The notes beneath the pieces are model-generated. The model did not search any database. It had not been told where the DNA came from and saw nothing but the letters and a program-made list of their open reading frames with translations. Position numbers and translations under genes: made by a program. A stretch of DNA of 64,000 nucleotides. It comes from Sedimentisphaerales bacterium (lineage in GTDB: Bacteria > Planctomycetota > Phycisphaerae > Sedimentisphaerales > SM23-30). This document shows positions 1 through 64,000 of the stretch, one piece after another. The stretch spans positions 160,001 through 224,000 of the forward strand of contig CAXXFK010000020.1 of the NCBI GenBank assembly GCA_963663965.2, given 5' to 3'. The number at the start of each line of letters is the position of its first letter. The first letter of the stretch is position 1.

Positions 1-872
1 ACCAGATGGGATAAGGCGGATACCTCACCCACGGTAAAACTGAGAACAGCAGGTTTTGCCGAGGTAACATTCAAAACCATCGGCTTTTGAAGCTCCGCTT
101 TAGCAGGGCCAAACAGATAGCCGCCCCAGCCCTGCGGGACCGGCCAGACCGGCTCCGACCAGTTGGCGCTATTGACCCAGGAGGCTTGATAATGCGTGAG
201 CTGGAAAGGTTGATATCCCCGGCCGGCCTGGGCAATATTGAGTTCAAAAATTTCCTGACAGGGTGTCCTGCCCCAGCCCAGACCATCACTGATAATGAGC
301 CGGTCCGGATCTTCATCCCGGATGGCTTTGGCCAGTTGCCGGACCACCGCGGCATATTTCGGGCCCTCGATACTGGCCGGCTCGTTCATCAGGTTGAAAC
401 TCAGGTATCGATTGGAGATGCCGCGATAGCGCCGGGCGAACGTACCCCAATGCCGGGCGCAGACCTGCTGAACTTCGGGCTCATCCCAGAGACTGCGCGG
501 TTCCGGCGGTTGGGCCACGGTATAACCGGGAGCACGATGGAAATTTAAACAAACATGAATCTGGTATTGCTGACCCCAGGCCACTGCCTGATCGATTTCT
601 TTGAGAACGGATTCATTGAAACGGTTCCAGTCGCCATCGACGATCCAGACCCGGTAATCCATCGGCAACCGGACAAAGTTAAAGCCCAGCTCGGAAATGA
701 GCTGAAAGTCCTGCTCTTTATAAGGGCCGGCATTGCCCTTGTTGAATTTTTCCAGTAAATTAAAACCTCGCCAGCGGGGTAATTTTTGCGGGGTCGGCAT
801 GGGCAGCTTTTCTTCGGCGGCATAGCTAACCGTCAGTAATGTTACTAAGACCAGGAGCATTCGATTTAACAT
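1..872 (-). CDS. Secreted glycoside hydrolase family 5 (cellulase-type), runs off the window start
   Basis: Not in the ORF track. Manual translation from ATG at 872: MLNRMLLVLVTLLTVSYAAEEKLPMPTPQKLPRWRGFNLLEKF...LGFNFVRLPMDY...HVCLNFHRAPG...LSFNLMNEP (GH5 RGFN, VRLP and NEP motifs, signal peptide). Confidence 0.85.
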   Translation of the reverse strand, partial: MLNRMLLVLVTLLTVSYAAEEKLPMPTPQKLPRWRGFNLLEKFNKGNAGPYKEQDFQLISELGFNFVRLPMDYRVWIVDGDWNRFNESVLKEIDQAVAWGQQYQIHVCLNFHRAPGYTVAQPPEPRSLWDEPEVQQVCARHWGTFARRYRGISNRYLSFNLMNEPASIEGPKYAAVVRQLAKAIRDEDPDRLIISDGLGWGRTPCQEIFELNIAQAGRGYQPFQLTHYQASWVNSANWSEPVWPVPQGWGGYLFGPAKAELQKPMVLNVTSAKPAVLSFTVGEVSALSHL

Positions 873-921
873 AAGGTCACCTGTTAAGTTTTGGTTTTGA
901 TACTTTAGCTTGGATATTACA

Positions 922-3714
922 TTAATGTTGGTACTGTATGGCAACAGGCCCAATCAGGCCGGCGGGCACCAGCGGTTTTTCGCCCCGTGCCGGGTACCAG
1001 CGGGCGGCTTCAACCTCTTTGATTGTGCGAGTCAGGTTGTTCAGAGTCGTTGTCACTTTGATCTGGAGCGTATTGGAGCCGGGTCGGACCGCCTGGTTTA
1101 AATCATACGTGTGTTGGCCGTACCAGCGCACACCCAGTGATTTACCGTTAAGAACCACTTCAGAAATATCACCGACCATGCCCAGGTCGAGCTGCACACG
1201 GGTCATGTTGGGATTAAGATTGATGTTTGTTTTATAGGTGACTGTTCCGGCAAATTGATTGAGACGGGGGTCTTTGCTTTGCGACAGGTCGGCCAGTTCA
1301 AAACGCGCCAGGGTAAATGGCTGAGACTGAACGGGTTGAAAACTGGCCTGCCAGGGGGTATTGATCGTCAATGCGCGCTGAGTTTGATATCGTTTTTCCA
1401 TTTCGATGGCCACACCGGCCTGATTGTCATACACCAGCAGCAACGATTCCAGTGGCGGCAAATCGATCTGAATCTGATTGGCATCCTGGCCCTGTTTTAT
1501 GGCGGTTGCCTGACCAGTATGGGGATCCCAGCGCCAGGCCGTCAGGTTGCCGGTCTGGAGCTGGGCTTTGGCTCGAATAGCGTCTCTTTCGTTCTGATTA
1601 CATAGAAAAAACAGGTCGGCGCTCTCATACCGGGTATGAATCTGGTACAGGTTGGGATTAAGTTGATTAAACTGTACTGAGCGTTTGATGCCCAGTTGAT
1701 CCAGCAGTTCATCGGTCCAGTGCAACAGGGCCGGCTTTCCCGGCGCGCGGAGCAGCCTGACTGACCGGTTATTTCGCTGGACAATATCGGCAATCGTCTG
1801 CTTGACGGTCTGATCGTTGGAAGTTGCCTGATCCAGGCCGGGCGCCCGGTCGGGCAGTCGGTTAATGAATGCAATCTGTCCGCCTGACTGAGCATAATCT
1901 GCCAATGCCCGTACGGTTTTGGGCTGAAGACTTTCGACATCGCAGACGATAAGCGCCTGGTATTGCATGGGGCCATAGTGGATCTCGCCATCTTTGAACT
2001 CGGCTTGTTGCAGCGTGGCCTCGCCCAGATAGTCGGACGTTGCGCCACAATTGGAGATTGTCTTCCAGAGCTGGTGCAGGTACCAGGGGGTTTGATGGAA
2101 TGGCGGACGGGCCAGTCCATCCACTGACCAGATATCGGCGGTTGGGCCCATGATAGCAACCTGAACAACGGGGCTGGTTGATTGAAAGACTGCCGATAAG
2201 CGGGCGTTATAATCCGTCCAGTAACGAAGATAGGGCCACCAGCTGTTTTGCTCGCTGAAATAAGCGCCATAGCGGACCCAGCCGGGGAATCCGGCCGACA
2301 AGGGTGAATAGTTAAATCCATGCAGGACGGAATGATTGATACCCATGATGAAATTATAATCATCGGCCGCTTTGATCTGCTGGAGTGTGGCGCGGAAAAC
2401 GCCGCGAGTATTGGTCATGGCTTCGGTACTGATGATGTTGCGGCCGGTGAGGTGGCCGCCGGAAGAACAATATTTGGTCCAGACCAGAAAACCATGAGAA
2501 TCCGGTTCTGAAAAAAGCCAGTTGTTTGTTTCGGGAATATCGGGGATTTTGTAGCCTTCGGCCATCTCCATCAGAAAAGGAATGCCGTAGGCCTGGTAAC
2601 GGGAAATGGCGCCGTGCGCATGACACCAGTCATGATAGGTACGGGTGAAACGTTCCAGAAAGAGCTCGGTCAGGGTTTTGCAGAAATCATAACGGGCGCG
2701 ACGGACAGCATCACGCAGCTTTGCGCCGGGAGTTACCGGCTTTTTGAAGTCGATCAGCCAAGGCAGCCAGGGTTCGATCGCGTATCCGCGCCGGGTGGCG
2801 AATTCTTTCGACATGTCATTAGTCCAGTTGGCGCCGGCCAGTTCGATACTGTCGCAGAAAACGGCGCGGATTCCGTTGCCCAATCTGCCGCCGAAGGCCG
2901 GATCGAGGGCATCCGACATGCGGTTGAGGTAGTCGAGTACAGATTGTTTGTTATAATGATCCAATACCGGGCCCATGGCTCCGGGCGAACCGTGAACAAC
3001 GGTACGGAAACCTTTGACGATGATTCCGATGCAAAGCGTGTGTTTGCCTGAGGGCACTGCGATATTCAGGACACCGGTTGGATCGATGTGGCCGGACAGG
3101 TCCTGAACCTGGTCGATAGAGTCGATGCCGTCGAGGATCAGCCGGACAAAGAGCCGCCGGGCACTCAGGAGCGCCGGATCCGCATCGGCGTCGGCTGATT
3201 TGAGGGCGGAGGATTCTTTTTTTATTAATTCGTCGATATTAGCCTGGTAGCGTTTCGGGCCGTTGATATCGACGGTGATCAGGTCGAGCTTCTGCAAAAT
3301 CTGGTCGGGCCGGAGGAATTCGCCGCCAAATGGCCAGCCGGATCCAACGATCAGATCGGCAATCATATCCTGCTGATGGGCCAGATCGGCAGTATATTTC
3401 ACGAGTTGGTTCCATTCATCGCTGAGCCAGGCCAATTGTGGTATGCTGGGCTTACGGGTTACCGGAGGCAGGGCGATCGGATTGATCTCAAATCCACCGA
3501 TTCCGGCTTGCTTCAGGATGTCAATTTCCCGGGCGATCTCAGTTTTGTCAAGATAACAGCCGTTCCACCACCAGCGGACAAATGGACGGGCCTCGGCCGG
3601 AGGTTGCTGAAATTGGGCCAGCAATGCTTCAGTACCAGCCATGGCATAATGCTGCCCGGCGACCACCGTCATCAATATAAATAGAATGAGTATAGTTGAA
3701 AAAGCAGATTTCAT
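922..3714 (-). CDS. Secreted glycoside hydrolase, GH106 (alpha-L-rhamnosidase-like) with C-terminal sugar-binding domain
   Basis: FQQPPAEARPFVRWWWNG, GSGWPFGG, CDSIEL and HSVLHGF motifs; signal peptide from ATG 3714 (MKSAFST). Confidence 0.8.
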   Translation of the reverse strand: MKSAFSTILILFILMTVVAGQHYAMAGTEALLAQFQQPPAEARPFVRWWWNGCYLDKTEIAREIDILKQAGIGGFEINPIALPPVTRKPSIPQLAWLSDEWNQLVKYTADLAHQQDMIADLIVGSGWPFGGEFLRPDQILQKLDLITVDINGPKRYQANIDELIKKESSALKSADADADPALLSARRLFVRLILDGIDSIDQVQDLSGHIDPTGVLNIAVPSGKHTLCIGIIVKGFRTVVHGSPGAMGPVLDHYNKQSVLDYLNRMSDALDPAFGGRLGNGIRAVFCDSIELAGANWTNDMSKEFATRRGYAIEPWLPWLIDFKKPVTPGAKLRDAVRRARYDFCKTLTELFLERFTRTYHDWCHAHGAISRYQAYGIPFLMEMAEGYKIPDIPETNNWLFSEPDSHGFLVWTKYCSSGGHLTGRNIISTEAMTNTRGVFRATLQQIKAADDYNFIMGINHSVLHGFNYSPLSAGFPGWVRYGAYFSEQNSWWPYLRYWTDYNARLSAVFQSTSPVVQVAIMGPTADIWSVDGLARPPFHQTPWYLHQLWKTISNCGATSDYLGEATLQQAEFKDGEIHYGPMQYQALIVCDVESLQPKTVRALADYAQSGGQIAFINRLPDRAPGLDQATSNDQTVKQTIADIVQRNNRSVRLLRAPGKPALLHWTDELLDQLGIKRSVQFNQLNPNLYQIHTRYESADLFFLCNQNERDAIRAKAQLQTGNLTAWRWDPHTGQATAIKQGQDANQIQIDLPPLESLLLVYDNQAGVAIEMEKRYQTQRALTINTPWQASFQPVQSQPFTLARFELADLSQSKDPRLNQFAGTVTYKTNINLNPNMTRVQLDLGMVGDISEVVLNGKSLGVRWYGQHTYDLNQAVRPGSNTLQIKVTTTLNNLTRTIKEVEAARWYPARGEKPLVPAGLIGPVAIQYQH

Positions 3715-3796
3715 GTCAAGCCTCCCTGGGAAATTCAAAATGTATTAAATCAAGAACGATCCATAACCCCAAAGTATTACCTAATCAATTTATTTA

Positions 3797-3825
3797 TATA
3801 CACAGTGTATATTAATTTGTTGACA
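3797..3825 (+). repeat. Left 29-bp inverted repeat flanking the RAYT gene
   Basis: TATACACAGTGTATATTAATTTGTTGACA; its reverse complement matches 5135-5163 at 27/29. Confidence 0.85.
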
Positions 3826-3848
3826 ATTCATTTTTCACCCATTATTCT
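3820..3848 (+). promoter_or_regulatory. Putative sigma70 promoter of the RAYT gene, with the -35 inside the inverted repeat
   Basis: TTGACA (3820-3825), 17-nt spacer, TATTCT (3843-3848); AAAGGAG RBS before ATG 3917. Confidence 0.55.
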
Positions 3849-3916
3849 TCAACTATCCAAAGCCCTCATACCAATCATTAATTAGTATATCGTATTTATA
3901 TAAAAGGAGTTACGTT

Positions 3917-4867
3917 ATGTCCTGCCGCCTTCGCTTCAAGCAAACCCGCTTCGCCGCCTTTTACCACGTCTACAGCCGCATCGCCGGCTCACCCGCCGAC
4001 CGCCCACTCCAGCAGCCCAATTGCCGCCGCAAACTCCTCGCCCTCATCCAGCACTACACCCGCGCCTACTGCTGCGAAGTCGCCGCCTTCGCCCTCATGG
4101 GCAACCACTACCACCTTGTCCTCCGCTTCGACCCCAAATCCCAGCTCCCGCCCGCCGAACTCGCCTGCCGCGCCCACCTCCTCTACCCCGGCCCCCACTC
4201 CCAGGAAATCATCGCCAACTGGTCCCCGGCCCAATGGCAGCGCTTCAACGACCGCCTCTTCGACCTCTCCGAGCTCCTCCGCAACCTCCAGGCCCGCTTC
4301 GCCAAATGGTACAACCAGACCTTCGAACGCCGCGGCCGCTTCTGGGCCACGCGCTTCAAGTCAGTATTCCTCAAAGACTTACGCGCCGTCCGCGACTGCA
4401 TGCTCTACGTCGATCTCAACCCCGTCCGCGCCGGCCAGGCCGCCCACCCCGCCGATTACGAGTTCTGCTCCTACCACCATCGCACCCAAAACCGCCACGC
4501 CGCCGCCTGGCTATTACCCCTCCACCAACTCTTCGACCAGCGCACCACCGAGCCCCAGGCCCTCAAAGATTACACCCACCGCCTCACCTACCGCGGCAAC
4601 CTCACACCTTCAGACGCCGACTCCCAGGCCAAACATCCCCCAATCCCCGCCGCCATCCTCGAAGATGAGCAATCCATGGGCTTCGCCCACCCCGGCCTCT
4701 TCCTGCAACAGTTCAAACACTTCATCGACGGGCTGGCCATCGGCTCCGAAACCTACATCCGCCAGCAACTTCAAACCTTCCGACAAACCGGCCAATACCA
4801 CCGCCGCACCAACCCCATCCCACTCCCCACCGGCCTCTTCGCCCTCAAAGCCGTAAGAACAATCTGA
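3917..4867 (+). CDS. REP-associated tyrosine transposase (RAYT / Y1 HUH transposase)
   Basis: FYHVYSR, MGNHYHLV (HUH), RGRFWATRFKS and YVDLNPVRAG (catalytic Tyr) motifs. Confidence 0.9.
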   Translation: MSCRLRFKQTRFAAFYHVYSRIAGSPADRPLQQPNCRRKLLALIQHYTRAYCCEVAAFALMGNHYHLVLRFDPKSQLPPAELACRAHLLYPGPHSQEIIANWSPAQWQRFNDRLFDLSELLRNLQARFAKWYNQTFERRGRFWATRFKSVFLKDLRAVRDCMLYVDLNPVRAGQAAHPADYEFCSYHHRTQNRHAAAWLLPLHQLFDQRTTEPQALKDYTHRLTYRGNLTPSDADSQAKHPPIPAAILEDEQSMGFAHPGLFLQQFKHFIDGLAIGSETYIRQQLQTFRQTGQYHRRTNPIPLPTGLFALKAVRTI

Positions 4868-5134
4868 GCCTCACTAAATTTAACACATAATAAAATGTTG
4901 TCTTACCCGAAGACTGTCGCATATCTGCCATGTTCTGTAGAAATATTATGACTCTAACCGGTCCAAGACCTCAAATAGAACCATCAGCCCAAGTTTGATT
5001 GATTATAACGCCAAAACCCGGTACATAATTTACTGATTTTTATCCGAAGTACTTGACCGATACCCGGTCGATATACTAATTAATCGGTCCGAAAATTTAT
5101 GATATCCCAATAAATCATAATCAGATACATTCGG

Positions 5135-5163
5135 TGTCAACAAAATAATAAACACTGTGTATA
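5135..5163 (-). repeat. Right 29-bp inverted repeat flanking the RAYT gene
   Basis: TGTCAACAAAATAATAAACACTGTGTATA; inverted partner of 3797-3825; 25 bp identical to 32876-32900. Confidence 0.85.
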
Positions 5164-5310
5164 ATAAAATTTTGAGTGAGAAATGGGGAAAAATCGGTAT
5201 AGTAATGGGGGATGTGTCAGATTGGGCGATACTCGCTACTGATATTTCAATTATTTCATACAAGTTTTCAAGGTTTTCATATTATGGCTGATATTGATAT
5301 TGTTATAGAA

Positions 5311-6381
5311 ATGAAAATAAGGTCCAGGTCCATACTGTCGCTGTTTTTGGTGGGTGTATTGATTGAATTATTCGCTCATGCCGGCATTAATGCCGGGCAG
5401 CCGGATCCGCCTGGTCAAGCCCAGAATGGCCCGGCAATTCACGAAGCGTATTTATTCGCGCACATGATGCATGGCGATTATGGCCGCCTGTATTATACCG
5501 TGAGTCAAGACGGCCTGCACTGGACCCAGCTTAACAGTGGCAAGCGAGTCTTCAATGAATACCGCGGCCATCCCGATATCTGCCTGGGGCACGACCAGCG
5601 TTATTATCTGGTGGGCAACCGCAACGATTCGGCTGCGGATATCAATTTCTGGGTTTCGGACGATTTGATCCATTGGAGTCCGTACAGCAGCGTTACACCC
5701 GATCTGAAAAATACTCCTAACTACAGCAATGCCTTGCAGCGTATTGGTGCTCCCAAGCTCTATTATGACCAACCCTCCAAAACCTACCTGTTGACCTGGC
5801 ATACCCCCCATGAGCCCGGCACCGCCGAAGATCCGGAACGTTACTGGGCCAGCCAGCGAACGCTTTATCTTACCTCAAATGACTTAAAGACCTTTTCAGA
5901 ATATCCCAAACGGTTATTCGATCAATGGGATATGGCCACTATCGACACAATCATTCGCCCGGAAGACGGCCGGTATTATGCCATCATCAAAGATGAACGT
6001 TACCCGACTCTCGACTGGACCACTGGCAAAACCATACGGATATGCAGCGCCCCATCCCTGCTGGGTCCCTACTCAGAGCCATCGTCTCCGGTCAGTCCCA
6101 ATTTTCGAGAAGCCCCCATGTTGATTCCAACGCCCGATGACACTGCCTGGTATCTTTATTACGAACAGTATCCTGGTGTGTCATACGGTTTGTCAGTTGC
6201 GGCCCAACTGGATGGCCCCTGGTATCAGGTCAGTGGTTACACGTTTTATAATGACTGGGACAAATACACCATGCCGGCCAAGGTCCGACACGGCTGTATG
6301 GTCCCGATTCGCTTGAATCAATACGAGGCATTGATCAAGGCTTTTGGGAACCAACCTCAGGAAGCAACATCCGGACAATAG
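5311..6381 (+). CDS. Secreted five-bladed beta-propeller glycoside hydrolase (GH43/GH-F-like)
   Basis: SQDGLHW, SDDLIHW, TIDT, IKDE and EAP motifs; signal peptide from ATG 5311. Confidence 0.7.
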   Translation: MKIRSRSILSLFLVGVLIELFAHAGINAGQPDPPGQAQNGPAIHEAYLFAHMMHGDYGRLYYTVSQDGLHWTQLNSGKRVFNEYRGHPDICLGHDQRYYLVGNRNDSAADINFWVSDDLIHWSPYSSVTPDLKNTPNYSNALQRIGAPKLYYDQPSKTYLLTWHTPHEPGTAEDPERYWASQRTLYLTSNDLKTFSEYPKRLFDQWDMATIDTIIRPEDGRYYAIIKDERYPTLDWTTGKTIRICSAPSLLGPYSEPSSPVSPNFREAPMLIPTPDDTAWYLYYEQYPGVSYGLSVAAQLDGPWYQVSGYTFYNDWDKYTMPAKVRHGCMVPIRLNQYEALIKAFGNQPQEATSGQ

Positions 6382-6536
6382 CCAGGAATGCCGGGCAACG
6401 CCTTAGGGACCGCAAATAAATAACTACTTCATTTCTCATCCCATCTTGCCGCCATCTTCAGCCGCTTCTCAATCGGCGCATCTGAATCTGACGACAAGCT
6501 GTGCGATAAATGCAGCATTTATTTATATACGGACCC

Positions 6537-7502
6537 TTAGAGCATATTCATGGCATTGTTGAAATAGTTCGACCAGAATTGTACGACGATCATGGCAACA
6601 TAGATCAGAATGCCAAAATAAACCAGGCGCGGGAACCAGAAACAAAACGCCTTGATACGACGGCGTGAGATATCATCGTAAACTTTGCTCAGTCGTTCGG
6701 CAACCGTATCCATTTCACCGGTTTCTTCGCCGACCAGCCAGGCTTCGGTAAATTCGATCGGCAAACCCGGCTTAAAGCCGCTGGACACCGGCTGACCCAG
6801 GCGCGCCTGGGCGCCGCCGGAATATAACCGGTTACAAATGACCGCGTTACCACAACTCATGGCCGCCATTTCAATGGCTTCGTCGATCATAATGCCGGCT
6901 CGAAGCAGTAAACGGAATGTATTGCAAAAGAAGCTGAGCGCGGTAGCTTTTAAGGCCGGCCCCAGCAATGGAAGGCGTAAGAGCAGTTCATCGGCGATCA
7001 GTCGAATCGGTCCGACTTGCGGTGTGGTTTTGAATATAATCACAAATACAATCGCGGGGATATAAAACCACAATAACAGACCAAAGGCGCCCAGCAGATA
7101 TTGTGCGGTGGTCTGCTTGCCAAAAACACACAGTAACAGACCGGGAATAAACGCCGCGGCATGAATCATGAGGCCCGGCAGCCACAATCCGGACAAAAAC
7201 CGCCGGATCATTTCACGTTTAAACCGGATCCATTCCGCCAGCAGTTTCATGGTTTCGCCCAGGTTTCCAGAACGTTCCCCGGCTCCGATCAGTTCGCGTT
7301 CGATCACCGGGAACTGGCGTGGATGGCGATTCAGCGCCTCGGTCAGGGATTCTCCTTCGCTGACCTGGGCCTGGATATCTCTGATCGCCCGGTTACCCAG
7401 AGAGGCATTGGGTTTCTGAGCGGCAACCGCCCGCCGAATATCCACGCCGGCATCGGTCATCATTCCCATACTGTAATAAAATTGTTCACGATGCTTGAGC
7501 AT
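6537..7502 (-). CDS. Type II secretion F / PilC family inner membrane platform protein
   Basis: Two T2SSF repeats (GESLTEAL...AGERSGNL; GQPVS...VGEETGEMD) with TM segments. Confidence 0.85.
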   Translation of the reverse strand: MLKHREQFYYSMGMMTDAGVDIRRAVAAQKPNASLGNRAIRDIQAQVSEGESLTEALNRHPRQFPVIERELIGAGERSGNLGETMKLLAEWIRFKREMIRRFLSGLWLPGLMIHAAAFIPGLLLCVFGKQTTAQYLLGAFGLLLWFYIPAIVFVIIFKTTPQVGPIRLIADELLLRLPLLGPALKATALSFFCNTFRLLLRAGIMIDEAIEMAAMSCGNAVICNRLYSGGAQARLGQPVSSGFKPGLPIEFTEAWLVGEETGEMDTVAERLSKVYDDISRRRIKAFCFWFPRLVYFGILIYVAMIVVQFWSNYFNNAMNML

Positions 7503-7735
7503 AGAGCGCCTTAATCAGAGTTTATAAGGTTGCCAGCGGTTATGGATCATATCATAACACATCAATTGCCGTGAGAAAATAATTTTTTCATCTGATCCCG
7601 CTTAAAAATTCTACCACGTCACAATCCGCCAGAACCTGAATCAAGTCGCCGGCCAGGGTTGCCACTACTGAAGGAATTAACCATTGCCTCGATCGGAACT
7701 CCATTCAAATTGGTCTGCCATGTTATCATCGATTT

Positions 7736-7840
7736 TATGCCCAATGGGTATGAAAATTCCTGATCGCTCGCAAGATAAGTATTTACCCGTATATAACTTA
7801 TATTACGTCCCAGTGGGCATTTTCAAAGGCAAGCAGTATA
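7736..7840 (+). repeat. ~105-bp dispersed intergenic repeat, copy 1
   Basis: CCCAATGGGTATGAAAATTCCTGATCGCTCGCAAGATAAG...GGCATTTTCAAAGGCAAGCAGTATA aligns with 12438-12543 and 22715-22818. Confidence 0.9.
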
Positions 7841-8067
7841 AATACTCAGGCAAGATAAAAAGTTAAATCAAACTTTTGACCCAAATAGCCCTATCTCAAA
7901 CCATAACATAGTTATTCACGTACAGTTATAATGCCCCGCAAATAATTCATCCCAATAATAGAAATTCCTGTTATAAAACGATAATCAACGATCACTAATC
8001 AGTAGTTCGCATGCGATGGACATTTAACCCTTAAGTTCATTAATCCTATTCAACAAATGAGGTAATC

Positions 8068-8628
8068 ATGAAAAAACATACATTAATTCTGACCGTATTA
8101 GTATGCGCCCTGTCGTTTTTGCCGGCGCTGGCACGCGGCCCCCAAAAAGGGCCCGGTGGCGGAGGAACCGCTCCTGTCCTGACCACCGCGGAAAAAGAAT
8201 CTTTAATCTTTATGCGTGAAGAAGAGAAACTGGCACGCGATGTTTATCTGGGGCTCTATGAGCGATGGGGGTTGCCTGTTTTTGATCATATTGCGCAATC
8301 GGAACAGCGTCACATGGATGCCGTGAAAACCCTGATCGACAAGTATGGCCTGACTGACCCGGTGGTTAATGACAGCATCGGGGTATTTGCCAATTCAGAA
8401 TTGCAGGAATTATACGATTATCTGGTTGACCTGGGTTCTGAATCATTGCTCGACGGCCTCTATGTGGGACAGCTCATCGAAATCACCGACATTGCAGACC
8501 TCGAGTCGGCCCTGGCTAATCCCGATATTACCAAACCGGATATTGTGCGAGTTTACGGCAATCTACTAGCCGGCTCCTATAACCATCTGGCCGCATTTAA
8601 CAGCCTGATCGACGCCTTGCAGGAATAA
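8068..8628 (+). CDS. Secreted DUF2202 ferritin-like protein
   Basis: MREEEKLARDVY, SEQRHM, IEITDI and GSYNHL di-metal helices; signal peptide. Confidence 0.85.
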   Translation: MKKHTLILTVLVCALSFLPALARGPQKGPGGGGTAPVLTTAEKESLIFMREEEKLARDVYLGLYERWGLPVFDHIAQSEQRHMDAVKTLIDKYGLTDPVVNDSIGVFANSELQELYDYLVDLGSESLLDGLYVGQLIEITDIADLESALANPDITKPDIVRVYGNLLAGSYNHLAAFNSLIDALQE

Positions 8629-8659
8629 AACCGTATAATTTATTGTCATCCCTGGCTTG

Positions 8660-8691
8660 AGCGCCCGTTTGATAAGGCGAAAACGGGCGCT
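8660..8691. terminator. Intrinsic terminator hairpin between convergent genes
   Basis: AGCGCCCGTTT / AAACGGGCGCT perfect 11-bp stem followed by a T/A-rich tract. Confidence 0.65.
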
Positions 8692-8709
8692 TATTATTTA
8701 TCAATCCGT

Positions 8710-11700
8710 TCAACTGACCCGGAAAGATTCTTGCGGTTGACAATACTTAAGCAGCACCTTGCGCAATGCCTCCAGTTCGATAGGTTTGCCAAGATAATCA
8801 TCACATCCGGCTTCCAGGCATTTGGTTTTATCATCCTGCATGACATTCGCCGTCAAGGCGATAATCGGGATCCGTATTTTATTTTGACGCAAAGTTTCGG
8901 TTGCATCATAGCCATTCATTTCGGGCATCTGCATATCCATAAAGACCAGATCGTACCCCATCTCCCGGATTCGCTCGACAGCATCACGACCATTGGTAAC
9001 CAGTTCCGGTTCAAGACCAAAACGGGACAGCATTTTTTTAATTAACAATGAATTGGCCGGATTATCTTCCGCGACGAGAATCCGTCCGATCAGTTGAGGA
9101 TAATCCTGCTGTAAACCGGCCGGTTTTTTCTCAACATCAATTTCGGTTTTAGCCTTGGGATCCCCGGTAACCACCGGGTGACAGGGCAAGCTCAAAATAA
9201 AGGTGCTTCCCTGCCCGGTTTGACTGCGTAAAGAAATCGATCCCCCTAATAATTCAGCCAGACGTCGCGTTAAACTCAAGCCCAGACCGGTGCCGCCGAA
9301 GGTGCGCGTGGTACTGGAATCCGCCTGAACAAACGGTTCAAAAATCACCTGTTGCTTTTCCGGATCGATGCCAATTCCGCTATCAGAGACTTCAAACAGC
9401 AACCGATCCCCCTGCGAACCGTCAGTGACATGGCGGACCGTCGCCCGCACGAATCCCTGCCTGGTAAACTTGATCGCATTGCTCACCAGGTTAATCAGAC
9501 ATTGCTGGAGTCGCACCGGATCAGACAGGAACCTGGCAGGACACTGGGGTTCGGCTTGAACCGTAAATTCCAGGCCTTTTTCCCGCGCTTTATGTTTCAG
9601 CATGGCCGTTAATCTGTCAAAGACCTCATGAAGGTCAACCTCCACCATTTCCAGTTCTATGCGATCCGCCTCCACTTTGGAGAAATCCAGAATATCATTA
9701 ATCAACCCGAGTAAATGGTTGCCTGACTCGCGAATGATATCCACATATTCACATTGTTCATCGTTGAGTTTTTCCAGGGCCAGCAATTCTCCAAAACCAA
9801 CAATCGCGTTCATGGGCGTGCGAATTTCATGACTCATATTGGCCAGGAATTGCGTCTTGGCCTGACTGGCGACAACCGCTTCCTGGGCCATGATATTGGC
9901 CCGTTCGATCGCGTTTTCCAGTTGCTCGTTAATGTGCTGGGTTTCCTGTTGACTTTGAACCAGCCGATGTTCGATATTCTTCTGATCGGTGATATCGACC
10001 AGAACTTCCACAATCAGTTCAGGGTCCCCCCGTTCATTCACTTCCGCGATATTGGAGGTGCACAGGAACACCCGTTCGCGCCCGTCAGAGATTTTCAGGA
10101 TTTTTTCGCACGTATGGATCTGGTTGTCGGTCATGGTATCGCAAACCGGACAGGTTTCGCAATTACTTTGACGACCATGATGAAATTCATAGCATCGGGT
10201 CCCGATGCTATCCGGTCCGAACAGTTCAATAAATCGCTCGTTAGCCCATACGACCTGGTAGTTGTGGTCGATCATACAGATTCCGGCAACGATAGCCCCC
10301 AGAATACCGGCGAGTTTATCCTGGGTTTCGCGATATTTCTGCTCAATGGCGATGCGATCGCTGATATCACAAACAATCCCTTCATAATGAGTAATCACGC
10401 CTTCACTATCCCGGCGAACGGTAATGCGGCTCTCGATCCACATGATCCGGCCAATATGATTATAAATCCGGTAGGGTTTATGCGTCAGCGGCGATGACCA
10501 GTCGTGAACATTCAATTGCCGAACGACTTCATCCAGATCATCCGGATGGATCATCCGGTAATACTCCCGCTCGCCATTGATAAATTCCTCCGCCGGACAA
10601 CCCAGTAATTTCAACACATTTTCCGAAACATATTCCGTTGGCCAGCCAACCTCATTACGCCAGATGAAAGCCGTATAGGGGCTATGATCGATAATTTCGT
10701 AAGCCTGCCGCAATTTATCGTCCATGAGTTTTTTCTGGGTAATGTCGCGTAATTGTTCGACAATCAACTCGATCTGACCGTCCTGATTTAACACCGGGAT
10801 CGCCGTTGCTTCAATCCATAATCCGCGTTCGGGTACAAACTTCATAACCGTTTCAGCACGTTTGCTTTTTTTGACTTCGATAGCAGCACAAATATCGCAA
10901 GGCCGGGCCCGACCGATGAGTTCGTAGCATTTGCGGCCTATCACCTCCTGAGCGTTCATATTCAACAATTTATATCCAGCTTGATTATAAGATAATATCG
11001 TATGATCCGGCTTCATAATCGAAAGAACATCCTGAACCCCATCATATATCGTTTGTAAAATTTCCTGATTTTCGTTCAGTTCGACCTGAATTTTTTTCCG
11101 ATGTTCAATTTCTTCCTGTAAACTGGCCGTACGTATCCGAACGGTCCGGCGCATGTGATAGATAAATAATCCAAATACCCCGGCCAGTAATAAAACAAGC
11201 CCTCCCCCCATTACACTGTATTTCAGCCATTGCCGGGGAGTCATACGAAATGGTTCATGAACACCCAGCCACCGGTCAAAAATGGCCTGATATTCCCCGG
11301 ATTGACTGACCAGCGCCAATCCTTCATTCAAGTCATTCTGTAACGCATGATGACCCTCTGTAACGGCAAAACAATAACTTTGGGTCATGATTTCATAATT
11401 CGTTGCATGCAGATTTTTCAAGTTGAGTTTATCGATCCAGTACAATCCCGGCAAGTGGGCCATTAAAGCGCAGTCATATTGGCCACTGTCCAGCCACTGC
11501 ATGACTTCAGCCGGCGATTCAGCGAGAATAACCTGATCCGCCAGCTGGTGTTTCTCCAAATAATCATGCATGATATCGCCGCGAATCACGACGACGTTCA
11601 ATCCCTTCAGCTCGTACAGATCGCGCGGATACGCCTGATTTTCAAGCGTGAAAATCGCATGATGCACTTTGGTGATACTTGCGGAAAAATCGACTACCGA

Positions 11701-12057
11701 GTCCCTTTCCGGAGAATAATACATTCCCGCAACCGCATCGATTTCGCCTTTTTCCAGAGCCTGGCGGATCTCATTCCAGGGCCCCATTCTGAATTCGATT
11801 TTCATACCGAGCTTTCGGGCGATCGCTTGGGTCAAATCAATATTAAACCCCTGCATTTGTCCATGTTCATCTCGCCAGGAATAAGGCGGATAATTATCTT
11901 CCGTTCCAATCACAATATCCTGAGAGATACCCGCCGCCCCCCGGCCCCACACTGTCAGGACCAAAACAATAAACACAATCCGCCTGCCAACGGCTTTTAT
12001 CCAATCCATGGTACTGTCTCTTCTCTCTTTCGGGACATTATTGACTGGCGAATTCAT
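8710..12057 (-). CDS. Hybrid sensor histidine kinase (periplasmic SBP_bac_3 sensor, PAS domains, HisKA, HATPase, receiver)
   Basis: NYPPY SBP motif, FLANMSHEIRTP, NLVSNAIKFT, GGTGLGL, DLVFMDMQMP. Start may be the downstream ATG (MDWIK). Confidence 0.92.
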   Translation of the reverse strand: MNSPVNNVPKERRDSTMDWIKAVGRRIVFIVLVLTVWGRGAAGISQDIVIGTEDNYPPYSWRDEHGQMQGFNIDLTQAIARKLGMKIEFRMGPWNEIRQALEKGEIDAVAGMYYSPERDSVVDFSASITKVHHAIFTLENQAYPRDLYELKGLNVVVIRGDIMHDYLEKHQLADQVILAESPAEVMQWLDSGQYDCALMAHLPGLYWIDKLNLKNLHATNYEIMTQSYCFAVTEGHHALQNDLNEGLALVSQSGEYQAIFDRWLGVHEPFRMTPRQWLKYSVMGGGLVLLLAGVFGLFIYHMRRTVRIRTASLQEEIEHRKKIQVELNENQEILQTIYDGVQDVLSIMKPDHTILSYNQAGYKLLNMNAQEVIGRKCYELIGRARPCDICAAIEVKKSKRAETVMKFVPERGLWIEATAIPVLNQDGQIELIVEQLRDITQKKLMDDKLRQAYEIIDHSPYTAFIWRNEVGWPTEYVSENVLKLLGCPAEEFINGEREYYRMIHPDDLDEVVRQLNVHDWSSPLTHKPYRIYNHIGRIMWIESRITVRRDSEGVITHYEGIVCDISDRIAIEQKYRETQDKLAGILGAIVAGICMIDHNYQVVWANERFIELFGPDSIGTRCYEFHHGRQSNCETCPVCDTMTDNQIHTCEKILKISDGRERVFLCTSNIAEVNERGDPELIVEVLVDITDQKNIEHRLVQSQQETQHINEQLENAIERANIMAQEAVVASQAKTQFLANMSHEIRTPMNAIVGFGELLALEKLNDEQCEYVDIIRESGNHLLGLINDILDFSKVEADRIELEMVEVDLHEVFDRLTAMLKHKAREKGLEFTVQAEPQCPARFLSDPVRLQQCLINLVSNAIKFTRQGFVRATVRHVTDGSQGDRLLFEVSDSGIGIDPEKQQVIFEPFVQADSSTTRTFGGTGLGLSLTRRLAELLGGSISLRSQTGQGSTFILSLPCHPVVTGDPKAKTEIDVEKKPAGLQQDYPQLIGRILVAEDNPANSLLIKKMLSRFGLEPELVTNGRDAVERIREMGYDLVFMDMQMPEMNGYDATETLRQNKIRIPIIALTANVMQDDKTKCLEAGCDDYLGKPIELEALRKVLLKYCQPQESFRVS

Positions 12058-12385
12058 CCAGCTTAACTCTCTAATTTGAATTACCTCATGTTAACATATT
12101 CCTTTTCGACCAGAACCCCGCGTTAATTAGCTAAAAAGAATCCGAACTGTGCCTCATTTACGATTATCACCCACCTAATGATGGTCTGGAAAATCCATTG
12201 AAAAACAAAAATCATAACCATAATGTTAGAAATACTTTAAGCAAATTTTTCTCCAAGAGCCTTCAAACGGTTTCCTGACAGTACTCAATATGCCCGATAA
12301 CTTGCCGCAAAAAACAGGGCGCTTGATTTTTTATCAGACGAATCTATCCTTCACAATTCGATGTTTTGAATTGGCCCCGAACAAT

Positions 12386-12429
12386 AAAAAAAGGCGTTCG
12401 CTAAAACGAAATCTGTTTTAGCAACGCCT
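12386..12429 (-). terminator. Intrinsic terminator downstream of infC
   Basis: Stem AGGCGTT(C)GCTAAAAC / GTTTTAGCAACGCCT with an A-run on + (U-run on - strand). Confidence 0.7.
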
Positions 12430-12437
12430 GAAAAATT

Positions 12438-12543
12438 TTATCCCCAATGGTTATAAAAATTCCCGATCGCTCGCAAGATAAGATTTTACTTGCGTAGAAC
12501 TTATATCACGGCCTAGCGGGCATTTTCAATGGCAAGCAGTATA
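12438..12543 (+). repeat. ~105-bp dispersed intergenic repeat, copy 2
   Basis: TCCCCAATGGTTATAAAAATTCCCGATCGCTCGCAAGATAAG...GGCATTTTCAATGGCAAGCAGTATA. Confidence 0.9.
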
Positions 12544-12555
12544 CTAATAAGCCGG

Positions 12556-13077
12556 TCAGGCCTTATTGTGGACTTGCGGGGCCATCACCATCATCAGTCG
12601 CCTCCCCATGCGTTTGGCCGGTTGTTCGATCTTGCCGATATCGCTTAATTGTTCTGCCAGGGTCTTGAAAGTATCCTCCGCCAAATCCAGATGCATCATT
12701 TCGCGACCGCGAAACATCATGGTAAATTGCACTTTGTTCCCTTTGGTCAGGAACTGGCGCGCCTGTTTCATCTTGAAATCGCGGTCATGCGTATCGGTTT
12801 TTGGACGCAAACGCACTTCTTTCAAGCTGACAATATGTTGTTTGACCTTGGCCTTATGATCCTTTTTCTTCTGATCATATTTCCATTTACCATAGTCCAT
12901 CAGTCGACAGACCGGCGGATCGCTGTTGGGCGAAACCTCCACCAGATCCATACCTACTTCACGAGCTATGTTTAATGCTTCGATCGTTTTGACTATACCG
13001 ACCTGTTTGTTTTCATGATCAATCAGGCGTACCGCCGGTACGCGTACCCGTTCGTTAATGCGCAAATCTTTTGTTAT
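12556..13077 (-). CDS. infC: Translation initiation factor IF-3, likely AUA start
   Basis: RINERVR, DLVEVSPNSDPPVCRLMDYGK, KEVRLRP; AGGAG RBS 7 nt before an in-frame ATA at 13077. Confidence 0.95.
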   Translation of the reverse strand: MTKDLRINERVRVPAVRLIDHENKQVGIVKTIEALNIAREVGMDLVEVSPNSDPPVCRLMDYGKWKYDQKKKDHKAKVKQHIVSLKEVRLRPKTDTHDRDFKMKQARQFLTKGNKVQFTMMFRGREMMHLDLAEDTFKTLAEQLSDIGKIEQPAKRMGRRLMMVMAPQVHNKA

Positions 13078-13136
13078 GGTTTTTCTCCTGAAAAGAGTCT
13101 AACTATTTTAAAAATAACCAGCTACGTACTGGTCTA

Positions 13137-15095
13137 CTAATCGGCATTCATTAATTCCAGCTTGCGCTCGCCGGCATCTGCCACAGCCCGGTTAATAAAT
13201 TCATCCACTTTCATCTGGAGTTGACGCTCTGAACCGCGTACCCGAACTGTTACAGAATCCTGTTCGGCCTCTTTTGGGCCGACCACCAACATGTATGGGA
13301 GCTTCATTTCATGCCCACGTTTGATTTTGGCATTTATCTTATCATCGGCAGCATCGATCGAAGTCCTTAATCCAGCTTGTTTAATCCTCTGGAAAACCTG
13401 AAATCCAAATTCATTGGTTTTTTCACTGATCGGCATCACCCGGGCCTGTTCCGGCGCGAGCCAGAGCGGGAAATTGCCGGCGAAATGCTCGATCAGTATC
13501 CCGAAGAATCGCTCAATACTGCCATAAATCACGCGGTGAATCATGGCCGGGCGTTTTTCGGTGTTATCCTTGGCCACATAACTCAGATCAAATCGTTCCG
13601 GCATGGAGAAATCGAGCTGGATCGTACCGGTCTGCCAGGTTCGGCCCAGGCAATCACGGACGTGAACATCGATTTTCGGGCCATAAAAAGCGCCGTCACC
13701 CGGATTGATCTTAAACTCAACCCCCTGCGATTTAAGCGCGGTCTCTAATGCTGAGGTGGCCTTGTCCCACATCTCATCCGAACCGATACTTTTGGCCGGC
13801 CGGGTGGATAATTCCATCTTGCAGTCGGTCAGCCCAAACACCTGATACGCGTCCCAGATCAGCTTCATAACGCCAACGACTTCATCTTCAATCTGGTCCG
13901 GCAGGCAATAGATATGGGCATCATCCTGCACAAACTGGCGCACCCGCATGAGGCCATGCAAAACACCGCTGGCTTCGTGACGATGAACCAGTCCCAGTTC
14001 GGCCACCCGGATTGGAAACTCGCGATAGGAATGCGGTCGTGATTTAAATACCAGACAGGCGCCCGGACAGTTCATCGGCTTGACCGCGTAATCCACTTCG
14101 TCAATCTGGGTAAAATACATATTTTCACGGTAATTATCCCAGTGGCCCGATTGATGCCAGAGCCGCTCATTGAGGATAATCGGGGTACGAATCTGCTTAT
14201 ATTCCGCTTTGTCATGCAGTTCGTGCCAGTATTTCATCAGTTCGTTCCAGACGACCATGCCATTGGCATGCAGAAACGGGAATCCGGGTCCCTCATCCTG
14301 GAAACTGAACAAATCCATCTGACGGCCAATCAGGCGATGATCGCGCTTTTTGGCTTCTTCCAGCATATGCAGATACTGTTTCAGCTCTTTCCGATCGGCA
14401 AAGGCGGTCCCATAGACGCGCTGAAGCATTTTTTCGCTGGCATCGCCATGGAAATAGGCGCCCGCCACACTCATCACCTTGAAATCACCGATCTGGCCGG
14501 TACGGCAGATATGCGGCCCCATACAGAGATCTTCAAACCGGCCGGCCGCCGGTTCGCCCGTGACATAAAAACTGATACAATTTCCTTTGGCGCGTTTAGC
14601 ATTTTCCAGCTTGTAACGATTGCCTTCCGCTTGCAGTTTGGGCATCGCATCGTCCAACGACATTTCATAGCGGACAAATGGGCGGTCCTCCTGCACGATA
14701 CGGCGCATTTCAACTTCAATCGCTTCGAAATCATCCGGGGTAATCGGTCGATCCAGATCGATATCGTAATAGAATCCATTTTCAACCGTCGGGCCATAAA
14801 CCAGTCTGGCATCAGGAAACAGGTGGCAAATTGCTTCGGCCATGACATGGGCGCAACTATGCCGGATCAGATTCCGCGCGGTGTCCGGGTCGCTTTTGGC
14901 AGTGACGATCTCCAACGCAGTGTCTCGATCAATCATCCGCTGCATATCGGTTAACTGACCATCGAGCCGTACCCCCAAGGCGGCTTTGGCCAGACCGGGA
15001 CTGATCTGTTCGGCCACCTGCAAGGCAGTGACCGGACTGTCGAATTCTAATACTTTACCATCCAGAAGCGTTACTTTAATCATTTCGGCATCCAT
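13137..15095 (-). CDS. thrS: Threonyl-tRNA synthetase
   Basis: TGS domain, HSCAH editing motif, KPMNCP, RVRQFVQDDAH, GAFYGPKID, IHRVIYGSIERF. Confidence 0.98.
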   Translation of the reverse strand: MDAEMIKVTLLDGKVLEFDSPVTALQVAEQISPGLAKAALGVRLDGQLTDMQRMIDRDTALEIVTAKSDPDTARNLIRHSCAHVMAEAICHLFPDARLVYGPTVENGFYYDIDLDRPITPDDFEAIEVEMRRIVQEDRPFVRYEMSLDDAMPKLQAEGNRYKLENAKRAKGNCISFYVTGEPAAGRFEDLCMGPHICRTGQIGDFKVMSVAGAYFHGDASEKMLQRVYGTAFADRKELKQYLHMLEEAKKRDHRLIGRQMDLFSFQDEGPGFPFLHANGMVVWNELMKYWHELHDKAEYKQIRTPIILNERLWHQSGHWDNYRENMYFTQIDEVDYAVKPMNCPGACLVFKSRPHSYREFPIRVAELGLVHRHEASGVLHGLMRVRQFVQDDAHIYCLPDQIEDEVVGVMKLIWDAYQVFGLTDCKMELSTRPAKSIGSDEMWDKATSALETALKSQGVEFKINPGDGAFYGPKIDVHVRDCLGRTWQTGTIQLDFSMPERFDLSYVAKDNTEKRPAMIHRVIYGSIERFFGILIEHFAGNFPLWLAPEQARVMPISEKTNEFGFQVFQRIKQAGLRTSIDAADDKINAKIKRGHEMKLPYMLVVGPKEAEQDSVTVRVRGSERQLQMKVDEFINRAVADAGERKLELMNAD

Positions 15096-15336
15096 AAAAA
15101 AACGGCCTTCCACCCCACTGAAATATTAGCAACAACACCTCCAAGGTGTTATTATACAAGCTACATTTGAATTTCAGTGAAGTTCAAGCCGTTTCCTGAT
15201 TACTTAAGCCAAGGTTTAACAATACATTATAGCAATTCTGCGCAAGAACCGTCTATAATAATATTTTACCCGGAGACCCCTGAGTGTCAAGAAATTATCT
15301 AATTTTTTAAACTCGCTTAACCTCGGCAGGGGTACT

Positions 15337-16629
15337 TCAAATCAAAATTTCCCGTTTTGCCTTATCATACCGGGCTATTTTGCCTGACTGCCAGCCCAGC
15401 ATCGCCATCTGCAAGACCGTTTGTGTTCGAAACGCCAGATCCATCGGACTCCAGGTTTTTCTGGTTCGGGTCCGACAGCAAGCCAGAAAATGCTTCCAGT
15501 ATTCATGCATATATTCGGGACGTTCGATCGCAAATCTCTGGAATGGCTTGGCGCCTTTCACCTGGATCGGGGTAAAAACGATCTCCTTATTACCGGGATC
15601 GATTGTCAGCGTGCCATCCCAGCCTCGAATGACGGGCGACCGGCCTCCGGCGCCGCGGGGAGCAGTGGTCTGGTAATCATTGCCCTGGGTTCCCATCACC
15701 GCAATCGACACCTCTTCGGGATAATGGGCAATCAAACTGAACGTGTCCGGTACTTCACGTAATTCATAAGGATAACGTTGTATCGCGCCGATCCCGGCCA
15801 CACAATCTGGCATGCCCACGCCAAGAATATCGATAACCTGCGTTAAAGAATGGGGATACAAATCGGTGACCGGCCCTCCAGCATAATCCATAAATAATCG
15901 CCACCTAAAAAAACGATCGATACTGAATGGTTTCCTGGGGGCATCACCCAGAAAAGCCTCCCAGTCAAGATTATCACCGGGTCTGGCATCAGGATCATCG
16001 ACCGGCATCCCGCGCTCCCCCCAATCTCCCGTTCGGAAATAACCGGTCTCACCGTAGAGCGGCTGGCCAATCAAACCCTCTTTCACCAGTTGTTTCATCT
16101 GGTGCCAGGCGGAATCGGCCATTCCCTGGGTGCCCAATTGAAAGACCCGGTCACTGGCATTGACCACATCCAGCAACTGACGGGTCAGTTCAAACTGGCT
16201 CCAATGTGTCACCGGTTTTTCACAGTAAACATCTTTTCCGGCTTGAATCGCATCGATCGCCTGGCGGCCATGCAGATGATCACAGGTGGCGATACAGACC
16301 ACATCCACATTTTTATCGGCCAGCAGGGCCTGATGACTGGAATAAGCCCGGGCGCCATATTGCGTTGCCGCCTTTTCCAAACGGGGCTTATAGACATCAC
16401 AAACCGCAATAATCTCAAGCGGTTCGCCCTGGTCTTTCAGGGCCTTGAGTTGTTGAAGGTGAAAACTGCCCCGGCCTCCGGCACCAATGACCCCCACTCC
16501 CAGCATATCTTTACCCGGGGCAGGAGACTCGGCCGCATAGAGTGTCGGGCCTAAGGTTGAGGCCGCGGCCAGCAAACCGCTGGTTTTCAAAAAGTCACGA
16601 CGGGTAGTTGACGGACTGTCGTTATTCAT
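15337..16629 (-). CDS. Tat-exported Gfo/Idh/MocA oxidoreductase
   Basis: TRRDFLK Tat motif, GVIGAGGRG, DVYCEKP. Confidence 0.92.
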   Translation of the reverse strand: MNNDSPSTTRRDFLKTSGLLAAASTLGPTLYAAESPAPGKDMLGVGVIGAGGRGSFHLQQLKALKDQGEPLEIIAVCDVYKPRLEKAATQYGARAYSSHQALLADKNVDVVCIATCDHLHGRQAIDAIQAGKDVYCEKPVTHWSQFELTRQLLDVVNASDRVFQLGTQGMADSAWHQMKQLVKEGLIGQPLYGETGYFRTGDWGERGMPVDDPDARPGDNLDWEAFLGDAPRKPFSIDRFFRWRLFMDYAGGPVTDLYPHSLTQVIDILGVGMPDCVAGIGAIQRYPYELREVPDTFSLIAHYPEEVSIAVMGTQGNDYQTTAPRGAGGRSPVIRGWDGTLTIDPGNKEIVFTPIQVKGAKPFQRFAIERPEYMHEYWKHFLACCRTRTRKTWSPMDLAFRTQTVLQMAMLGWQSGKIARYDKAKREILI

Positions 16630-17578
16630 TTTTGGACTCCTGTTGAGGTAGGTGTTTCAGCCATAAATTATAAGCCTGTTGGATGGATTCGAACTCTATG
16701 ACACCATCCCAGACCGCAACCGCATATGTCAGTCTTAATGACTCATCATCAGTCAATGTAAGTGGCTCTGTATGGTATTTCAGGGTAGCCGAAAGATAGG
16801 CAAATGGTTCCTTCATGGTAAACCAGGTGGCCGCCCGGGGATTGCCAGGACTATCAAACATGGCCACCGTAACCGGATGGTTATCCCCCTGCGCGGTATA
16901 AGCACACCAGCGCCCGGCCATCAAACGTTCCTCACCTCGAAAAATCACCCCCGGATCACCTGCTTCATTAAAAAAGCGGCCTGTTTTATCCATACCCGGC
17001 ACAAACCGCATCCCGACGCCATAATAGTGACTGCCGGAGATTGAGGACTGCTTTTTGCCATCGGGAAGACGCAGGCAGGACGACCAGGTTAGCAGGTTAT
17101 AATCGGCGGCAGATTGAAAACTCAGCGTTCTTTTTTCAGCGAGCATTGGATCCTTGTCAGCCGGTCCAATCCATTTCAGGCTCTCTTCGAAAGCAGCCTG
17201 CGCCTCTTTATCCGACGGCAAAACCCGTATCGGTCCAAGTTGCTGATGGATCTGTTTGCCGGCGTTGTCCAATTCGCTCCAGAACTCTGTCTGATCAATC
17301 GCCAAACCGAACATCAGGCCGCGATGGTGAATATGGTCCGGAGGACTATCCAGCAGAATGTTGACACCCGATGGTGTTGTTAATGTTTTAACATAGGGTT
17401 TGTAGGGCGCATCGCCATAGCGATAGGATAATACCGTACAGCCCGCCGAATCCAGTGACAGGGTATTGGCTTCAACAATCATCCGCATGGTGGAACGCTC
17501 AGGCGGGGCGTCAGAATAACCATGGTTTGATAGCGTTACGCCCAGCAGCATCAAAGCGACAAGATATCTTAGAGTCAT
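16622..17578 (-). CDS. PmoA-family / DUF6807-like secreted protein
   Basis: PPDHIHHRGL, HYYGVGMR, DSPGNP motifs; overlaps the oxidoreductase start; signal peptide from ATG 17578. Confidence 0.7.
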   Translation of the reverse strand: MTLRYLVALMLLGVTLSNHGYSDAPPERSTMRMIVEANTLSLDSAGCTVLSYRYGDAPYKPYVKTLTTPSGVNILLDSPPDHIHHRGLMFGLAIDQTEFWSELDNAGKQIHQQLGPIRVLPSDKEAQAAFEESLKWIGPADKDPMLAEKRTLSFQSAADYNLLTWSSCLRLPDGKKQSSISGSHYYGVGMRFVPGMDKTGRFFNEAGDPGVIFRGEERLMAGRWCAYTAQGDNHPVTVAMFDSPGNPRAATWFTMKEPFAYLSATLKYHTEPLTLTDDESLRLTYAVAVWDGVIEFESIQQAYNLWLKHLPQQESKNE

Positions 17579-17861
17579 TTCGTATCTCCCTGCAGTCAGG
17601 TAATTCCAGAACACAATCTGACCGATAGCAAACCTCTGACATCAATTTTGCCGCTGGACATATCCATGTCAAGATGATTTCGGAAAATAATTTTGGTATC
17701 CGTATCGCATAGCTGACAGCATTGTTGTTTCTTTGTTATCGAGCGACTCACAAAACGTCATCTCGATTCAGCAACCGACTGATAAAACAGCAGTTAATCG
17801 CACCCGGGCCAAGGTCAGACAACGACTGGCCTCCTGACTTCTACTGCGCCGCCAGGTACAT

Positions 17862-17895
17862 AAAAAAACCCCGGAAGAGGTGGGCCTTCCGGGGT
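17862..17895 (-). terminator. Intrinsic terminator after the dockerin-repeat protein
   Basis: CCCCGGAAG / CTTCCGGGG stem with A7 on + (U-tract on -). Confidence 0.8.
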
Positions 17896-17968
17896 CCGAT
17901 TAATGAATAATGCTGGAAGTTGTACGAAATAGAGAAGAAAGTAGAACAGCATTATTCAGGGTTTGCTT

Positions 17969-20332
17969 TTAATCGACCAGCCAATTGGCCGCCATGATAG
18001 CCAGATCGCTCAGATCCACAACGCCATCGTTGTTCAGATCGGCAACGTTGATCTTGTTTATGGCAACATACAGGTCGCTGTGGGTGACATACCCGTCGCC
18101 ATCGATATCGCCATCGGCAAAACCTTTGCCATAAGCGGTATAGTCGATATTGGCCATGATGATGTCCAGGTCGGCTTGATTCATCATGCCGTCCAGGTTG
18201 ACATCGCCCAGGCAGGTACCCAGGATATCTTCAACGATAACCTTTACGTCGCGGATATCGACAATCAGGTCGGCGTTCATATCGCAGCTCAGGTCCATAT
18301 ACACCGCGTCATCCAGATCGCTCCAGTCCAGGGCGGCGATCATCGAACCGTCAACCGGCGGAACCGTACCCAGAGCCGTATACATCAACCCTTTGCGGGC
18401 AATCATCTGGACATAGCTGATATCTGCCGCGTCAACGATACCATCGGCGCCTTCAGGAGCGTCACCCGGAGTGGTGGCATTCCCGGCCACGTCAGCCATA
18501 CTGTCGCCGGCTTTGTAGGCGCCAACTGCCAGAGTGGCGCCGAACAGGTTACCGCCGGTAGCGGCAGTATCCACCATCATGAACCCTTTGGCGCGGTTAA
18601 GGCTGCCGCCGTCCATGGCCAGACCATCGGCAAAATAACGGACGTCGTCAATATCGAATACGCCATTGCCATCAAAATCGCCAATCACATCGGGAATCAA
18701 TGTCTTGTCGCTCTCGGCCGCGGCAAAACCATTGGGATCTTGCAGGGCTTTGACCATTTTGGCAATATCATCCACATTGCGGGCAAAGTCACCATTAAAG
18801 TCACCGGCGATACGGTTACGAACCTCTAACACAACTCCAGCGGCGTAAACGTCGCCAGCCAGATCCTTATAGGAGCCTTGAACGCGTTTGGGTGTCAAAC
18901 CGGCAGTATTGATTGAACCGAATGCGGGAACGTTCAGGGTCGTATTGTTTAAAATGTAGGCCTGTAATGACCCAACGACGCTGGCATTAGCAACCAGATT
19001 GGATGGATTGTTTTCCGCCGGCAGATAATCGATGGCGGACATCAGGGTAAAGTCACGAGCCAGCATCTGGCCGGGCATATAATTTTCTTCGGTGGCGTTT
19101 TCGCCGGAAATCACCAGACTTTCGAAATGATCAATACTATACAAAATATTCTGAATAAAATCGGCCGCGTGAGGATTGTGCAGATTCGTGCGTACCGCAG
19201 GATCACCCACTGTCGCGAAGGTTTCGATACCGCCAACGGCGTAACCGCCCGCGGTTGGATTATTGTGCAGAATATTCTCAATACCGGGTCGAACCGGGCC
19301 ATATCCCATATCGACATTCAGAATTTCATACTTGCCGGCTGCGGCGTCCAGGGCAGAACGGCTGGCGCCCATCAAGCCGGTATAACCAACGGCCAGACGG
19401 CGGTTTTGAACGATATTTTCCATCACGGAAGAGCCGCCCAGGTTCGCCGCGTCATATCGATTGCCCAGAATCGCGGCATTGGAATCAGACTGTTTGGCGC
19501 CAACATTATCGCCACGTCCCCAGCTGGGATCAACCCCGATCGAGTTCATCGAACCATTACGGGTACCCGAACCGCTGTCACGAGTGGCGGCGGCCAGGTT
19601 TTCTCCACTGGGCAAACGACCGGTTACATACAGGTGCTGCAATTCGGCCTTGGTAATGTTTTCCAAACCGGTACCCCGGTTGGCAATGAAGGTGATGGGG
19701 ACATAGGCGATCTGGGTGTCGAAAATCGTATATTGATCCGGATCGCTGGTATTGGTATTCAAACTTCCAATCGTCTTCAGGTTGTTGCTCAATCCGCTGT
19801 CCCAGGCCTTGAAAATATTCAAACCATAACCGGTTTCAGTGGGCTTGCGGCTCCAGAATCCCTGACCGGGTTCACCTACATAGGCAAACCATTTGGTCGG
19901 AACATCCATCACGGCAATATCGATGCGGTTGGGAGCCACCGCATATTTCCCGGTAGTAAATTTGGTATGATTAATATAACTGTCTTCTGAAACGTCTTTC
20001 AGTTTGGAGGGATCAGGCACACCCATGTAATAAGCGACCATATCCGCCAGACCGGTGCCAGAACCCACACCGCGATGCTGCATGATCCAGTGGGTGTTGA
20101 CCAGGTCGTTTTGGACGGCCAGCTGATCCAGCTGAGGGTATCCCCCCACAATCTGGAATCCTTTAATGCCATCCCCATCGACATCCATCGCATCATTCGT
20201 GGATGAGTTGGCCTTGAAAAAATCACCGAACAGGGTCGCGCCACTGGTGTTCACCTGATACGGCTGAGCCATCACGGCCACATTCAGCGCCAGCAGGGCG
20301 CTTACAACTGCAATTGAATTCATTTTTCTCAT
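17969..20332 (-). CDS. Secreted protein: PstS/PBP-like domain plus about 7 dockerin/EF-hand-like repeats
   Basis: Signal peptide; SGAT, GVGSGTG and RDSGSGTR phosphate-binding-protein-like motifs; repeated GDxNxDGxVDxxDL units ending ADLNNDGVVDLSDLAIMAANWL. Confidence 0.65.
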   Translation of the reverse strand: MRKMNSIAVVSALLALNVAVMAQPYQVNTSGATLFGDFFKANSSTNDAMDVDGDGIKGFQIVGGYPQLDQLAVQNDLVNTHWIMQHRGVGSGTGLADMVAYYMGVPDPSKLKDVSEDSYINHTKFTTGKYAVAPNRIDIAVMDVPTKWFAYVGEPGQGFWSRKPTETGYGLNIFKAWDSGLSNNLKTIGSLNTNTSDPDQYTIFDTQIAYVPITFIANRGTGLENITKAELQHLYVTGRLPSGENLAAATRDSGSGTRNGSMNSIGVDPSWGRGDNVGAKQSDSNAAILGNRYDAANLGGSSVMENIVQNRRLAVGYTGLMGASRSALDAAAGKYEILNVDMGYGPVRPGIENILHNNPTAGGYAVGGIETFATVGDPAVRTNLHNPHAADFIQNILYSIDHFESLVISGENATEENYMPGQMLARDFTLMSAIDYLPAENNPSNLVANASVVGSLQAYILNNTTLNVPAFGSINTAGLTPKRVQGSYKDLAGDVYAAGVVLEVRNRIAGDFNGDFARNVDDIAKMVKALQDPNGFAAAESDKTLIPDVIGDFDGNGVFDIDDVRYFADGLAMDGGSLNRAKGFMMVDTAATGGNLFGATLAVGAYKAGDSMADVAGNATTPGDAPEGADGIVDAADISYVQMIARKGLMYTALGTVPPVDGSMIAALDWSDLDDAVYMDLSCDMNADLIVDIRDVKVIVEDILGTCLGDVNLDGMMNQADLDIIMANIDYTAYGKGFADGDIDGDGYVTHSDLYVAINKINVADLNNDGVVDLSDLAIMAANWLVD

Positions 20333-20527
20333 AGTCCATCCTTTCGGAATTTGAAGGAATATAACACATTACTTTTTTACATCAGACATCGGGAACCATC
20401 CGCCAGAATCTCTCATTTTGAAATCGGCAACCTCCTTTCGCGTATCGTGAGTTCAGGTTTTCTCATAGCTCGTCTCGAAAATAAAATCTCTTTTCTCGTC
20501 CACAAAGCAAGTTTACACCCGTGTGAC

Positions 20528-21580
20528 TTATTTCGGCCGCGCGTAAATAACTTTCGAGGCGCCCGACAGGGTATAAAACTTCTGCCCCCACATGCGTTGT
20601 TTGATCGTCTCGACAACATGCAGATTACTGACATGTCCGTCCAGATACACATAGTTGGCATTACCGCCCAGATCGGCGCCCAACTGCCCCTTATAATTAG
20701 TCGGCGGATGATGCCGGCCAACGGCATTCAATGGATGGGCGTTGACTCCCGTAATCAAATCCCCCAACGTATCGAGCTGATCGACCGGGACAATGCCAAG
20801 GTCAACCTGTTGATCCATCCCACACGTAAAATAACCGCCCGAATCGCTGTAGATCTGATTGATCGCGGTACTGCCCAGGCTGGTGAATGGCGTAATCGGA
20901 CGATGGCTTTTGACCAGATAAGAACTGCTCGAGAGTTCGGAGATCGCTTTCCAGTTCTTATTGAAATCCGCAGCCAGAATGACATTCGACGGCATTCTGA
21001 CCATCGAACTGCGCGCCAGCACATTCACGCGCGGACCGCCAAAGGCGGATTGCGCGCTGAACTTGTTTCGAGGCACCAACGCGGCATTGGCGCCATACCC
21101 AATACGGGGCGCCTGGCGATCTTCCACCTGGGCATTGGCGTAACTGGTTCGAGTTATGCCATTCTGATCGTACATTTCATCTTCCCAGTAGGTGTCTTTT
21201 GCCGGCCCCGGATTCGTGCGCGGCGCTCCCCCATTGCGCATGCCGGGACATTCGAACGCATCGGGATCGACCTGGCCGCCGGAGAACATAAAATACGACC
21301 AGTGCAGGTATCCGCCCGGATGGTTCAGATCGTTGTTATTGACATTCCCGCCGGCATCCAGATATTGATAAGACGGCGGCAAGGTGTCCTGATATTCGGT
21401 GAGATAGCCGGCCACGGCCTGTCCCACACTTTTCAGATTGGCCATGCACTTTACCGATTTGGCCGATTCGCGCGCTTTGCCCAGCGCCGGCATCAAAATA
21501 CTGATCAGCAATGCGATGATCGAAATGACTACGAGCAATTCGATCAAAGTGAATCCTTTCACACGAATAAGTTTCTTCAT
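20528..21580 (-). CDS. Prepilin-type N-terminal cleavage/methylation protein (DUF1559-like, H-X9-DG C-terminus)
   Basis: KGFTLIELLVVISIIALLISILMPALGKARESAK; RH...ANYVYLDGHV. Confidence 0.92.
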   Translation of the reverse strand: MKKLIRVKGFTLIELLVVISIIALLISILMPALGKARESAKSVKCMANLKSVGQAVAGYLTEYQDTLPPSYQYLDAGGNVNNNDLNHPGGYLHWSYFMFSGGQVDPDAFECPGMRNGGAPRTNPGPAKDTYWEDEMYDQNGITRTSYANAQVEDRQAPRIGYGANAALVPRNKFSAQSAFGGPRVNVLARSSMVRMPSNVILAADFNKNWKAISELSSSSYLVKSHRPITPFTSLGSTAINQIYSDSGGYFTCGMDQQVDLGIVPVDQLDTLGDLITGVNAHPLNAVGRHHPPTNYKGQLGADLGGNANYVYLDGHVSNLHVVETIKQRMWGQKFYTLSGASKVIYARPK

Positions 21581-21783
21581 TTGGATCTCCCTGAATAATG
21601 TTCTTTAATAAAATAGCAGTTCAACTTATATTCCATTTAGACGATCTATATATAACTCTTTAATCCTTTGCTGGTTTGACAGGCTTCGATTTCAGCCCTT
21701 GTCAATTCATGGCCGCACCAGATACTACCCACAAATCGCAGTTTTATGCATGCCATAGACAAGGCTGTTCTTTATGGATGATC

Positions 21784-21856
21784 ATGTTAAAATTCAAAAG
21801 GAAGCATAAGCCCGCCATGTTCCGCTATGATTAATGACCGATTAGAATGAAGTTAA
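21784..21856 (-). promoter_or_regulatory. Putative OmpR/PhoB-type direct-repeat operator
   Basis: On +, GTTAA/GTTCC/ATTAA/ATTAG/GTTAA start at 21786, 21819, 21830, 21841 and 21852 (11-bp phase). Confidence 0.4.
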
Positions 21857-22116
21857 TTTTAGACACCTCGACCGGCCTTCAAAAGCACCTATCTTATATA
21901 TAGATATTTATGGCAGGTATTATCTTCTATATTTTACGGGTCCCATAAAACGCTATTCTTATTTTAACCAAACACTTGCTTAACAAATTCGAGTTATACT
22001 CTGAGTAGATTATTAGGGATTTGTACAAAACATGGACAATCCTGCCGGGCTATGACAGAATATTAATAAAATTCCAATGTCAGTACACAACCGGATCCAT
22101 AGGCAAGGAATACGCA

Positions 22117-22380
22117 ATGACTAATCTTAAATTCAATCTGGCCACTACGGTCAGAAAAGACCTGATCAATTTACACGAACTGATTCACCGGGCCGGTGAT
22201 CATCTCGAAGACGATCATTATCAACAGGCTGCGGATGTATTGCAGGATGCGATCAAGCCGCTCATCTTCCTGATTGGCAAACTGCGCCAGGAAAATATTA
22301 CCCGGGAGCGCCTGGTGGGTAACATGCCCGGCCGGGATTTAACTATAATGAAGTGCATATCAGACAAACTGTGTGTCTGA
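22117..22380 (+). CDS. Small helical hypothetical protein, paralog 1
   Basis: AAGGA RBS, ATG 22117; first 59 aa are 49/59 identical to 23215-23481. Confidence 0.75.
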   Translation: MTNLKFNLATTVRKDLINLHELIHRAGDHLEDDHYQQAADVLQDAIKPLIFLIGKLRQENITRERLVGNMPGRDLTIMKCISDKLCV

Positions 22381-22424
22381 TTCCCGACAACGGCGCCTTT
22401 TCACAATGGAACAGGAGTATTTGG

Positions 22425-22631
22425 GTGTCAACGACCATTACCTGCACGCGGTGTTTTTGTTGCCTATTGATTACCGGCAATTTTTTGGAATACAGCGTGA
22501 CCTGCCCATTTTGCGGAAGGGAACTGCCGGTTTCCGGTCACTTCGAAGACCTTAATCTGGAGGATGAATATGCATTAATCCCAGATGGCTTTGACGGCTC
22601 TGATTGGAGTTTTGAAGACGTGTTGAATTGA
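22425..22631 (+). CDS. Small zinc-ribbon protein with acidic tail
   Basis: AGGAG RBS then GTG 22425: MSTTITCTRCFCC...VTCPFCG...; two CxxC pairs. Confidence 0.6.
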   Translation: MSTTITCTRCFCCLLITGNFLEYSVTCPFCGRELPVSGHFEDLNLEDEYALIPDGFDGSDWSFEDVLN

Positions 22632-22714
22632 CCAGGCGGGCGGTACCATTTCTTGTCCTGGATCGAGACCAGACCGTTAGCCTCCTTGTTAACGGCAATA
22701 ACACCTACTTAATC

Positions 22715-22818
22715 TATCCCCAATGGGTATAAAAATTCCCGATCGCTTGCAAGATAAGTATCTGCCCGTGTAGAAGTTATACACGGGCCTGCGAGCGTTT
22801 TCAATTGTAACCAGTACA
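22715..22818 (+). repeat. ~105-bp dispersed intergenic repeat, copy 3
   Basis: TATCCCCAATGGGTATAAAAATTCCCGATCGCTTGCAAGATAAG...; internal perfect stem GCCCGTGTA / TACACGGGC. Confidence 0.9.
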
Positions 22819-23214
22819 AATTCCCCCTGACTATTGGAATCCTGATACGGCTCTATTGCTAACGAGTAGGAATAAAGGGCATCTCTAACAATTCATTTTG
22901 GGCTGTAAACGGTCTGATTTTCTTCTGAACTGCGTCAACAAGAACCGTGAATATGACAAATATGCCCGTTTTTTGTTCCTTGCCCGAGAAAAATACCCCA
23001 CGCTTTCGCCTTTAAAACTATTTTCAGGGGCACCTTTAAAATCAACAAATTTTTTACATTATCCGAACTACTTTTCAATTATATACGTTATATAATTAGT
23101 ATAGAGACTTGAAAATTAATTTGAACGGGCTATGGCCAATCCGATGATGATAAAGCCTGATACTCAAGAACTCCCAGTGTTTGAAGGCAGCGGATTAACG
23201 GCGAGGATAACGCT

Positions 23215-23481
23215 ATGACAAATATCAAGTTCAATCTGTCTACCCCGGCTAAAAAAGATCTGGTCGAATTGCACGAACTGATCCATCGCGCCGGTGATTG
23301 TCTGGAGGATGATCAGTACCAGCATGCCGCTGATGTATTGCAGGATGCCATTAAACCCCTTATTTTCCTGATCGGTAAATTGCGACAGGAAAAGATCGCC
23401 GGGGACAATTGTTTCAATAGGCCATCCAACCGTAATATTAAAGAATGGATTCAGCAGCCGGACGAAGAAGTTTACGCCTGA
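23215..23481 (+). CDS. Small helical hypothetical protein, paralog 2
   Basis: GAGGA RBS; paralog of 22117-22380 with a different C-terminal tail. Confidence 0.75.
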   Translation: MTNIKFNLSTPAKKDLVELHELIHRAGDCLEDDQYQHAADVLQDAIKPLIFLIGKLRQEKIAGDNCFNRPSNRNIKEWIQQPDEEVYA

Positions 23482-23572
23482 TCAAACAAACACCGAGATG
23501 TTTTTTCACTCTTTGATCAAAATCAAAGGGCCTGCTGTGTCAGGGTTTTAATTCAAATTCCACAATGCCTGA

Positions 23573-24913
23573 TTATTCCACCTGTATGGAAAGATTATTC
23601 GTTTCGGTACGATAACCACCGCCTAGAGTGCCGTTAAGAATAAAATTCTCACTGCGATATCCGCCTGACATCCCAAATCCGCCATATCCGGAACGACGAC
23701 CGCTGCTATAGCCGCCACTGCCATAACCGACTCGCGCGGAGCCCATCCCGCCAAAGCCGCCATAACCGCCGCCACTCCGGCCACCCATCATGCCACGGCC
23801 GCCATAACCGCCCATGCCGCCCATGCCGCCGCCCATACCGCCCATACCGCCTCCCATACCGCCCATACCCATCCCCATACTCGACATTGGCGAAGTCTCG
23901 ATCAGATCGGCTATATAATGAGACTTGAATTGATAGTCATCCGTCTCTGAAGCCACCTTGATCACTACGATCCCATCATCATCCACTTTATAAGTCGCGC
24001 GACCGGTTTTACCTCCCGAGATATATTCCAGCGATTTACGTAAAACCGTGCCCGGTGTGACATCCTGCAGGCTCATGGTCACTGGATCATCTTCCAGAAT
24101 ACCGACCACGGATAGCTCATTCCAGTTGGCGACGATATTCAACCCGGTTTTCGCCCGGACTTGCGAAATCACTTCGCTGATTGGGGTATCCTGATAATTT
24201 ACTGTCATTCCCCTGGCCACGGCTACTGTCTGCTTCGGGGCCTGGGCCGGTAATGGCATGGCGGCAATACGATTGGCCAGGTTCTGCCGCTGCTCGGCGG
24301 GCACTTCACTTAAACTCCGCGGCGCTGACGATGAGGCCGCCATAACAGGAGTGGCGGCCTTGGTAAAACTACCCAGACGCTCAAGCAGCCAGCGGGCCTG
24401 GTAATTCCCCGGCTCAAGCGCGATCACCTGATTGAGAGTCGCCATCGCGGCCTCTTTCTGGCCGGCTTCAATCTGCTGGGTTGCCTGGCCGTACAATTCC
24501 CCGATCTTTCGCTGGCGCTCGATCTCCTGAGACTGGGTTCGAATCTCATTTTCTTTACGAGATTTTTCGATAATCTGCTGCAGCCGATCCGCCCGATATT
24601 GGGTATACTCCGTCTGGATAGATTCGTGCCATTGAGAAATCCTGGCCGAATAATTCCGGTAAGCCTCATCTCCTAATATCGTCCGGTTCCGGTCCAGATC
24701 GTCGGAGACCACCCTGATCTGAGCCAAAGCGGATTCGTAATCGCCCCCGCTTGTCGCCTTCTGAACCAGCGCCTGGCTTTGCTGCAATTTATCCGTAAAG
24801 GCTTTTTCCCGTTCCTGGCGAATGGACTGGGCATCGACGGCCATCAGGTTATAACTCATTGATAACAAGACTGTTAAAACGAATAATCGGATAGGTTTGG
24901 ACAGGATATTCAT
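23573..24913 (-). CDS. Secreted TPR + STN-like protein with Gly/Met-rich tail (resembles a secretin N-terminus, no barrel)
   Basis: Signal peptide, TPR-like LNQVIALEPGNYQA, STN-like VNYQDTPISEVISQVRAKTGLNIVANW, low-complexity GGMGG repeats. Confidence 0.6.
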   Translation of the reverse strand: MNILSKPIRLFVLTVLLSMSYNLMAVDAQSIRQEREKAFTDKLQQSQALVQKATSGGDYESALAQIRVVSDDLDRNRTILGDEAYRNYSARISQWHESIQTEYTQYRADRLQQIIEKSRKENEIRTQSQEIERQRKIGELYGQATQQIEAGQKEAAMATLNQVIALEPGNYQARWLLERLGSFTKAATPVMAASSSAPRSLSEVPAEQRQNLANRIAAMPLPAQAPKQTVAVARGMTVNYQDTPISEVISQVRAKTGLNIVANWNELSVVGILEDDPVTMSLQDVTPGTVLRKSLEYISGGKTGRATYKVDDDGIVVIKVASETDDYQFKSHYIADLIETSPMSSMGMGMGGMGGGMGGMGGGMGGMGGYGGRGMMGGRSGGGYGGFGGMGSARVGYGSGGYSSGRRSGYGGFGMSGGYRSENFILNGTLGGGYRTETNNLSIQVE

Positions 24914-25310
24914 GATTGTCTCCCTGTTTTATACTTTGAACCGCGGATTTGCGGCCCAGGCTACAGTTAATTTTGTTATCGGTTGCTAGAGAAGCATCGG
25001 CAGGCGTTATGAAGGATATTTACTATAATATTATACCTCAATCTTCCACTTTAAGCCACCTCTCTTTAGTTTATCGCACAATTCTCATAGATATAAATGG
25101 TTCTTGCTTTTAATAATGCCTTAATTACAAATAAGTTATGATAAATAATCTTCCCCTGGCTCTCAAAAGCCTCCCATTTTTCCTAAATCTGACTCTGGTA
25201 TTAATCACATTAGATATTTCTAATCAGAGGTACCCGACCAATCCCATTTGACTATAATATGAAAAATATCAGCATCCAATATTGTAACCTGCTTAAGAAC
25301 GAAATTAAAA

Positions 25311-26156
25311 ATGCCTGAATTACCCGAAGTAGAACATGTGGCCGCCGGACTGCGAACGGAAATCCTGAACAGCATCATCGATAAGATTACCGTTCACACA
25401 CCGGTGATTGTTAAAAGTCCCCGATTGACCAACTGGCAGGCGGAATTGAACAGCTACGCCGGTCAGAGGATCAGCGAGATATCCCGCCGGGCCAAGCGCT
25501 TGATCCTGACAATTGCGCCCAACCGGATCCTGATCGTACAGCTTGGGATGACCGGTCGTTTCATGCTGTACCGTACCGGCCAGTCGCATCTGAAACATAC
25601 CCATTTTTCCATTCATATCCGTGATGGCCGCCGACTGGATTTTGTGGATCCGCGCCGCTTTGGCTGGCTCTGGATTCTGGGCCCGGTTGTGGGAAACCTC
25701 GAATCTATCATGGAACAAGTTGGCTTTGGCAAACTTGGCCCCGAACCCTTTAACCTGAAACCGTCCCGTTTTAACACCATTCTCCAGAGCGAACGCCCCA
25801 TTAAAAACCTGCTGCTCGACCAGACCCGGATCGCCGGCCTGGGTAACATTTACGCGGATGAATCCCTGTTTGCCGCCGGTATCGATCCCCGCTCTGTCAG
25901 TTGCCGGATTCCACCCGACCGGGTCGAAACGCTGCGCCGAGCCATTCCCAAGATCCTGCGCCGCTCCATCCGCAACGGTGGAACGACTTTCAGTGACTTC
26001 CACAATCCCTATGGCGAACCCGGCCGTTTTCTTAACCTGCTGCAAGTGTACGGCCGCGAAGCTAAACCCTGCCAAACCTGCCGGACTCCCATCCAACGCA
26101 CTGTCCTGTCCAACCGCAGCGCCCATTTCTGTCCGGCTTGCCAGATACAATATTAA
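25311..26156 (+). CDS. mutM: Formamidopyrimidine-DNA glycosylase
   Basis: MPELPEVE, LGMTG, DPRRFG, AGLGNIYADE, C-terminal Zn finger. Confidence 0.97.
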   Translation: MPELPEVEHVAAGLRTEILNSIIDKITVHTPVIVKSPRLTNWQAELNSYAGQRISEISRRAKRLILTIAPNRILIVQLGMTGRFMLYRTGQSHLKHTHFSIHIRDGRRLDFVDPRRFGWLWILGPVVGNLESIMEQVGFGKLGPEPFNLKPSRFNTILQSERPIKNLLLDQTRIAGLGNIYADESLFAAGIDPRSVSCRIPPDRVETLRRAIPKILRRSIRNGGTTFSDFHNPYGEPGRFLNLLQVYGREAKPCQTCRTPIQRTVLSNRSAHFCPACQIQY

Positions 26157-26164
26157 TGGATGGA

Positions 26165-26524
26165 TTACTCTTTTTTTAACAGGCCGGCCAGTTCCGCTAC
26201 ACGCAACTCCAATCTCTTGATCTCGCGCTTGAGGTTATTACGATTAATGATCTGCCAGGCCAGCACCTTTACCAATCCAACCCAGCCACACATCACCAGA
26301 AAAATAGTCGCATGCATTAACTGGTACGTAATCCCCTCAACCCGAAAAAACATGATCCCGCTATAAATAGCGACGCCCATGCAAGCGATCCCCCAGGCCC
26401 AGATCGTTATCACAATCGACATCATTCGCCGGTTATAAAAGTCGCGAACCATCGCCATCAGGCCATCTTCTTTGCTGTCATCATAAATATCATCCATCAT
26501 CTGTTGTAACCGTTCATCTTTCAT
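26165..26524 (-). CDS. Two-TM membrane protein (DUF6768-like), probable anti-sigma factor
   Basis: Overlaps the ECF stop; two TM helices; C-terminal LKREIKRLELRVAEL. Confidence 0.7.
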   Translation of the reverse strand: MKDERLQQMMDDIYDDSKEDGLMAMVRDFYNRRMMSIVITIWAWGIACMGVAIYSGIMFFRVEGITYQLMHATIFLVMCGWVGLVKVLAWQIINRNNLKREIKRLELRVAELAGLLKKE

Positions 26525-27071
26525 AATTGATCTCCTTATTAGAGTCTTGTTCTATGAGAGTCTTTAACGCCAGCCGGGCATGATACAACCGCGATTTAAC
26601 CGTACCCGCCGGAATGCTCAGGGCCGTGGCAATCTCAGACGTGGACAACTGATCGAAATAATAGAGTTGCAACACCAACCGCTGATCCAGTTTCAAGAGC
26701 GCCAGCAACTCATCCAATCCACCCGCGTCCGTTGTTTGAGCCGCCGGCCGGCCCTGGGGATCAACAACCAGTGTTTCCGTTCGCTGTTTACTTTTTTTAC
26801 GAATCCAGTCGCGGGCCCTATTCGTTGCAATACGGTATGCCCATCCCCGAAAGCTGGCCGGGTCATTCAACGAGGATAATCCACGAATAATCCCCAGCCA
26901 GGTTTCCTGGCTGATATCCCAGGCACCCTGCTCACTGCCACATAATCGCCAGGCATGGTACCAGAGTCGCTTCTGCCAGCGCTTGACCAGATATTCCATA
27001 GCCGGGCGCCGACCATCCTGGGCCGCCATTATCAGCAGTTCATCTTCCAGTTGTGTTGCATCGTCTGCCAT
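26514..27071 (-). CDS. ECF sigma-70 family RNA polymerase sigma factor
   Basis: AWDISQETW, FRGWAYRIATN, GTVKSRLYHAR. Confidence 0.92.
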   Translation of the reverse strand: MADDATQLEDELLIMAAQDGRRPAMEYLVKRWQKRLWYHAWRLCGSEQGAWDISQETWLGIIRGLSSLNDPASFRGWAYRIATNRARDWIRKKSKQRTETLVVDPQGRPAAQTTDAGGLDELLALLKLDQRLVLQLYYFDQLSTSEIATALSIPAGTVKSRLYHARLALKTLIEQDSNKEINYER

Positions 27072-27159
27072 CTGTCCCGATAGTCGCACCTCGTCCCCGA
27101 ACGGTTCAAAAAAATATCCCGCATCCTTCTTTTTTCTCCGCCTTATAATCTGTAACTTA

Positions 27160-28245
27160 TTATTTTATGGGCTGTTCCAGAATGGCGATAATCGATACAA
27201 TCATAATCGTCTGGGCAAAAATCAGTATCATACCGGTAGTACTGGCGTGCAGCAGAATGATTCCCCCCAGACCGGTACAGGCCGTGGCCAGATAAATCGT
27301 CAAAACCGCCTGAGGGGTTGACATGCCCCGTTTGACCAGCCGGTGCGAAAAATGCTGGGTATCGCCCACAAACGGGCTTTTACCCTGGCTTAATCGCAAC
27401 AGGGTCACACTGACAAAATCATAAAGTGGAATTGCCAGTACCACCAGCGGCATCATCGCGGCATACCAGGACCCTTCCTCCGCCTGGGTATTAAAATAGG
27501 TCGTCCGTACCGCCGCCGCCGCAACGACCGCGCCGACAACCAGCGATCCCCCATCCCCCATAAAAATCCTGGCCGGGGCAAAGTTGAGAACCAGAAATCC
27601 CAACAGCGCGCCCATTACGATAGCCAGAAACGCGCCGACAAAAATTTGCCCGGCCATGAGCGCCGCCACAAAAATAACCGCCGCGCAGATCGCCGCCATT
27701 CCTGCTGACAAACCATCCATGTTGTCCAGAAAATTGAACGCATTGACAATTACCACAATCCAGAGCACCGATAATATGGTGGTCACTGTCGTATTGGCAA
27801 TAAAAAAGTCGAACCGGATCCCGGCAAACAGCGCCATGGCGGCCGCCACTGCGATTTGTACAAACAACTTGATGAACGGGCCCAGATGCTTGCGGTCATC
27901 GATGATCCCCAGGATATGCAATACCGTTAAGCATCCAATCAATACCCAGACCTGTGGCGCGCGCGCGACCAGGCCGGGAATATGGTCTTTAATAATCCAT
28001 GGCAGAAAATCCGCCTGCCCGCAACGCTGACAAACCAGCACCGCTCCCAGCGATGCGATTAACAACGGCAATACAATTGTCCAGTAGATCGCGATCCCGC
28101 CCCCCAGGGCAATCGGCCTGGTATGGATCTTGCGATGGCCGGGTTTATCGACAAATCCGGCCCGAATCGCCCACAGGCGCACTAGAATCGTCAGGGTCAG
28201 GGAGACGACAAACGCCGCTATTCCAATAACAATGATATATTTCAG
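27160..28245 (-). CDS. MraY/WecA-family polyprenyl-phosphate sugar-1-phosphate transferase
   Basis: DKPGHRKIH, GIIDD, NAFNFLDNMDGL, FMGDGG, DTQHFSHRL; the frame extends upstream of the GTG at 28182 to a CTG at 28245. Start uncertain. Confidence 0.9.
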   Translation of the reverse strand: MKYIIVIGIAAFVVSLTLTILVRLWAIRAGFVDKPGHRKIHTRPIALGGGIAIYWTIVLPLLIASLGAVLVCQRCGQADFLPWIIKDHIPGLVARAPQVWVLIGCLTVLHILGIIDDRKHLGPFIKLFVQIAVAAAMALFAGIRFDFFIANTTVTTILSVLWIVVIVNAFNFLDNMDGLSAGMAAICAAVIFVAALMAGQIFVGAFLAIVMGALLGFLVLNFAPARIFMGDGGSLVVGAVVAAAAVRTTYFNTQAEEGSWYAAMMPLVVLAIPLYDFVSVTLLRLSQGKSPFVGDTQHFSHRLVKRGMSTPQAVLTIYLATACTGLGGIILLHASTTGMILIFAQTIMIVSIIAILEQPIK

Positions 28246-28796
28246 CTCTTCGATGACAGTTGCTCCACTAATCGGTTGCGTGCCTGATTCAAAAACGGAT
28301 CGTACTGACCGCTGGAATAATCCGGAAAACTGAACGGCCAGCCGTACCAGTGTCCCCGCTTGTAATGCAGGGTCGGCTCAGCGTATATATTATCACCGAT
28401 ATAGATCCGGTGCGAAAAATTTTTCGTGGACGCCAGCACCAGCTTACTGGGCTCAATATATCCCGGATCCAGATTGATCGGCCGGACCACAGCCAGCGCC
28501 TGCCCTTCCGGCAACTCAGCCAGTTGAGCTTCCATGGCATTGGCCCGATGCTTGATCGGCCCCAGCTGCCCTGGATCGATCAGCGCCTCAAAACTGACAA
28601 ACTGCCGCAGCAGATCGACTCCCATCTCCTGTTCGTAATATTTCGTAAACGTAAAGGGCATTGTCTCACTGACAATATCCACCTCGCCCCATTCCACCGC
28701 CATCAATTCCCGCGCCCGCGCAAGCAGCTCCTTAGACTGGCACAACATGCCAACCATCAACTTAACCGGGCGCGGCGGATGTAAGGTTTGAGACAT
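28242..28796 (-). CDS. DUF4416 family protein
   Basis: FTFTKYYEQEMG, RPINLDPGY, LASTKNFSHRIY, FPDY motifs. Confidence 0.85.
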   Translation of the reverse strand: MSQTLHPPRPVKLMVGMLCQSKELLARARELMAVEWGEVDIVSETMPFTFTKYYEQEMGVDLLRQFVSFEALIDPGQLGPIKHRANAMEAQLAELPEGQALAVVRPINLDPGYIEPSKLVLASTKNFSHRIYIGDNIYAEPTLHYKRGHWYGWPFSFPDYSSGQYDPFLNQARNRLVEQLSSKS

Positions 28797-28811
28797 AGTG
28801 GTAAAACTTCC

Positions 28812-30554
28812 TTATGATTCCTGAACGATTTGTTTGAGTAACTCCAAACCCTTGGCCGTCAAACGATACTTCTGATTGCGACTGCGAGGTTTATCAGGAA
28901 CAGTCATCTCGATGAGTTTTTCCCTTAAAGCCGGTCTGATATGATTATCTCTAAATGTTTGCTGATGTTTCATGCCTACTAGCTCTTGAAGCTCCTTCGC
29001 AGACATTTCGCCATCCAATAAGCCTCGAAGGAGTGCAAATATCAAAGAATTTAACTTAGCCGGTGACGGGGTTGGCAACTTAGCCGGTTGGGCCTCACCT
29101 TGTCTCCCACTATGGGCCCTTTTGGGCTTATCATGGGCCCCCACATGGGCCTCTTTTTCTTCGTCATGAGCCTTATTATAGGACTTTGGCTCGGATTGCC
29201 CATTTAACTTAGCCGGTAACTTAGCCGGTAACTTAGCCGGTAACTGGGTCGGTTCGTCCGCAAACATCGCCCGCACCAGATCCGAAGCCATATCGACTTC
29301 AACATCCAGTTCCGGAATGAAAAATTCAAAGGCCTTACGGGATCGGTCGTTCCGATAGGTTGGTTCCGAATGACCAAGCGCCTGCCATTCTTTGCTCATC
29401 ATTCGAAAACCGGTTCCAGCCTGTTCGCACATGACAATCCGCCGCATGGCCGCGGCGATTCCCGGGTTACGGACCTCTTTTTCACCGGGTTCCAACAATC
29501 GGGCGTCGTCACCGAAAACATCACCCGGATTCCAGAATTCGATACCATCTCGATAAAATTTAATGACTGCCTTGCGTGAATGGTCACCGTAGTCCTGATG
29601 GATCAGCAGGTTCATGGCCGCCTCGCGAAAAACTCGAAAACCGGGCGGATCGTCGCGCCGGCCTAACGTAACCGGATCAATATCCCGAAATGGTTTTGGC
29701 ATAAAAAACATATACTTGGCCACTAATTGCTGCCAGGACCGAATAATATTATCTTCACTGACAATCCGGTCGATCCAGCGAGTCTCTGGTATTTCATCCT
29801 GTGTTCCATAGCCCAAAAATTGGACATCGAGAGTTGGGCGGGGCATAAGCTGGTGTACCGCCAACGATGAGCCAAACAACATAACCGCACCGCGCGTGGG
29901 TATTAGACAGTTCCCGTCACGAATTAAGTAGCCCCAATGATAAAGAAAATCTTCATCAGACTCATCCGTATCGATACCCGCATTGGCCTGTTCGAATCGA
30001 TTGCGATACCAGCGCAAGCTGCCCGGATGAAACGCCTCTTCATACAATACCCGCTCAAATGGCTGGCCATCCCAGCGATCTTCCGTCGCGTCCCGCAGGA
30101 GTCGTTCAATATCCTGGGGCTGGGCCCGGTAATCTCCGCCGCCCTTGCGCAAAAAGGTTCGTCGGATATCACCATCCAGATAAACAGGTTTGCGAGTGCG
30201 AACATTTTCATTGATTTTGAAAATTAAGATAATTTTGCCGGAAACAACTATTCGTTCTTCGCTAACTGTAATGTCGTGATTGACTTTCTGACCGGCATGA
30301 AGAACAGACAGGAAATCATTCTGGACCTTATCGGGCTGCTCGACCCCCACGATTTCAAAATCTGACAGATCTGCTCCGCGCTCGTTTTTGTTCTGATGTT
30401 GACGTATACCAAAAATAAGAATACCGCCATGGGTATTGGCAAACGCAGAAATCGTTTCGAAAGCGGAACGAGGAACCGCACCTTGCGCTTCCTTGAACTC
30501 AACATCGTTCCATTCTCCGATTTTCAGCAACTGTTTTAGTTCGTCAACATTCAT
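28812..30554 (-). CDS. Schlafen/AlbA_2 + HATPase_c_4 (RecG C-terminal-like) + HTH protein
   Basis: GEWNDVEFKEA...ISAFANTHGGILIFG; REAAMNLLIHQDY; RNP...CEQAGTG; C-terminal PDKPRSRNQKYRLT. Confidence 0.8.
   Translation of the reverse strand: MNVDELKQLLKIGEWNDVEFKEAQGAVPRSAFETISAFANTHGGILIFGIRQHQNKNERGADLSDFEIVGVEQPDKVQNDFLSVLHAGQKVNHDITVSEERIVVSGKIILIFKINENVRTRKPVYLDGDIRRTFLRKGGGDYRAQPQDIERLLRDATEDRWDGQPFERVLYEEAFHPGSLRWYRNRFEQANAGIDTDESDEDFLYHWGYLIRDGNCLIPTRGAVMLFGSSLAVHQLMPRPTLDVQFLGYGTQDEIPETRWIDRIVSEDNIIRSWQQLVAKYMFFMPKPFRDIDPVTLGRRDDPPGFRVFREAAMNLLIHQDYGDHSRKAVIKFYRDGIEFWNPGDVFGDDARLLEPGEKEVRNPGIAAAMRRIVMCEQAGTGFRMMSKEWQALGHSEPTYRNDRSRKAFEFFIPELDVEVDMASDLVRAMFADEPTQLPAKLPAKLPAKLNGQSEPKSYNKAHDEEKEAHVGAHDKPKRAHSGRQGEAQPAKLPTPSPAKLNSLIFALLRGLLDGEMSAKELQELVGMKHQQTFRDNHIRPALREKLIEMTVPDKPRSRNQKYRLTAKGLELLKQIVQES
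29205..29245. repeat. 12-bp coding tandem repeat (TAACTTAGCCGG x3.4; PAKL units), extra copies at 29052 and 29077
   Basis: Direct reading of the sequence. Confidence 0.9.
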
Positions 30555-30683
30555 TTCTATTCTGGAACCTGAGCCGGCAGTGCCGGAACCAAACAGGGTC
30601 ATAGGAATATCAGGCAATACGACATTGTTTTTTGCCATTTTGCACAAGATTTTACTCGTAAGAGACTAAGTCATCTTAAGAAT

Positions 30684-32432
30684 TCAATCCAGTCCATCCA
30701 GAATTTCATCGTAAAGCTTCTGGACCAGTTCAACCGTTTTGTCGGCGGCGGTATCGATAGCAATCGTCTGAGTTTCTGAATCGCGACGGAGTTTGATTTC
30801 AACCGTACCTTCAGCTATCCCGCGCTGGCCAACGGTGATTCGGACAGGAATACCGATCAGATCGGCATCTTTAAACTTGCCGCCGGCCCGAATCGTACGG
30901 TCATCCAGCAGCACATCGATATCACAATCGCACAATTGGTTATAAAGCTTTTCGGCAACGCCGGCCACCTGTTCATCATTCTGGTTGGCCGCGGTAATCA
31001 GTACCTCAAAGGGCGCTATGGTGATCGGCCAGATAATCCCGTCATTATCAAATCCCAGTTCGATCGCCGAAGCCATAATCCGGTTGATTCCGATGCCATA
31101 ACATCCCATCAGACACGGCTTGCTTTTGCCATTTTCATCCAGGAAATTGGCATTCAGCTTGGTACTGTATTTGGTACCCAACTTAAAGACCTGGCCGACT
31201 TCAATGCCGCGTTTAAACAGCAGCGTCTTGCCATCGCGCGTGTCCCCGGGCACAGCATTGCGGATATCAACCACTTTGACATGCTCCCCGCTCAACGGAA
31301 AATCACGGCCCGGAACCACATTGCGTGTGTGGTAATCGGTTTTATTAGCGCCGGCGATACCAACGGTCATGGCCGCGACCGCATGATCGATCAACAGCAA
31401 GCTGACCTTGGATGCCAGACCCATCGGGCCGGCAAAACCCACCCCGGCGCCGGTGACCTGCTGAATCGTGGCTTCATCCGCCAACAGGCACTGCTTGCGA
31501 TCCACCAGCTGGGTCAGCTTTTCCGGATTCAGCTCATGATCACCCCGCAAAACCGCTACCACCGTCTGACCTTCCACACTATAAATCAGCGTCTTGATCA
31601 TCTGTTGGGGCGAGGTTTTCAAAAACGCGCAGACCGCTTCAATTGAACCAACATTGGGAGTATGAACCTCTTCCATCGCCGGAGCTGCCACATCCACCGT
31701 CACTGGCGGTATAGCATCGACCCCGGCCTTTTCGATATTGGCGGCATAGCGGCCATCTTCGGTATAAACAATCATATCTTCCCCATTTTCACAGGGGATT
31801 GTAAACTGATGAGAACCGGAACCGCCAATTTCACCGGTTTCCGCTTCTACAATCACATATTCCAGACCGCACCGCTGGAAAATCCGGCAATAGGCGTTGT
31901 ACATGGCCCGATAGGATTGTTCGAGCATGTCATCATCGGCATCGAAACTGTACGCGTCTTTCATGATAAATTCGCGGCTGCGCAATACCCCAAAACGCGG
32001 CCGGAACTCATCGCGATATTTGGTGCCGATCTGATACATGTTGATAGGCAACTGTTTATACGAATTAATTTCATTCGCGGCAATAAAGGTAAACACCTCT
32101 TCCGCGGTCGGGCTCAGGACATTGTCCCGGCCGTGCCGGTCGACAAATTTGCCCAGCGTTTCGCCGTAATCGATATCCCGGCCGGTCTGCTGCCAGAGTT
32201 CCGCCGGTTGAACCACCGGCACCGTCGTCTCCAGGGCGCCGGCGGCATTTATTTCCGCCCGGACAATCTCGATAATCTTATTGAGTGTCCGGTTGCCCAG
32301 CGGCAGATAGAAATAAGTGCCACTGGCCACTTTACGCATCAGGCCGGCCCTGATCATCAGGCGATGGCTGGGAATTTCAGCATCCGCAGGAACTTCCTTG
32401 ACTGTCGGGATAAAAAAACGGCTCCACTTCAT
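30684..32432 (-). CDS. proS: Prolyl-tRNA synthetase (with INS editing domain)
   Basis: SHRLMIRAG, YRDEFRPRFGVLRSREFIMKDAY, GIEVGQVFKLGTKYS, MGCYGIG. Confidence 0.98.
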   Translation of the reverse strand: MKWSRFFIPTVKEVPADAEIPSHRLMIRAGLMRKVASGTYFYLPLGNRTLNKIIEIVRAEINAAGALETTVPVVQPAELWQQTGRDIDYGETLGKFVDRHGRDNVLSPTAEEVFTFIAANEINSYKQLPINMYQIGTKYRDEFRPRFGVLRSREFIMKDAYSFDADDDMLEQSYRAMYNAYCRIFQRCGLEYVIVEAETGEIGGSGSHQFTIPCENGEDMIVYTEDGRYAANIEKAGVDAIPPVTVDVAAPAMEEVHTPNVGSIEAVCAFLKTSPQQMIKTLIYSVEGQTVVAVLRGDHELNPEKLTQLVDRKQCLLADEATIQQVTGAGVGFAGPMGLASKVSLLLIDHAVAAMTVGIAGANKTDYHTRNVVPGRDFPLSGEHVKVVDIRNAVPGDTRDGKTLLFKRGIEVGQVFKLGTKYSTKLNANFLDENGKSKPCLMGCYGIGINRIMASAIELGFDNDGIIWPITIAPFEVLITAANQNDEQVAGVAEKLYNQLCDCDIDVLLDDRTIRAGGKFKDADLIGIPVRITVGQRGIAEGTVEIKLRRDSETQTIAIDTAADKTVELVQKLYDEILDGLD

Positions 32433-32875
32433 GAATTTTCACTCCGGTTAGAGGTTCAATTTACAATTTTTCAGACCCGCCATTATACCCCAAACATCAA
32501 ACATTCCAATATGGATTATCCGGATTTGCCAGAAACCAGTAATTCTATGAAAACCGCCTAACAAGGATTGAAATGAATCTATATTGGCTATTAATTTCCA
32601 AAAAACTTAGTGGACGGCCCAATCGATATCAATAAGTATTTCTCCAGAACTGCATCGCTCATATAGACATGTCTCATAAATAAATTGATACACCCAGCCA
32701 ATACTGTCATGCTACCAATTTTCACTGGCCCTAACCTTCCTGGTTTAACCACAAAATAGCATTGCCATTAGCCTGTCAGTCATTGGGTTACCCAAGAATC
32801 AGACACCGCCACCTAATACCATAATACATTATCATATATAGACTTAATACACAATATTTCGTGTGCGTTCTTTGA

Positions 32876-32900
32876 GTCAACAAAATAATAAACACTGTGT
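32876..32900 (-). repeat. Solo copy of the RAYT-flanking repeat
   Basis: GTCAACAAAATAATAAACACTGTGT, identical to 5136-5160. Confidence 0.85.
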
Positions 32901-33081
32901 TTTAAAACGAAGTCATCATTAATTACACTTATTTTCTCGAATTGATTTCATGTTTCAGCTAAGATAATGCACTCCGTCTGGAATCTGAAAGTTGACATAA
33001 GTAATGCCATTGGGGTAACAAAAAAAGAGGTTACCCACCATGATATAAAGTGCCAGGAAAAAGCTGAGCTGTGGATATATT

Positions 33082-36000
33082 ATGACGCAAAACCAGTCAC
33101 AAGCTTACAACGCGTTACAAAACCTGCGGTTACGGTTGCTGGATTTAACGGCACGAAACCAGTTGTTAAACTTTCGCCATACCAGAATGGGAAGCTTGCG
33201 GATTATCGACGAATTGCCGGATCAGTTGGCAGACACACTTCTTTCCGATACCGAAATGCGATTTTTGCCGGTACCGGAACCAACCCGGGATGAACTGGTA
33301 CAGGCGGAGTATATTAAGATTGAAGCGGACAGCGGTTTGGAAATTCGCCTGAAAAAGGATCCGACCGCGGAGGAATGGGCCAATTATCTGGGCCTTTCGA
33401 CCTCTTATGAAATGCCAGTGACCGAAACTGACACTGCCCAGGCGAAGCATACCGACAAAGCCATTCAGACCCTGCTTTACCCTTTTGAGTTGGAAGCCCG
33501 CCTCAAGAACCTGATGCAAAACTCCGAATCCGCCATCCAGGAGATGGGCGCCAATATCCTTTACCTCTCCTTTGGATTTCTGGAATGGGTCGACCAGGGC
33601 CAGGAAGATATCCGGATTGCACCTCTATTCCTGCTGCCAGTTCGTCTGCATAAAGGCCGGCTGAATCCCAAAACCAAAACTTACGAATACACCTTAAGCT
33701 ATTCCGGCGAAGATATCCTTCCCAATCTATCTTTGCGCGAAAAGCTTCGTATCGACTTTGCCCTGGCATTGCCGGATTTTGAGGAAAATATCACACCGGA
33801 AGCTTATTTTCGGGCCGTCCAGGAGCTCATCACAAAGAATCAACCGCGCTGGCAGGTGCGCCGGTATATCACCCTGTCACTGCTGAATTTCAGCAAGCTG
33901 ATGATGTACCTCGATCTGGATCCCGGCCGGTGGCCCGCCGAGAAAAACATCATTGATCATACGATTATTACCGAATTCCTCAATGGCTACCAACCAGATG
34001 ACAACACTTTGGAGGAAAACCCGGCTACCCACCACTTCGGTGAAGAATATCCCATCGACGAAATGGACGCCATTCATGATCGCTATCCACTGATAGACGA
34101 TGCCGACAGTTCGCAGCATAGCGCCCTGATCGACGCGATGGATGGCAAGAACCTGATCATTGAAGGTCCGCCCGGAACCGGAAAATCGCAAACCATTACC
34201 AACCTGATCGCAGCCGCCATGGCCAATGGCAAACGCGTGTTATTTGTCGCCGAAAAGCTCGCCGCGCTCGAGGTGGTGCGCCGCCGGCTCGATGCGGCCG
34301 GTCTGGGTGAATTCTGCCTGGAACTGCACAGCCATAAATCGCAAAAACGCAAAGTGCTGGATGAAATTGAAGTTCGGCTCAGTAAACACAGTCAGTATCG
34401 CAAGCCTGCCAGGATCAATTCAGAAATCAAACGCTGCGAAGAACTCAAGGCTCAGTTAAAACACTATGTCGAGGCCATCCATCAACCCTGGAAAGAAACC
34501 GGCCAGACCATCCATGCCATCTTCATGGCGGCCACGCGCTATCGCGAGGCCCTCGGCATCAATCCCGAAACCCTGCATCCCGCCGGTCACCATGGCGACA
34601 GTCTGAACGCGTCAACCCTTCAACAGGCCGAAGACCAGGTGGACACCTTCGCCCGGGTATTTGCCGCCGTAGTGGAACAACTGGCCGAAAACGGTACATT
34701 ACAGAACCATCCCTGGCATGGTGTTCAAAATGCCAATTTACAGGTTTATGACCTCGAACGGGTCCTGGCCTCCCTGTCGCAATGGCAAAATTCCCTGAAA
34801 TACCTTAACCAGTTCCGAACAGAACAGGCCGATACCCTCCAAACGGAACAACAAGAGATTGCCGAAACTCTGGATGGGTTTGAAAAATTTCTAAATGATC
34901 TGGATCATGTGCCCGCTCTCCAAGGTGATGAACAACTCGATTGCCTGCCGAATCTGCAGGGTGAAACACTGGATGCCGCCATCACAGGCAGACAACTCTT
35001 CGAAACAATTCAAGCCCTGTATGCATTGCTGCTGGAAAAGGTGAGCCCGGATGTACTGGGCGACTTATCGAAAGTGGAACACTATCGAACCGGTATCGAC
35101 CGGCTCAGTCAATTGACCCATCCTGAGATCGAATTAAAACATCTGTTCGAATCCCTTGAGCGTCTGAAGCAGATGCAGGGCCAAATAGCTCAATGGAAAG
35201 AACTCATCCCGGAAATCGAAAACAAGCTGGGAGCAGAAGCACGGGGATTCATTTCACTGACCACCGAAGGCCTGGAAGAATTCAAAGCGCTTGTCGATCT
35301 GCTGGGCGAACTGAAAATTTCTCACCTGAAGCTGCGTGATCCATTGTTCGATAACGAGGAACTGGATGAGATTCTGCCGGAGATGGACAAGGCCTTGAAA
35401 CGGCTGGCCACTTTACGGGACGATTTACAGCCGTATTACCGGCTGGACCTGCTGGGTAGCAGCGATGAACTGGTTCGTCTGAAAGCCACCCTGGATGCCG
35501 GTGGTATTTTCCGCTGGTTGAAAGGCAGCTGGCGCGGCGCCCGCCAGCAATTGCTGGACCTGGCTGCGGGCCCACGAGTGAAATTTTCGGCCATGCGCTC
35601 ATTAATCTCCAAAGCCGTGGACTATCTGGACCGCAAACAAAAGATCGAATCAAATCGCCGTTATGCCGGGTTGTTGGCCGACCATTTCAAAGGCATGAAA
35701 ACCGATATAGATACCCTGAACAGCTTGCGTGACTGGTATAAAAAGGTACGCCGGCACTACGGCATAGGATTCGGCAAAAAAGTCGCATTGGGAACGGCCC
35801 TGATCAATCTGCCGCTGGAACCCGCCCGCAATATTCGAGCGCTGTCTGAACAGGAAGTCCCGCTCAAAATTGGTAATTTCTTACGCGACCTGACCGGGTT
35901 GAAGTCAACCTTTAAACCTTATCCGGCCCTGCAAAATGATTCATTACCCCTGACTGGCGAAAATGGCATCATTGCCGGCCTGTCTGCGGCTCTTCAGGAG

Positions 36001-38526
36001 GCACTCGGGCTTTGTCAGCCACTATTGTCAGACAATTCCCTGACTATCGCACAACTGGCCGAACGGATCGAATCATTAGGTCAGTTGCACGACGCCGTGC
36101 GCGAATGGGAGAAACTGGATTACGACAACCGATTTTTCCAAGGCAGACTGGGATTAAAAACCGGAATTCATGCAGATAACCAGGCGGCCCTGTCGGCCCT
36201 GGATCACACGCTGACGCTGGCAACAATTATAGAACGTGACATAACCAGCGGCTGTATCCGAAACTTTCTTTACCAACATCCAGTCGTTCAGAGCTTCGAT
36301 ATATTAAAAACCATGGCATCTCAACTGCGAACCGCCCTGTCTGAACAGACTGCCGGCCGGGACCAGTTCACCCAGTTGATGGATCTGGACCTTGCGGCCT
36401 GGATGGTTCATTCCAGTGACCATCTGGATAAACTGATCGCCAGAAACGACCACGCGCTTCGTCACGATAAATACTTAAGCAACTGGCTCGACTACCTTCG
36501 GGTGCGCGCCGCAATCGTCGCCGCCGGCTTGGAAAACCTGGCCGCCATGCTCGAACGTGGCGAACTGAACCTGACCCGGATTCAAGAGGCCCACCGAGCC
36601 GGTTATTACGACTTGCTGGCCAGAGAGATCCTGTTAAGTCAGCCGGAACTGGCCGGTTTTTCCGGACAGTCCCACGAAGCGATCCAGGCCCAGTTCTGTA
36701 AATGCGATAATCGTCTCAAAACGCTCCAGTGTGAGCGTATCGCCTGGCAGATCGATCAGGTCGAAATTCCCGAAGGGGTGCGCGGCGCGCGTGTGAGTGA
36801 ACATACCGACAGATATCTTCTGGAACATGAATGCAGCAAGAAAACCCGGCATATCCCGATCCGGCAACTACTGAAACGGGCCGGCAATGCGCTGGTCGCC
36901 CTCAAACCCTGTTTTATGATGGGCCCCATGTCCGTCGCCCAGTATCTGGAGCCGGGCAAAAACCGGTTTGACCTGGTCATCATGGATGAGGCCTCACAAA
37001 TTAAACCCCAGGATGCGCTCGGGGCCATCGCGCGCGGTTCGCAGCTGGTGGTCGTGGGCGATCCCAAACAGCTGCCGCCCACCAACTTTTTCGACCGGAT
37101 CCTTGTGGATGATATCGAAGATCCCAGCGCGCTGGAAGAATCGGAGAGCATCCTGGACGCCACCTGGCCCATGTTCCCGGCCAGAAGGCGGCTACGCTGG
37201 CACTACCGGTCTCGCCACGAACAGTTAATCGCGTTTTCCAATTATTCGTTCTACGGCGGCGACCTGGTCCTCTTTCCGTCGCCCTTTCAATCCGCGGAAA
37301 ACTACGGCGTGCAATATACCCGGCTGCTCCGTGGCTGCTTTGTCAACCGGCGTAATCTGGAAGAAGCCAAAACCATCGCCCAGACCGTTCGGGAGCACAT
37401 CACCCAGAATCCGGATTTGTCACTGGGCGTGGTGGCCATGAGCGCCGAACAGCGGTTGCTGATCGAACGCACCATCGAAACCCTGGCCAAAGAAGATGAG
37501 ATCTTCCGGGACACGCTCGAGCAGGATGCCCTTAAATTAGAGCCCCTGTTTATCAAGAACCTTGAAAACGTCCAGGGTGATGAACGGGATGTGATCTTTA
37601 TTTCCATGACCTACGGGCCCAAAGAGCCCGGCGGCAAAGTCTATCAACGGTTTGGCCCGATCAATACCGACGTTGGCTGGCGTCGCTTGAATGTACTCTT
37701 CACGCGTTCCCGCCAGCGCATGCACATTTTCAGTTCCATGGACTCCCAAGATATCATCGCTGACAGGACCGCCAAACGGGGTGTCAAGGCGTTACGCGAT
37801 TTTCTCAGTTACTGCGAAACGGGCGTCCTGCACCGTACTGAAACAGAATCGCAGCGTGCCCCGGACAGCGATTTTGAAATCGCGGTGATGGCCGCTCTTA
37901 ACGAAGAGGGATTCGCATGTGTCCCCCAGGTGGGAGTAGCCGGTTTCTATATCGATGTCGCCGTGGTCGATCCCGGCAATCCCGGCCGATACCTGATGGG
38001 CATCGAATGCGACGGCGCTTCTTATCATTCGGCTAAATCCGTACGGGATCGTGACCGGCTCAAACAGATGGTACTGGAAAGACTGGGCTGGCGTATCCAC
38101 CGCATCTGGTCGACCGACTGGTTCAAAAATCCCCAGGCCCAACTGCAACCTCTGATTCGCGAACTGAATAAACTGAAATCCCAACCGGTCATCAGTGAGC
38201 CGGAAGCAGAAGCACCCCAGACAACCCAGCCGAGGATAGGCGACCATATATTTACGGCAACCGATCTGGAATCGATGCTCATCGAGTTTGACAACGAGGT
38301 AATTCGTAAAGCCCGGCCCGAGACCCCCCAGTATCAACGGCTGTTGCGGCCGGCCATGCTTGAGGCGTTTATGGAATACCGGCCCAGTACCCAGTCGGAA
38401 TACCTCGAAACCATGCCGCAATATCTCAGGCAGGCGACCGATACCGGCGAATTGGCATTCCTGGAAAAAGTACTGGAAATTATCAATATCAATATCGAAA
38501 ACACCCAGTCCGAAAAATCAGCCTGA
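33082..38526 (+). CDS. DUF4011 - SF1 helicase - Vsr/MTES_1575-like nuclease (Hhe-like putative anti-phage protein)
   Basis: LLDLTARNQLLNF (DUF4011), GPPGTGKSQT, DEASQ, HYRSR, ENVQGDERD, RRLNVLFTRSR, GIECDG...DRDR...GWRIHRIWSTDW. Confidence 0.88.
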   Translation: MTQNQSQAYNALQNLRLRLLDLTARNQLLNFRHTRMGSLRIIDELPDQLADTLLSDTEMRFLPVPEPTRDELVQAEYIKIEADSGLEIRLKKDPTAEEWANYLGLSTSYEMPVTETDTAQAKHTDKAIQTLLYPFELEARLKNLMQNSESAIQEMGANILYLSFGFLEWVDQGQEDIRIAPLFLLPVRLHKGRLNPKTKTYEYTLSYSGEDILPNLSLREKLRIDFALALPDFEENITPEAYFRAVQELITKNQPRWQVRRYITLSLLNFSKLMMYLDLDPGRWPAEKNIIDHTIITEFLNGYQPDDNTLEENPATHHFGEEYPIDEMDAIHDRYPLIDDADSSQHSALIDAMDGKNLIIEGPPGTGKSQTITNLIAAAMANGKRVLFVAEKLAALEVVRRRLDAAGLGEFCLELHSHKSQKRKVLDEIEVRLSKHSQYRKPARINSEIKRCEELKAQLKHYVEAIHQPWKETGQTIHAIFMAATRYREALGINPETLHPAGHHGDSLNASTLQQAEDQVDTFARVFAAVVEQLAENGTLQNHPWHGVQNANLQVYDLERVLASLSQWQNSLKYLNQFRTEQADTLQTEQQEIAETLDGFEKFLNDLDHVPALQGDEQLDCLPNLQGETLDAAITGRQLFETIQALYALLLEKVSPDVLGDLSKVEHYRTGIDRLSQLTHPEIELKHLFESLERLKQMQGQIAQWKELIPEIENKLGAEARGFISLTTEGLEEFKALVDLLGELKISHLKLRDPLFDNEELDEILPEMDKALKRLATLRDDLQPYYRLDLLGSSDELVRLKATLDAGGIFRWLKGSWRGARQQLLDLAAGPRVKFSAMRSLISKAVDYLDRKQKIESNRRYAGLLADHFKGMKTDIDTLNSLRDWYKKVRRHYGIGFGKKVALGTALINLPLEPARNIRALSEQEVPLKIGNFLRDLTGLKSTFKPYPALQNDSLPLTGENGIIAGLSAALQEALGLCQPLLSDNSLTIAQLAERIESLGQLHDAVREWEKLDYDNRFFQGRLGLKTGIHADNQAALSALDHTLTLATIIERDITSGCIRNFLYQHPVVQSFDILKTMASQLRTALSEQTAGRDQFTQLMDLDLAAWMVHSSDHLDKLIARNDHALRHDKYLSNWLDYLRVRAAIVAAGLENLAAMLERGELNLTRIQEAHRAGYYDLLAREILLSQPELAGFSGQSHEAIQAQFCKCDNRLKTLQCERIAWQIDQVEIPEGVRGARVSEHTDRYLLEHECSKKTRHIPIRQLLKRAGNALVALKPCFMMGPMSVAQYLEPGKNRFDLVIMDEASQIKPQDALGAIARGSQLVVVGDPKQLPPTNFFDRILVDDIEDPSALEESESILDATWPMFPARRRLRWHYRSRHEQLIAFSNYSFYGGDLVLFPSPFQSAENYGVQYTRLLRGCFVNRRNLEEAKTIAQTVREHITQNPDLSLGVVAMSAEQRLLIERTIETLAKEDEIFRDTLEQDALKLEPLFIKNLENVQGDERDVIFISMTYGPKEPGGKVYQRFGPINTDVGWRRLNVLFTRSRQRMHIFSSMDSQDIIADRTAKRGVKALRDFLSYCETGVLHRTETESQRAPDSDFEIAVMAALNEEGFACVPQVGVAGFYIDVAVVDPGNPGRYLMGIECDGASYHSAKSVRDRDRLKQMVLERLGWRIHRIWSTDWFKNPQAQLQPLIRELNKLKSQPVISEPEAEAPQTTQPRIGDHIFTATDLESMLIEFDNEVIRKARPETPQYQRLLRPAMLEAFMEYRPSTQSEYLETMPQYLRQATDTGELAFLEKVLEIININIENTQSEKSA

Positions 38527-38789
38527 GTACTTCAATATTACCGACCAGATTAAATCTTGCTGATTATGCCGGCGATCTGATTGGAATAAAAAGCAGTATG
38601 AGTAGTTAATCTGTATAGGAAAATTGATGAGATGGGAAACCATCCTGTTTAATGGGCATACCTGGAGGGCAATTAAGCATTGATGTGCTTTGTGGTGTTA
38701 CGAAAGTTTTAATGACTTATTGTATACCCGTCAAAGCGTTAACAGGAACGGGCGCGAAGCGCCGGCATTTGATTTAATGAGGTCAAGCC

Positions 38790-41162
38790 ATGAAAAAGCA
38801 GAAGATGTATTGGCTCATTGGACTATTGATGAGTATGGCAACTGTGGAGAACTGGTCCGCCGGCCAGGCATGGGCCATCGGGGAGGATGTGGATGCAGAA
38901 CTGGCCGCCCCATTCCAGGTCCAGTATTTTGACCTGAGCCAGGTCCGGCTGCTGGACGGTCCATTTCAGCGCGCCATGGAGCATAACAGCGAATGGCTCC
39001 TGTCGCTGGAACCGGATCGGTTTCTGGCCTGGTTTCGCAAAGAGGCCGGTCTGGAACCCAAAGGCGAAGTTTACGGCGGTTGGGAAAGCCAATCCGTCGC
39101 GGGTCACAGCCTGGGCCACTATATGTCAGCCTGTGCGATGATGTACGCGGCGACGGGCGAACCGGAATACAAAAAACGGACAGACTATATTGTCGATGAA
39201 CTGGCGCTGGTTCAGGAAACGAATGGTGATGGCTATATGTCGGCGTTTCCCAACGGTCGCCAGGCCATGGCCGAAGTGAAACGGGGCGAGATCCGTTCGG
39301 CCGGCTTCGACCTGAACGGTATCTGGGTGCCGTGGTACACCCAGCACAAACTTATGGCCGGCCTCAGCGATATCTACCGATATACCCAAAATCCCAAAGC
39401 GCTGGCCGTCTGGAAGCAGCACGCCGACTGGATCGAATCCATTGTGGGCGGCCTGACCGAAGAACAATGGCAGAAAATGCTGGACTGCGAACATGGCGGT
39501 ATGAATGAATCATTCGCCGAACTCTATTCCGTAACCGGCGATGAGCGTTATCTGACCCTGGCGCAGAAATTTTACCATAAACGGATCCTGGAACCGCTCA
39601 GTCGGCGCGAGAATTCCCTGATCGGCGTCCATGCCAATACCCAGGTGCCCAAGGCCATCGGCGCGGCCCGGATCTACGAAGTAACCGGACTGGAAAAATT
39701 TCATACCATCGCCAATTACTTCTGGGATACCGTCGTTCATCATTTTACCTACGCCAACGGTGGCAACAGCGCCGGAGAATATTTCGGCCGGCCCGATATC
39801 CTGGGTGAGCGAATGAACGATACCACTGAAACCTGCAACACCTACAACATGCTAAAACTGACCCGGCATCTGTATTCCTGGGATCCCCAGGCATCCTATA
39901 TGGATTACTACGAATGCGCCCTGCTCAATCACATTCTAACCCATCAACACCCGGACCGGGGCGGAGCGCTGGTCTATAAAGGATTCCTGGATATGCCGGC
40001 CCGTAAGGGCTACAGCCACCCCACCGAATCGTTCTGGTGCTGTGTCGGAACCGGCATGGAAAACCATACCAAGTATGCCAATACGATTTTCGCCTATGCC
40101 CCCGAGACCTTGTATGTCAACTTGTTTATCAGCGCGGAACTGAACTGGTCGGCGCGAGGGATAACCGTACGCCAGAAAACGGAATTACCCACTGGCGAAA
40201 AGACCACCCTGACCTTCCGGTGTGAAAAGCCAACCCGGTTGACACTGAAAGTACGCCAGCCGGCCTGGGCTAAAACCATGACCCTGGCCGTCAAAAGCCA
40301 GCCCCAGGATATCATGATAAATACGGAAGGCTATCTGACCCTGACCCGCACTTTTAAAGACGGCGACATCGTCACCCTGACTACCCCATTAGAATTGCAT
40401 GTTGCCACCCTGCCCGACCGGCCGGACCGGACCGCGTTTTTATACGGCCCCACCCTGCTGGCGACTGTTTTAAAAGATGGTCAGAAACCGCCAAGCCTGG
40501 TCAGCGAAAAGGCGGGCTCGATCCTTGCGGCGTTGAAACCTGCTGGCCCGCTCCGGTTCACCTCCGAGACCCTGGCCTATCAGGTTGAACAGGGCCGGGT
40601 AAAACCCTGTTCACTGGAGATGATCCCGCTCTATCAGATCGCCGACCAGCCTTACACGGTCTATATGGATGTATTCACCCCTCAACAGTGGGAACAGGAA
40701 AAGGAAAAATACGCCGCCGAACAGGAACGGCTCAAAATACTCGAAGCCGCCAGCACGGACATCCTCTACCTGGGCCAGATGCAGCCCGAACGCGATCATA
40801 ACCTGACCAGCGAACAGTCCGGCGCCGGCCAGTTCATGGGTCGCAAATGGCGCGACAGCTATGAGGGCTGGTTTGAATTCGATATGAAGGTCGATCCGGA
40901 CAAGGCAATGGACCTGATCTGTACCTATTGGGGCTCCGATGGCGGTCAGCGCCGGTTCGATATCATGGTCGACGGCACAAAAATCGCCACCCAGATCTTG
41001 AATAATAACAAACCCGGCGAGTTTTTCGATGTCACCTACGCCCTGCCCGAAAAACTGACCAGAGGCAAAACCAAAGTCAGGGTCCGCGCCCAGGCGCTCC
41101 CAGGCAATATCGCCGGCGGTATGTTCGAAGCCCGAACCATACGACGGGGAATGATCGAATAA
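38790..41162 (+). CDS. Secreted beta-L-arabinofuranosidase-like protein (GH127/GH146) with C-terminal DUF6805-like domain
   Basis: YGGWE, GHSLGHY, EHGGMNE, HANTQVPK, ETCNTYN, SFWCCVGTG. Confidence 0.88.
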   Translation: MKKQKMYWLIGLLMSMATVENWSAGQAWAIGEDVDAELAAPFQVQYFDLSQVRLLDGPFQRAMEHNSEWLLSLEPDRFLAWFRKEAGLEPKGEVYGGWESQSVAGHSLGHYMSACAMMYAATGEPEYKKRTDYIVDELALVQETNGDGYMSAFPNGRQAMAEVKRGEIRSAGFDLNGIWVPWYTQHKLMAGLSDIYRYTQNPKALAVWKQHADWIESIVGGLTEEQWQKMLDCEHGGMNESFAELYSVTGDERYLTLAQKFYHKRILEPLSRRENSLIGVHANTQVPKAIGAARIYEVTGLEKFHTIANYFWDTVVHHFTYANGGNSAGEYFGRPDILGERMNDTTETCNTYNMLKLTRHLYSWDPQASYMDYYECALLNHILTHQHPDRGGALVYKGFLDMPARKGYSHPTESFWCCVGTGMENHTKYANTIFAYAPETLYVNLFISAELNWSARGITVRQKTELPTGEKTTLTFRCEKPTRLTLKVRQPAWAKTMTLAVKSQPQDIMINTEGYLTLTRTFKDGDIVTLTTPLELHVATLPDRPDRTAFLYGPTLLATVLKDGQKPPSLVSEKAGSILAALKPAGPLRFTSETLAYQVEQGRVKPCSLEMIPLYQIADQPYTVYMDVFTPQQWEQEKEKYAAEQERLKILEAASTDILYLGQMQPERDHNLTSEQSGAGQFMGRKWRDSYEGWFEFDMKVDPDKAMDLICTYWGSDGGQRRFDIMVDGTKIATQILNNNKPGEFFDVTYALPEKLTRGKTKVRVRAQALPGNIAGGMFEARTIRRGMIE

Positions 41163-43162
41163 AAAGTAGATTAGTTTTAATTTGAATTACCAATGTAAGT
41201 AAGACTATCAACCGCTAGTCTTATAATTAAATAGCCATTTGAACAATAATATCTGGGCACATTTTTCGCCTTAGATTAATAGTAATATCAATAGGCCTGA
41301 ATAATCTTATTGATTCGAACCATTTGATTGTCTCGATTTGATTTCAAACTCATTGCGCCAACTCTTAATTCTATTTTTTGCTTCCTGAATCTCTTCTTCT
41401 GACATTTTCTGTGATAATTTTTTTCAAATTTCAACGCTTTTTCAAATTTTTGTTCTGATATCATAAGCCATTTGTAAGCTTCAATTATATCTTCTGCAAC
41501 ACCATCCCCGAAAAAATACATTGCTGCTAAATAATATTGTGATTCTTTATATCCTTGTTCCGCTGACAATGTAAACCATTTTGCTGCTTTTTGAAAATCT
41601 TGATCAACACCTGAACCATCTAAATATGCGATCCCTAAATTAAATTGCGCTTCAACATTTCCTTGTTCTGCCGCTTTTTGGTTCCAAAAAAATGATTTGT
41701 TTAAATCCAGGGCAACACCATTGCCTGTTTCATACAAGTTTGCCAGTTTAATTTGTGCATCAACTAATCCCTGTTCCGCGGCTTTTAAATACCATTTCGC
41801 GGCGATTGTATAATCCTGATGCACACTTTCACCAGACTCATATAAGAGCCCCAATGCCAATTGCGAATTTTTTTCTCCCTTTTCAGCCGCAAGTCGAAAA
41901 TAGTCTAATCCCTTACTCTGATCCCTTTCTATACCTTCGCCATTAAAATAGATTGCGCCCAGATTATGACTAGCAATATAATTTCCATTTTTTACTGACA
42001 ACTCATACCATTTGATTGCTTCAGTAATATCCCGGTTAATACCTTTACCATTATGATAATAATTACCCAAGTAAAATTGGGCGTCAGGCTCGTTCTGTAA
42101 AGCCGCCTTGTAAAACCAGTCAAACGCTTCTTGGTAACTTTTTATTCCACCAAGCCCTTTATCGCACATGACTCCTATCATGATTTGCGAGTTGACAAAT
42201 CCCTGTTTCGCTGCACACAAAAACCACTTTTTAGCTTCTAAAAAATCTTGATTCACACTATCGCCATCATAATATAAACTACCTATGTAATATTGAGCTT
42301 CAGGATGGCCTTGTTCCGCTGCTCGCAGAATCCAATTATAGGCCTCTATACTATCCTGTGCAATGCCATCTCCTTCACTATATATTCTTCCTAATAAAAA
42401 TTGTGCATCTTTAAGGCCATTTTCTGCGGCTAATTGGATCCACTTTATTGCTTCATTCTTATTTATTTCAGTGCCTGTTCCATTATAATAATATGTGCCA
42501 ACAAGTAATTGAGCTTGGGTATTACCGAGACATGCTGGTAATGTTAACCATTTTAGTGCTTCCTTGTAATCCTGTTTAACATGTTTTCCATTGTTATAAT
42601 AGAGCCCTAGAATGTACATAGCATCAGGGTGATTATTTAATGCAGCTTTGTAGAATAGGTCATATGCTGCCTGGTAATCTTGCTCCATATCACAACCATT
42701 ATCGTAAAATAAACCCAATATAAATTGTGCTTCAGCATTTTCTTGTTCTGCCGCCTTTTTGAGCCACTTCGTAGCTTTGTGATAATCTTGTTGTGTTCCT
42801 TCGCCCTTGTAATACATAGACCCCAAACGGTACTGTGCTTGCGGATGGCCCTGGTCGGCCGCTTTTTCAAGCCATTTTATGGCTAATTCATAATTCTGTT
42901 TTACACCTATTCCACAATCATATGCTTTACCTAAATTAAATTGAGCCTCCGCATGATTATTCAGGGCCGCTCTTTCAAGCCATTCAATTGCCAGAGCATA
43001 ATTTTGAATAACGTCATTACCATTTGCGTATTTTATACCTAATACATATTGCGATTCTGGATCACCAGATTTTGCTTTTTCTTGGATTTGATTAAATTCT
43101 TTTTGACGATCTTCCTCGACGCAATTTTGACCAATGATTTGTTTCAAGATATTAAGTACGAT

Positions 43163-44576
43163 CACTCTTGTCCAAAATAAATTTTGACAATTAAATAGAG
43201 ATATCTCCAGGATGAGTTATATTAAAGTTGCAAAAAAATAAAAAACTCAGCTGGAGATATAAACCCATGATAAAGTCAGGCAGTCTGTTTACGCAAGTAC
43301 TTTCTCTGGTAGATCGTAATGAATTTGCCCGATCTGTAGATCGATTTGGGGCGGAAAAGCATTGCAAGGGCTTCCGTTGCTGGGATCAGTTTGTGTCAAT
43401 GATGTTTTGCCAGTTGGCCGGTGCGAACTCCCTGCGTGAGATCTGTGGTGGATTATCCACGGCCCTGGGCAAATTGACCCATCTGGGCATGAAAGAGGCG
43501 CCCTCCCGTTCCACCCTGAGCTACGCGAATACTCAGCGGCCATGGCAGTTGTATGAAGCGACCTTCTATCAGCTTTATCAGTATGGCGCTGAGATCGCCG
43601 GTAAGCAGAAGCGGCGCTTCCGATTCAAGAACCCGTTATTCAGCATAGATGCCAGCACCATTGACTTGTGCCTTAAGGTGTTTGACTGGGCCAGATTTCG
43701 GCAGCGTAAAGGAGCGGTGAAACTCCACATGATGCTTGATCACCAGGGCTGTTTGCCCAGTTGGGCCTGGATCACCGACGGCAAGGTTCATGATGTCAAA
43801 GCGGCCAGAATGCTTGATTTAGAGCCGGGAACGATCGTAGCGATGGATCGAGGGTATGTCGATTACGAATTATTTGACCACTGGACTGAAACCGGTGTCT
43901 GGTTTGTCACCAAAGCCAAAAGTAATATGAACTACCGCGTGGTCGAATCTCGGGAGGTTCCTGAGAGAGGCAATATTCTGTCCGATGAGTTGATCGAATT
44001 TACCGGTTATCAAGCCCAAAAAAGATGCCCTCGTGTGATGCGGCGGATTGTGGTATGGGATGCGGAAAATGAGCGTGAGATTACCTTGCTGACCAATCAT
44101 CTGACATTTGCCGCCAGCACGATCAGTTCGATCTACAAAGATCGCTGGCAGATTGAGTTGTTTTTCAAGGCGCTCAAGCAGAATTTAAAAGTAAAGACCT
44201 TTGTGGGTACCAGCGAAAATGCCGTCAAGACACAGATTTGGACAGCATTGATATGTAGCTTAATACTGAAGATCATGCAGATGCGTTCCCGTTTTGGCTG
44301 GAGCCTGTCTAACCTGGCCGCCCTGTTAAGGCTTAACTTGATGACTTATCGTGAGTTGTGGACATGGCTGGATAATCCGTATCAAACGGCGGCATTAGGG
44401 CCGCCTGTCAACCAGCCCTTATTGTTTGAACTGTAACTTGGACAGCATGAAATATAACCGTATAAAAAAACAGGGTAACCTGAACTCAGAAAATGGAAAA
44501 ATCTGTCTGAAACAACCCTTTCAGGCCGGTTTAGAGACAACATGTTAGAGATTTCAATTTATTTTGGACAGCAGTG
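43163..44576 (+). mobile_element. Complete IS4-family insertion sequence (1414 bp)
   Basis: TIRs CACTCTTGTCCAAAATAAATT / AATTTATTTTGGACAGCAGTG; 9-bp target duplication AAGTACGAT at 43154-43162 and 44577-44585. Confidence 0.95.
43267..44436 (+). CDS. IS4 family DDE transposase (DUF4372 + DDE_Tnp_1)
   Basis: IDASTI, AMDRGY, YKDRWQIELFFKALKQ (YREK motif); GGAG RBS before ATG 43267. Confidence 0.95.
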   Translation: MIKSGSLFTQVLSLVDRNEFARSVDRFGAEKHCKGFRCWDQFVSMMFCQLAGANSLREICGGLSTALGKLTHLGMKEAPSRSTLSYANTQRPWQLYEATFYQLYQYGAEIAGKQKRRFRFKNPLFSIDASTIDLCLKVFDWARFRQRKGAVKLHMMLDHQGCLPSWAWITDGKVHDVKAARMLDLEPGTIVAMDRGYVDYELFDHWTETGVWFVTKAKSNMNYRVVESREVPERGNILSDELIEFTGYQAQKRCPRVMRRIVVWDAENEREITLLTNHLTFAASTISSIYKDRWQIELFFKALKQNLKVKTFVGTSENAVKTQIWTALICSLILKIMQMRSRFGWSLSNLAALLRLNLMTYRELWTWLDNPYQTAALGPPVNQPLLFEL

Positions 44577-45005
44577 AAGTACGATATTATCGGGTTTCAT
44601 CTCCCCGAGAGTGCGATTTGTATTTGCGCAGACATATCCTGCATAAAATACCAGAGAAATGAATGGTATCACCATAAACCGTTTCTTTTTCATTGCTTAA
44701 TACTCCTTTCACAAATAATGATAACATTGATTAAAATTCAATCTATCAACGAAGTATAAATCTGTAAGTATTTATAACATGGATAATACTGCTGGTAAAT
44801 AAATTTATGTCAATTCTAGTTCATTGTCGGCAATCCATAATCGGAATTTTATATTTAAAATAATTGGGTATATGATATAATACGCCATATAATCTATCGG
44901 ACATTCAGAATATAACATGCGACCAAATATGACATTAAGTAGCGTTGCTATCACATATTGAGTCAGGAAATCCAAGTTCGATTATTATGAAAGGAATTTG
45001 CGGAT

Positions 45006-47465
45006 ATGATCAGCATGTATAAAAAATCTTCATTACGGGATTATCTAATTATTGGTTTGACTCTCGTTTTTTGGGGTAGTTTGTGTAATCTTGCCTTCGG
45101 CGTCGACCCGCTCATACCAGTAGAAACCAGCGCCATCAAAGTCAACGGCTTCTGGTCAACCCAATATAACCGGCTCACCGAAAAATGGCTGCCCCATTGT
45201 ATCAAGGAAATGGAAGAGGGCGGCCGCGGCCGGGAACTGCTCAATCTGGTCAATACCGCCAAAGCGCTCAAGGGCGAATCCCACGGCAAATTTACCGGTC
45301 TGCCCTGGAGCGACGCCTATGTCTACAATACCGTCGAATCCATCTGTATGGCGCTGGCCATCGATCCGCAGGATGACGAAACCCTGAAAAAAGCCCAGGC
45401 GTTGCTGAGAACCAAACTCGAAGAATGGATTCCCATTATTCTGGCGGCGCAAATGGACAGCGGCTATATCCATTCCTACCACACCCTGAACGAACTGGAG
45501 CATTTCAGCAATATCGATGCCCACGAGTTTTACGTCATGGGCTATTTTCTGGAAATGGGCGTGGCGCATTACCGCATGACCAATGGTCAGGACCGGCGGC
45601 TTTATGACGCATCGAAGAAACTGGCCGATCATCTCTGCGCCACCTTTGGTCCGGAACCCAAACGCACCTGGAAAAACGGACACCCCGGCCTGGAATACGC
45701 CCTCTGCCGTCTGGGCCGGCTGGTCAATGAAGTCGATGGCCCCGGCAAAGGCAATGGGTATATCGACCTGGCCAAACATTTTCTGGACCATCAACACGAG
45801 ATCAAACCCAACCCTTACAACCAGTCGGAACGACCCGCTATCGAAATGGAACACGCCACCGGCCACGCCGTCCGGGCCACCTATTTTTATACCGCCATGG
45901 CGGATATGGCCTTATTGAAAAACGATCAGAACTATCTGCGCGCGGTGGACCGGCTCTGGTCCAACGCCATCCATCGCAAACATTACCTCACCGGCGGCGT
46001 GGGCGCGTCCCACAACGGCGAGGCATTCGCCGACGATTTTGACCTGCGCAACGATGGCTATTGCGAATCCTGCGCCAGTTGCGGTATGTCGTTCTGGGCG
46101 GATCGCATGCACCGGATCCATCACAGCGGCCACTATCAGGATGTGATCGAACGGGTGCTCTACAACAACGTGCTGGGCGCCCTGGAACTGTCCGGCGAAA
46201 ACTTTTTCTATCAGAACCCGCTCGCTTCCGACCGGTCACGCTACCCCTGGCACGCCTGCCCCTGCTGCGTGGGCAATATCCCCCGCGCCCTGCTGACCAT
46301 CAAGGATATCATGTACGCCACCAACGCCCAAAAAAACACCCTCTACCTCAACCAGTTTATGGATAGCGAGATGACCATCGGCGACATCGGCGGAACCTCA
46401 CTGCTGATCCGCCAGGAAACGGACTATCCCTGGCAGGGAACGGTTAAAATCAACCTGACCCCGGCGCGGCGCGCAACCTTTACCCTGAAACTGCGCGTAC
46501 CCGACCGGACCGAAAGCCAGCTATACACGGCAACACCCGATCTGAGCGGTGAATTTGAACTCAAAGTCAACGGCAAACGTCAACGCCTGACCGTGGAATA
46601 TGGCTACGTCAGCGTGCGGCGCGCGTGGCGCAAGGGCGACAAGGTGGAGTTGACCCTGCCCATGCCGGTCCAGCGGATTCATAGTGATGAACGGGTCATC
46701 GCCGATTTCGGGCGGGTGGCTATCATTCGCGGCCCACTCGTCTACAGCTTCGAACAGGTTGACCATCAGGCCGATGTCCGTAAACTGGTGATCGAGCCGG
46801 ATACCCCCTTAACGGCCCAATGGCAGCCGGAATTACTCGAAGGCGTCATGACCGTCACCGGCACAGCGACCATCCGGGAAGATGGCAAAGCACAGACCGT
46901 CCCTCTGATGGGCGTGCCGAACTATGCCCGGTTGAATCGGGGCGGCTATTCGCAGATCTGGATGCTGGAAGATCCCGATAAGGCCATTGACCCGGCCCTG
47001 CTGGCGGAGCAAAGCCGCAAAATCACACCCATCCCACGACCCGATCTCGAACCCCGGCAGATCGACCGGGTCATCGTCGCCGACTATCAATCGGAAAAAG
47101 CCCACAAACTCAAAGGCGAAAAGACCGACGCCGGCGAATTCAGCAACCGCGGCTGGCGCCATGCCGGCGGCGGGTGGTTCAGTTATCAGCTCAAAGTGGA
47201 TCCCCACACCGATAACGTTCTGCTGTGCAGCTTCTGGGGCAGCGATGTCGGCAACCGCGTTTTCGATATTGTTGTGGCGGACAGGGTCCTGGGCCAACTC
47301 AAACTCGACCGCAACAAACCCAATGAGTTCTTCGATGTCAGCTATCCGATCCCATCCGAATTGATCCAGGGCAAAGAAACCGTCGAGGTCCGCTTCGTCG
47401 CCGCCTCCCCCAACGCCACCGCCGGCGGCGTGTTCGATATCTGGATCTTACGCGAAAAGGAATAA
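45006..47465 (+). CDS. Secreted GH127 beta-L-arabinofuranosidase-like protein with C-terminal DUF6805-like domain
   Basis: HEFY, GHAVRA, GEAF, YCESCAS, CPCCVGN. Confidence 0.9.
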   Translation: MISMYKKSSLRDYLIIGLTLVFWGSLCNLAFGVDPLIPVETSAIKVNGFWSTQYNRLTEKWLPHCIKEMEEGGRGRELLNLVNTAKALKGESHGKFTGLPWSDAYVYNTVESICMALAIDPQDDETLKKAQALLRTKLEEWIPIILAAQMDSGYIHSYHTLNELEHFSNIDAHEFYVMGYFLEMGVAHYRMTNGQDRRLYDASKKLADHLCATFGPEPKRTWKNGHPGLEYALCRLGRLVNEVDGPGKGNGYIDLAKHFLDHQHEIKPNPYNQSERPAIEMEHATGHAVRATYFYTAMADMALLKNDQNYLRAVDRLWSNAIHRKHYLTGGVGASHNGEAFADDFDLRNDGYCESCASCGMSFWADRMHRIHHSGHYQDVIERVLYNNVLGALELSGENFFYQNPLASDRSRYPWHACPCCVGNIPRALLTIKDIMYATNAQKNTLYLNQFMDSEMTIGDIGGTSLLIRQETDYPWQGTVKINLTPARRATFTLKLRVPDRTESQLYTATPDLSGEFELKVNGKRQRLTVEYGYVSVRRAWRKGDKVELTLPMPVQRIHSDERVIADFGRVAIIRGPLVYSFEQVDHQADVRKLVIEPDTPLTAQWQPELLEGVMTVTGTATIREDGKAQTVPLMGVPNYARLNRGGYSQIWMLEDPDKAIDPALLAEQSRKITPIPRPDLEPRQIDRVIVADYQSEKAHKLKGEKTDAGEFSNRGWRHAGGGWFSYQLKVDPHTDNVLLCSFWGSDVGNRVFDIVVADRVLGQLKLDRNKPNEFFDVSYPIPSELIQGKETVEVRFVAASPNATAGGVFDIWILREKE

Positions 47466-47486
47466 TCCCCAACGGGCAAAACGACC

Positions 47487-48158
47487 ATGCGTAACCCGAT
47501 ACGGCGCAGCAAAAAAATTGGAATCACCCAGGGCGGCCGGGTAAAAGATGGCCGCCCTGATGAAAAATGGAGCCGGTTCCTCAGCGGCGATATCTGGCAG
47601 CAGCTTTCCCAGAATACCCCGGATAGCCAATGCCGCCTGCTAACCGAAAACCCATCGAAGAGATTCTACCATCCTTGCCAGGCAAAAGACTATCTATCCA
47701 TCCTGAACCGGCTGCCGGCCCATCTTGCCCAACCGGTAAAGGCCATCGTATTGCGCCGAATCCATAAACTGGACTATAAGCTTGGCATCGAAGCGCGCAT
47801 GCGCTTCTCCTGTGTCATCCTGAACGCGTTTCCCCGCTCCAACGAAATGACCTGGCCCGGGAAACCCACCGAGGCAACCCGCAGGCATTACGAACGCTGG
47901 TGTTCGAATTGGATTAATCAGGATGATCAGAAGTTCATACTGCGCTGGACTGATGAAGAAGTAAAACGCTATTATCTCTATCATCTATTCCTGCATGAAG
48001 TCGGCCACATCAATCAACCCTGGTCCATTAAACAACGGCAGCGTGAAGAATTCGCCGAAAACTTTGCACTGGAATGGGCCTCCAAACTGGGAAAACTGCA
48101 CAAAAATCTCAAATTTAAAATAGAATGCAAAGCCCAGAATATTCTCGCCATTTTCTGA
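47487..48158 (+). CDS. Hypothetical protein with HExxH zinc-metallopeptidase-like motif
   Basis: HLFLHEVGH...REEFAENFA. Confidence 0.6.
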   Translation: MRNPIRRSKKIGITQGGRVKDGRPDEKWSRFLSGDIWQQLSQNTPDSQCRLLTENPSKRFYHPCQAKDYLSILNRLPAHLAQPVKAIVLRRIHKLDYKLGIEARMRFSCVILNAFPRSNEMTWPGKPTEATRRHYERWCSNWINQDDQKFILRWTDEEVKRYYLYHLFLHEVGHINQPWSIKQRQREEFAENFALEWASKLGKLHKNLKFKIECKAQNILAIF

Positions 48159-48241
48159 AAGCTTTCAGAGTTTTTGTCCGTTTCTATATGTATACAAATA
48201 AATACACAATTTAACCTTATTTAAGAAACTGACTGGCTGTC

Positions 48242-51019
48242 ATGCAACATCAAAAAACACTTACCGGTATCGTTTTTTTTATTATTTATCTATTTGTATT
48301 AAGTTTGTCCAACTCGAGCCTGGCCCAGACCAATCTCATCCGCAACGGTAATTTCGAAGGCGGCTTGCTCTACTGGCATAATCAGGATAGTCTGGCAGTT
48401 GTCAAGGAAGGTAAGGTTGGCGATTACGCCCTCCGGATCAACAGCGGCTGGACACTCAGCGCTCCGTTTGTCGCCGAATCCGATGCGATTTATACCATTA
48501 GTCTATGGGCGCGAACGATAACTGGATCAGGTCGCATCAATATCGGCATGGCTCCCACAGCACGTGAAGTCGCGGTCAATGCCAGACGTATCTGGCATCA
48601 AGATGGCGGTAAAGAAGCAGAACTGACCACCGAGTGGAAACGGATTGCCGTTTCCTGGAAGGCGGATGTCCCCCAGAATGGATTCTGGCCGTACCCTCAC
48701 TACGGAATTGTCATTGATAACTCCAATCAGAATAAGGCGATTCTTGTTGATGGAGTTACCGTCATCAAAGGCGAAGACAAAATCGCGCCGGACTATATCC
48801 CGCGCCGCCCGGTGGAAGTGCTGGCCGATCCAACCAACCTGCCGGGCTGGGATGGAGCGAAGGGTAACCTCTATGAAAAAGGCGCTGTCGCCACTCTTAA
48901 CGGCTATGTTTCGAATCCGGGATCGACAAGCCAGACCGTGACTGCCCGCTGGCTATTGATGGATTATGAAGGCGTGAAAGCCTGGTCTGATCCGATTGAT
49001 GAAAAAATTACCCTTTCACCTGGCCAGACCCGGATAGTTCCGACTCAACTGCCTCTAACAGCAACCGGCACCGTGATCGCACGGCTATCTGCACTTGATT
49101 CAGCAGGACAGGTTATCGACGTTTCAGACCTGCCGCTGACCTCACTGGCCTATCCTGAGACCGCAACTCAAAATGATTATCGAGAACGGTTCGGCGGATC
49201 GTTTGCCGGCGCGGTCGGTTGTCTGGAAAAAATGCAGCGTATCGGATTCGGCTGGTGCCGGTGGTGGCCCGAGAATAAATGGCACAACTTCCAGCCGACC
49301 AAAGACACCTTCAACTGGCAGCAAGAAAAATTCGATGAGGCCTTCCACCGGGGGATTGCCTGCCATATTGTGCTGTATGGCGAACCCAAATGGGCCAATG
49401 ACGGCGCCAGCCCGTTACCCAACGACATGCGCTGGGCCGGCGACGATCCCCGCTGGAATGATGACACCATCGAAACGAGCTGGGATACTTATATTAAAAC
49501 CGCGGTACGCACATTTAAAGGTAAACCAGTAATCTTTCAGATCGCCAATGAACCGGGCCATGACAAACGCTGGCATGACATGAAGGAAGCGTATGTCCAG
49601 TTCAACCTGCGTACCGCCCGTTTAATCAAAATGACTGATCCCGACGCGAAAGTTTCGCTTAATAACGTCTATGGCAACCCCAGTCCCCCCAACGCGGCGC
49701 TGCTGGCTACCGGTCGATTACAAAACTTTGATGTGTGGTCGTGGCATGACTATCGGGCCGGCTGGCTGTTGGATGCCCAGGGCATCAGGCGCATGCGGCA
49801 AATGCTCGATGAAGCAGGCGGTAAACACATGCAAATCTGGTTCACCGAAGGCTGGATGTACACGAACACTCTAGTGGACCAACCGCCCGCCTGTACCCAC
49901 CTGGATAGTGTTCAGAGCGCCCATGCCGTCAGCAACAGTATTGCCGAAATCACCGCGATCGGCCATGACAAAGTAATCATGTTTCACCTGCTCTATGAAA
50001 CCCACGGCCAGAGCTTCTGGGATTACAGCGGGCCGGGCGTGATGTTGTGGGATTGGTACCAATATCCGCTGCCCACCCTGGCGGTCTGGAATTCACTCAA
50101 TTACCATATCGGCCTGAGTGATCGGGCCGGATTCGTCCGCCCCCCTGGCGCCAACCTATGTATCTTCCAGGACCTGCGCCATCACCGCGGCGTCATGATC
50201 GCCTACGCCGACCGTAACTCTAAACAGGACGCCGTAATCGAACTACCCATCCACAACCTGATGGCAGAAGACATAATGGGTAATCCTGTTACCATCGTTA
50301 AGAACCAGCTGATCCTTTCTAAAACTGAACGTCCAGTGGTTTTATATGCCACTGATGATACTACTGGTCGCGTTCTCTACCAGACCTGCGAGCCGCTTGA
50401 CCGGAAATACCTGGGCTTTGTCAGCAGCGATGCGGCCGGCCGAAAAATCTATCGCATTCCCGATATCTGGGAAGGTGAGCAGAAAAACACCGCAAAGGGC
50501 AATCCCGTCCATAACGACGGCCGGCCTGTCTGGCGGATCGACCGGCTCTATCCCAATGACCGGATCATGCCCAATCATTACACGCCGATGGTCTGGGGTA
50601 ATCAATGCTGGATAGCACCGGACCACACCCATGGCGGGCATCCCAGCGCTACGGTTAAAGATGGGATTATCCGATTCGGCGCCATGGGACCCTGGAATGG
50701 TAACGATACCAATTTTAAAAAGCAGGGCGCACTGGTCTTTATCGTACCTGACACCGGCCTCTATCATCTTCAGGCAACCGCCAGTTCTCAGCCATGGGGC
50801 GGATCACAAGGTATCGCTAATGTCTTTGTGATGAAACGCGATGAGCAGCGCGTAGGCGTGATCAAGCAATATGATTTACCCCCAGATAACTCTCCCGTCG
50901 CCATTGACATCGAAATCGATGCCGCCACTGGCCACGAACTGATCTTGCTGGTAGAAATGGCGCCGTATCATAACTCATCCAATATCAGTTTGAAGGATAT
51001 CGTAATAACCAGAGACTAA
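48242..51019 (+). CDS. Secreted carbohydrate-active protein (CBM4/9-like N-terminus, clan GH-A TIM barrel)
   Basis: Signal peptide, NLIRNGNFE, QIANEP acid/base and IWFTEG nucleophile-like motifs. Confidence 0.7.
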   Translation: MQHQKTLTGIVFFIIYLFVLSLSNSSLAQTNLIRNGNFEGGLLYWHNQDSLAVVKEGKVGDYALRINSGWTLSAPFVAESDAIYTISLWARTITGSGRINIGMAPTAREVAVNARRIWHQDGGKEAELTTEWKRIAVSWKADVPQNGFWPYPHYGIVIDNSNQNKAILVDGVTVIKGEDKIAPDYIPRRPVEVLADPTNLPGWDGAKGNLYEKGAVATLNGYVSNPGSTSQTVTARWLLMDYEGVKAWSDPIDEKITLSPGQTRIVPTQLPLTATGTVIARLSALDSAGQVIDVSDLPLTSLAYPETATQNDYRERFGGSFAGAVGCLEKMQRIGFGWCRWWPENKWHNFQPTKDTFNWQQEKFDEAFHRGIACHIVLYGEPKWANDGASPLPNDMRWAGDDPRWNDDTIETSWDTYIKTAVRTFKGKPVIFQIANEPGHDKRWHDMKEAYVQFNLRTARLIKMTDPDAKVSLNNVYGNPSPPNAALLATGRLQNFDVWSWHDYRAGWLLDAQGIRRMRQMLDEAGGKHMQIWFTEGWMYTNTLVDQPPACTHLDSVQSAHAVSNSIAEITAIGHDKVIMFHLLYETHGQSFWDYSGPGVMLWDWYQYPLPTLAVWNSLNYHIGLSDRAGFVRPPGANLCIFQDLRHHRGVMIAYADRNSKQDAVIELPIHNLMAEDIMGNPVTIVKNQLILSKTERPVVLYATDDTTGRVLYQTCEPLDRKYLGFVSSDAAGRKIYRIPDIWEGEQKNTAKGNPVHNDGRPVWRIDRLYPNDRIMPNHYTPMVWGNQCWIAPDHTHGGHPSATVKDGIIRFGAMGPWNGNDTNFKKQGALVFIVPDTGLYHLQATASSQPWGGSQGIANVFVMKRDEQRVGVIKQYDLPPDNSPVAIDIEIDAATGHELILLVEMAPYHNSSNISLKDIVITRD

Positions 51020-51183
51020 TCGATAAGATTATAACACCACCCCTTCCCCCTCAGCCACAATGTGTTTGATATTCTCTAACGCCCGACACATCTTAGGCCG
51101 ACCAGGCAACCGAACTACTTCATTCAATAGCGTAATTTTCAGCTGGCCCCCTGCGTCGTGCTTGGAAATAGAATCCGCACCTG

Positions 51184-51208
51184 ATAAATTAAGGGCACCT
51201 TAATTTAT
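51184..51208. repeat. Perfect palindrome between convergent genes (terminator or REP-like)
   Basis: ATAAATTAAGG-GCA-CCTTAATTTAT. Confidence 0.6.
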
Positions 51209-51249
51209 TTCGTAAAGATACCCTTTCTTAAAATAGTTATGATTCTATC

Positions 51250-54200
51250 CTACAACTCCATCTCCGGATTCAACTCCACCTCCACCATAAACGGTTGACT
51301 CTCGGCGCGGTTGTCCGGCTGATAATATTCATAGACCCGGGCCGGTTCGATGCGGGCCTTCACCGGGTATTTGGCCTTGAGCTGATAGTCAAATGTAAAG
51401 GGCTTGTCTGCCGGCAGCGCGCGCAGATACAGGATACACTGCGTCCCGGTTATTTCATATCGGGCCAGTTGACCGGCGGCCTGCAACAACTGGAACCCGG
51501 CCGGATCCACTCCGAATCCCGGCGGAATACCCAGATCGACAATCGCCATCGGCACCACACCCCCGGACAGATTACGCACCGTCACCGTACAGCCCAGCCG
51601 GTCATCCACTCCCAGCCGGGTCCGGTCATAACTCACCGCGATATCCAGCTGCCGGTCCGGCCCGGGCTCAACCAGAGTCCCCGGCTCACGATCCGGCACC
51701 CAGTACCCGCCGCTCAACCGATACGGAATACTGCCGCCGCGGCTGCTGATACGGATCGCGTTTTCGCCCGGCCGCAGGATCTCTGACAAATTGAGCGCCT
51801 GCACCAGGTCACTGTTGCGCGCGTCAATCACCGCCTGCCCGGCCGGCCGGCCATTCACCTGCACCTCCAGTTGAATGGTCTGATCCGAGCCCAGCGCCTG
51901 ACGCATCCCCATCATCAGCGCCTTCATGGTCAGTATCGTACTCTGGGTGGAATGCCAGGAGCCATAGCTATCCTTCTGCCGGGTCAGCCAGGTCAGCGCC
52001 TTGCGGACAATCTCACCGTGGCGGTTGCCCTTCATCAGGGCCATCGTCCCCAGCGCCGTTGTCTCGATATCCAGGCATATGCCGCGCGAATACATCATCC
52101 CGCAACCATCGCCGCTCAGGAGGGCCAGCTGACCCTCCTGCTCAAACCGATTCGCCAGCACATCCGCCAGCTGCCTGCCGGCAGTGTCATTGGGATTAGC
52201 CGCCAACAGCGCGTTGGCCGCCAGCGCCATCACATACGGCGACCGGACCTCACCGAGATGCTCCCTCAGATACGCCATCGCGCGCGCCACGCCCTCATGC
52301 TCGATACCCGCTTCAGCCAGGTTCCAGGCAATATAGGCGGTCGGGGCGACCGGGCCCATCCGCTGGACATCCACCAGGTGCACATCCCGGTCATCCGGCC
52401 AGGATCCATCCTCCCGCTGCTTGCCAAACAGCCAGGCGGCGGTGCGGTCGATGATCCGCTTGTCCACCGAATGCACCCTGGCCATATCCGAAAATTCCAT
52501 CACGCCATAAGCGCTCAGCATAATATTGGCCGGTGGATTGCCGAACCAGTCAAAGCCGCCGCCGGCCACCTCAAAGGTCAGCAGCCGCTGATAACCCGCG
52601 GCAATGAACTTGCGGGCCTTTGCCTCGATCTCCGGCGTCACCTGTTTGGTTTCCAGCATATATTGCAGAACCATGATATTCGGATAAGTAATCGAGCTGG
52701 TCTGCTCGAAGCAGCCATACGGCATCTGGAAAATAGCGTCCAGGCCCTCCATCACCTCGCTGAAGGTCGATGGATACAACGTCAGCTGCAACTGCTGCGA
52801 ATGGGCAATCGCCTCTTCCGCCAGGGTCAGCGTATGCCGGTTATCGCCCGTCAGCGAATCGCTCACCAGCCAGTTTACCTCGCGGCCGTCCGGCTTTACG
52901 CGCACCTCGCGCCGGATCGCGTCGCTCATCGCCTGGCCCTGCGCCAGTACCATCAGCGGATGCGTGCCCACCTCAACCGCCTTGATCCGGAACGAGACCG
53001 ACAACACCTCATTCGGCTGGAGTGTCAGCTGCTTGCGCGATTGATCCAACACCTCGCACCACGAATCCACCTGCAAAGCCAGCTCCACTGTCTGCTCACG
53101 ATTCAAATAGTTATAACAGACCACCGGCAGGGTAATCTCATCGTTGCGCGTCAAAGCCACCGGCAAATCCAGGTCCACAAAGAAATCCTGGAACACCTTC
53201 AAACCCAGTTCGCAACTGCCCAGTTGCCCACCGGCCGAAACCGCGTCGATATTCATCCGCCAGGTAGTAATTGAATCGGCCGCCGTCAACTCGATCCGGG
53301 CCCGGCCGCCATCATCCGTGATCACCTGCGGCTGCCACAACAGTGTCTCAGGAAAATAATGGCGTACACGGGGGGGGGCGCTACTCTGACCTGTCATAGA
53401 CTCTGAAAACAATGAAGGATTATCATTTCTGACCATCTCGATGGCACTATCGGCCGCTTGCATGGCACTTGCCGCGACCATTTCTTTCGCCCTGATCCTT
53501 GATCTACCTAAAGCCGGCATAAATAATGATGAAACAAATAAAGATAAAAATAAAATAAGTACAATTTTCAAAATCAAATATCGAATTTGTATGATTGCAC
53601 TGAAAAACAGAATCAGCATACCGATGATTGTCCCTATAATCAAAAGTCTGAAAAAGGTATTCTTAAATATCTTCTCCATCGAACCTGACTTTTTCTGGTT
53701 ATCATATCGATTAGCATAAGAAATTGAATACATCGGTTTATCAGGTTTGAGAATCTTCATAATCTCTTGATATCTGGGTTGATTTAAAATTTCACTAAAA
53801 CCGGGATTATCGATATATTTTTGAATATTTTCCAGAATATGTGGATCAATATATTCTTTGAGCTCCTTTAAAATCTGAGCGTTTCGCAATGAATCCACTG
53901 CATTTTTTTCCCGAATCGAAAACAGCGCCATCGCCAGCGTCTGATAGCGTTCATCACCACCCAGCAGTTGCGCCGGCGATACTGCAAACTTGATCTGATA
54001 GGCCGGCTGCAGCATCTCCTCATCGATCGCGAAAAACTGCTCCATCAATCCCGGCCGGTTCTCGCCCACGTAAAAGACTGCCTCATCCACCGCGCACACC
54101 CCCAGCGCCGCCGGGACCGATTGCCGGTACCGGTCTGTCACCTGCAAATCAATTGTCACCGGATCACCCGGCCGGTAAACCGGCTTGTCAGGCCGCGCGT

Positions 54201-56058
54201 CGATACGCAACTCATTCACCGGCTGCACCTGGACAATCCGCGTATCCAGTACCGTGCGGCCCTCGTGATTGATTTGATAGGCGTTCACCCGCAGTGTACC
54301 CGACAGCGACGCCGGCAGGTCAATCACCAGATCGCCCCGCCCCGCTTCCACCTCCAGCGTCCGGGCCAGCATCGTCTGGCGGTCCTTGATAATATCGACA
54401 AACATCCGCTCCGTCGTATTGGCTGTGATCACACGGATCGCCAGCGGCTCGCCGCCGCGATAGACCGCCTTGCCGGTCCGCAGAATAAAACGCCGTTCAT
54501 CCCCCACCTGCTCCAGGCTCTTTTCATAGATCCCGTTATTGCCCTGTGTATCCACCGCCGTAATACGCAAGGGCGTCTCTTCATCGCCACTTATCGTCAG
54601 CAGCGCCACCCCGGTAGTATCGGTGCGGACCTGTTTACCATTGACATTCAGCGAACAGAGCGCCGGCCGCCCATCGGGATAAGCCGTCAGAATATAGACC
54701 CGGTTCTCCAGTCCCGGCACCATCGCGCCGCTTTCCGGAATCACATGCACATCAATCGCCTGACTCGCCACTACCACTGGTTCCCGGGTCTGCTGCGTGT
54801 GCCCGGCGGTATCGGTCACACTCACCCCCAGTTCAATCACCGCGTTGCCGCCCGTACGCAAACTGCCGGCCAGCCGGTCCGGGATAATATGCTCCAATTG
54901 AAACTTCCCCTGCGCATCCGTCTGCCCCGTCACGCGAAACAGTTCCAACTCCCCGGCCAGATAGGTGTTCGCCACCACCTCCACCTGTCCAGCGGCCACC
55001 GGCTTGCCAAAGAAATAATCCGCCTGCACCGTCACCTGCATCACTTCACCGGCCAGATAATAGGGTCGATGCGACTCCGCCATCACCTTGAATTTGGGCA
55101 GTACATACTGTTTCACCGTCACGCTCTTTTCCGAAGTCACCCCGCCGGCATCAATCACAATCTTATACAACCCGGTATTGACCAGCGTCGCCAGTTCAAA
55201 ATCCGCCGCCGCGATCCCGAATTCCGAAGTTTGCTCCTCCGCGCGAAACACCTTGTTGCCCTTGGGATCCTCGACTTCAAAAACCACCGGCTGCCGGTCG
55301 GCCGGTTTTTGCGACACGGTATGCAGCGCCAGCGCCCGCATATGGATGGTCTGGCCCGGCTGATACAGCGGCTTGTCCGTCGTCACATAGATCCGCTGCG
55401 GCCGCTTGACCGTAATCGCCTGGCTCATCGAATCGCTGTCCCACCCCACCGGAATCACATTCAGGGTATAGTCTCCGCCCGCCATCGCCGGAATCACAAT
55501 CGGATCATCCAGACAGCCATCCGGCCCGGTGCGAAACCGGCCCAGTTCCACTTTTTTATTCGAGTCCTTACTCACCAGTTCGATCCGGACCGCCTTATCC
55601 TCCAGCGGTTTGCCCGTCTGGTAATCCTCCAGCAGAACCCGCAAAGCCGCCTCACTGCCGGAATACAGGCTGTCCTGCCCCAGCACTGTCATATTCACCA
55701 ACTTGGGCGACCAGACATACGCGCGATAGCCATAATACCCCAGCGCCGCCAGATAGAATAGCGCGGCGATCTTCAACACCTTCATAAAGATCTTCGGCAC
55801 CCGGGAAGGGCCCCTGGGTTCCTGATCCGGCTCCGCGGAGCCCGGATCGATCTGACCCATAATGGATTCGGTCACATCCCCCTCTTGATAATACTGACCC
55901 GCCGCCAGCAGCCGCTCGCGCAAGGTACGATTCTCCAGGTAAAACCGCCCGCAGTCCTCACACGCCTCCACATGCAATTCCATCAGCGACCGGGTCCGCT
56001 CATCCAGCAGACCTTCCAGGTACGCGATCATTTTATCCTGACATTCCTGACATTTCAT
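51250..56058 (-). CDS. zf-HC2 anti-sigma domain fused to alpha-2-macroglobulin with thioester motif
   Basis: AAGGAG + ATG 56058; MKCQEC...HVEACEDC (HxxxCxxC), TM helix, TDKPLYQPG and PDKPVYRPG MG domains, AVDEAV, RHYFPETLLW, MPYGCFEQ thioester, GSWHSTQST, VYEYYQP. Confidence 0.9.
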   Translation of the reverse strand: MKCQECQDKMIAYLEGLLDERTRSLMELHVEACEDCGRFYLENRTLRERLLAAGQYYQEGDVTESIMGQIDPGSAEPDQEPRGPSRVPKIFMKVLKIAALFYLAALGYYGYRAYVWSPKLVNMTVLGQDSLYSGSEAALRVLLEDYQTGKPLEDKAVRIELVSKDSNKKVELGRFRTGPDGCLDDPIVIPAMAGGDYTLNVIPVGWDSDSMSQAITVKRPQRIYVTTDKPLYQPGQTIHMRALALHTVSQKPADRQPVVFEVEDPKGNKVFRAEEQTSEFGIAAADFELATLVNTGLYKIVIDAGGVTSEKSVTVKQYVLPKFKVMAESHRPYYLAGEVMQVTVQADYFFGKPVAAGQVEVVANTYLAGELELFRVTGQTDAQGKFQLEHIIPDRLAGSLRTGGNAVIELGVSVTDTAGHTQQTREPVVVASQAIDVHVIPESGAMVPGLENRVYILTAYPDGRPALCSLNVNGKQVRTDTTGVALLTISGDEETPLRITAVDTQGNNGIYEKSLEQVGDERRFILRTGKAVYRGGEPLAIRVITANTTERMFVDIIKDRQTMLARTLEVEAGRGDLVIDLPASLSGTLRVNAYQINHEGRTVLDTRIVQVQPVNELRIDARPDKPVYRPGDPVTIDLQVTDRYRQSVPAALGVCAVDEAVFYVGENRPGLMEQFFAIDEEMLQPAYQIKFAVSPAQLLGGDERYQTLAMALFSIREKNAVDSLRNAQILKELKEYIDPHILENIQKYIDNPGFSEILNQPRYQEIMKILKPDKPMYSISYANRYDNQKKSGSMEKIFKNTFFRLLIIGTIIGMLILFFSAIIQIRYLILKIVLILFLSLFVSSLFMPALGRSRIRAKEMVAASAMQAADSAIEMVRNDNPSLFSESMTGQSSAPPRVRHYFPETLLWQPQVITDDGGRARIELTAADSITTWRMNIDAVSAGGQLGSCELGLKVFQDFFVDLDLPVALTRNDEITLPVVCYNYLNREQTVELALQVDSWCEVLDQSRKQLTLQPNEVLSVSFRIKAVEVGTHPLMVLAQGQAMSDAIRREVRVKPDGREVNWLVSDSLTGDNRHTLTLAEEAIAHSQQLQLTLYPSTFSEVMEGLDAIFQMPYGCFEQTSSITYPNIMVLQYMLETKQVTPEIEAKARKFIAAGYQRLLTFEVAGGGFDWFGNPPANIMLSAYGVMEFSDMARVHSVDKRIIDRTAAWLFGKQREDGSWPDDRDVHLVDVQRMGPVAPTAYIAWNLAEAGIEHEGVARAMAYLREHLGEVRSPYVMALAANALLAANPNDTAGRQLADVLANRFEQEGQLALLSGDGCGMMYSRGICLDIETTALGTMALMKGNRHGEIVRKALTWLTRQKDSYGSWHSTQSTILTMKALMMGMRQALGSDQTIQLEVQVNGRPAGQAVIDARNSDLVQALNLSEILRPGENAIRISSRGGSIPYRLSGGYWVPDREPGTLVEPGPDRQLDIAVSYDRTRLGVDDRLGCTVTVRNLSGGVVPMAIVDLGIPPGFGVDPAGFQLLQAAGQLARYEITGTQCILYLRALPADKPFTFDYQLKAKYPVKARIEPARVYEYYQPDNRAESQPFMVEVELNPEMEL

Positions 56059-56090
56059 GGCTGTATCTCCTTGCCAACCGCAGTTGACAG

Positions 56091-56639
56091 TTATGGGTTG
56101 AGTGAATGGGCCAGCCGTTCGCGCAGCATCTGATAGGCGCGCGACAGCATCTTGGTCACCGTGCCGATCGGCATCTCCATCTGGGTCGCCACTTCGCGGC
56201 ACGTCAGACCGCTGAAATAGCGCATCATCACCAGGTTCCGATACGGCTCCGGCAGGCTCTCCAGCGCCTCTTCCAGTTCATAATCGCCCGCGGGCGACTG
56301 CGAACCGGGATGATTCGGTTGGGTTTTCATCCGGGACACCTCTTTGTGTTTCTTTTCCGTGCGAACGGTTTCCAGTACGACCAGGTAAGCGATCCCCAAC
56401 AGCCACGCGCCCAGCTTCTCCGGCTCCTTCAACTCATCCAGCCCGCGCCACGCTCGCAGAAAGGTCTCCTGCACAATATCGTCCGTATCATGGATATGGT
56501 GTTTACGCGCCAGCCAGGCCCGCACGATCGGCTGATAACGCCGGATCACTACCCGAAACGCCTCAGCCTGACCGCCCAGGCACCGCGCGATCGCCTCCCG
56601 GTCGGACAGGGCCGCCTGATTGTTGGTCTGTGTTTCCAA
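56091..56639 (-). CDS. ECF sigma-70 family RNA polymerase sigma factor
   Basis: DDIVQETFLRAW, AWLLGIA, GTVTKMLSRA; TTG start. Confidence 0.92.
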   Translation of the reverse strand: METQTNNQAALSDREAIARCLGGQAEAFRVVIRRYQPIVRAWLARKHHIHDTDDIVQETFLRAWRGLDELKEPEKLGAWLLGIAYLVVLETVRTEKKHKEVSRMKTQPNHPGSQSPAGDYELEEALESLPEPYRNLVMMRYFSGLTCREVATQMEMPIGTVTKMLSRAYQMLRERLAHSLNP

Positions 56640-56661
56640 TGCTTAACCTTCCCATAAATAC

Positions 56662-56684
56662 GTGGCACGGGCATCCTGCCCGTG
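56662..56684 (+). repeat. REP-like element (GTGG + palindrome)
   Basis: GTGG-CACGGGCA-TCC-TGCCCGTG: GT(A/G)G tetranucleotide followed by a perfect 8-bp stem, the canonical REP layout. Confidence 0.65.
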
Positions 56685-57186
56685 ATTGAGTTTTGTATTT
56701 TTTCACAGGCGCCAATGCCCGGTCAACCTGGTTTTTCGCAACAGGAACGGATTGCTATTCACTTGTTTAACGATTAAAGGATACACCAGTGTTTCTTTCT
56801 ACCTGATTGTGAAAAAAATCAGCCGGATTGCGACAAAATATTATATTTTTTTGCATTTCTTCATTTCCACCCCATCCCCAACACCGCTCTAACCGCCGGT
56901 AAAAAATCAATTTAGCAACAAACACTCGACCTTTTACAGGTTTGTCAGGACAAATACCAGCTTCAGATATGCCTTGACACTATGCATAATAATGTGTTAT
57001 TACTGAATAATAGGTATGACCGAATTTGCATATTAGAGTATTTAATGAAAATCAGGCATTATATGTCTATATTTTCTTAATTTGGTAATAAAAATTCTGA
57101 GTCATGAAAGGAGTGAACATGTTGGTGGAATCAAGCTCTAAGGTTGTTTCGGTAGTTGTCTTTCTTTATGGTTAAATGTTTTCTAA

Positions 57187-58164
57187 ATGGCCAGGAATTC
57201 ACCCAAAATTCAAAGATTGCTAAAGCAAAATGCAACTACTAAGCGGAAATATGTTGTTAATTATGCCACGGATTTACCACATATTTTGGTTGAACTTGAG
57301 CCAGACCAGGATCCGAACAATCCTGACACCGTTGAGCGGTTATACTATTATTACAATGATTTATTAGTTGCTCATCGTGAAGGGGCCTATTCAATCGGTC
57401 AGTACCAAAACAGATATTTTTATCTGCATGACCGATTAGGCAGCGTCAGACAGATCATCGATTATTTAGGTAATGTGAAAAATCGTTATATTTATTCACC
57501 CTGGGGCAACCAGTTACTGGATGAATGTGAAACAACGATTGAAAACAATTATCTCTTTACCGGGTTATTTTATGACTGGGAAATTGATGCTTATGATGCC
57601 CGGGCAAGGGAATACTTCCCCTACCTGGCAAGATTTAATGGCTACGATCCTGTCCTTGGAAATTTCCAGGAACCACTTACCCTGCATCAGTATTTGTATT
57701 GTTTGAATGATCCAGTGAATATGATTGATTCAGATGGGAATATGGCATTCGTAGCAATGATGACTGGAACAGGCGGAGCAACAGCATTAGAATGCGCATT
57801 ATATGCTGGCGGTGCTACTTTAGCAGTTTATGTAACATACAAGTTGTTTGATGCAATTGATTTAAATAATACTGTCTTAGATTTAGTGATTGCTGCTGAT
57901 AATGCATTGGATAACATTAATGATGCTCTTATGGATACTGCTATTAATATAGCTGTTTGGGCAAAATCGCGTGATAGTAGTAAAAATGAACCACATGGTG
58001 ATGGTGGGAGATCACTAGAGAAAGCAAGAAAACAAATTGAAGAATTGGAAGAGCAACTTAAGGATGCAACTGGAAGAGAAGCAAAAAAAATTAAAAATAA
58101 AATCAAAAGGATATGGGACGATGCACAAAAAAAGAAAAAAGGAGAAACACACCATAAAAGATAA
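57187..58164 (+). CDS. Orphan Rhs core with C-terminal putative toxin domain
   Basis: YLHDRLGSVR, YSPWG, YLFTG, RAREYFPYLARF, HQYLYCLNDPVNMIDSDG; hydrophobic linker then a Lys-rich helical tip. Confidence 0.88.
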   Translation: MARNSPKIQRLLKQNATTKRKYVVNYATDLPHILVELEPDQDPNNPDTVERLYYYYNDLLVAHREGAYSIGQYQNRYFYLHDRLGSVRQIIDYLGNVKNRYIYSPWGNQLLDECETTIENNYLFTGLFYDWEIDAYDARAREYFPYLARFNGYDPVLGNFQEPLTLHQYLYCLNDPVNMIDSDGNMAFVAMMTGTGGATALECALYAGGATLAVYVTYKLFDAIDLNNTVLDLVIAADNALDNINDALMDTAINIAVWAKSRDSSKNEPHGDGGRSLEKARKQIEELEEQLKDATGREAKKIKNKIKRIWDDAQKKKKGETHHKR

Positions 58165-58178
58165 ATGAGGTATAAGAT

Positions 58179-58658
58179 ATGATAAGTAAAGTTATTATAA
58201 AACCACTTATAGGCATAGATAGTATTCATCTAGGGATGCAAAGAAATGTTGTAGAGACTGTATTAGGTGTTCCAGATTTGTTTGAGCAAAAAGCTTATGA
58301 TGAAGATGATAGCACAGAAGTGATATTGGAATACACAAGCTTTGGTATTGAATTGACGTTTTCGTCTACAGACAATTATCTTCTTGGAACAATAACGATA
58401 AAATCAGAGGAAGCAGAGCTTAATGGTCATAAAATAATCGGTTTGAGGGAAAACGAATTTTTGAATTTGTTATCTCATATCAATATTGGCCCAATTAAAT
58501 TGGAAGACGATTTTATTGATTTAGATTCGCGCGACTACACGTGTGATAGCCTGAGTATGTCCTTTTGGGTACATAACGGAATATTAACCTCAATAACATT
58601 ATATCCTAAATATGATGATACGGGGAATACTCCTATTTGGCCGAATATTATTAGATAA
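58179..58658 (+). CDS. Putative immunity protein
   Basis: Starts 14 bp after the Rhs stop, acidic, AT-rich; IKPLIGIDSIHLGM...VLGVP N-terminus. Confidence 0.7.
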   Translation: MISKVIIKPLIGIDSIHLGMQRNVVETVLGVPDLFEQKAYDEDDSTEVILEYTSFGIELTFSSTDNYLLGTITIKSEEAELNGHKIIGLRENEFLNLLSHINIGPIKLEDDFIDLDSRDYTCDSLSMSFWVHNGILTSITLYPKYDDTGNTPIWPNIIR

Positions 58659-58864
58659 GCAAACGGTTCTTCCTTTGTTTTTTTAATATTATATTTATTC
58701 TCACCGAGGTGGCCATGAACGCAATGATATAAGTATCAAATGACTTTGGAAAGAAAGACTTATCAAATTACTTAAGCTTACAGTAATGAATCGTTTATTT
58801 ATAAAGACATCTTGAAATGCATAATATTTCTTATAGTTTTTCGACATAAATTTCGGAGGATAAA

Positions 58865-59938
58865 ATGAAAAACCATGTTTTAACATTAGTTCTATTGTTA
58901 ATCGTATCTAGTGCCAATGCTATGGATTATGTTGTCTATGACATCGGTAAACTGCATTATTTTGGCAGCTGGGGTACTGAGTCAATTCAAATTAATAATA
59001 ATAACCAGGTCGTTGCTGCTGTTTCAACCGGAACCGGCCAGGCAAAGATAGTCTATTGGGATAATAATCAAATCGATGATATTCCTTTTACTGCTATTGA
59101 TTCATATTCTCCGGATATTGTTCATATCAATGACGCCGGTCTGGTATTATGCCAGAGCCAGTGGAAATCGGAACTATGGACAAAAAATAATGGGGCATGG
59201 GAAATGCTTGGGGAAACAGGAATACTCAGGGCAACCGATTTAAATAATCATGGCGACGTTTGTTCAGGAAACGTTTACGCCAGAAAGAGCGATAGTTACC
59301 ATCCCATTTCAACTGATATTGTTGGGTGTGGTTTGAATGATTCCGATGTCATTGTTGGGCAGCAAGTTACCATGAACACCCCCCCAACTAGTGGTGACCT
59401 TTACCTGAAAAAACCGGCCATGTGGGCGAATGGCGCCATTACCCTGTTAACGGAACCTTCCGGTTATGATAATGTCCAGGCACTTGATATCAATAATCAA
59501 GGAATCATCATTGGAGAAGCCTATAAGGAAATTAATGGAATTCCTCAAAATAAATACATTAACACCGCTTTTGTGTGGGAAGATGGCCAATATTGTGAAC
59601 TGCCTTGTGATTATGACTGGGTCAAAGCCATGGCTATTAACGATACGGATAATCCCATCATTGTCGGAGGCTATGGCAAATCCAGCTTTCTGCCTGGAGT
59701 TACTACTGCCTGCTTATGGCAGAATGGCGAACTGATCAATCTGGCGGATTTTGAAGTGTCAGATGAGGGATGGAAATTTGTATGCGCTATTGATGTTAAT
59801 GATGAGGGATGGATTGTTGGCTATGGCACCAATCCCGACGGTCAGTCCCACCATGGTTTCATCATGCAGCCGGTCCCGGAACCCGCCTCCCTGATCATAA
59901 TGGCTGGGGGATTCCTCGTAATTAAAAAAAGGCGATAA
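58865..59938 (+). CDS. PEP-CTERM surface protein with HAF-like extracellular repeats
   Basis: Signal peptide; repeated A.DINN.G.IVG...W.NG; C-terminal VPEPASLIIMAGGFLVIKKRR. Confidence 0.88.
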   Translation: MKNHVLTLVLLLIVSSANAMDYVVYDIGKLHYFGSWGTESIQINNNNQVVAAVSTGTGQAKIVYWDNNQIDDIPFTAIDSYSPDIVHINDAGLVLCQSQWKSELWTKNNGAWEMLGETGILRATDLNNHGDVCSGNVYARKSDSYHPISTDIVGCGLNDSDVIVGQQVTMNTPPTSGDLYLKKPAMWANGAITLLTEPSGYDNVQALDINNQGIIIGEAYKEINGIPQNKYINTAFVWEDGQYCELPCDYDWVKAMAINDTDNPIIVGGYGKSSFLPGVTTACLWQNGELINLADFEVSDEGWKFVCAIDVNDEGWIVGYGTNPDGQSHHGFIMQPVPEPASLIIMAGGFLVIKKRR

Positions 59939-59994
59939 CCGCCTGAATAATAACTCAATTTTGAATTCCAACCTGCTTGGGCCAATTATCCCAA

Positions 59995-60549
59995 TCACCC
60001 CGCCAGTTCCGCGCCGCGTAAGATTGCCTGTTCATTCAGTGGAATCAGGTGATGATAGCGTTTGGCCAGTACATCCTTCAGGCAATCGCACGCCTGCTGC
60101 GGGCTGATACACCCGGTGGATTTCAGCCAGCCGCCCAGCGCCACCATGTTGGAACTTTTGATACTGCCCAGTTTGTTCGCCGTCTCATCGGCCGGGATCT
60201 CGCGCACCCGGATATCCGTCCGGTCGGGCAGCTGATGGACCAGCGTGCTGTTCGAGACCAGCAACCCCTTGGGCTTCAGGCACGCCGAAAACTTATCGCA
60301 CGAAACCTGGTTCATGACAATAATCGAATCCGGCCGTACCACCAGCGGGTTGTCGATCGGATCGGTATCGATCACAATCATGCACTTGGCCGTGCCGCCG
60401 CGCATCTCCGCGCCGTAAGAGGGCATATAGGTCACCTGATATCCGGACAGCATGGCTACCTGGGCGAGTAACTTCCCAACCAGGATCACCCCCTGGCCGC
60501 CATGTCCGGCGATAATAACTTCGTGATGTTTCGATTGGCTTTGTGTCAT
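59995..60549 (-). CDS. 2-oxoacid:ferredoxin oxidoreductase gamma subunit
   Basis: IAGHGGQG, PSYGAEMRGG, NMVALG. Confidence 0.93.
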   Translation of the reverse strand: MTQSQSKHHEVIIAGHGGQGVILVGKLLAQVAMLSGYQVTYMPSYGAEMRGGTAKCMIVIDTDPIDNPLVVRPDSIIVMNQVSCDKFSACLKPKGLLVSNSTLVHQLPDRTDIRVREIPADETANKLGSIKSSNMVALGGWLKSTGCISPQQACDCLKDVLAKRYHHLIPLNEQAILRGAELAG

Positions 60550-60556
60550 AACGCGT

Positions 60557-61318
60557 CTATTGGGGTGCGGTGGTATCCTTTATCAGACCCAGCGGGAAGA
60601 TTTTGATCATTTCAGTTTCGATCCATTTCATCGCCTCGGCCGCGGTCTTGCGCCACGAAATCGGACACGGCGACAGCACCTCCACCAGGTTCAACCCCCG
60701 CACGCCGTTGATCTGGTTCTGAAACGCTTTCTGGATCGCTTTTTTCGTTTTAATCACATTGCCCGGCGTATGCACCGAACACCGTTCGATATAGCTTGTG
60801 CCCGGCAAGACCGCCAGCAGTTCCGAGACGTTCATCGGATAGCCCTGCACCTGCGCGTCGCGGCCGCCCGGCGTGGTCAGTGTCACCTGCTTTTCCAGCG
60901 TGGTCGGCGCCATCTGGCCCCCGGTCATCCCGTAGATGGCGTTATTGATAAAAATAACCGTGATCCGCTCGCCCCGATGGGCCGCGTGCAGAATTTCACC
61001 CGCGCCGATCGAGGCCAGGTCGCCGTCGCCCTGGTACGAAAAGACGATCATCTCCGGCCGCACCCGTTTGATCCCCGTCGCCACCGCCGGCGCCCGGCCA
61101 TGGGCCACCTCGATCATATCGACATCGATATAATCATACGCCAGCACCGCGCAACCCACCGGCGCGATGCCGATGGTCTTGCCCTGGATCCCCAGTTCTT
61201 CGATCACTTCACAGACCAGGCGATGGGCCACTCCATGCCCGCACCCGGGACAGTAATGGGTACACTGATCCTTCAGGACCGGCGTCTTCGAAAATATAGT
61301 TTTTAATGCTTCTGCCAT
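60557..61318 (-). CDS. 2-oxoacid:ferredoxin oxidoreductase beta (TPP-binding) subunit
   Basis: YCPGCGHG, HGRAPA, QGDGD, NNAIYGMTGGQ. Confidence 0.95.
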   Translation of the reverse strand: MAEALKTIFSKTPVLKDQCTHYCPGCGHGVAHRLVCEVIEELGIQGKTIGIAPVGCAVLAYDYIDVDMIEVAHGRAPAVATGIKRVRPEMIVFSYQGDGDLASIGAGEILHAAHRGERITVIFINNAIYGMTGGQMAPTTLEKQVTLTTPGGRDAQVQGYPMNVSELLAVLPGTSYIERCSVHTPGNVIKTKKAIQKAFQNQINGVRGLNLVEVLSPCPISWRKTAAEAMKWIETEMIKIFPLGLIKDTTAPQ

Positions 61319-61447
61319 TGGATTATTGGATTTCTTTAGCTTTTTTAATAAATCGTTTCGTGGTCAGGTTCGATTCCGAGACTAAATTGAGTACGGTCTC
61401 AACATTCAATCAAGTCGCTGACTCTTGTTCGTGTCCATTCGCGGTTT

Positions 61448-62515
61448 TTAACCTTTTTTGTCTTCGGCCAGTTCCGTTATCTTTTCCAATATTGCCGCCG
61501 CCGAGGGAATCCCCCCGCCGGCCCGGCCATAAAAAGACACCGGCGCGCGGCCCTCCACACCCAGGCGCACATCATCGAGCATCTGGCCCAGACTCATTTC
61601 CACTGTTAAAAACTGCTTAACCCGGTCCGCCAGCGTGCCAAACGCCTTATACGGGAACGGCCACAAGGTAATCGGCCGAATCAAACCCGCCTTGATGCCC
61701 TGCTTGCGGGCCTGACGAATCGCCGGACGGGCAATCCGCGACATCATGCCATAAGCCGCCACCACAATCTCCGCGTCTTCGGTCATCCATTCTTCACAAC
61801 GGACCTCGTTGGCATAGATATCATCGTATTTTGCCTGTAATTTCAGATTATGCTCTTCCAAACCCCCTTCAGCCAGTATCAGCGACCGAACAATATGCTG
61901 CGATCGATTCTTCATCCCGGTCAGCGCCCAGTCCTTGGCCGGCAATGCCATCTTTTCGACTCGACGCGACAAATCCACCGGCTCCATCATCTGGCCCAGC
62001 ACCCCATCGCCCAGGATCATCACCGGGATCCGGTAGACATCCGCCAGATCGAACGCCAGATAAACATGGTCCACCACATCCTGCACACTGGCCGGCGCCA
62101 GCACAATCGTGCGATAATCGCCATGCCCGCCGCCGCGCGTCGCCTGAAAATAATCCGACTGGGACGGCGCGATATTACCCAGTCCCGGCCCGCCGCGCAT
62201 CATATTCACGATCACACAGGGCAGCTCGGCGCCGCACAGATAACTGATACCTTCCTGCATCAGACTGATACCCGGACTCGACGAACTGGTCATGGTCCGC
62301 GCGCCGGTCGCCGCCGCGCCAAACACCATATTGATGGCCGCGACTTCGCTTTCACTTTGCAGAAAAATCCGCCCTTCCTGGGGCATCCGCCGCGACATAT
62401 AAGCCGGTACTTCGTTCTGGGGGGTAATCGGATACCCGAAATACGCTTCGCAACCTGCTTGTATCGCCGCCTCGGCCAGGGCTTCGTTACCGCACATGAG
62501 TGTCATCTGACTCAA
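61448..62515 (-). CDS. 2-oxoacid:ferredoxin oxidoreductase alpha subunit (VorB-like)
   Basis: GNEA, GYPITPQ, ESEVAA, SSSPGISL, RGGPGLG. Confidence 0.95.
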   Translation of the reverse strand: MSQMTLMCGNEALAEAAIQAGCEAYFGYPITPQNEVPAYMSRRMPQEGRIFLQSESEVAAINMVFGAAATGARTMTSSSSPGISLMQEGISYLCGAELPCVIVNMMRGGPGLGNIAPSQSDYFQATRGGGHGDYRTIVLAPASVQDVVDHVYLAFDLADVYRIPVMILGDGVLGQMMEPVDLSRRVEKMALPAKDWALTGMKNRSQHIVRSLILAEGGLEEHNLKLQAKYDDIYANEVRCEEWMTEDAEIVVAAYGMMSRIARPAIRQARKQGIKAGLIRPITLWPFPYKAFGTLADRVKQFLTVEMSLGQMLDDVRLGVEGRAPVSFYGRAGGGIPSAAAILEKITELAEDKKG

Positions 62516-62520
62516 TTTAA

Positions 62521-62787
62521 CTATTTCTCCACGGCAATGGGGGTATCTGTCTCATCCAATGGTTCGTCCAGTTCCTGGGTAACCACAGCCACGGTAATCG
62601 CGACATCCGGACACATCAACGCGCACATCTTACAGGCGATACAGCATTCAGCATTCTTAGGCTGGGCCGGAAAATACCCCTTGGTGTTGGGATCTTCGTT
62701 TATGGCGATACAGCCCGGCTTGCATACCGAAATACAAAGACCACAGCCTTTGCATCGTTCGCGATCAATAGTGATTTTACCTTTCAT
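62521..62787 (-). CDS. 2x[4Fe-4S] ferredoxin (delta subunit)
   Basis: CKGCGLCISVC and CIACKMCALMCP. Confidence 0.95.
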   Translation of the reverse strand: MKGKITIDRERCKGCGLCISVCKPGCIAINEDPNTKGYFPAQPKNAECCIACKMCALMCPDVAITVAVVTQELDEPLDETDTPIAVEK

Positions 62788-63169
62788 TTATCGTTGCTCT
62801 CAATAAATCTAATAAGTGATTGTATTCACGAAAATCGGAAGTGTAAAGCAAAATGAACTTTTTCGTAAGGCTTTTGTTAGAATTTTACCGGCACTTTATA
62901 TACCTGCCGCATCCCAACCACCATTATCTTCAGTATTAACAATAAGTTAAGTCAATTTATACTCATACGCAGATACGTATATTTTATTTTATTTTACCGG
63001 GAATCTTTTTACAAAAACTTCCCGGATATCTCATAACTAATTGCAAATAAATACCTTGCATTGACTCACGTCCCGCCGCCTCCCATCCACTCATTTGACA
63101 GCCATATTACATTCTGTAATAACTTCACCCCAACTGCGTCGATCAGCCAGATATTCATTCATTGACCTT

Positions 63170-63205
63170 GGGGTACCTCTAAAACAAACACTTTTAGAGG
63201 GCCCC
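63170..63205. repeat. Imperfect palindrome resembling paired IS/MITE ends
   Basis: GGGGTACCTCTAAAA-CAAACAC-TTTTAGAGGGCCCC. Confidence 0.5.
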
Positions 63206-63252
63206 TGATTTTTTAAGTTATAACTGACTTGAATCATTCTGGAGAGCCCAAA

Positions 63253-63474
63253 ATGACCGAACATCCAAACAAAAACAACCCCGTCACTCTCGGCTGCGGC
63301 ACCCTCATCCTGATCGGCCTGATCGTGCTCATCTTCGGCAACAACGGCACCCAGGAATTAGACCGCAAAATCGACCAGCTCAACAAAGATGTCCAGGAAC
63401 TCAAAACCCTCAACCAGCAACAGAACGAAGAACTCCGGCAGCTCAAAAATATGGTCGAAACCCTGATCAATTAG
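63253..63474 (+). CDS. Small single-TM coiled-coil protein
   Basis: GGAG RBS, ATG 63253; LGCGTLILIGLIVLIFG TM helix then heptad repeats. Confidence 0.75.
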   Translation: MTEHPNKNNPVTLGCGTLILIGLIVLIFGNNGTQELDRKIDQLNKDVQELKTLNQQQNEELRQLKNMVETLIN

Positions 63475-63803
63475 TTTGCCGGATGTATTTCATTGAGGGC
63501 AATTAAATCCGTAAAGCTGGCATCAGCTTATGAATGAAACTCACTCGCCGTCAGATTTAGGTTCCAGTCACAATTGTTAGTGTAATCTCACAAAAATTAT
63601 TATCCGAATATCACAACGTTTCTGATTTTTATTTTCCTCTTCGCTTTTCCCAAATAGTCGGTATTTAATCTATAATTAAATGGTCTGATGAAAACTATTA
63701 AATTTCTGGCTAAACTTTGGCCACCAAGTGTTCAGGTTCCATTTAAATTGATTTTCATGAATCATAGTAATAATAACGTCTATACGCTTTTGGAGGATTC
63801 CCA

Positions 63804-64000
63804 ATGAAACACAATAAAGAAATGCTTCATTCAGTTTGTCTGCCGGCCCTGGTGATTATCCTGGTTGTAACAGGGGTTTTATGCTCTCCTTGCCAGGCTG
63901 GCCTGACCGATATTCCCACACCCGCACCCTCCTGGTGGGGCACTACCGAGGGCCAGACCGCTTCAATGTATGCCGATCTGACCGATGAATCCGGTTCACT
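63804..64000 (+). CDS. Secreted hypothetical protein, 5' part (runs off the window end)
   Basis: GGAGG RBS, ATG 63804: MKHNKEMLHSVCLPALVIILVVTGVLCSPCQAGLTDIPTPAPSWWG..., open to the end. Confidence 0.7.
   Translation, partial: MKHNKEMLHSVCLPALVIILVVTGVLCSPCQAGLTDIPTPAPSWWGTTEGQTASMYADLTDESGS

Follow-up and report, generated by a model that had tools for sequence, protein, structure and literature searches.

A thioester macroglobulin fused to a zinc anti-sigma domain and encoded with an ECF sigma factor: a candidate protease-sensing receptor

The locus lies within a 64,000-nucleotide stretch of DNA from a Sedimentisphaerales bacterium, hereafter the window. A single public contig covers the entire stretch with zero differences, and may itself be the source of the window. 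Two genes on the reverse strand make up the locus (Table 1). The upstream one encodes an ECF sigma factor that consists of σ2 and σ4 alone, joined by a short linker (Pfam r2 at residues 32-96, r4_2 at 121-172); its ortholog group has a match in 84 of the 251 genomes of the order. The second ORF follows directly downstream after a gap of exactly 32 bp, with an AGGAG upstream of its ATG at 56058, and ends at 51250; we found no terminator-like site behind it. A previous sequence-only reading had described an ECF gene 32 bp ahead of an ORF of about 1600 residues, and this is the layout that we find, with 1602 residues in the ORF product.

Table 1 Features of the locus, in window coordinates.
Feature	Position	Strand	Details
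Candidate autoregulatory ECF promoter	56806..56835	-	-35 at 56835-56828, -10 at 56811-56806; deviates from ortholog consensus
REP-like palindrome	56666..56684	-	Between promoter and ECF start; 23 copies in genome; not the promoter
ECF sigma factor gene	56091..56639	-	182 aa; Pfam Sigma70_r2 and r4_2 above cut-off
Anti-sigma/thioester macroglobulin fusion	51250..56058	-	1602 aa; three predicted TM helices
Class I anti-sigma domain with zinc motif	55846..56058	-	Residues 1-71; C3, H29, C33, C36; Pfam zf-HC2
TM1	55714..55791	-	Residues 90-115; predicted N-in/C-out signal anchor
Macroglobulin ring, MG1 to first half of MG6	54073..55698	-	Residues 121-662
Bait-region insert	53365..54072	-	Residues 663-898; small helical domain, helical stalk, TM hairpin, flexible linker
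TM2	53590..53646	-	Residues 805-823; end of long helix 784-821
TM3	53422..53580	-	Residues 828-846; runs on as pilin-like helix to 879; prepilin-peptidase signature degenerate
Disordered linker	53359..53421	-	Residues 880-900; pLDDT <50
Thioester domain	51916..52767	-	Residues 1098-1381; Pfam TED
CFEQ thioester motif	52702..52713	-	C1116-Q1119; Cys codon intact
His1227	52378..52380	-	Aligned with a His of CD109
C-terminal MG8/receptor-binding domain	51298..51549	-	Residues 1504-1587

The N-terminus of the fusion has the layout of class I (ZAS) anti-sigma factors: a helical anti-sigma domain (ASD) with a C-x25-HxxxCxxC signature, then a transmembrane helix. Its HxxxCxxC motif is H29-C33-C36, and zf-HC2 matches above the Pfam cut-off at residues 3-36. 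Modelled with the co-encoded ECF, the domain gives a complex scored at 0.75, against 0.01 for the best control; the mark that it passes is reached by 51 of 78 solved pairs and by 2 of 108 mismatched ones. At least 89% of contacts are common to the runs, and the partner pLDDT is at least 87. Helix 1 contacts σ4 and helix 4 contacts σ2, as in the dual interface described in PMC7406223. The model supports binding of the ECF by the N-terminal domain, as the sequence-only reading had supposed, although the pass may in part reflect likeness to solved sigma/anti-sigma pairs.

The rest of the chain follows the A2M/TEP order, with an MG ring, an MG6 split by the bait insert, a TED and an MG8. Pfam matches above cut-off are MG2 (222-315), MG3 (317-385), A2M_BRD (527-662), A2M (905-994), TED (1098-1381) and A2M_recep (1504-1587). 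No CUB domain was separately identified, the structure model ending at residue 1100. The CxEQ motif (C1116-F-E-Q) is invariant across 27 aligned fusions. The zinc motif, macroglobulin domains and intact CFEQ seen in the sequence-only reading are thus all real, and each domain for which it had proposed a search (zf-HC2, MG2, A2M_BRD, A2M, TED) is found above the Pfam cut-off.

Among solved structures, the best sequence match is to human CD109 (PDB 8s3o, 9fx3; E-value 2e-68), which together with A2ML1/A2M is the nearest known relative in architecture, with the same MG/TED/MG8 order; the best structural matches also include C3 and C4. In contrast, type I bacterial A2Ms (ECAM/YfhM, SaA2M; PDB 4u48, 5a42) reach only 6e-12, the value obtained with SaA2M. 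A complete CD109/C3-type thioester macroglobulin, held outside the inner membrane by TM1, is strongly supported. The lysine and arginine count around TM1 falls from 3.3 before it to 0.8 after it over 109 relatives.

Where the sequence-only reading counted a single transmembrane helix, we predict three, of which TM2 and TM3 (805-823 and 828-846) lie within the bait region. Two or six helices occur in this region in 96 of 120 relatives. In the 83 relatives with six, the K+R content of successive loops alternates (4.3, 0.9, 3.9, 0.6, 4.2), which fits a placement of both macroglobulin halves outside. Counting against this topology, the segments that flank the hairpin are K/R-rich despite their predicted outside location. 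On balance it is strongly supported that the macroglobulin cage is pinned to the inner membrane at two points, TM1 and the bait hairpin. We did not find described a thioester protein predicted to cross the membrane at least three times through its bait loop, and a search of the Atlas with the bait gave no usable match. Judging from the model, the linker 880-900 is the best candidate for the stretch cut by a protease.

The DNA of the bait insert is low in GC, with a GC3 of 0.38 against 0.73 and 0.76 on its flanks, and no donor for it was found in the genome. Such a difference could betray a chimeric assembly or a pseudogene, but the frame is open throughout, one contig runs across it and the same architecture occurs in dozens of genomes; we give an artefact or dead fusion next to no credence.

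The last bait helix of relatives is matched by type IV prepilin/pseudopilin profiles (TIGR02532, GspG, DUF1559-type). A prepilin peptidase cut, or a type IV pilus/type II secretion platform, might then pre-activate or export the C-terminal half. The helix of P0013 passes the TIGR02532 cut-off and follows a predicted cytoplasmic loop, and the genome encodes 47 strict prepilin-type N-termini. However, the bait helix is internal rather than N-terminal, has no pilin head and has mostly lost the cleavage signature: just 5 of the 102 sequences scored combine the small residue, the hydrophobic residue and Glu5. P0001 has no pilin match at E 0.01. In the window protein, Arg occupies position -1 and Lys position +5, and we rejected conserved prepilin-peptidase cleavage. 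A pilus-linked processing is very improbable.

Macroglobulins of the ECAM/YfhM type carry a lipid anchor. Unlike ECAM and SaA2M, the fusion has transmembrane anchors, transmembrane helices in its bait and no pbp1C neighbour; the two extra N-terminal MG domains of the ECAM type are absent, MG2 starting about 105 residues after TM1. The lack of PBP1C noted in the sequence-only reading holds for the locus but not for the genome, where contig C1 carries a 1785-aa macroglobulin-like ORF and, directly behind it, a 682-aa ORF with the only BiPBP_C match. Since this ORF sits with a separate, ECAM-like macroglobulin, the E. coli-type A2M is the wrong comparison for the fusion. CD109 is a membrane-tethered inhibitor in which bait cleavage exposes the thioester and alters membrane attachment, according to PMC12927315. 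It is held by a GPI anchor at MG8 and released whole, whereas the anchors of the fusion are TM1 and the bait hairpin; unlike CD109, the fusion has a cytoplasmic domain for transcription control.

In its regulatory half, the locus resembles class I anti-sigma/ECF systems such as the RseA-RpoE proteolytic cascade, with the same succession of ECF, then ASD, TM helix and extracytoplasmic domain, the same dual interface in the complex model and a candidate autoregulated promoter. RsiW and RsiV are further membrane ZAS anti-sigma factors. What differs from the RseA type is the sensory part: in this locus it is a thioester protein of the suicide type, 1480 residues long, whose bait is polytopic.

A promoter word shared by the ECF orthologs is found in 26 of 31 upstream regions and is clear in the two closest fusions. 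The window version deviates from the group consensus by a spacer one base longer and one change in the -10, and scores below the best 45 PWM matches in the genome. At a score of 14, the genome scan yields 55 sites against 49 and 48 in two shuffles, which is no excess. The one strong site precedes a paralogous ECF on C21; beyond it, what exceeds the two shuffles is 8 copies of one repeat, and this genome-wide scan revealed no other regulon. From these sequence comparisons the ECF group appears to be autoregulatory, its own operon being the only identifiable target. Two earlier promoter candidates were discarded: the one just upstream of the ECF start is the REP-like palindrome of Table 1, and the other, at 56784, does not follow the ortholog consensus and has no second copy in the genome.

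The fusion is not peculiar to this assembly: among the matches listed, 26 of 120 proteins carry the zinc motif. We surveyed the synteny of 203 loci, scoring 180 and leaving out 23 for their short flanks. A co-oriented ECF gene lies directly upstream of all 32 zinc-motif fusions (window included) and of none of the 117 soluble loci, defined as having neither zinc motif nor transmembrane bait. Two further genera of this family have the pair as well, each with the group promoter. The reactive site is kept in all 36 ECF-paired loci that reach it, as Cys in 22 and as TGA with an open frame beyond in 14; many relatives thus probably use selenocysteine, which suggests a tuned thioester reactivity.

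On the macroglobulin tree, ECF pairing requires at least 5-6 changes of state, and a single ECF-paired clade is rejected (p-AU 2e-5). The ECF partners come from several ECF clades, and some fusions have non-zinc N-termini. The combination therefore arose, or was reassembled, several times over. Of the 35 ECF-paired loci whose bait could be scored, 33 have at least one transmembrane helix in it, compared with 10 of 127 loci that have no ECF, with the caveat that kin are not independent. The two traits are separable: an ECF is missing from 8 loci with a transmembrane bait, and the bait of 2 zinc fusions has no transmembrane helix. An anti-sigma domain is absent from three close relatives in the Verrucomicrobiota, and their available flanks, one of only about 430 nt, contain no ECF. 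A tree-aware test did not support coupling between bait helices and ECF pairing, with only 4 independent pairs and no co-variation.

These data bear on a rival reading, in which the membrane-anchored trap is cargo behind a stock ECF/anti-sigma module and the fusion only ties its expression to envelope damage. The sigma factor would then be freed when the anchor region is degraded, by stress proteolysis or in the course of ordinary turnover, independently of bait and thioester. The ECF group is indeed mostly paired with other periplasmic domains (27 of the 30 members with a partner found have a non-macroglobulin anti-sigma), so sigma release may use a generic route. Moreover, transmembrane-bait macroglobulins are known without any anti-sigma, modules have been swapped inside one macroglobulin clade, and across 40 loci only close kin have a neighbour gene in common. 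Still, it makes more sense for the genes to have been fused repeatedly, and not just co-transcribed, if the anti-sigma is under the control of the state of the trap, and the bias of bait helices towards ECF-paired loci, for all the kinship among them, points the same way. We regard the cargo reading as unlikely, while giving it real weight.

We lean, by a modest degree, towards a two-gene, self-replenishing, one-shot protease alarm that orders more trap, its sensing step being what we infer. In the resting state, TM1 carries the macroglobulin outside the inner membrane and the zinc domain would hold the co-encoded ECF in the cytoplasm; the bait would re-enter the membrane as a helical hairpin, with the flexible linker 880-900 beside it. 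A protease entering the periplasm would cut this linker, upon which the macroglobulin would shift shape and bind the protease covalently, like CD109 and ECAM. This cut would fall about 780 residues away from the anchor of the anti-sigma domain and leave that domain attached, so that a second step is needed. The spent state may be processed near TM1 by the captured, still-active protease acting as site-1 enzyme or, alternatively, because the hairpin stops shielding TM1. A site-2 (M50) protease would then free the anti-sigma domain and release the sigma factor; the genome does encode M50 proteases. With its own operon as the only identifiable target, the main output would be the replacement of consumed trap.

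The membrane-pinned bait offers a route to sigma release, its coupling to ECF pairing being unsupported in the tree-aware test. The notion in the sequence-only reading that the trap acts as the sensor stands in part: the modelled sigma binding, the spread of the fusion and its synteny with ECF genes all agree with it, and that cleavage leads both to trapping and to sigma release is still conjecture. A broader claim we put forward tentatively: that this is a class of bacterial receptors in which a complement/CD109-type thioester protein (in many relatives probably with a selenoester) is itself the transmembrane sensor, a single-protein innate-immune receptor able to detect, trap and report, the one-shot covalent capture of an intruding protease being signalled via the bait hairpin to the zinc anti-sigma, and that it was assembled several times in PVC bacteria.

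The resemblance to C3 and C4 also allows for a complement-like contact sensor, whose thioester would react with hydroxyls or amines on a surface, a polysaccharide or a neighbouring cell. Activation would come from an endogenous protease or else from hydrolysis that proceeds slowly and spontaneously; the sensor would then feel its covalent attachment through the two membrane anchors and release the sigma factor. Besides the structural matches, the probable selenocysteine of many relatives speaks for such tuned reactivity, as does His1227, aligned with a CD109 His whose position we take to be that of the catalytic His of C3/C4B. Yet no more than 96 of 166 sequences have a His near this position, even by a loose rule, and its conservation among relatives is not strict; in sequence, the fusion is closest to protease inhibitors; and an inner-membrane protein of a diderm would not reach outside surfaces. 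We consider a contact sensor rather improbable and retain the protease alarm.

Planctomycete ECF factors have reportedly been surveyed (Jogler 2012, Wiegand 2020), and such surveys may list the fusion. The sequence-only reading knew of no characterised example, and our searches agree: by titles and beginnings of abstracts, the fusion is not described under macroglobulins with anti-sigma or ECF factors, thioester anti-sigmas, bacterial A2Ms in Planctomycetes or with transmembrane segments, or selenocysteine with macroglobulin, most subscription papers lying outside this scope. The word macroglobulin is absent from the supplement of PMC7406223, as far as it was available, and from the examined part of that of PMC7826278, which may list it elsewhere. 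The CAGE preprint is unrelated to the fusion.

Bacterial macroglobulins have been described as passive traps. Wiring such a trap to a sigma factor gives it a transcriptional read-out, so that the proteases or events that trigger it become testable with a reporter. If the mechanism is true, swaps of the bait linker would make a programmable protease biosensor. The fusion also belongs to a CD109/C3-like family of bacterial proteins whose likeness to animal thioester proteins far exceeds that of ECAM.

The claimed pair, an ECF sigma gene and an ORF of about 1600 codons starting 32 bp after it, was recovered with exactly that gap (Table). All Pfam matches on the ORF exceeded their cut-offs and came in the usual order, zf-HC2 (residues 3-36), MG2, MG3, A2M_BRD, A2M, TED and A2M_recep. 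The zinc anti-sigma motif, macroglobulin domains and GCFEQ thioester of the sequence-only reading were confirmed. Its N-terminal membrane anchor (TM1) stood as well, but two further transmembrane helices (805-823 and 828-846), placed by hydropathy between the halves of a split MG6 domain, the bait region, had been overlooked. The protein start recurs in a genome of the window's family, and the nearest named relative (P0003) bears the source label Sedimentisphaerales; on these grounds the host is presumably a planctomycete belonging to this order.

Coordinates of the gene pair, its upstream elements and the other macroglobulin loci of the genome
Feature	Location	Strand	Remark
ECF sigma factor	window 56639-56091	minus	182 aa
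Anti-sigma/macroglobulin fusion ORF	window 56058-51250	minus	1602 aa
CFEQ thioester motif	fusion residues 1116-1119		
Copy of ECF-group promoter motif	window 56835-56806		spacer longer, one change from group motif
REP-like palindrome	window 56666-56684		23 genome copies at ≤2 mismatches; between ECF promoter and start
Soluble CD109-like paralog	contig C39, L081:5266-10200		hydrophobic N-terminus; no bait helices, no ECF
Macroglobulin gene in pieces	contig C31, L082:4567-8750		
ECAM-like ORF, then PBP1C-type gene	contig C1, L083:3541-10943		ORF of 1785 aa

Divergent from the ECF gene lies a low-GC gene pair (57187-58658, plus strand), whose 325-aa ORF we take to be the core of an Rhs protein together with a C-terminal tip, and whose 159-aa ORF presumably resembles an immunity gene; Pfam gave no Rhs match for the pair. 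Elsewhere in the window (43228-44436 and 41288-43165), two GH127 genes flank a DDE transposase (DUF4372 + DDE_Tnp_1) and its neighbour, a Sel1 protein of 15 repeats.

The N-terminal domain very probably acts as an anti-sigma factor. Structure prediction of the sigma factor with the N-terminal part of the fusion, a check that the earlier reading had suggested, scored 0.75 for residues 1-75 against 0.01 for the best control, which, since solved structures of similar sigma/anti-sigma complexes exist, shows likeness more than proof. The mark used is reached by 51 of 78 solved pairs and 2 of 108 mismatched ones; at least 89% of contacts are common to the runs, and partner pLDDT is at least 87. In the model, helix 1 contacts sigma4 and residues 60-71 contact sigma2, as described in PMC7406223.

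Among the best 120 of 3529 matches, which public annotation names by single domains only, HxxxCxxC occurs within the first 120 residues of 26 proteins, query counted. This is an undercount: P0005 misses the motif only through a database start 66 residues late, and its genome (L336:829-6072) encodes the zinc domain. The suggested synteny survey drew on the 80 best-matching loci out of 442 from genomes, the 80 best-matching out of 525 from metagenomes, all 59 non-own matches from a 401-genome phylum sample, six extra loci, the C39 paralog and the window. These 227 loci gave 203 with an MG1-2 match, of which 23 with less than 1200 nt of flank were dropped. In the 180 scored, not deduplicated, picked by similarity to the query and searched with an ECF profile seeded on P0002, every locus with a zinc motif or ZAS-profile match (32/32) has a co-oriented ECF gene ending 290-840 nt before MG1. 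The other 148 have an ECF gene in 10 cases, with N-termini resembling degenerate or non-zinc anti-sigma domains, and none in 138; loci lacking both zinc motif and bait helices have none (0/117). Within the order, the N-terminal third is matched in 22 of 251 genomes; the pair of ECF and fusion recurs in two genomes of the family. In a third genome of the order, the N-terminus is multi-TM and the ECF a different one. Judged by these sequences, the pairing is real and widespread. Four soluble forms (L158, L163, L167, L188) have an ECF gene 1.3-1.9 kb upstream, beyond the cut-off and with space for a separate anti-sigma gene, possibly an unfused version of the circuit. In six loci (L002, L003, L004, L020, L109, L110) the macroglobulin stop is directly followed by an ECF gene and then, wherever visible, by an anti-sigma-like ORF; this ECF is the second of its locus wherever upstream sequence is available.

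By sequence search of solved structures, the fusion is closest to CD109 (E 2e-68) and A2M (1e-60), then A2ML1, TEP1 and C3, and matches Salmonella A2M only at E 6e-12. Foldseek on its model ranked C3, CD109 and C4 on top and ECAM 41st. Three further macroglobulin loci occur in the genome (Table).

The AlphaFold2 model (residues 1-1100, 43 sequences; mean pLDDT 79.6, pTM 0.65) shows MG sandwiches, long helices at 784-821 and 827-879, and disorder at 880-900. Among the best 120 of 3529 matches, 8 of them unscorable, six bait helices are predicted in 83 proteins, two in 13 and five in 12, while single proteins have 0, 3, 4 or 8. If the two halves of a split domain both lie outside, the number must be even, and the five-helix baits are probably missed helix calls. 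Lys+Arg per loop alternates in the six-helix proteins (4.3, 0.9, 3.9, 0.6, 4.2) and falls from 3.3 before to 0.8 after the N-terminal anchor (109 relatives), which argues for an N-in protein whose macroglobulin halves both lie outside. Speaking against this topology, the segments on either outer side of the bundle are Lys/Arg-rich too (3.5, 3.1). The final bait helix is similar to the N-terminus of type IV prepilins, and in P0013 it exceeds the TIGR02532 cut-off. Registration on this helix succeeded for 102 of 166 sequences (window counted twice) and failed for 57 without the Pro pattern and 7 without the anchor; 49 of the 102 retain Glu5 and only 5, the window protein not among them, the full cleavage signature. 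The best reading of this helix is a borrowed membrane stalk.

In each of the 20 locus pairs compared, soluble forms included, the extracytoplasmic part that diverges most is the bait. In the window its coding DNA has a GC3 of 0.38, flanked by 0.73 and 0.76. Of 46 TM-bait loci this one shows the strongest contrast, which suggests that the segment was replaced recently; a search of the window's genome gave no donor. At 53400-53900 the bait core has a GC of 0.25-0.34 within a gene of about 0.6.

The thioester site is reached in 36 of 42 ECF-paired loci, as Cys in 22 and TGA in 14. Wherever the ORF stops at the thioester Cys codon, that codon is TGA (34/34 loci, e.g. L219, L227, L235, L247, L075, L224), followed by 440-496 open codons and a hairpin mostly more stable than in Cys controls. 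Such TGA codons, those of the 14 ECF-paired fusions included, probably encode selenocysteine.

Removing redundancy left 85 of 168 sequences for a quick IQ-TREE phylogeny, weak in its backbone, of the macroglobulin C-terminal half. On this tree, ECF pairing switches state at least 6 times and the TM bait at least 7, or 5 and 5 with short-flank rows removed (73 left). Placing all 31 ECF-paired rows in one clade was rejected (p-AU 2e-5; label set before the trees, test run after the first was viewed). Partner ECFs spread over several clades, with at most 29% identity to the window's, so that anti-sigma fusion, as read from the tree, is recurrent. Two zinc fusions lacking bait helices fall within soluble forms, and 8 of the 180 scored loci have a TM bait without ECF. 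In each of three Verrucomicrobiota TM-bait relatives with no anti-sigma and, in the flanks available, no ECF (L340, L341, L342), a divergent gene of the excisionase-like HTH_17 type lies upstream instead.

The window's ECF group, found in 84 of 251 genomes of the order, has a sharp bipartite upstream motif, TGTCGCAAA then CACTA, whose core word occurs upstream of 26 of 31 ECF orthologs and of both closest fusions. A PWM scan of the genome recovered the promoter of the C21 paralog and no other site above shuffles, and no neighbour gene is shared beyond close kin (127 neighbours of 40 loci); the identifiable output, on this genomic evidence, is therefore the operon itself. Eight identical promoter-scoring sequences (C7, C15, C19, C20, C27, C30 twice, C42) are probably part of a mobile element. 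A partner was identified for 30 orthologs, and in 27 of these, judged by eye on the first 150 residues, it is a zinc anti-sigma bearing a different periplasmic part; by this comparison the macroglobulin is one of the group's interchangeable input modules.

According to PMC4498604 and PMC12927315, ECAM and CD109 are sprung by bait cleavage, exposing the thioester; cleavage alters the membrane attachment of CD109 (PMC12927315), and elastase-cleaved ECAM lacks its N-terminal MG domains (PMC4498604). For membrane anti-sigmas such as RseA, destruction proceeds through site-1 and then site-2 cleavage; roughly half of all ECFs regulate their own expression (PMC8103513). The window's genome encodes M50 proteases. 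A protease cleaving the linker 880-900 would be captured by the macroglobulin; TM1 would then be cut secondarily or unmasked, releasing the sigma factor for re-synthesis of the trap. We lean slightly towards the trap acting as sensor in this way. The main rival, a trap carried as regulated cargo behind a stock ECF/anti-sigma module, with sigma release independent of bait and thioester, we hold rather unlikely. Across just four independent pairs available, ECF pairing and TM bait do not co-vary, and a dedicated signalling role for the bait hairpin is unsupported by them. We found neither an anti-sigma-macroglobulin fusion nor a transmembrane bait described in the literature searched, including the accessible parts of PMC12939704 and PMC7826278. 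The macroglobulin would be an unexpected sensor part for an ECF/class I anti-sigma system, by a mechanism that is plausible.

Follow-up and report, generated by a model that had tools for sequence, protein, structure and literature searches.

We found that a Sedimentisphaerales bacterium encodes a protein which, by its domains and motifs, belongs to the thioester protein superfamily and, by domain and position, is also a class I zinc anti-sigma factor that putatively inhibits the ECF sigma factor encoded ahead of it. Its bait slot houses a membrane hairpin, and sequence comparison marks this as a family feature rather than an oddity of this genome. We predict, with a probability of about one-half, that the protein is a three-pass inner-membrane anti-sigma factor with a whole thioester macroglobulin as its outside sensor, and that cleavage of this sensor would free the ECF factor and thereby re-express the single-use trap.

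The gene lies on the minus strand at positions 51250..56058 of the window (the whole stretch of 64,000 nucleotides analyzed), with its reading frame open across 1602 residues. Its annotation as an anti-sigma/thioester alpha-2-macroglobulin (A2M) fusion draws on Pfam, which recovers zf-HC2, MG2, MG3, A2M_BRD, A2M, TED_complement and A2M_recep, on its nearest relatives of solved structure, CD109 and A2M (E 1e-68 to 1e-61, well ahead of Salmonella A2M at E 4e-12), and on a Foldseek search with the model, which retrieves CD109/C3 (TM about 0.55). The order of the MG, A2M, TED and receptor-binding domains is that of the thioester superfamily in Pfam, alignment and model alike, and the closest database matches carry the names Sedimentisphaerales and Phycisphaerae. 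The ECF sigma factor gene (182 aa; 56091..56639, minus strand; Pfam Sigma70_r2 and r4_2, TIGR02937 above cut-off) has its stop codon 33 nt ahead of the start of the fusion. The fusion itself, whose features are all on the minus strand, begins with a zinc anti-sigma domain that is predicted to be cytoplasmic (aa 1-52, with C3, H29, C33 and C36; 55903..56058), namely a zinc-binding helical bundle with the H-x3-C-x2-C signature, which is matched by zf-HC2 at aa 4-37 (30.9 bits, above cut-off) and modeled by AlphaFold2 as three helices (pLDDT 84-94). This is followed by TM1 (aa 90-113; 55720..55791; hydropathy 1.7; model helix 88-115) and by MG1 to the first half of MG6 with the linker (aa 120-713; 53920..55701; Pfam, CD109 alignment and model). 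Beyond the insert described below, alignment to CD109 locates the alpha'NT plug motif, R899 and F902 (53353..53370), with R..F kept in 118 of 119 relatives, and the thioester motif CFEQ with C1116 (52702..52713), which aligns to the CGEQ of CD109. H1227, which aligns to a CD109 histidine, was considered as a possible catalytic histidine and rejected, as it is not retained across the family alignment. The facts stated in the sequence-only reading of this DNA all hold, but it had overlooked two of these features: the zinc finger of anti-sigma type at the N-terminus and the ECF gene ahead.

The insert sits between the linker and alpha'NT, which is the position of the anaphylatoxin domain of C3 by the scheme in the accessible part of PMC9352918, and R899 and F902 correspond to the plug residues R732 and F735 of human A2M described there. 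It starts with a small helical subdomain that is in register with relatives (aa 714-783; 53710..53919; alignment and model), followed by TMa (aa 805-823; 53590..53646) at the end of a long helix, TMb (aa 828-846; 53521..53577), which is a degenerate pilin alpha1-N by the register of the family alignment, an amphipathic helix resembling pilin alpha1-C (aa 847-879; 53422..53520; prepilin profile 20 bits, and model) and a disordered loop (aa 880-896; 53371..53421), the likely protease bait, which has low pLDDT and is the least conserved part (14% among relatives). The two hydrophobic helices described earlier from the sequence are indeed present, with Kyte-Doolittle peaks of 2.83 in TMa and 2.66 in TMb and, in the AlphaFold2 model (aa 1-1050, 54 sequences, mean pLDDT 83), a helix 784-822 separated by a short turn from a continuous helix 828-879, and with pLDDT below 50 in the loop 885-901. 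Hence, the bait region is not wholly soluble: both helices precede the 17-residue loop. Given the placement of the insert by the PMC9352918 scheme, as far as that text sets it out, the bait proper would be this loop of about 17 residues. The proposal that the entire segment 53380-53920 is the A2M bait therefore stands for the loop that follows the helix, while the segment as a whole comprises the tail of the linker, the inserted domain and the bait. The topology is based on hydropathy and domain logic: the halves of the split MG6 are both expected to stay outside, which would require an even number of inserted helices. Basic residues lie on both faces of the hairpin, and its cytoplasmic turn has only about 5 residues. 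A single-sequence AlphaFold2 run on aa 487-1119 gave a pLDDT of 39, a complex prediction of the hairpin (aa 776-882) with TM1 (aa 82-120) scored 0.00, which speaks neither for nor against their contact, and the ESM Atlas returned no usable match for aa 700-900.

Across the family, 98 of the 114 anchorable proteins among those listed (query included) display at least two hydrophobic segments at the insert site and 15 have none; 120 proteins were listed, of which 6 without anchors were left out, and the alignment rows P0006, P0047 and some soluble ones are shortened by an early anchor. The earlier suggestion that the bait region re-enters the membrane is thus borne out family-wide. All 98 of these proteins keep CFEQ, and the number of inserted helices is mostly 2 or 5-6, with a range from 2 to 6-8, where counts of 5 probably reflect one missed helix. 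Alignment of the homologs, which had been suggested as a check, shows the query insert in register with its relatives from end to end, at a mean identity of 13-21% versus 40-55% in the flanks. A tree built from the C-terminal part unites the membrane forms found in Planctomycetota and Verrucomicrobiota in one clade (0.99), where the two-helix form of the query nests among relatives with 5-6 helices; outside this clade, membrane inserts are found in an Anaerolineae group and one Armatimonadota locus, and the insert family spans records of Planctomycetota, Verrucomicrobiota, Armatimonadota and Chloroflexota. The forms from Verrucomicrobia and Anaerolineae keep the inserted helices and have no anti-sigma domain, suggesting that these helices are useful even without signalling.

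The earlier idea that the insert couples cleavage to transmembrane signalling has gained a concrete candidate output in the ECF/anti-sigma pair. Through the analysis of gene neighborhoods at 90 loci (71 anchorable, 19 without anchors left out), we found an ECF gene directly upstream of 20 of 28 genes with membrane inserts and 0 of 33 with soluble inserts, counted by an ECF profile for genes with at least 700 nt of upstream DNA; 18 of these ECFs are confirmed by Pfam, and 8 of the 28 membrane-insert loci lack an ECF. Matches to zf-HC2 are seen in 12 of 69 N-termini, all of them membrane forms. A second sample (20 regions taken from 34 genomes with matches in a phylum-wide draw of 401) has an ECF upstream of 10 of 10 membrane forms, one of which repeats L045, versus 1 of 9 testable soluble forms (L157). 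All these loci are related and do not constitute independent trials, so that kinship inflates the counts. The partner ECFs fall into a 15-member clade and the separate L036, L045 and L093, and that of the query groups with a paralog from its own genome (contig C21, 38% identity, its closest); these several ECF lineages imply that the pairing arose, or was re-established, on several occasions.

Candidate promoters accompany these pairs. In the 15-member ECF clade, an AAC-N14-GCATA-type site is conserved upstream, as judged by eye, and we counted 6 exact copies of it in 5 genomes, 5 of the copies being the source sites, which points to a very small regulon; the sixth precedes a gene that we take, from its motifs, to encode a vWA lipoprotein. 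The regions upstream of the query ECF and its C21 paralog share GTCGCAA-N14/15-TCAC[AT]AT, a pattern derived from these two sites and found in its strict form only at these two places of the genome (reversed control, 0), with looser patterns being unspecific in this genome. The copy in the window, GTCGCAA-N15-TCACAAT at 56806..56834 on the minus strand, is accordingly a candidate autoregulatory promoter of the ECF, as we infer from the sequence. Our search for a downstream gene conserved across the loci found none.

We posit that the receptor would work as follows. The cytoplasmic N-terminus would hold the ECF, and the even number of inserted helices would keep both halves of MG6 outside, where a protease could cleave either the loop or the preceding basic helix. 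Withdrawal of the plug would follow, in line with the plug-in-channel trigger described in the accessible part of PMC9352918, and the thioester domain would capture the protease in the manner of A2M and C3. As the hairpin tethers the bait to the membrane, cleavage would leave the hairpin attached to the N-terminal chain but free at its C-terminal end. The transmembrane region around TM1 might thereby rearrange such that a site-2 protease cuts TM1 and releases the anti-sigma domain; genes for M50 (site-2) proteases are present in the genome, and an RseP-type release is proposed for DdvA in the sections of PMC11506125 consulted. The freed ECF could finally transcribe its own two-gene unit, replacing the single-use trap. 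By the portion of PMC7826278 available, ordinary class I anti-sigma factors (82 ECF groups) signal with one TM helix; therefore, the hairpin is not required in principle. At somewhat short of even odds, we extend this model to a widespread class of bacterial protease receptors, in which a complement-like thioester protein is wired to the membrane at its bait and the A2M/C3 switch would lead to sigma release. Pilin parts would make up the bait slot of this class (the alpha1 helix in membrane forms, a pseudopilin head in soluble ones), and selenium would replace the thioester sulfur in some relatives.

The pilin parts bear on what else the insert might do. A prepilin-type protein at 20528-21580 of the window, to which the last helix had been likened, reads GFTLIE...ILMPALGKARESAK, and the likeness in the absence of the GFTLIE site is confirmed, this helix being pilin-derived: the hydrophobic alpha1-N, Pro at +22 and the amphipathic alpha1-C are all present in the query. 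A profile built from the 66 prepilin-type ORFs of the genome gives the query 20 bits and reaches at least 15 bits in 73 of the 120 listed proteins versus 16 of the 6254 remaining genome ORFs; on inspection, these 16 are pilin-like or possess the same helix. Other membrane forms produce alpha1-helix matches to N_methyl, DUF1559 and TIGR02532, and several ECF-linked relatives have the hairpin and lack the pilin helix. In the soluble branch, which includes a paralog on contig C39 of the same genome, Pfam detects T2SSG, a GspG-like head, in 10 of 12 tested inserts (7 above cut-off), and a GspG-like motif is seen in 32 of 39 soluble versus 0 of 32 membrane inserts. One alternative is that the last helix functions as an internal prepilin site, cut in the cytoplasmic turn much as furin processes C3, which would yield a thioester chain starting with a pilin helix that joins or plugs pseudopili. 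Literal internal G-FT[LV]IE sites in P0014, P0018 and P0067, the first of which passes the TIGR02532 and N_methyl cut-offs, are consistent with this, as are the Pro+22-type motif in 74 and E+5 in 38 of the 98 membrane-insert proteins. Against it, G-1 together with E+5 is seen in only 5 of the 98, with residue -1 often being R, and the query has R, Y and K instead of G, F and E at -1, +1 and +5, gives no match to N_methyl or TIGR02532 and carries its helix internally (aa 827 of 1602) rather than at the N-terminus behind a short leader. Prepilin peptidase requires Gly-1 for cleavage. By this usual rule the query, with R, Y and K at these positions, is not a substrate of that enzyme; the notion that it mimics pilin substrates accordingly finds no support in this protein, and we consider an internal prepilin site highly improbable.

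The main rival to the receptor model treats the insert simply as a second anchor, or as an address to the pilus machinery: the hairpin and pilin-like helix would pin the trap to the membrane, possibly at a type II secretion or type IV pilus platform, and keep the bait near the surface, with the ECF being freed independently of the hairpin, via the single-helix route or by some other stress. It is favored by the persistence of the helices at the 8 of 28 loci without an ECF, by the pilin relationship of the slot in either branch (through the alpha1 helix of the membrane forms and the GspG-like head of the soluble ones) and by the presence in the genome of a prepilin peptidase, detected by Pfam search, beside the 66 prepilin-type ORFs. 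It leaves unexplained, though, why the ECF pairing is nearly confined to forms with membrane inserts, and since many ECF-linked forms feature the hairpin without the pilin-like helix, the constant element is the hairpin rather than the pilin motif; the helix motif also recurs in unrelated proteins of the genome and may be a generic membrane-exit helix. We regard this explanation as unlikely on balance and retain the protease receptor as the preferred reading.

Two further explanations concern the composition of the insert. The drop in GC reported earlier (8 G+C at 53521-53580, with the frame open) is confirmed, and the suggested check of GC and codon usage revealed a sharp synonymous step: a two-breakpoint fit of synonymous GC3 delimits aa 713-905 (53344..53922, minus strand, the cassette of the sequence-only reading) with a GC3 of 0.32 versus 0.73 (2dlnL 116, compared with 6-17 in 12 shuffles of a comparable gene). 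This dip is the largest intragenic one among the 419 genome ORFs of at least 800 aa, a set that includes shadow ORFs. The step is genuine, and it is not an effect of hydrophobicity, as 7 of 19 leucines inside the segment and 0 of 139 outside are encoded by TTA, TM1 of the same gene has a GC3 of 0.73 and, across 36 GC-rich genes from this genome, the mean GC3 shift in membrane segments is +0.01. The abrupt change of composition could raise the suspicion of an assembly chimera or a decayed region, the more so as contig depth is low (about 5) and a single run covers the insert (runs X2 and X3 do not), with the one contig that spans the fusion gene possibly being the source of the assembly itself. 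Yet this contig crosses the gene without a difference, the frame is open, the helical model is confident and the insert is colinear in about a hundred independent proteins, leaving such an artifact a negligible probability. Alternatively, the insert might be a specificity cassette that is swapped by recombination between conserved flanks to alter what is sensed. In keeping with this, strong GC3 steps with equal boundaries at the insert borders are seen in 3 of the 74 genes and exclusively among membrane forms (3 of 35), namely in the query, L013 and L045 (2dlnL 117-128), with weaker ones in L085, L104 and L046, and helix number varies from 2 to 6-8, including the two-helix query among its 5-6-helix relatives. 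On the other side, the insert and N-flank trees of 44 proteins share 11 of 13 well-supported splits with 0 conflicts (2 conflicts with the C-flank tree, and 8 between the two flanks), insert identity in close pairs declines gradually as flank identity declines, and none of the 90 pairs listed looks swapped, DNA and protein searches found no donor copy in the query's own genome, and the insert borders have only short repeat pairs at chance level. The shared splits, the gradual loss of identity and the lack of a donor copy or border repeats argue for vertical inheritance, and we find a swapped cassette distinctly improbable. Of the earlier view of an exchangeable or fast-evolving bait, the latter half holds, with terminal branches about 2-3 times those of the flanks; the foreign AT-rich cassette does not, in light of the register with relatives, the single copy, the tree free of N-flank conflict and the lack of an AT step in most relatives, and the proposed search of the genome for other bait-like cassettes, run on DNA and protein, returned only prepilin helices. 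By these sequence comparisons the insert is homologous, tree-congruent and single-copy, i.e., vertically inherited and fast-evolving, and shortened here from 5-6 to 2 helices. Its AT-rich coding is best explained by local lineage history, that is, fast divergence and possibly short-range homologous replacement, rather than by mechanism; replacement from an AT-richer close relative is possible.

The thioester position itself varies among the relatives in an unexpected manner. In 9 genomes the codon for the thioester Cys is an in-frame TGA beyond which the frame continues, and 14 database proteins end exactly ahead of this position. A reading in which the soluble-insert proteins lack the thioester is rejected, since these 14 records stop just ahead of the Cys. 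Six of the stretches downstream are predicted to form a hairpin in a comparable position, two of them clearly better than shuffles, and SelA is encoded in 5 of 5 TGA genomes and 4 of 5 Cys genomes and thus offers no discrimination. These relatives probably insert selenocysteine at the TGA codon; a literature search returned nothing on this.

The fusion shares with CD109, A2M, A2ML1 and C3/C4 the MG ring, the split MG6 with linker and bait slot, the plug, CxEQ and the receptor-binding domain, and it is nearer in sequence to these metazoan proteins (E 1e-68) than to Salmonella A2M (E 4e-12). Metazoan thioester proteins are secreted or lipid-anchored. Unlike the fusion, they have neither membrane helices in the bait slot nor an anti-sigma domain; the inserted folded domain occupies the position of the C3 anaphylatoxin domain in the PMC9352918 scheme, as given in its accessible part. 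The type I A2Ms of E. coli and Salmonella and MagD of P. aeruginosa are, like the fusion, periplasmic protease traps tethered to the inner membrane, but, by what the available portion of PMC12939704 describes, bacterial A2Ms have a lipoprotein anchor, extra N-terminal domains and a short soluble bait; they are distant in sequence and have no link to a sigma factor. The N-terminus of the fusion is zf-HC2 plus a TM helix, not a lipoprotein, and together with the weak match to Salmonella A2M this sets it apart, at the level of sequence, from the type I bacterial A2Ms. Nor is it a prepilin: the insert has the hydrophobic helix, Pro+22 and amphipathic continuation of DUF1559-type prepilins and GspG, with the T2SSG head in its soluble cousins, but the helix is internal, the query has lost the cleavage motif and the membrane forms have no pilin head. 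By analogy, the closest working counterpart is DdvA of the Myxococcus xanthus DdvA-DdvS pair, which, in the consulted sections of PMC11506125, likewise combines a cytoplasmic CHCC zinc three-helix bundle and a TM helix with a large proteolysis-related periplasmic domain and the proposed RseP-type release; it differs in having a TPR-CHAT protease-like domain and one TM, where the fusion has a protease-inhibitor ectodomain and three predicted crossings (up to seven or more in the family). Our searches of the open-access literature turned up neither the fusion nor any bait slot with membrane helices; the accessible parts of PMC12939704 and PMC8416519 do not mention the fusion, and the word macroglobulin is absent from the part of the PMC7826278 supplement consulted, while the planctomycete ECF surveys cited there may list the neighborhood.

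The macroglobulins of bacteria have been known to act as passive traps; in this protein, such a trap is fused to a putative sigma-factor inhibitor, with its trigger segment placed in the membrane. In bacteria, whole foreign modules are accommodated in the slot that C3 uses for its anaphylatoxin domain, and the family is placed closer to the animal thioester proteins than to the bacterial ones studied. If cleavage releases the sigma factor, the fusion would be a one-protein protease receptor that uses a complement-type switch for gene control.

The insert of the window's anti-sigma–macroglobulin fusion bears at its 3′ border a run of nine Gs (nine Cs on the coding strand; window 53370-53378), which is the only run of eight or more in the window, while runs of 9-11 number 37 across the genome. 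This run is a possible slippage site; no indel was seen at it in the contigs. The same sharp drop in synonymous GC3, confined to the membrane insert with its hydrophobic helices, is displayed by two other lineages (L013:6872-11917 and L045:6503-11836).

The same genome also codes for a paralogous macroglobulin with a soluble insert (contig C39; L010:2263-3081), comprising a GspG pseudopilin-type head followed by a Gly/Met/Ala-rich loop, an architecture that recurs in soluble-insert loci such as L033, L050 and L081; no ECF gene was found in front of the paralog or these loci. The sole exception to the absence of ECF genes in front of soluble-insert forms is L157, which has a soluble insert, yet shows an ECF-like match upstream; its macroglobulin ORF stops just before the thioester Cys position. 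A third macroglobulin gene of this genome (contig C31, about 10569-14830), of the CGEQ type with a short soluble bait, appears to have its coding split over two reading frames and is adjoined by a prepilin-type gene. Further, a pilin α1-C helix with a DUF1559-like tail is found internally in other proteins of the genome (C10, 82394; C27, 48077; C12, 28382 and 11476; C28, 280322), in one of which an anti-sigma-like N-terminus precedes the helix and an ECF gene adjoins.

In nine related loci, the thioester cysteine codon is an in-frame TGA past which the frame runs on (L146:6031, L147:6622, L149:5446, L150:6112, L122:705, L125:2275, along with L148, L154 and L116); 14 protein records within P0081-P0119 belong to these forms. 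These are candidate selenocysteine (seleno-ester) macroglobulins. Hairpins lie downstream of the TGA, and SelA is present, yet is not discriminating. The window's gene has Cys rather than TGA at this position, and a search for SelA in its genome found none.

Elsewhere in the window are two defence-type genes: the product of one is a large helicase that also carries DUF4011 and MTES_1575 nuclease domains (33082-38526), that of the other a Schlafen/AlbA_2-HATPase-Fic-like protein (28812-30647). Two low-GC ORFs divergent from the ECF gene (57187-58658) gave no match in a Pfam search.

In another genome (G301), the ECF promoter pattern occurs twice, the second time ahead of a gene for a probable vWA-domain lipoprotein (L109:3-1553), a possible member of the regulon. 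In the window's own genome, a paralogous ECF and zinc anti-sigma pair (contig C21, 135743-137782) shares the promoter motif of the window's ECF, whereas the outer domain of its anti-sigma protein is unrelated to that of the fusion. Accordingly, the ECF/anti-sigma module has been reused with different sensors.
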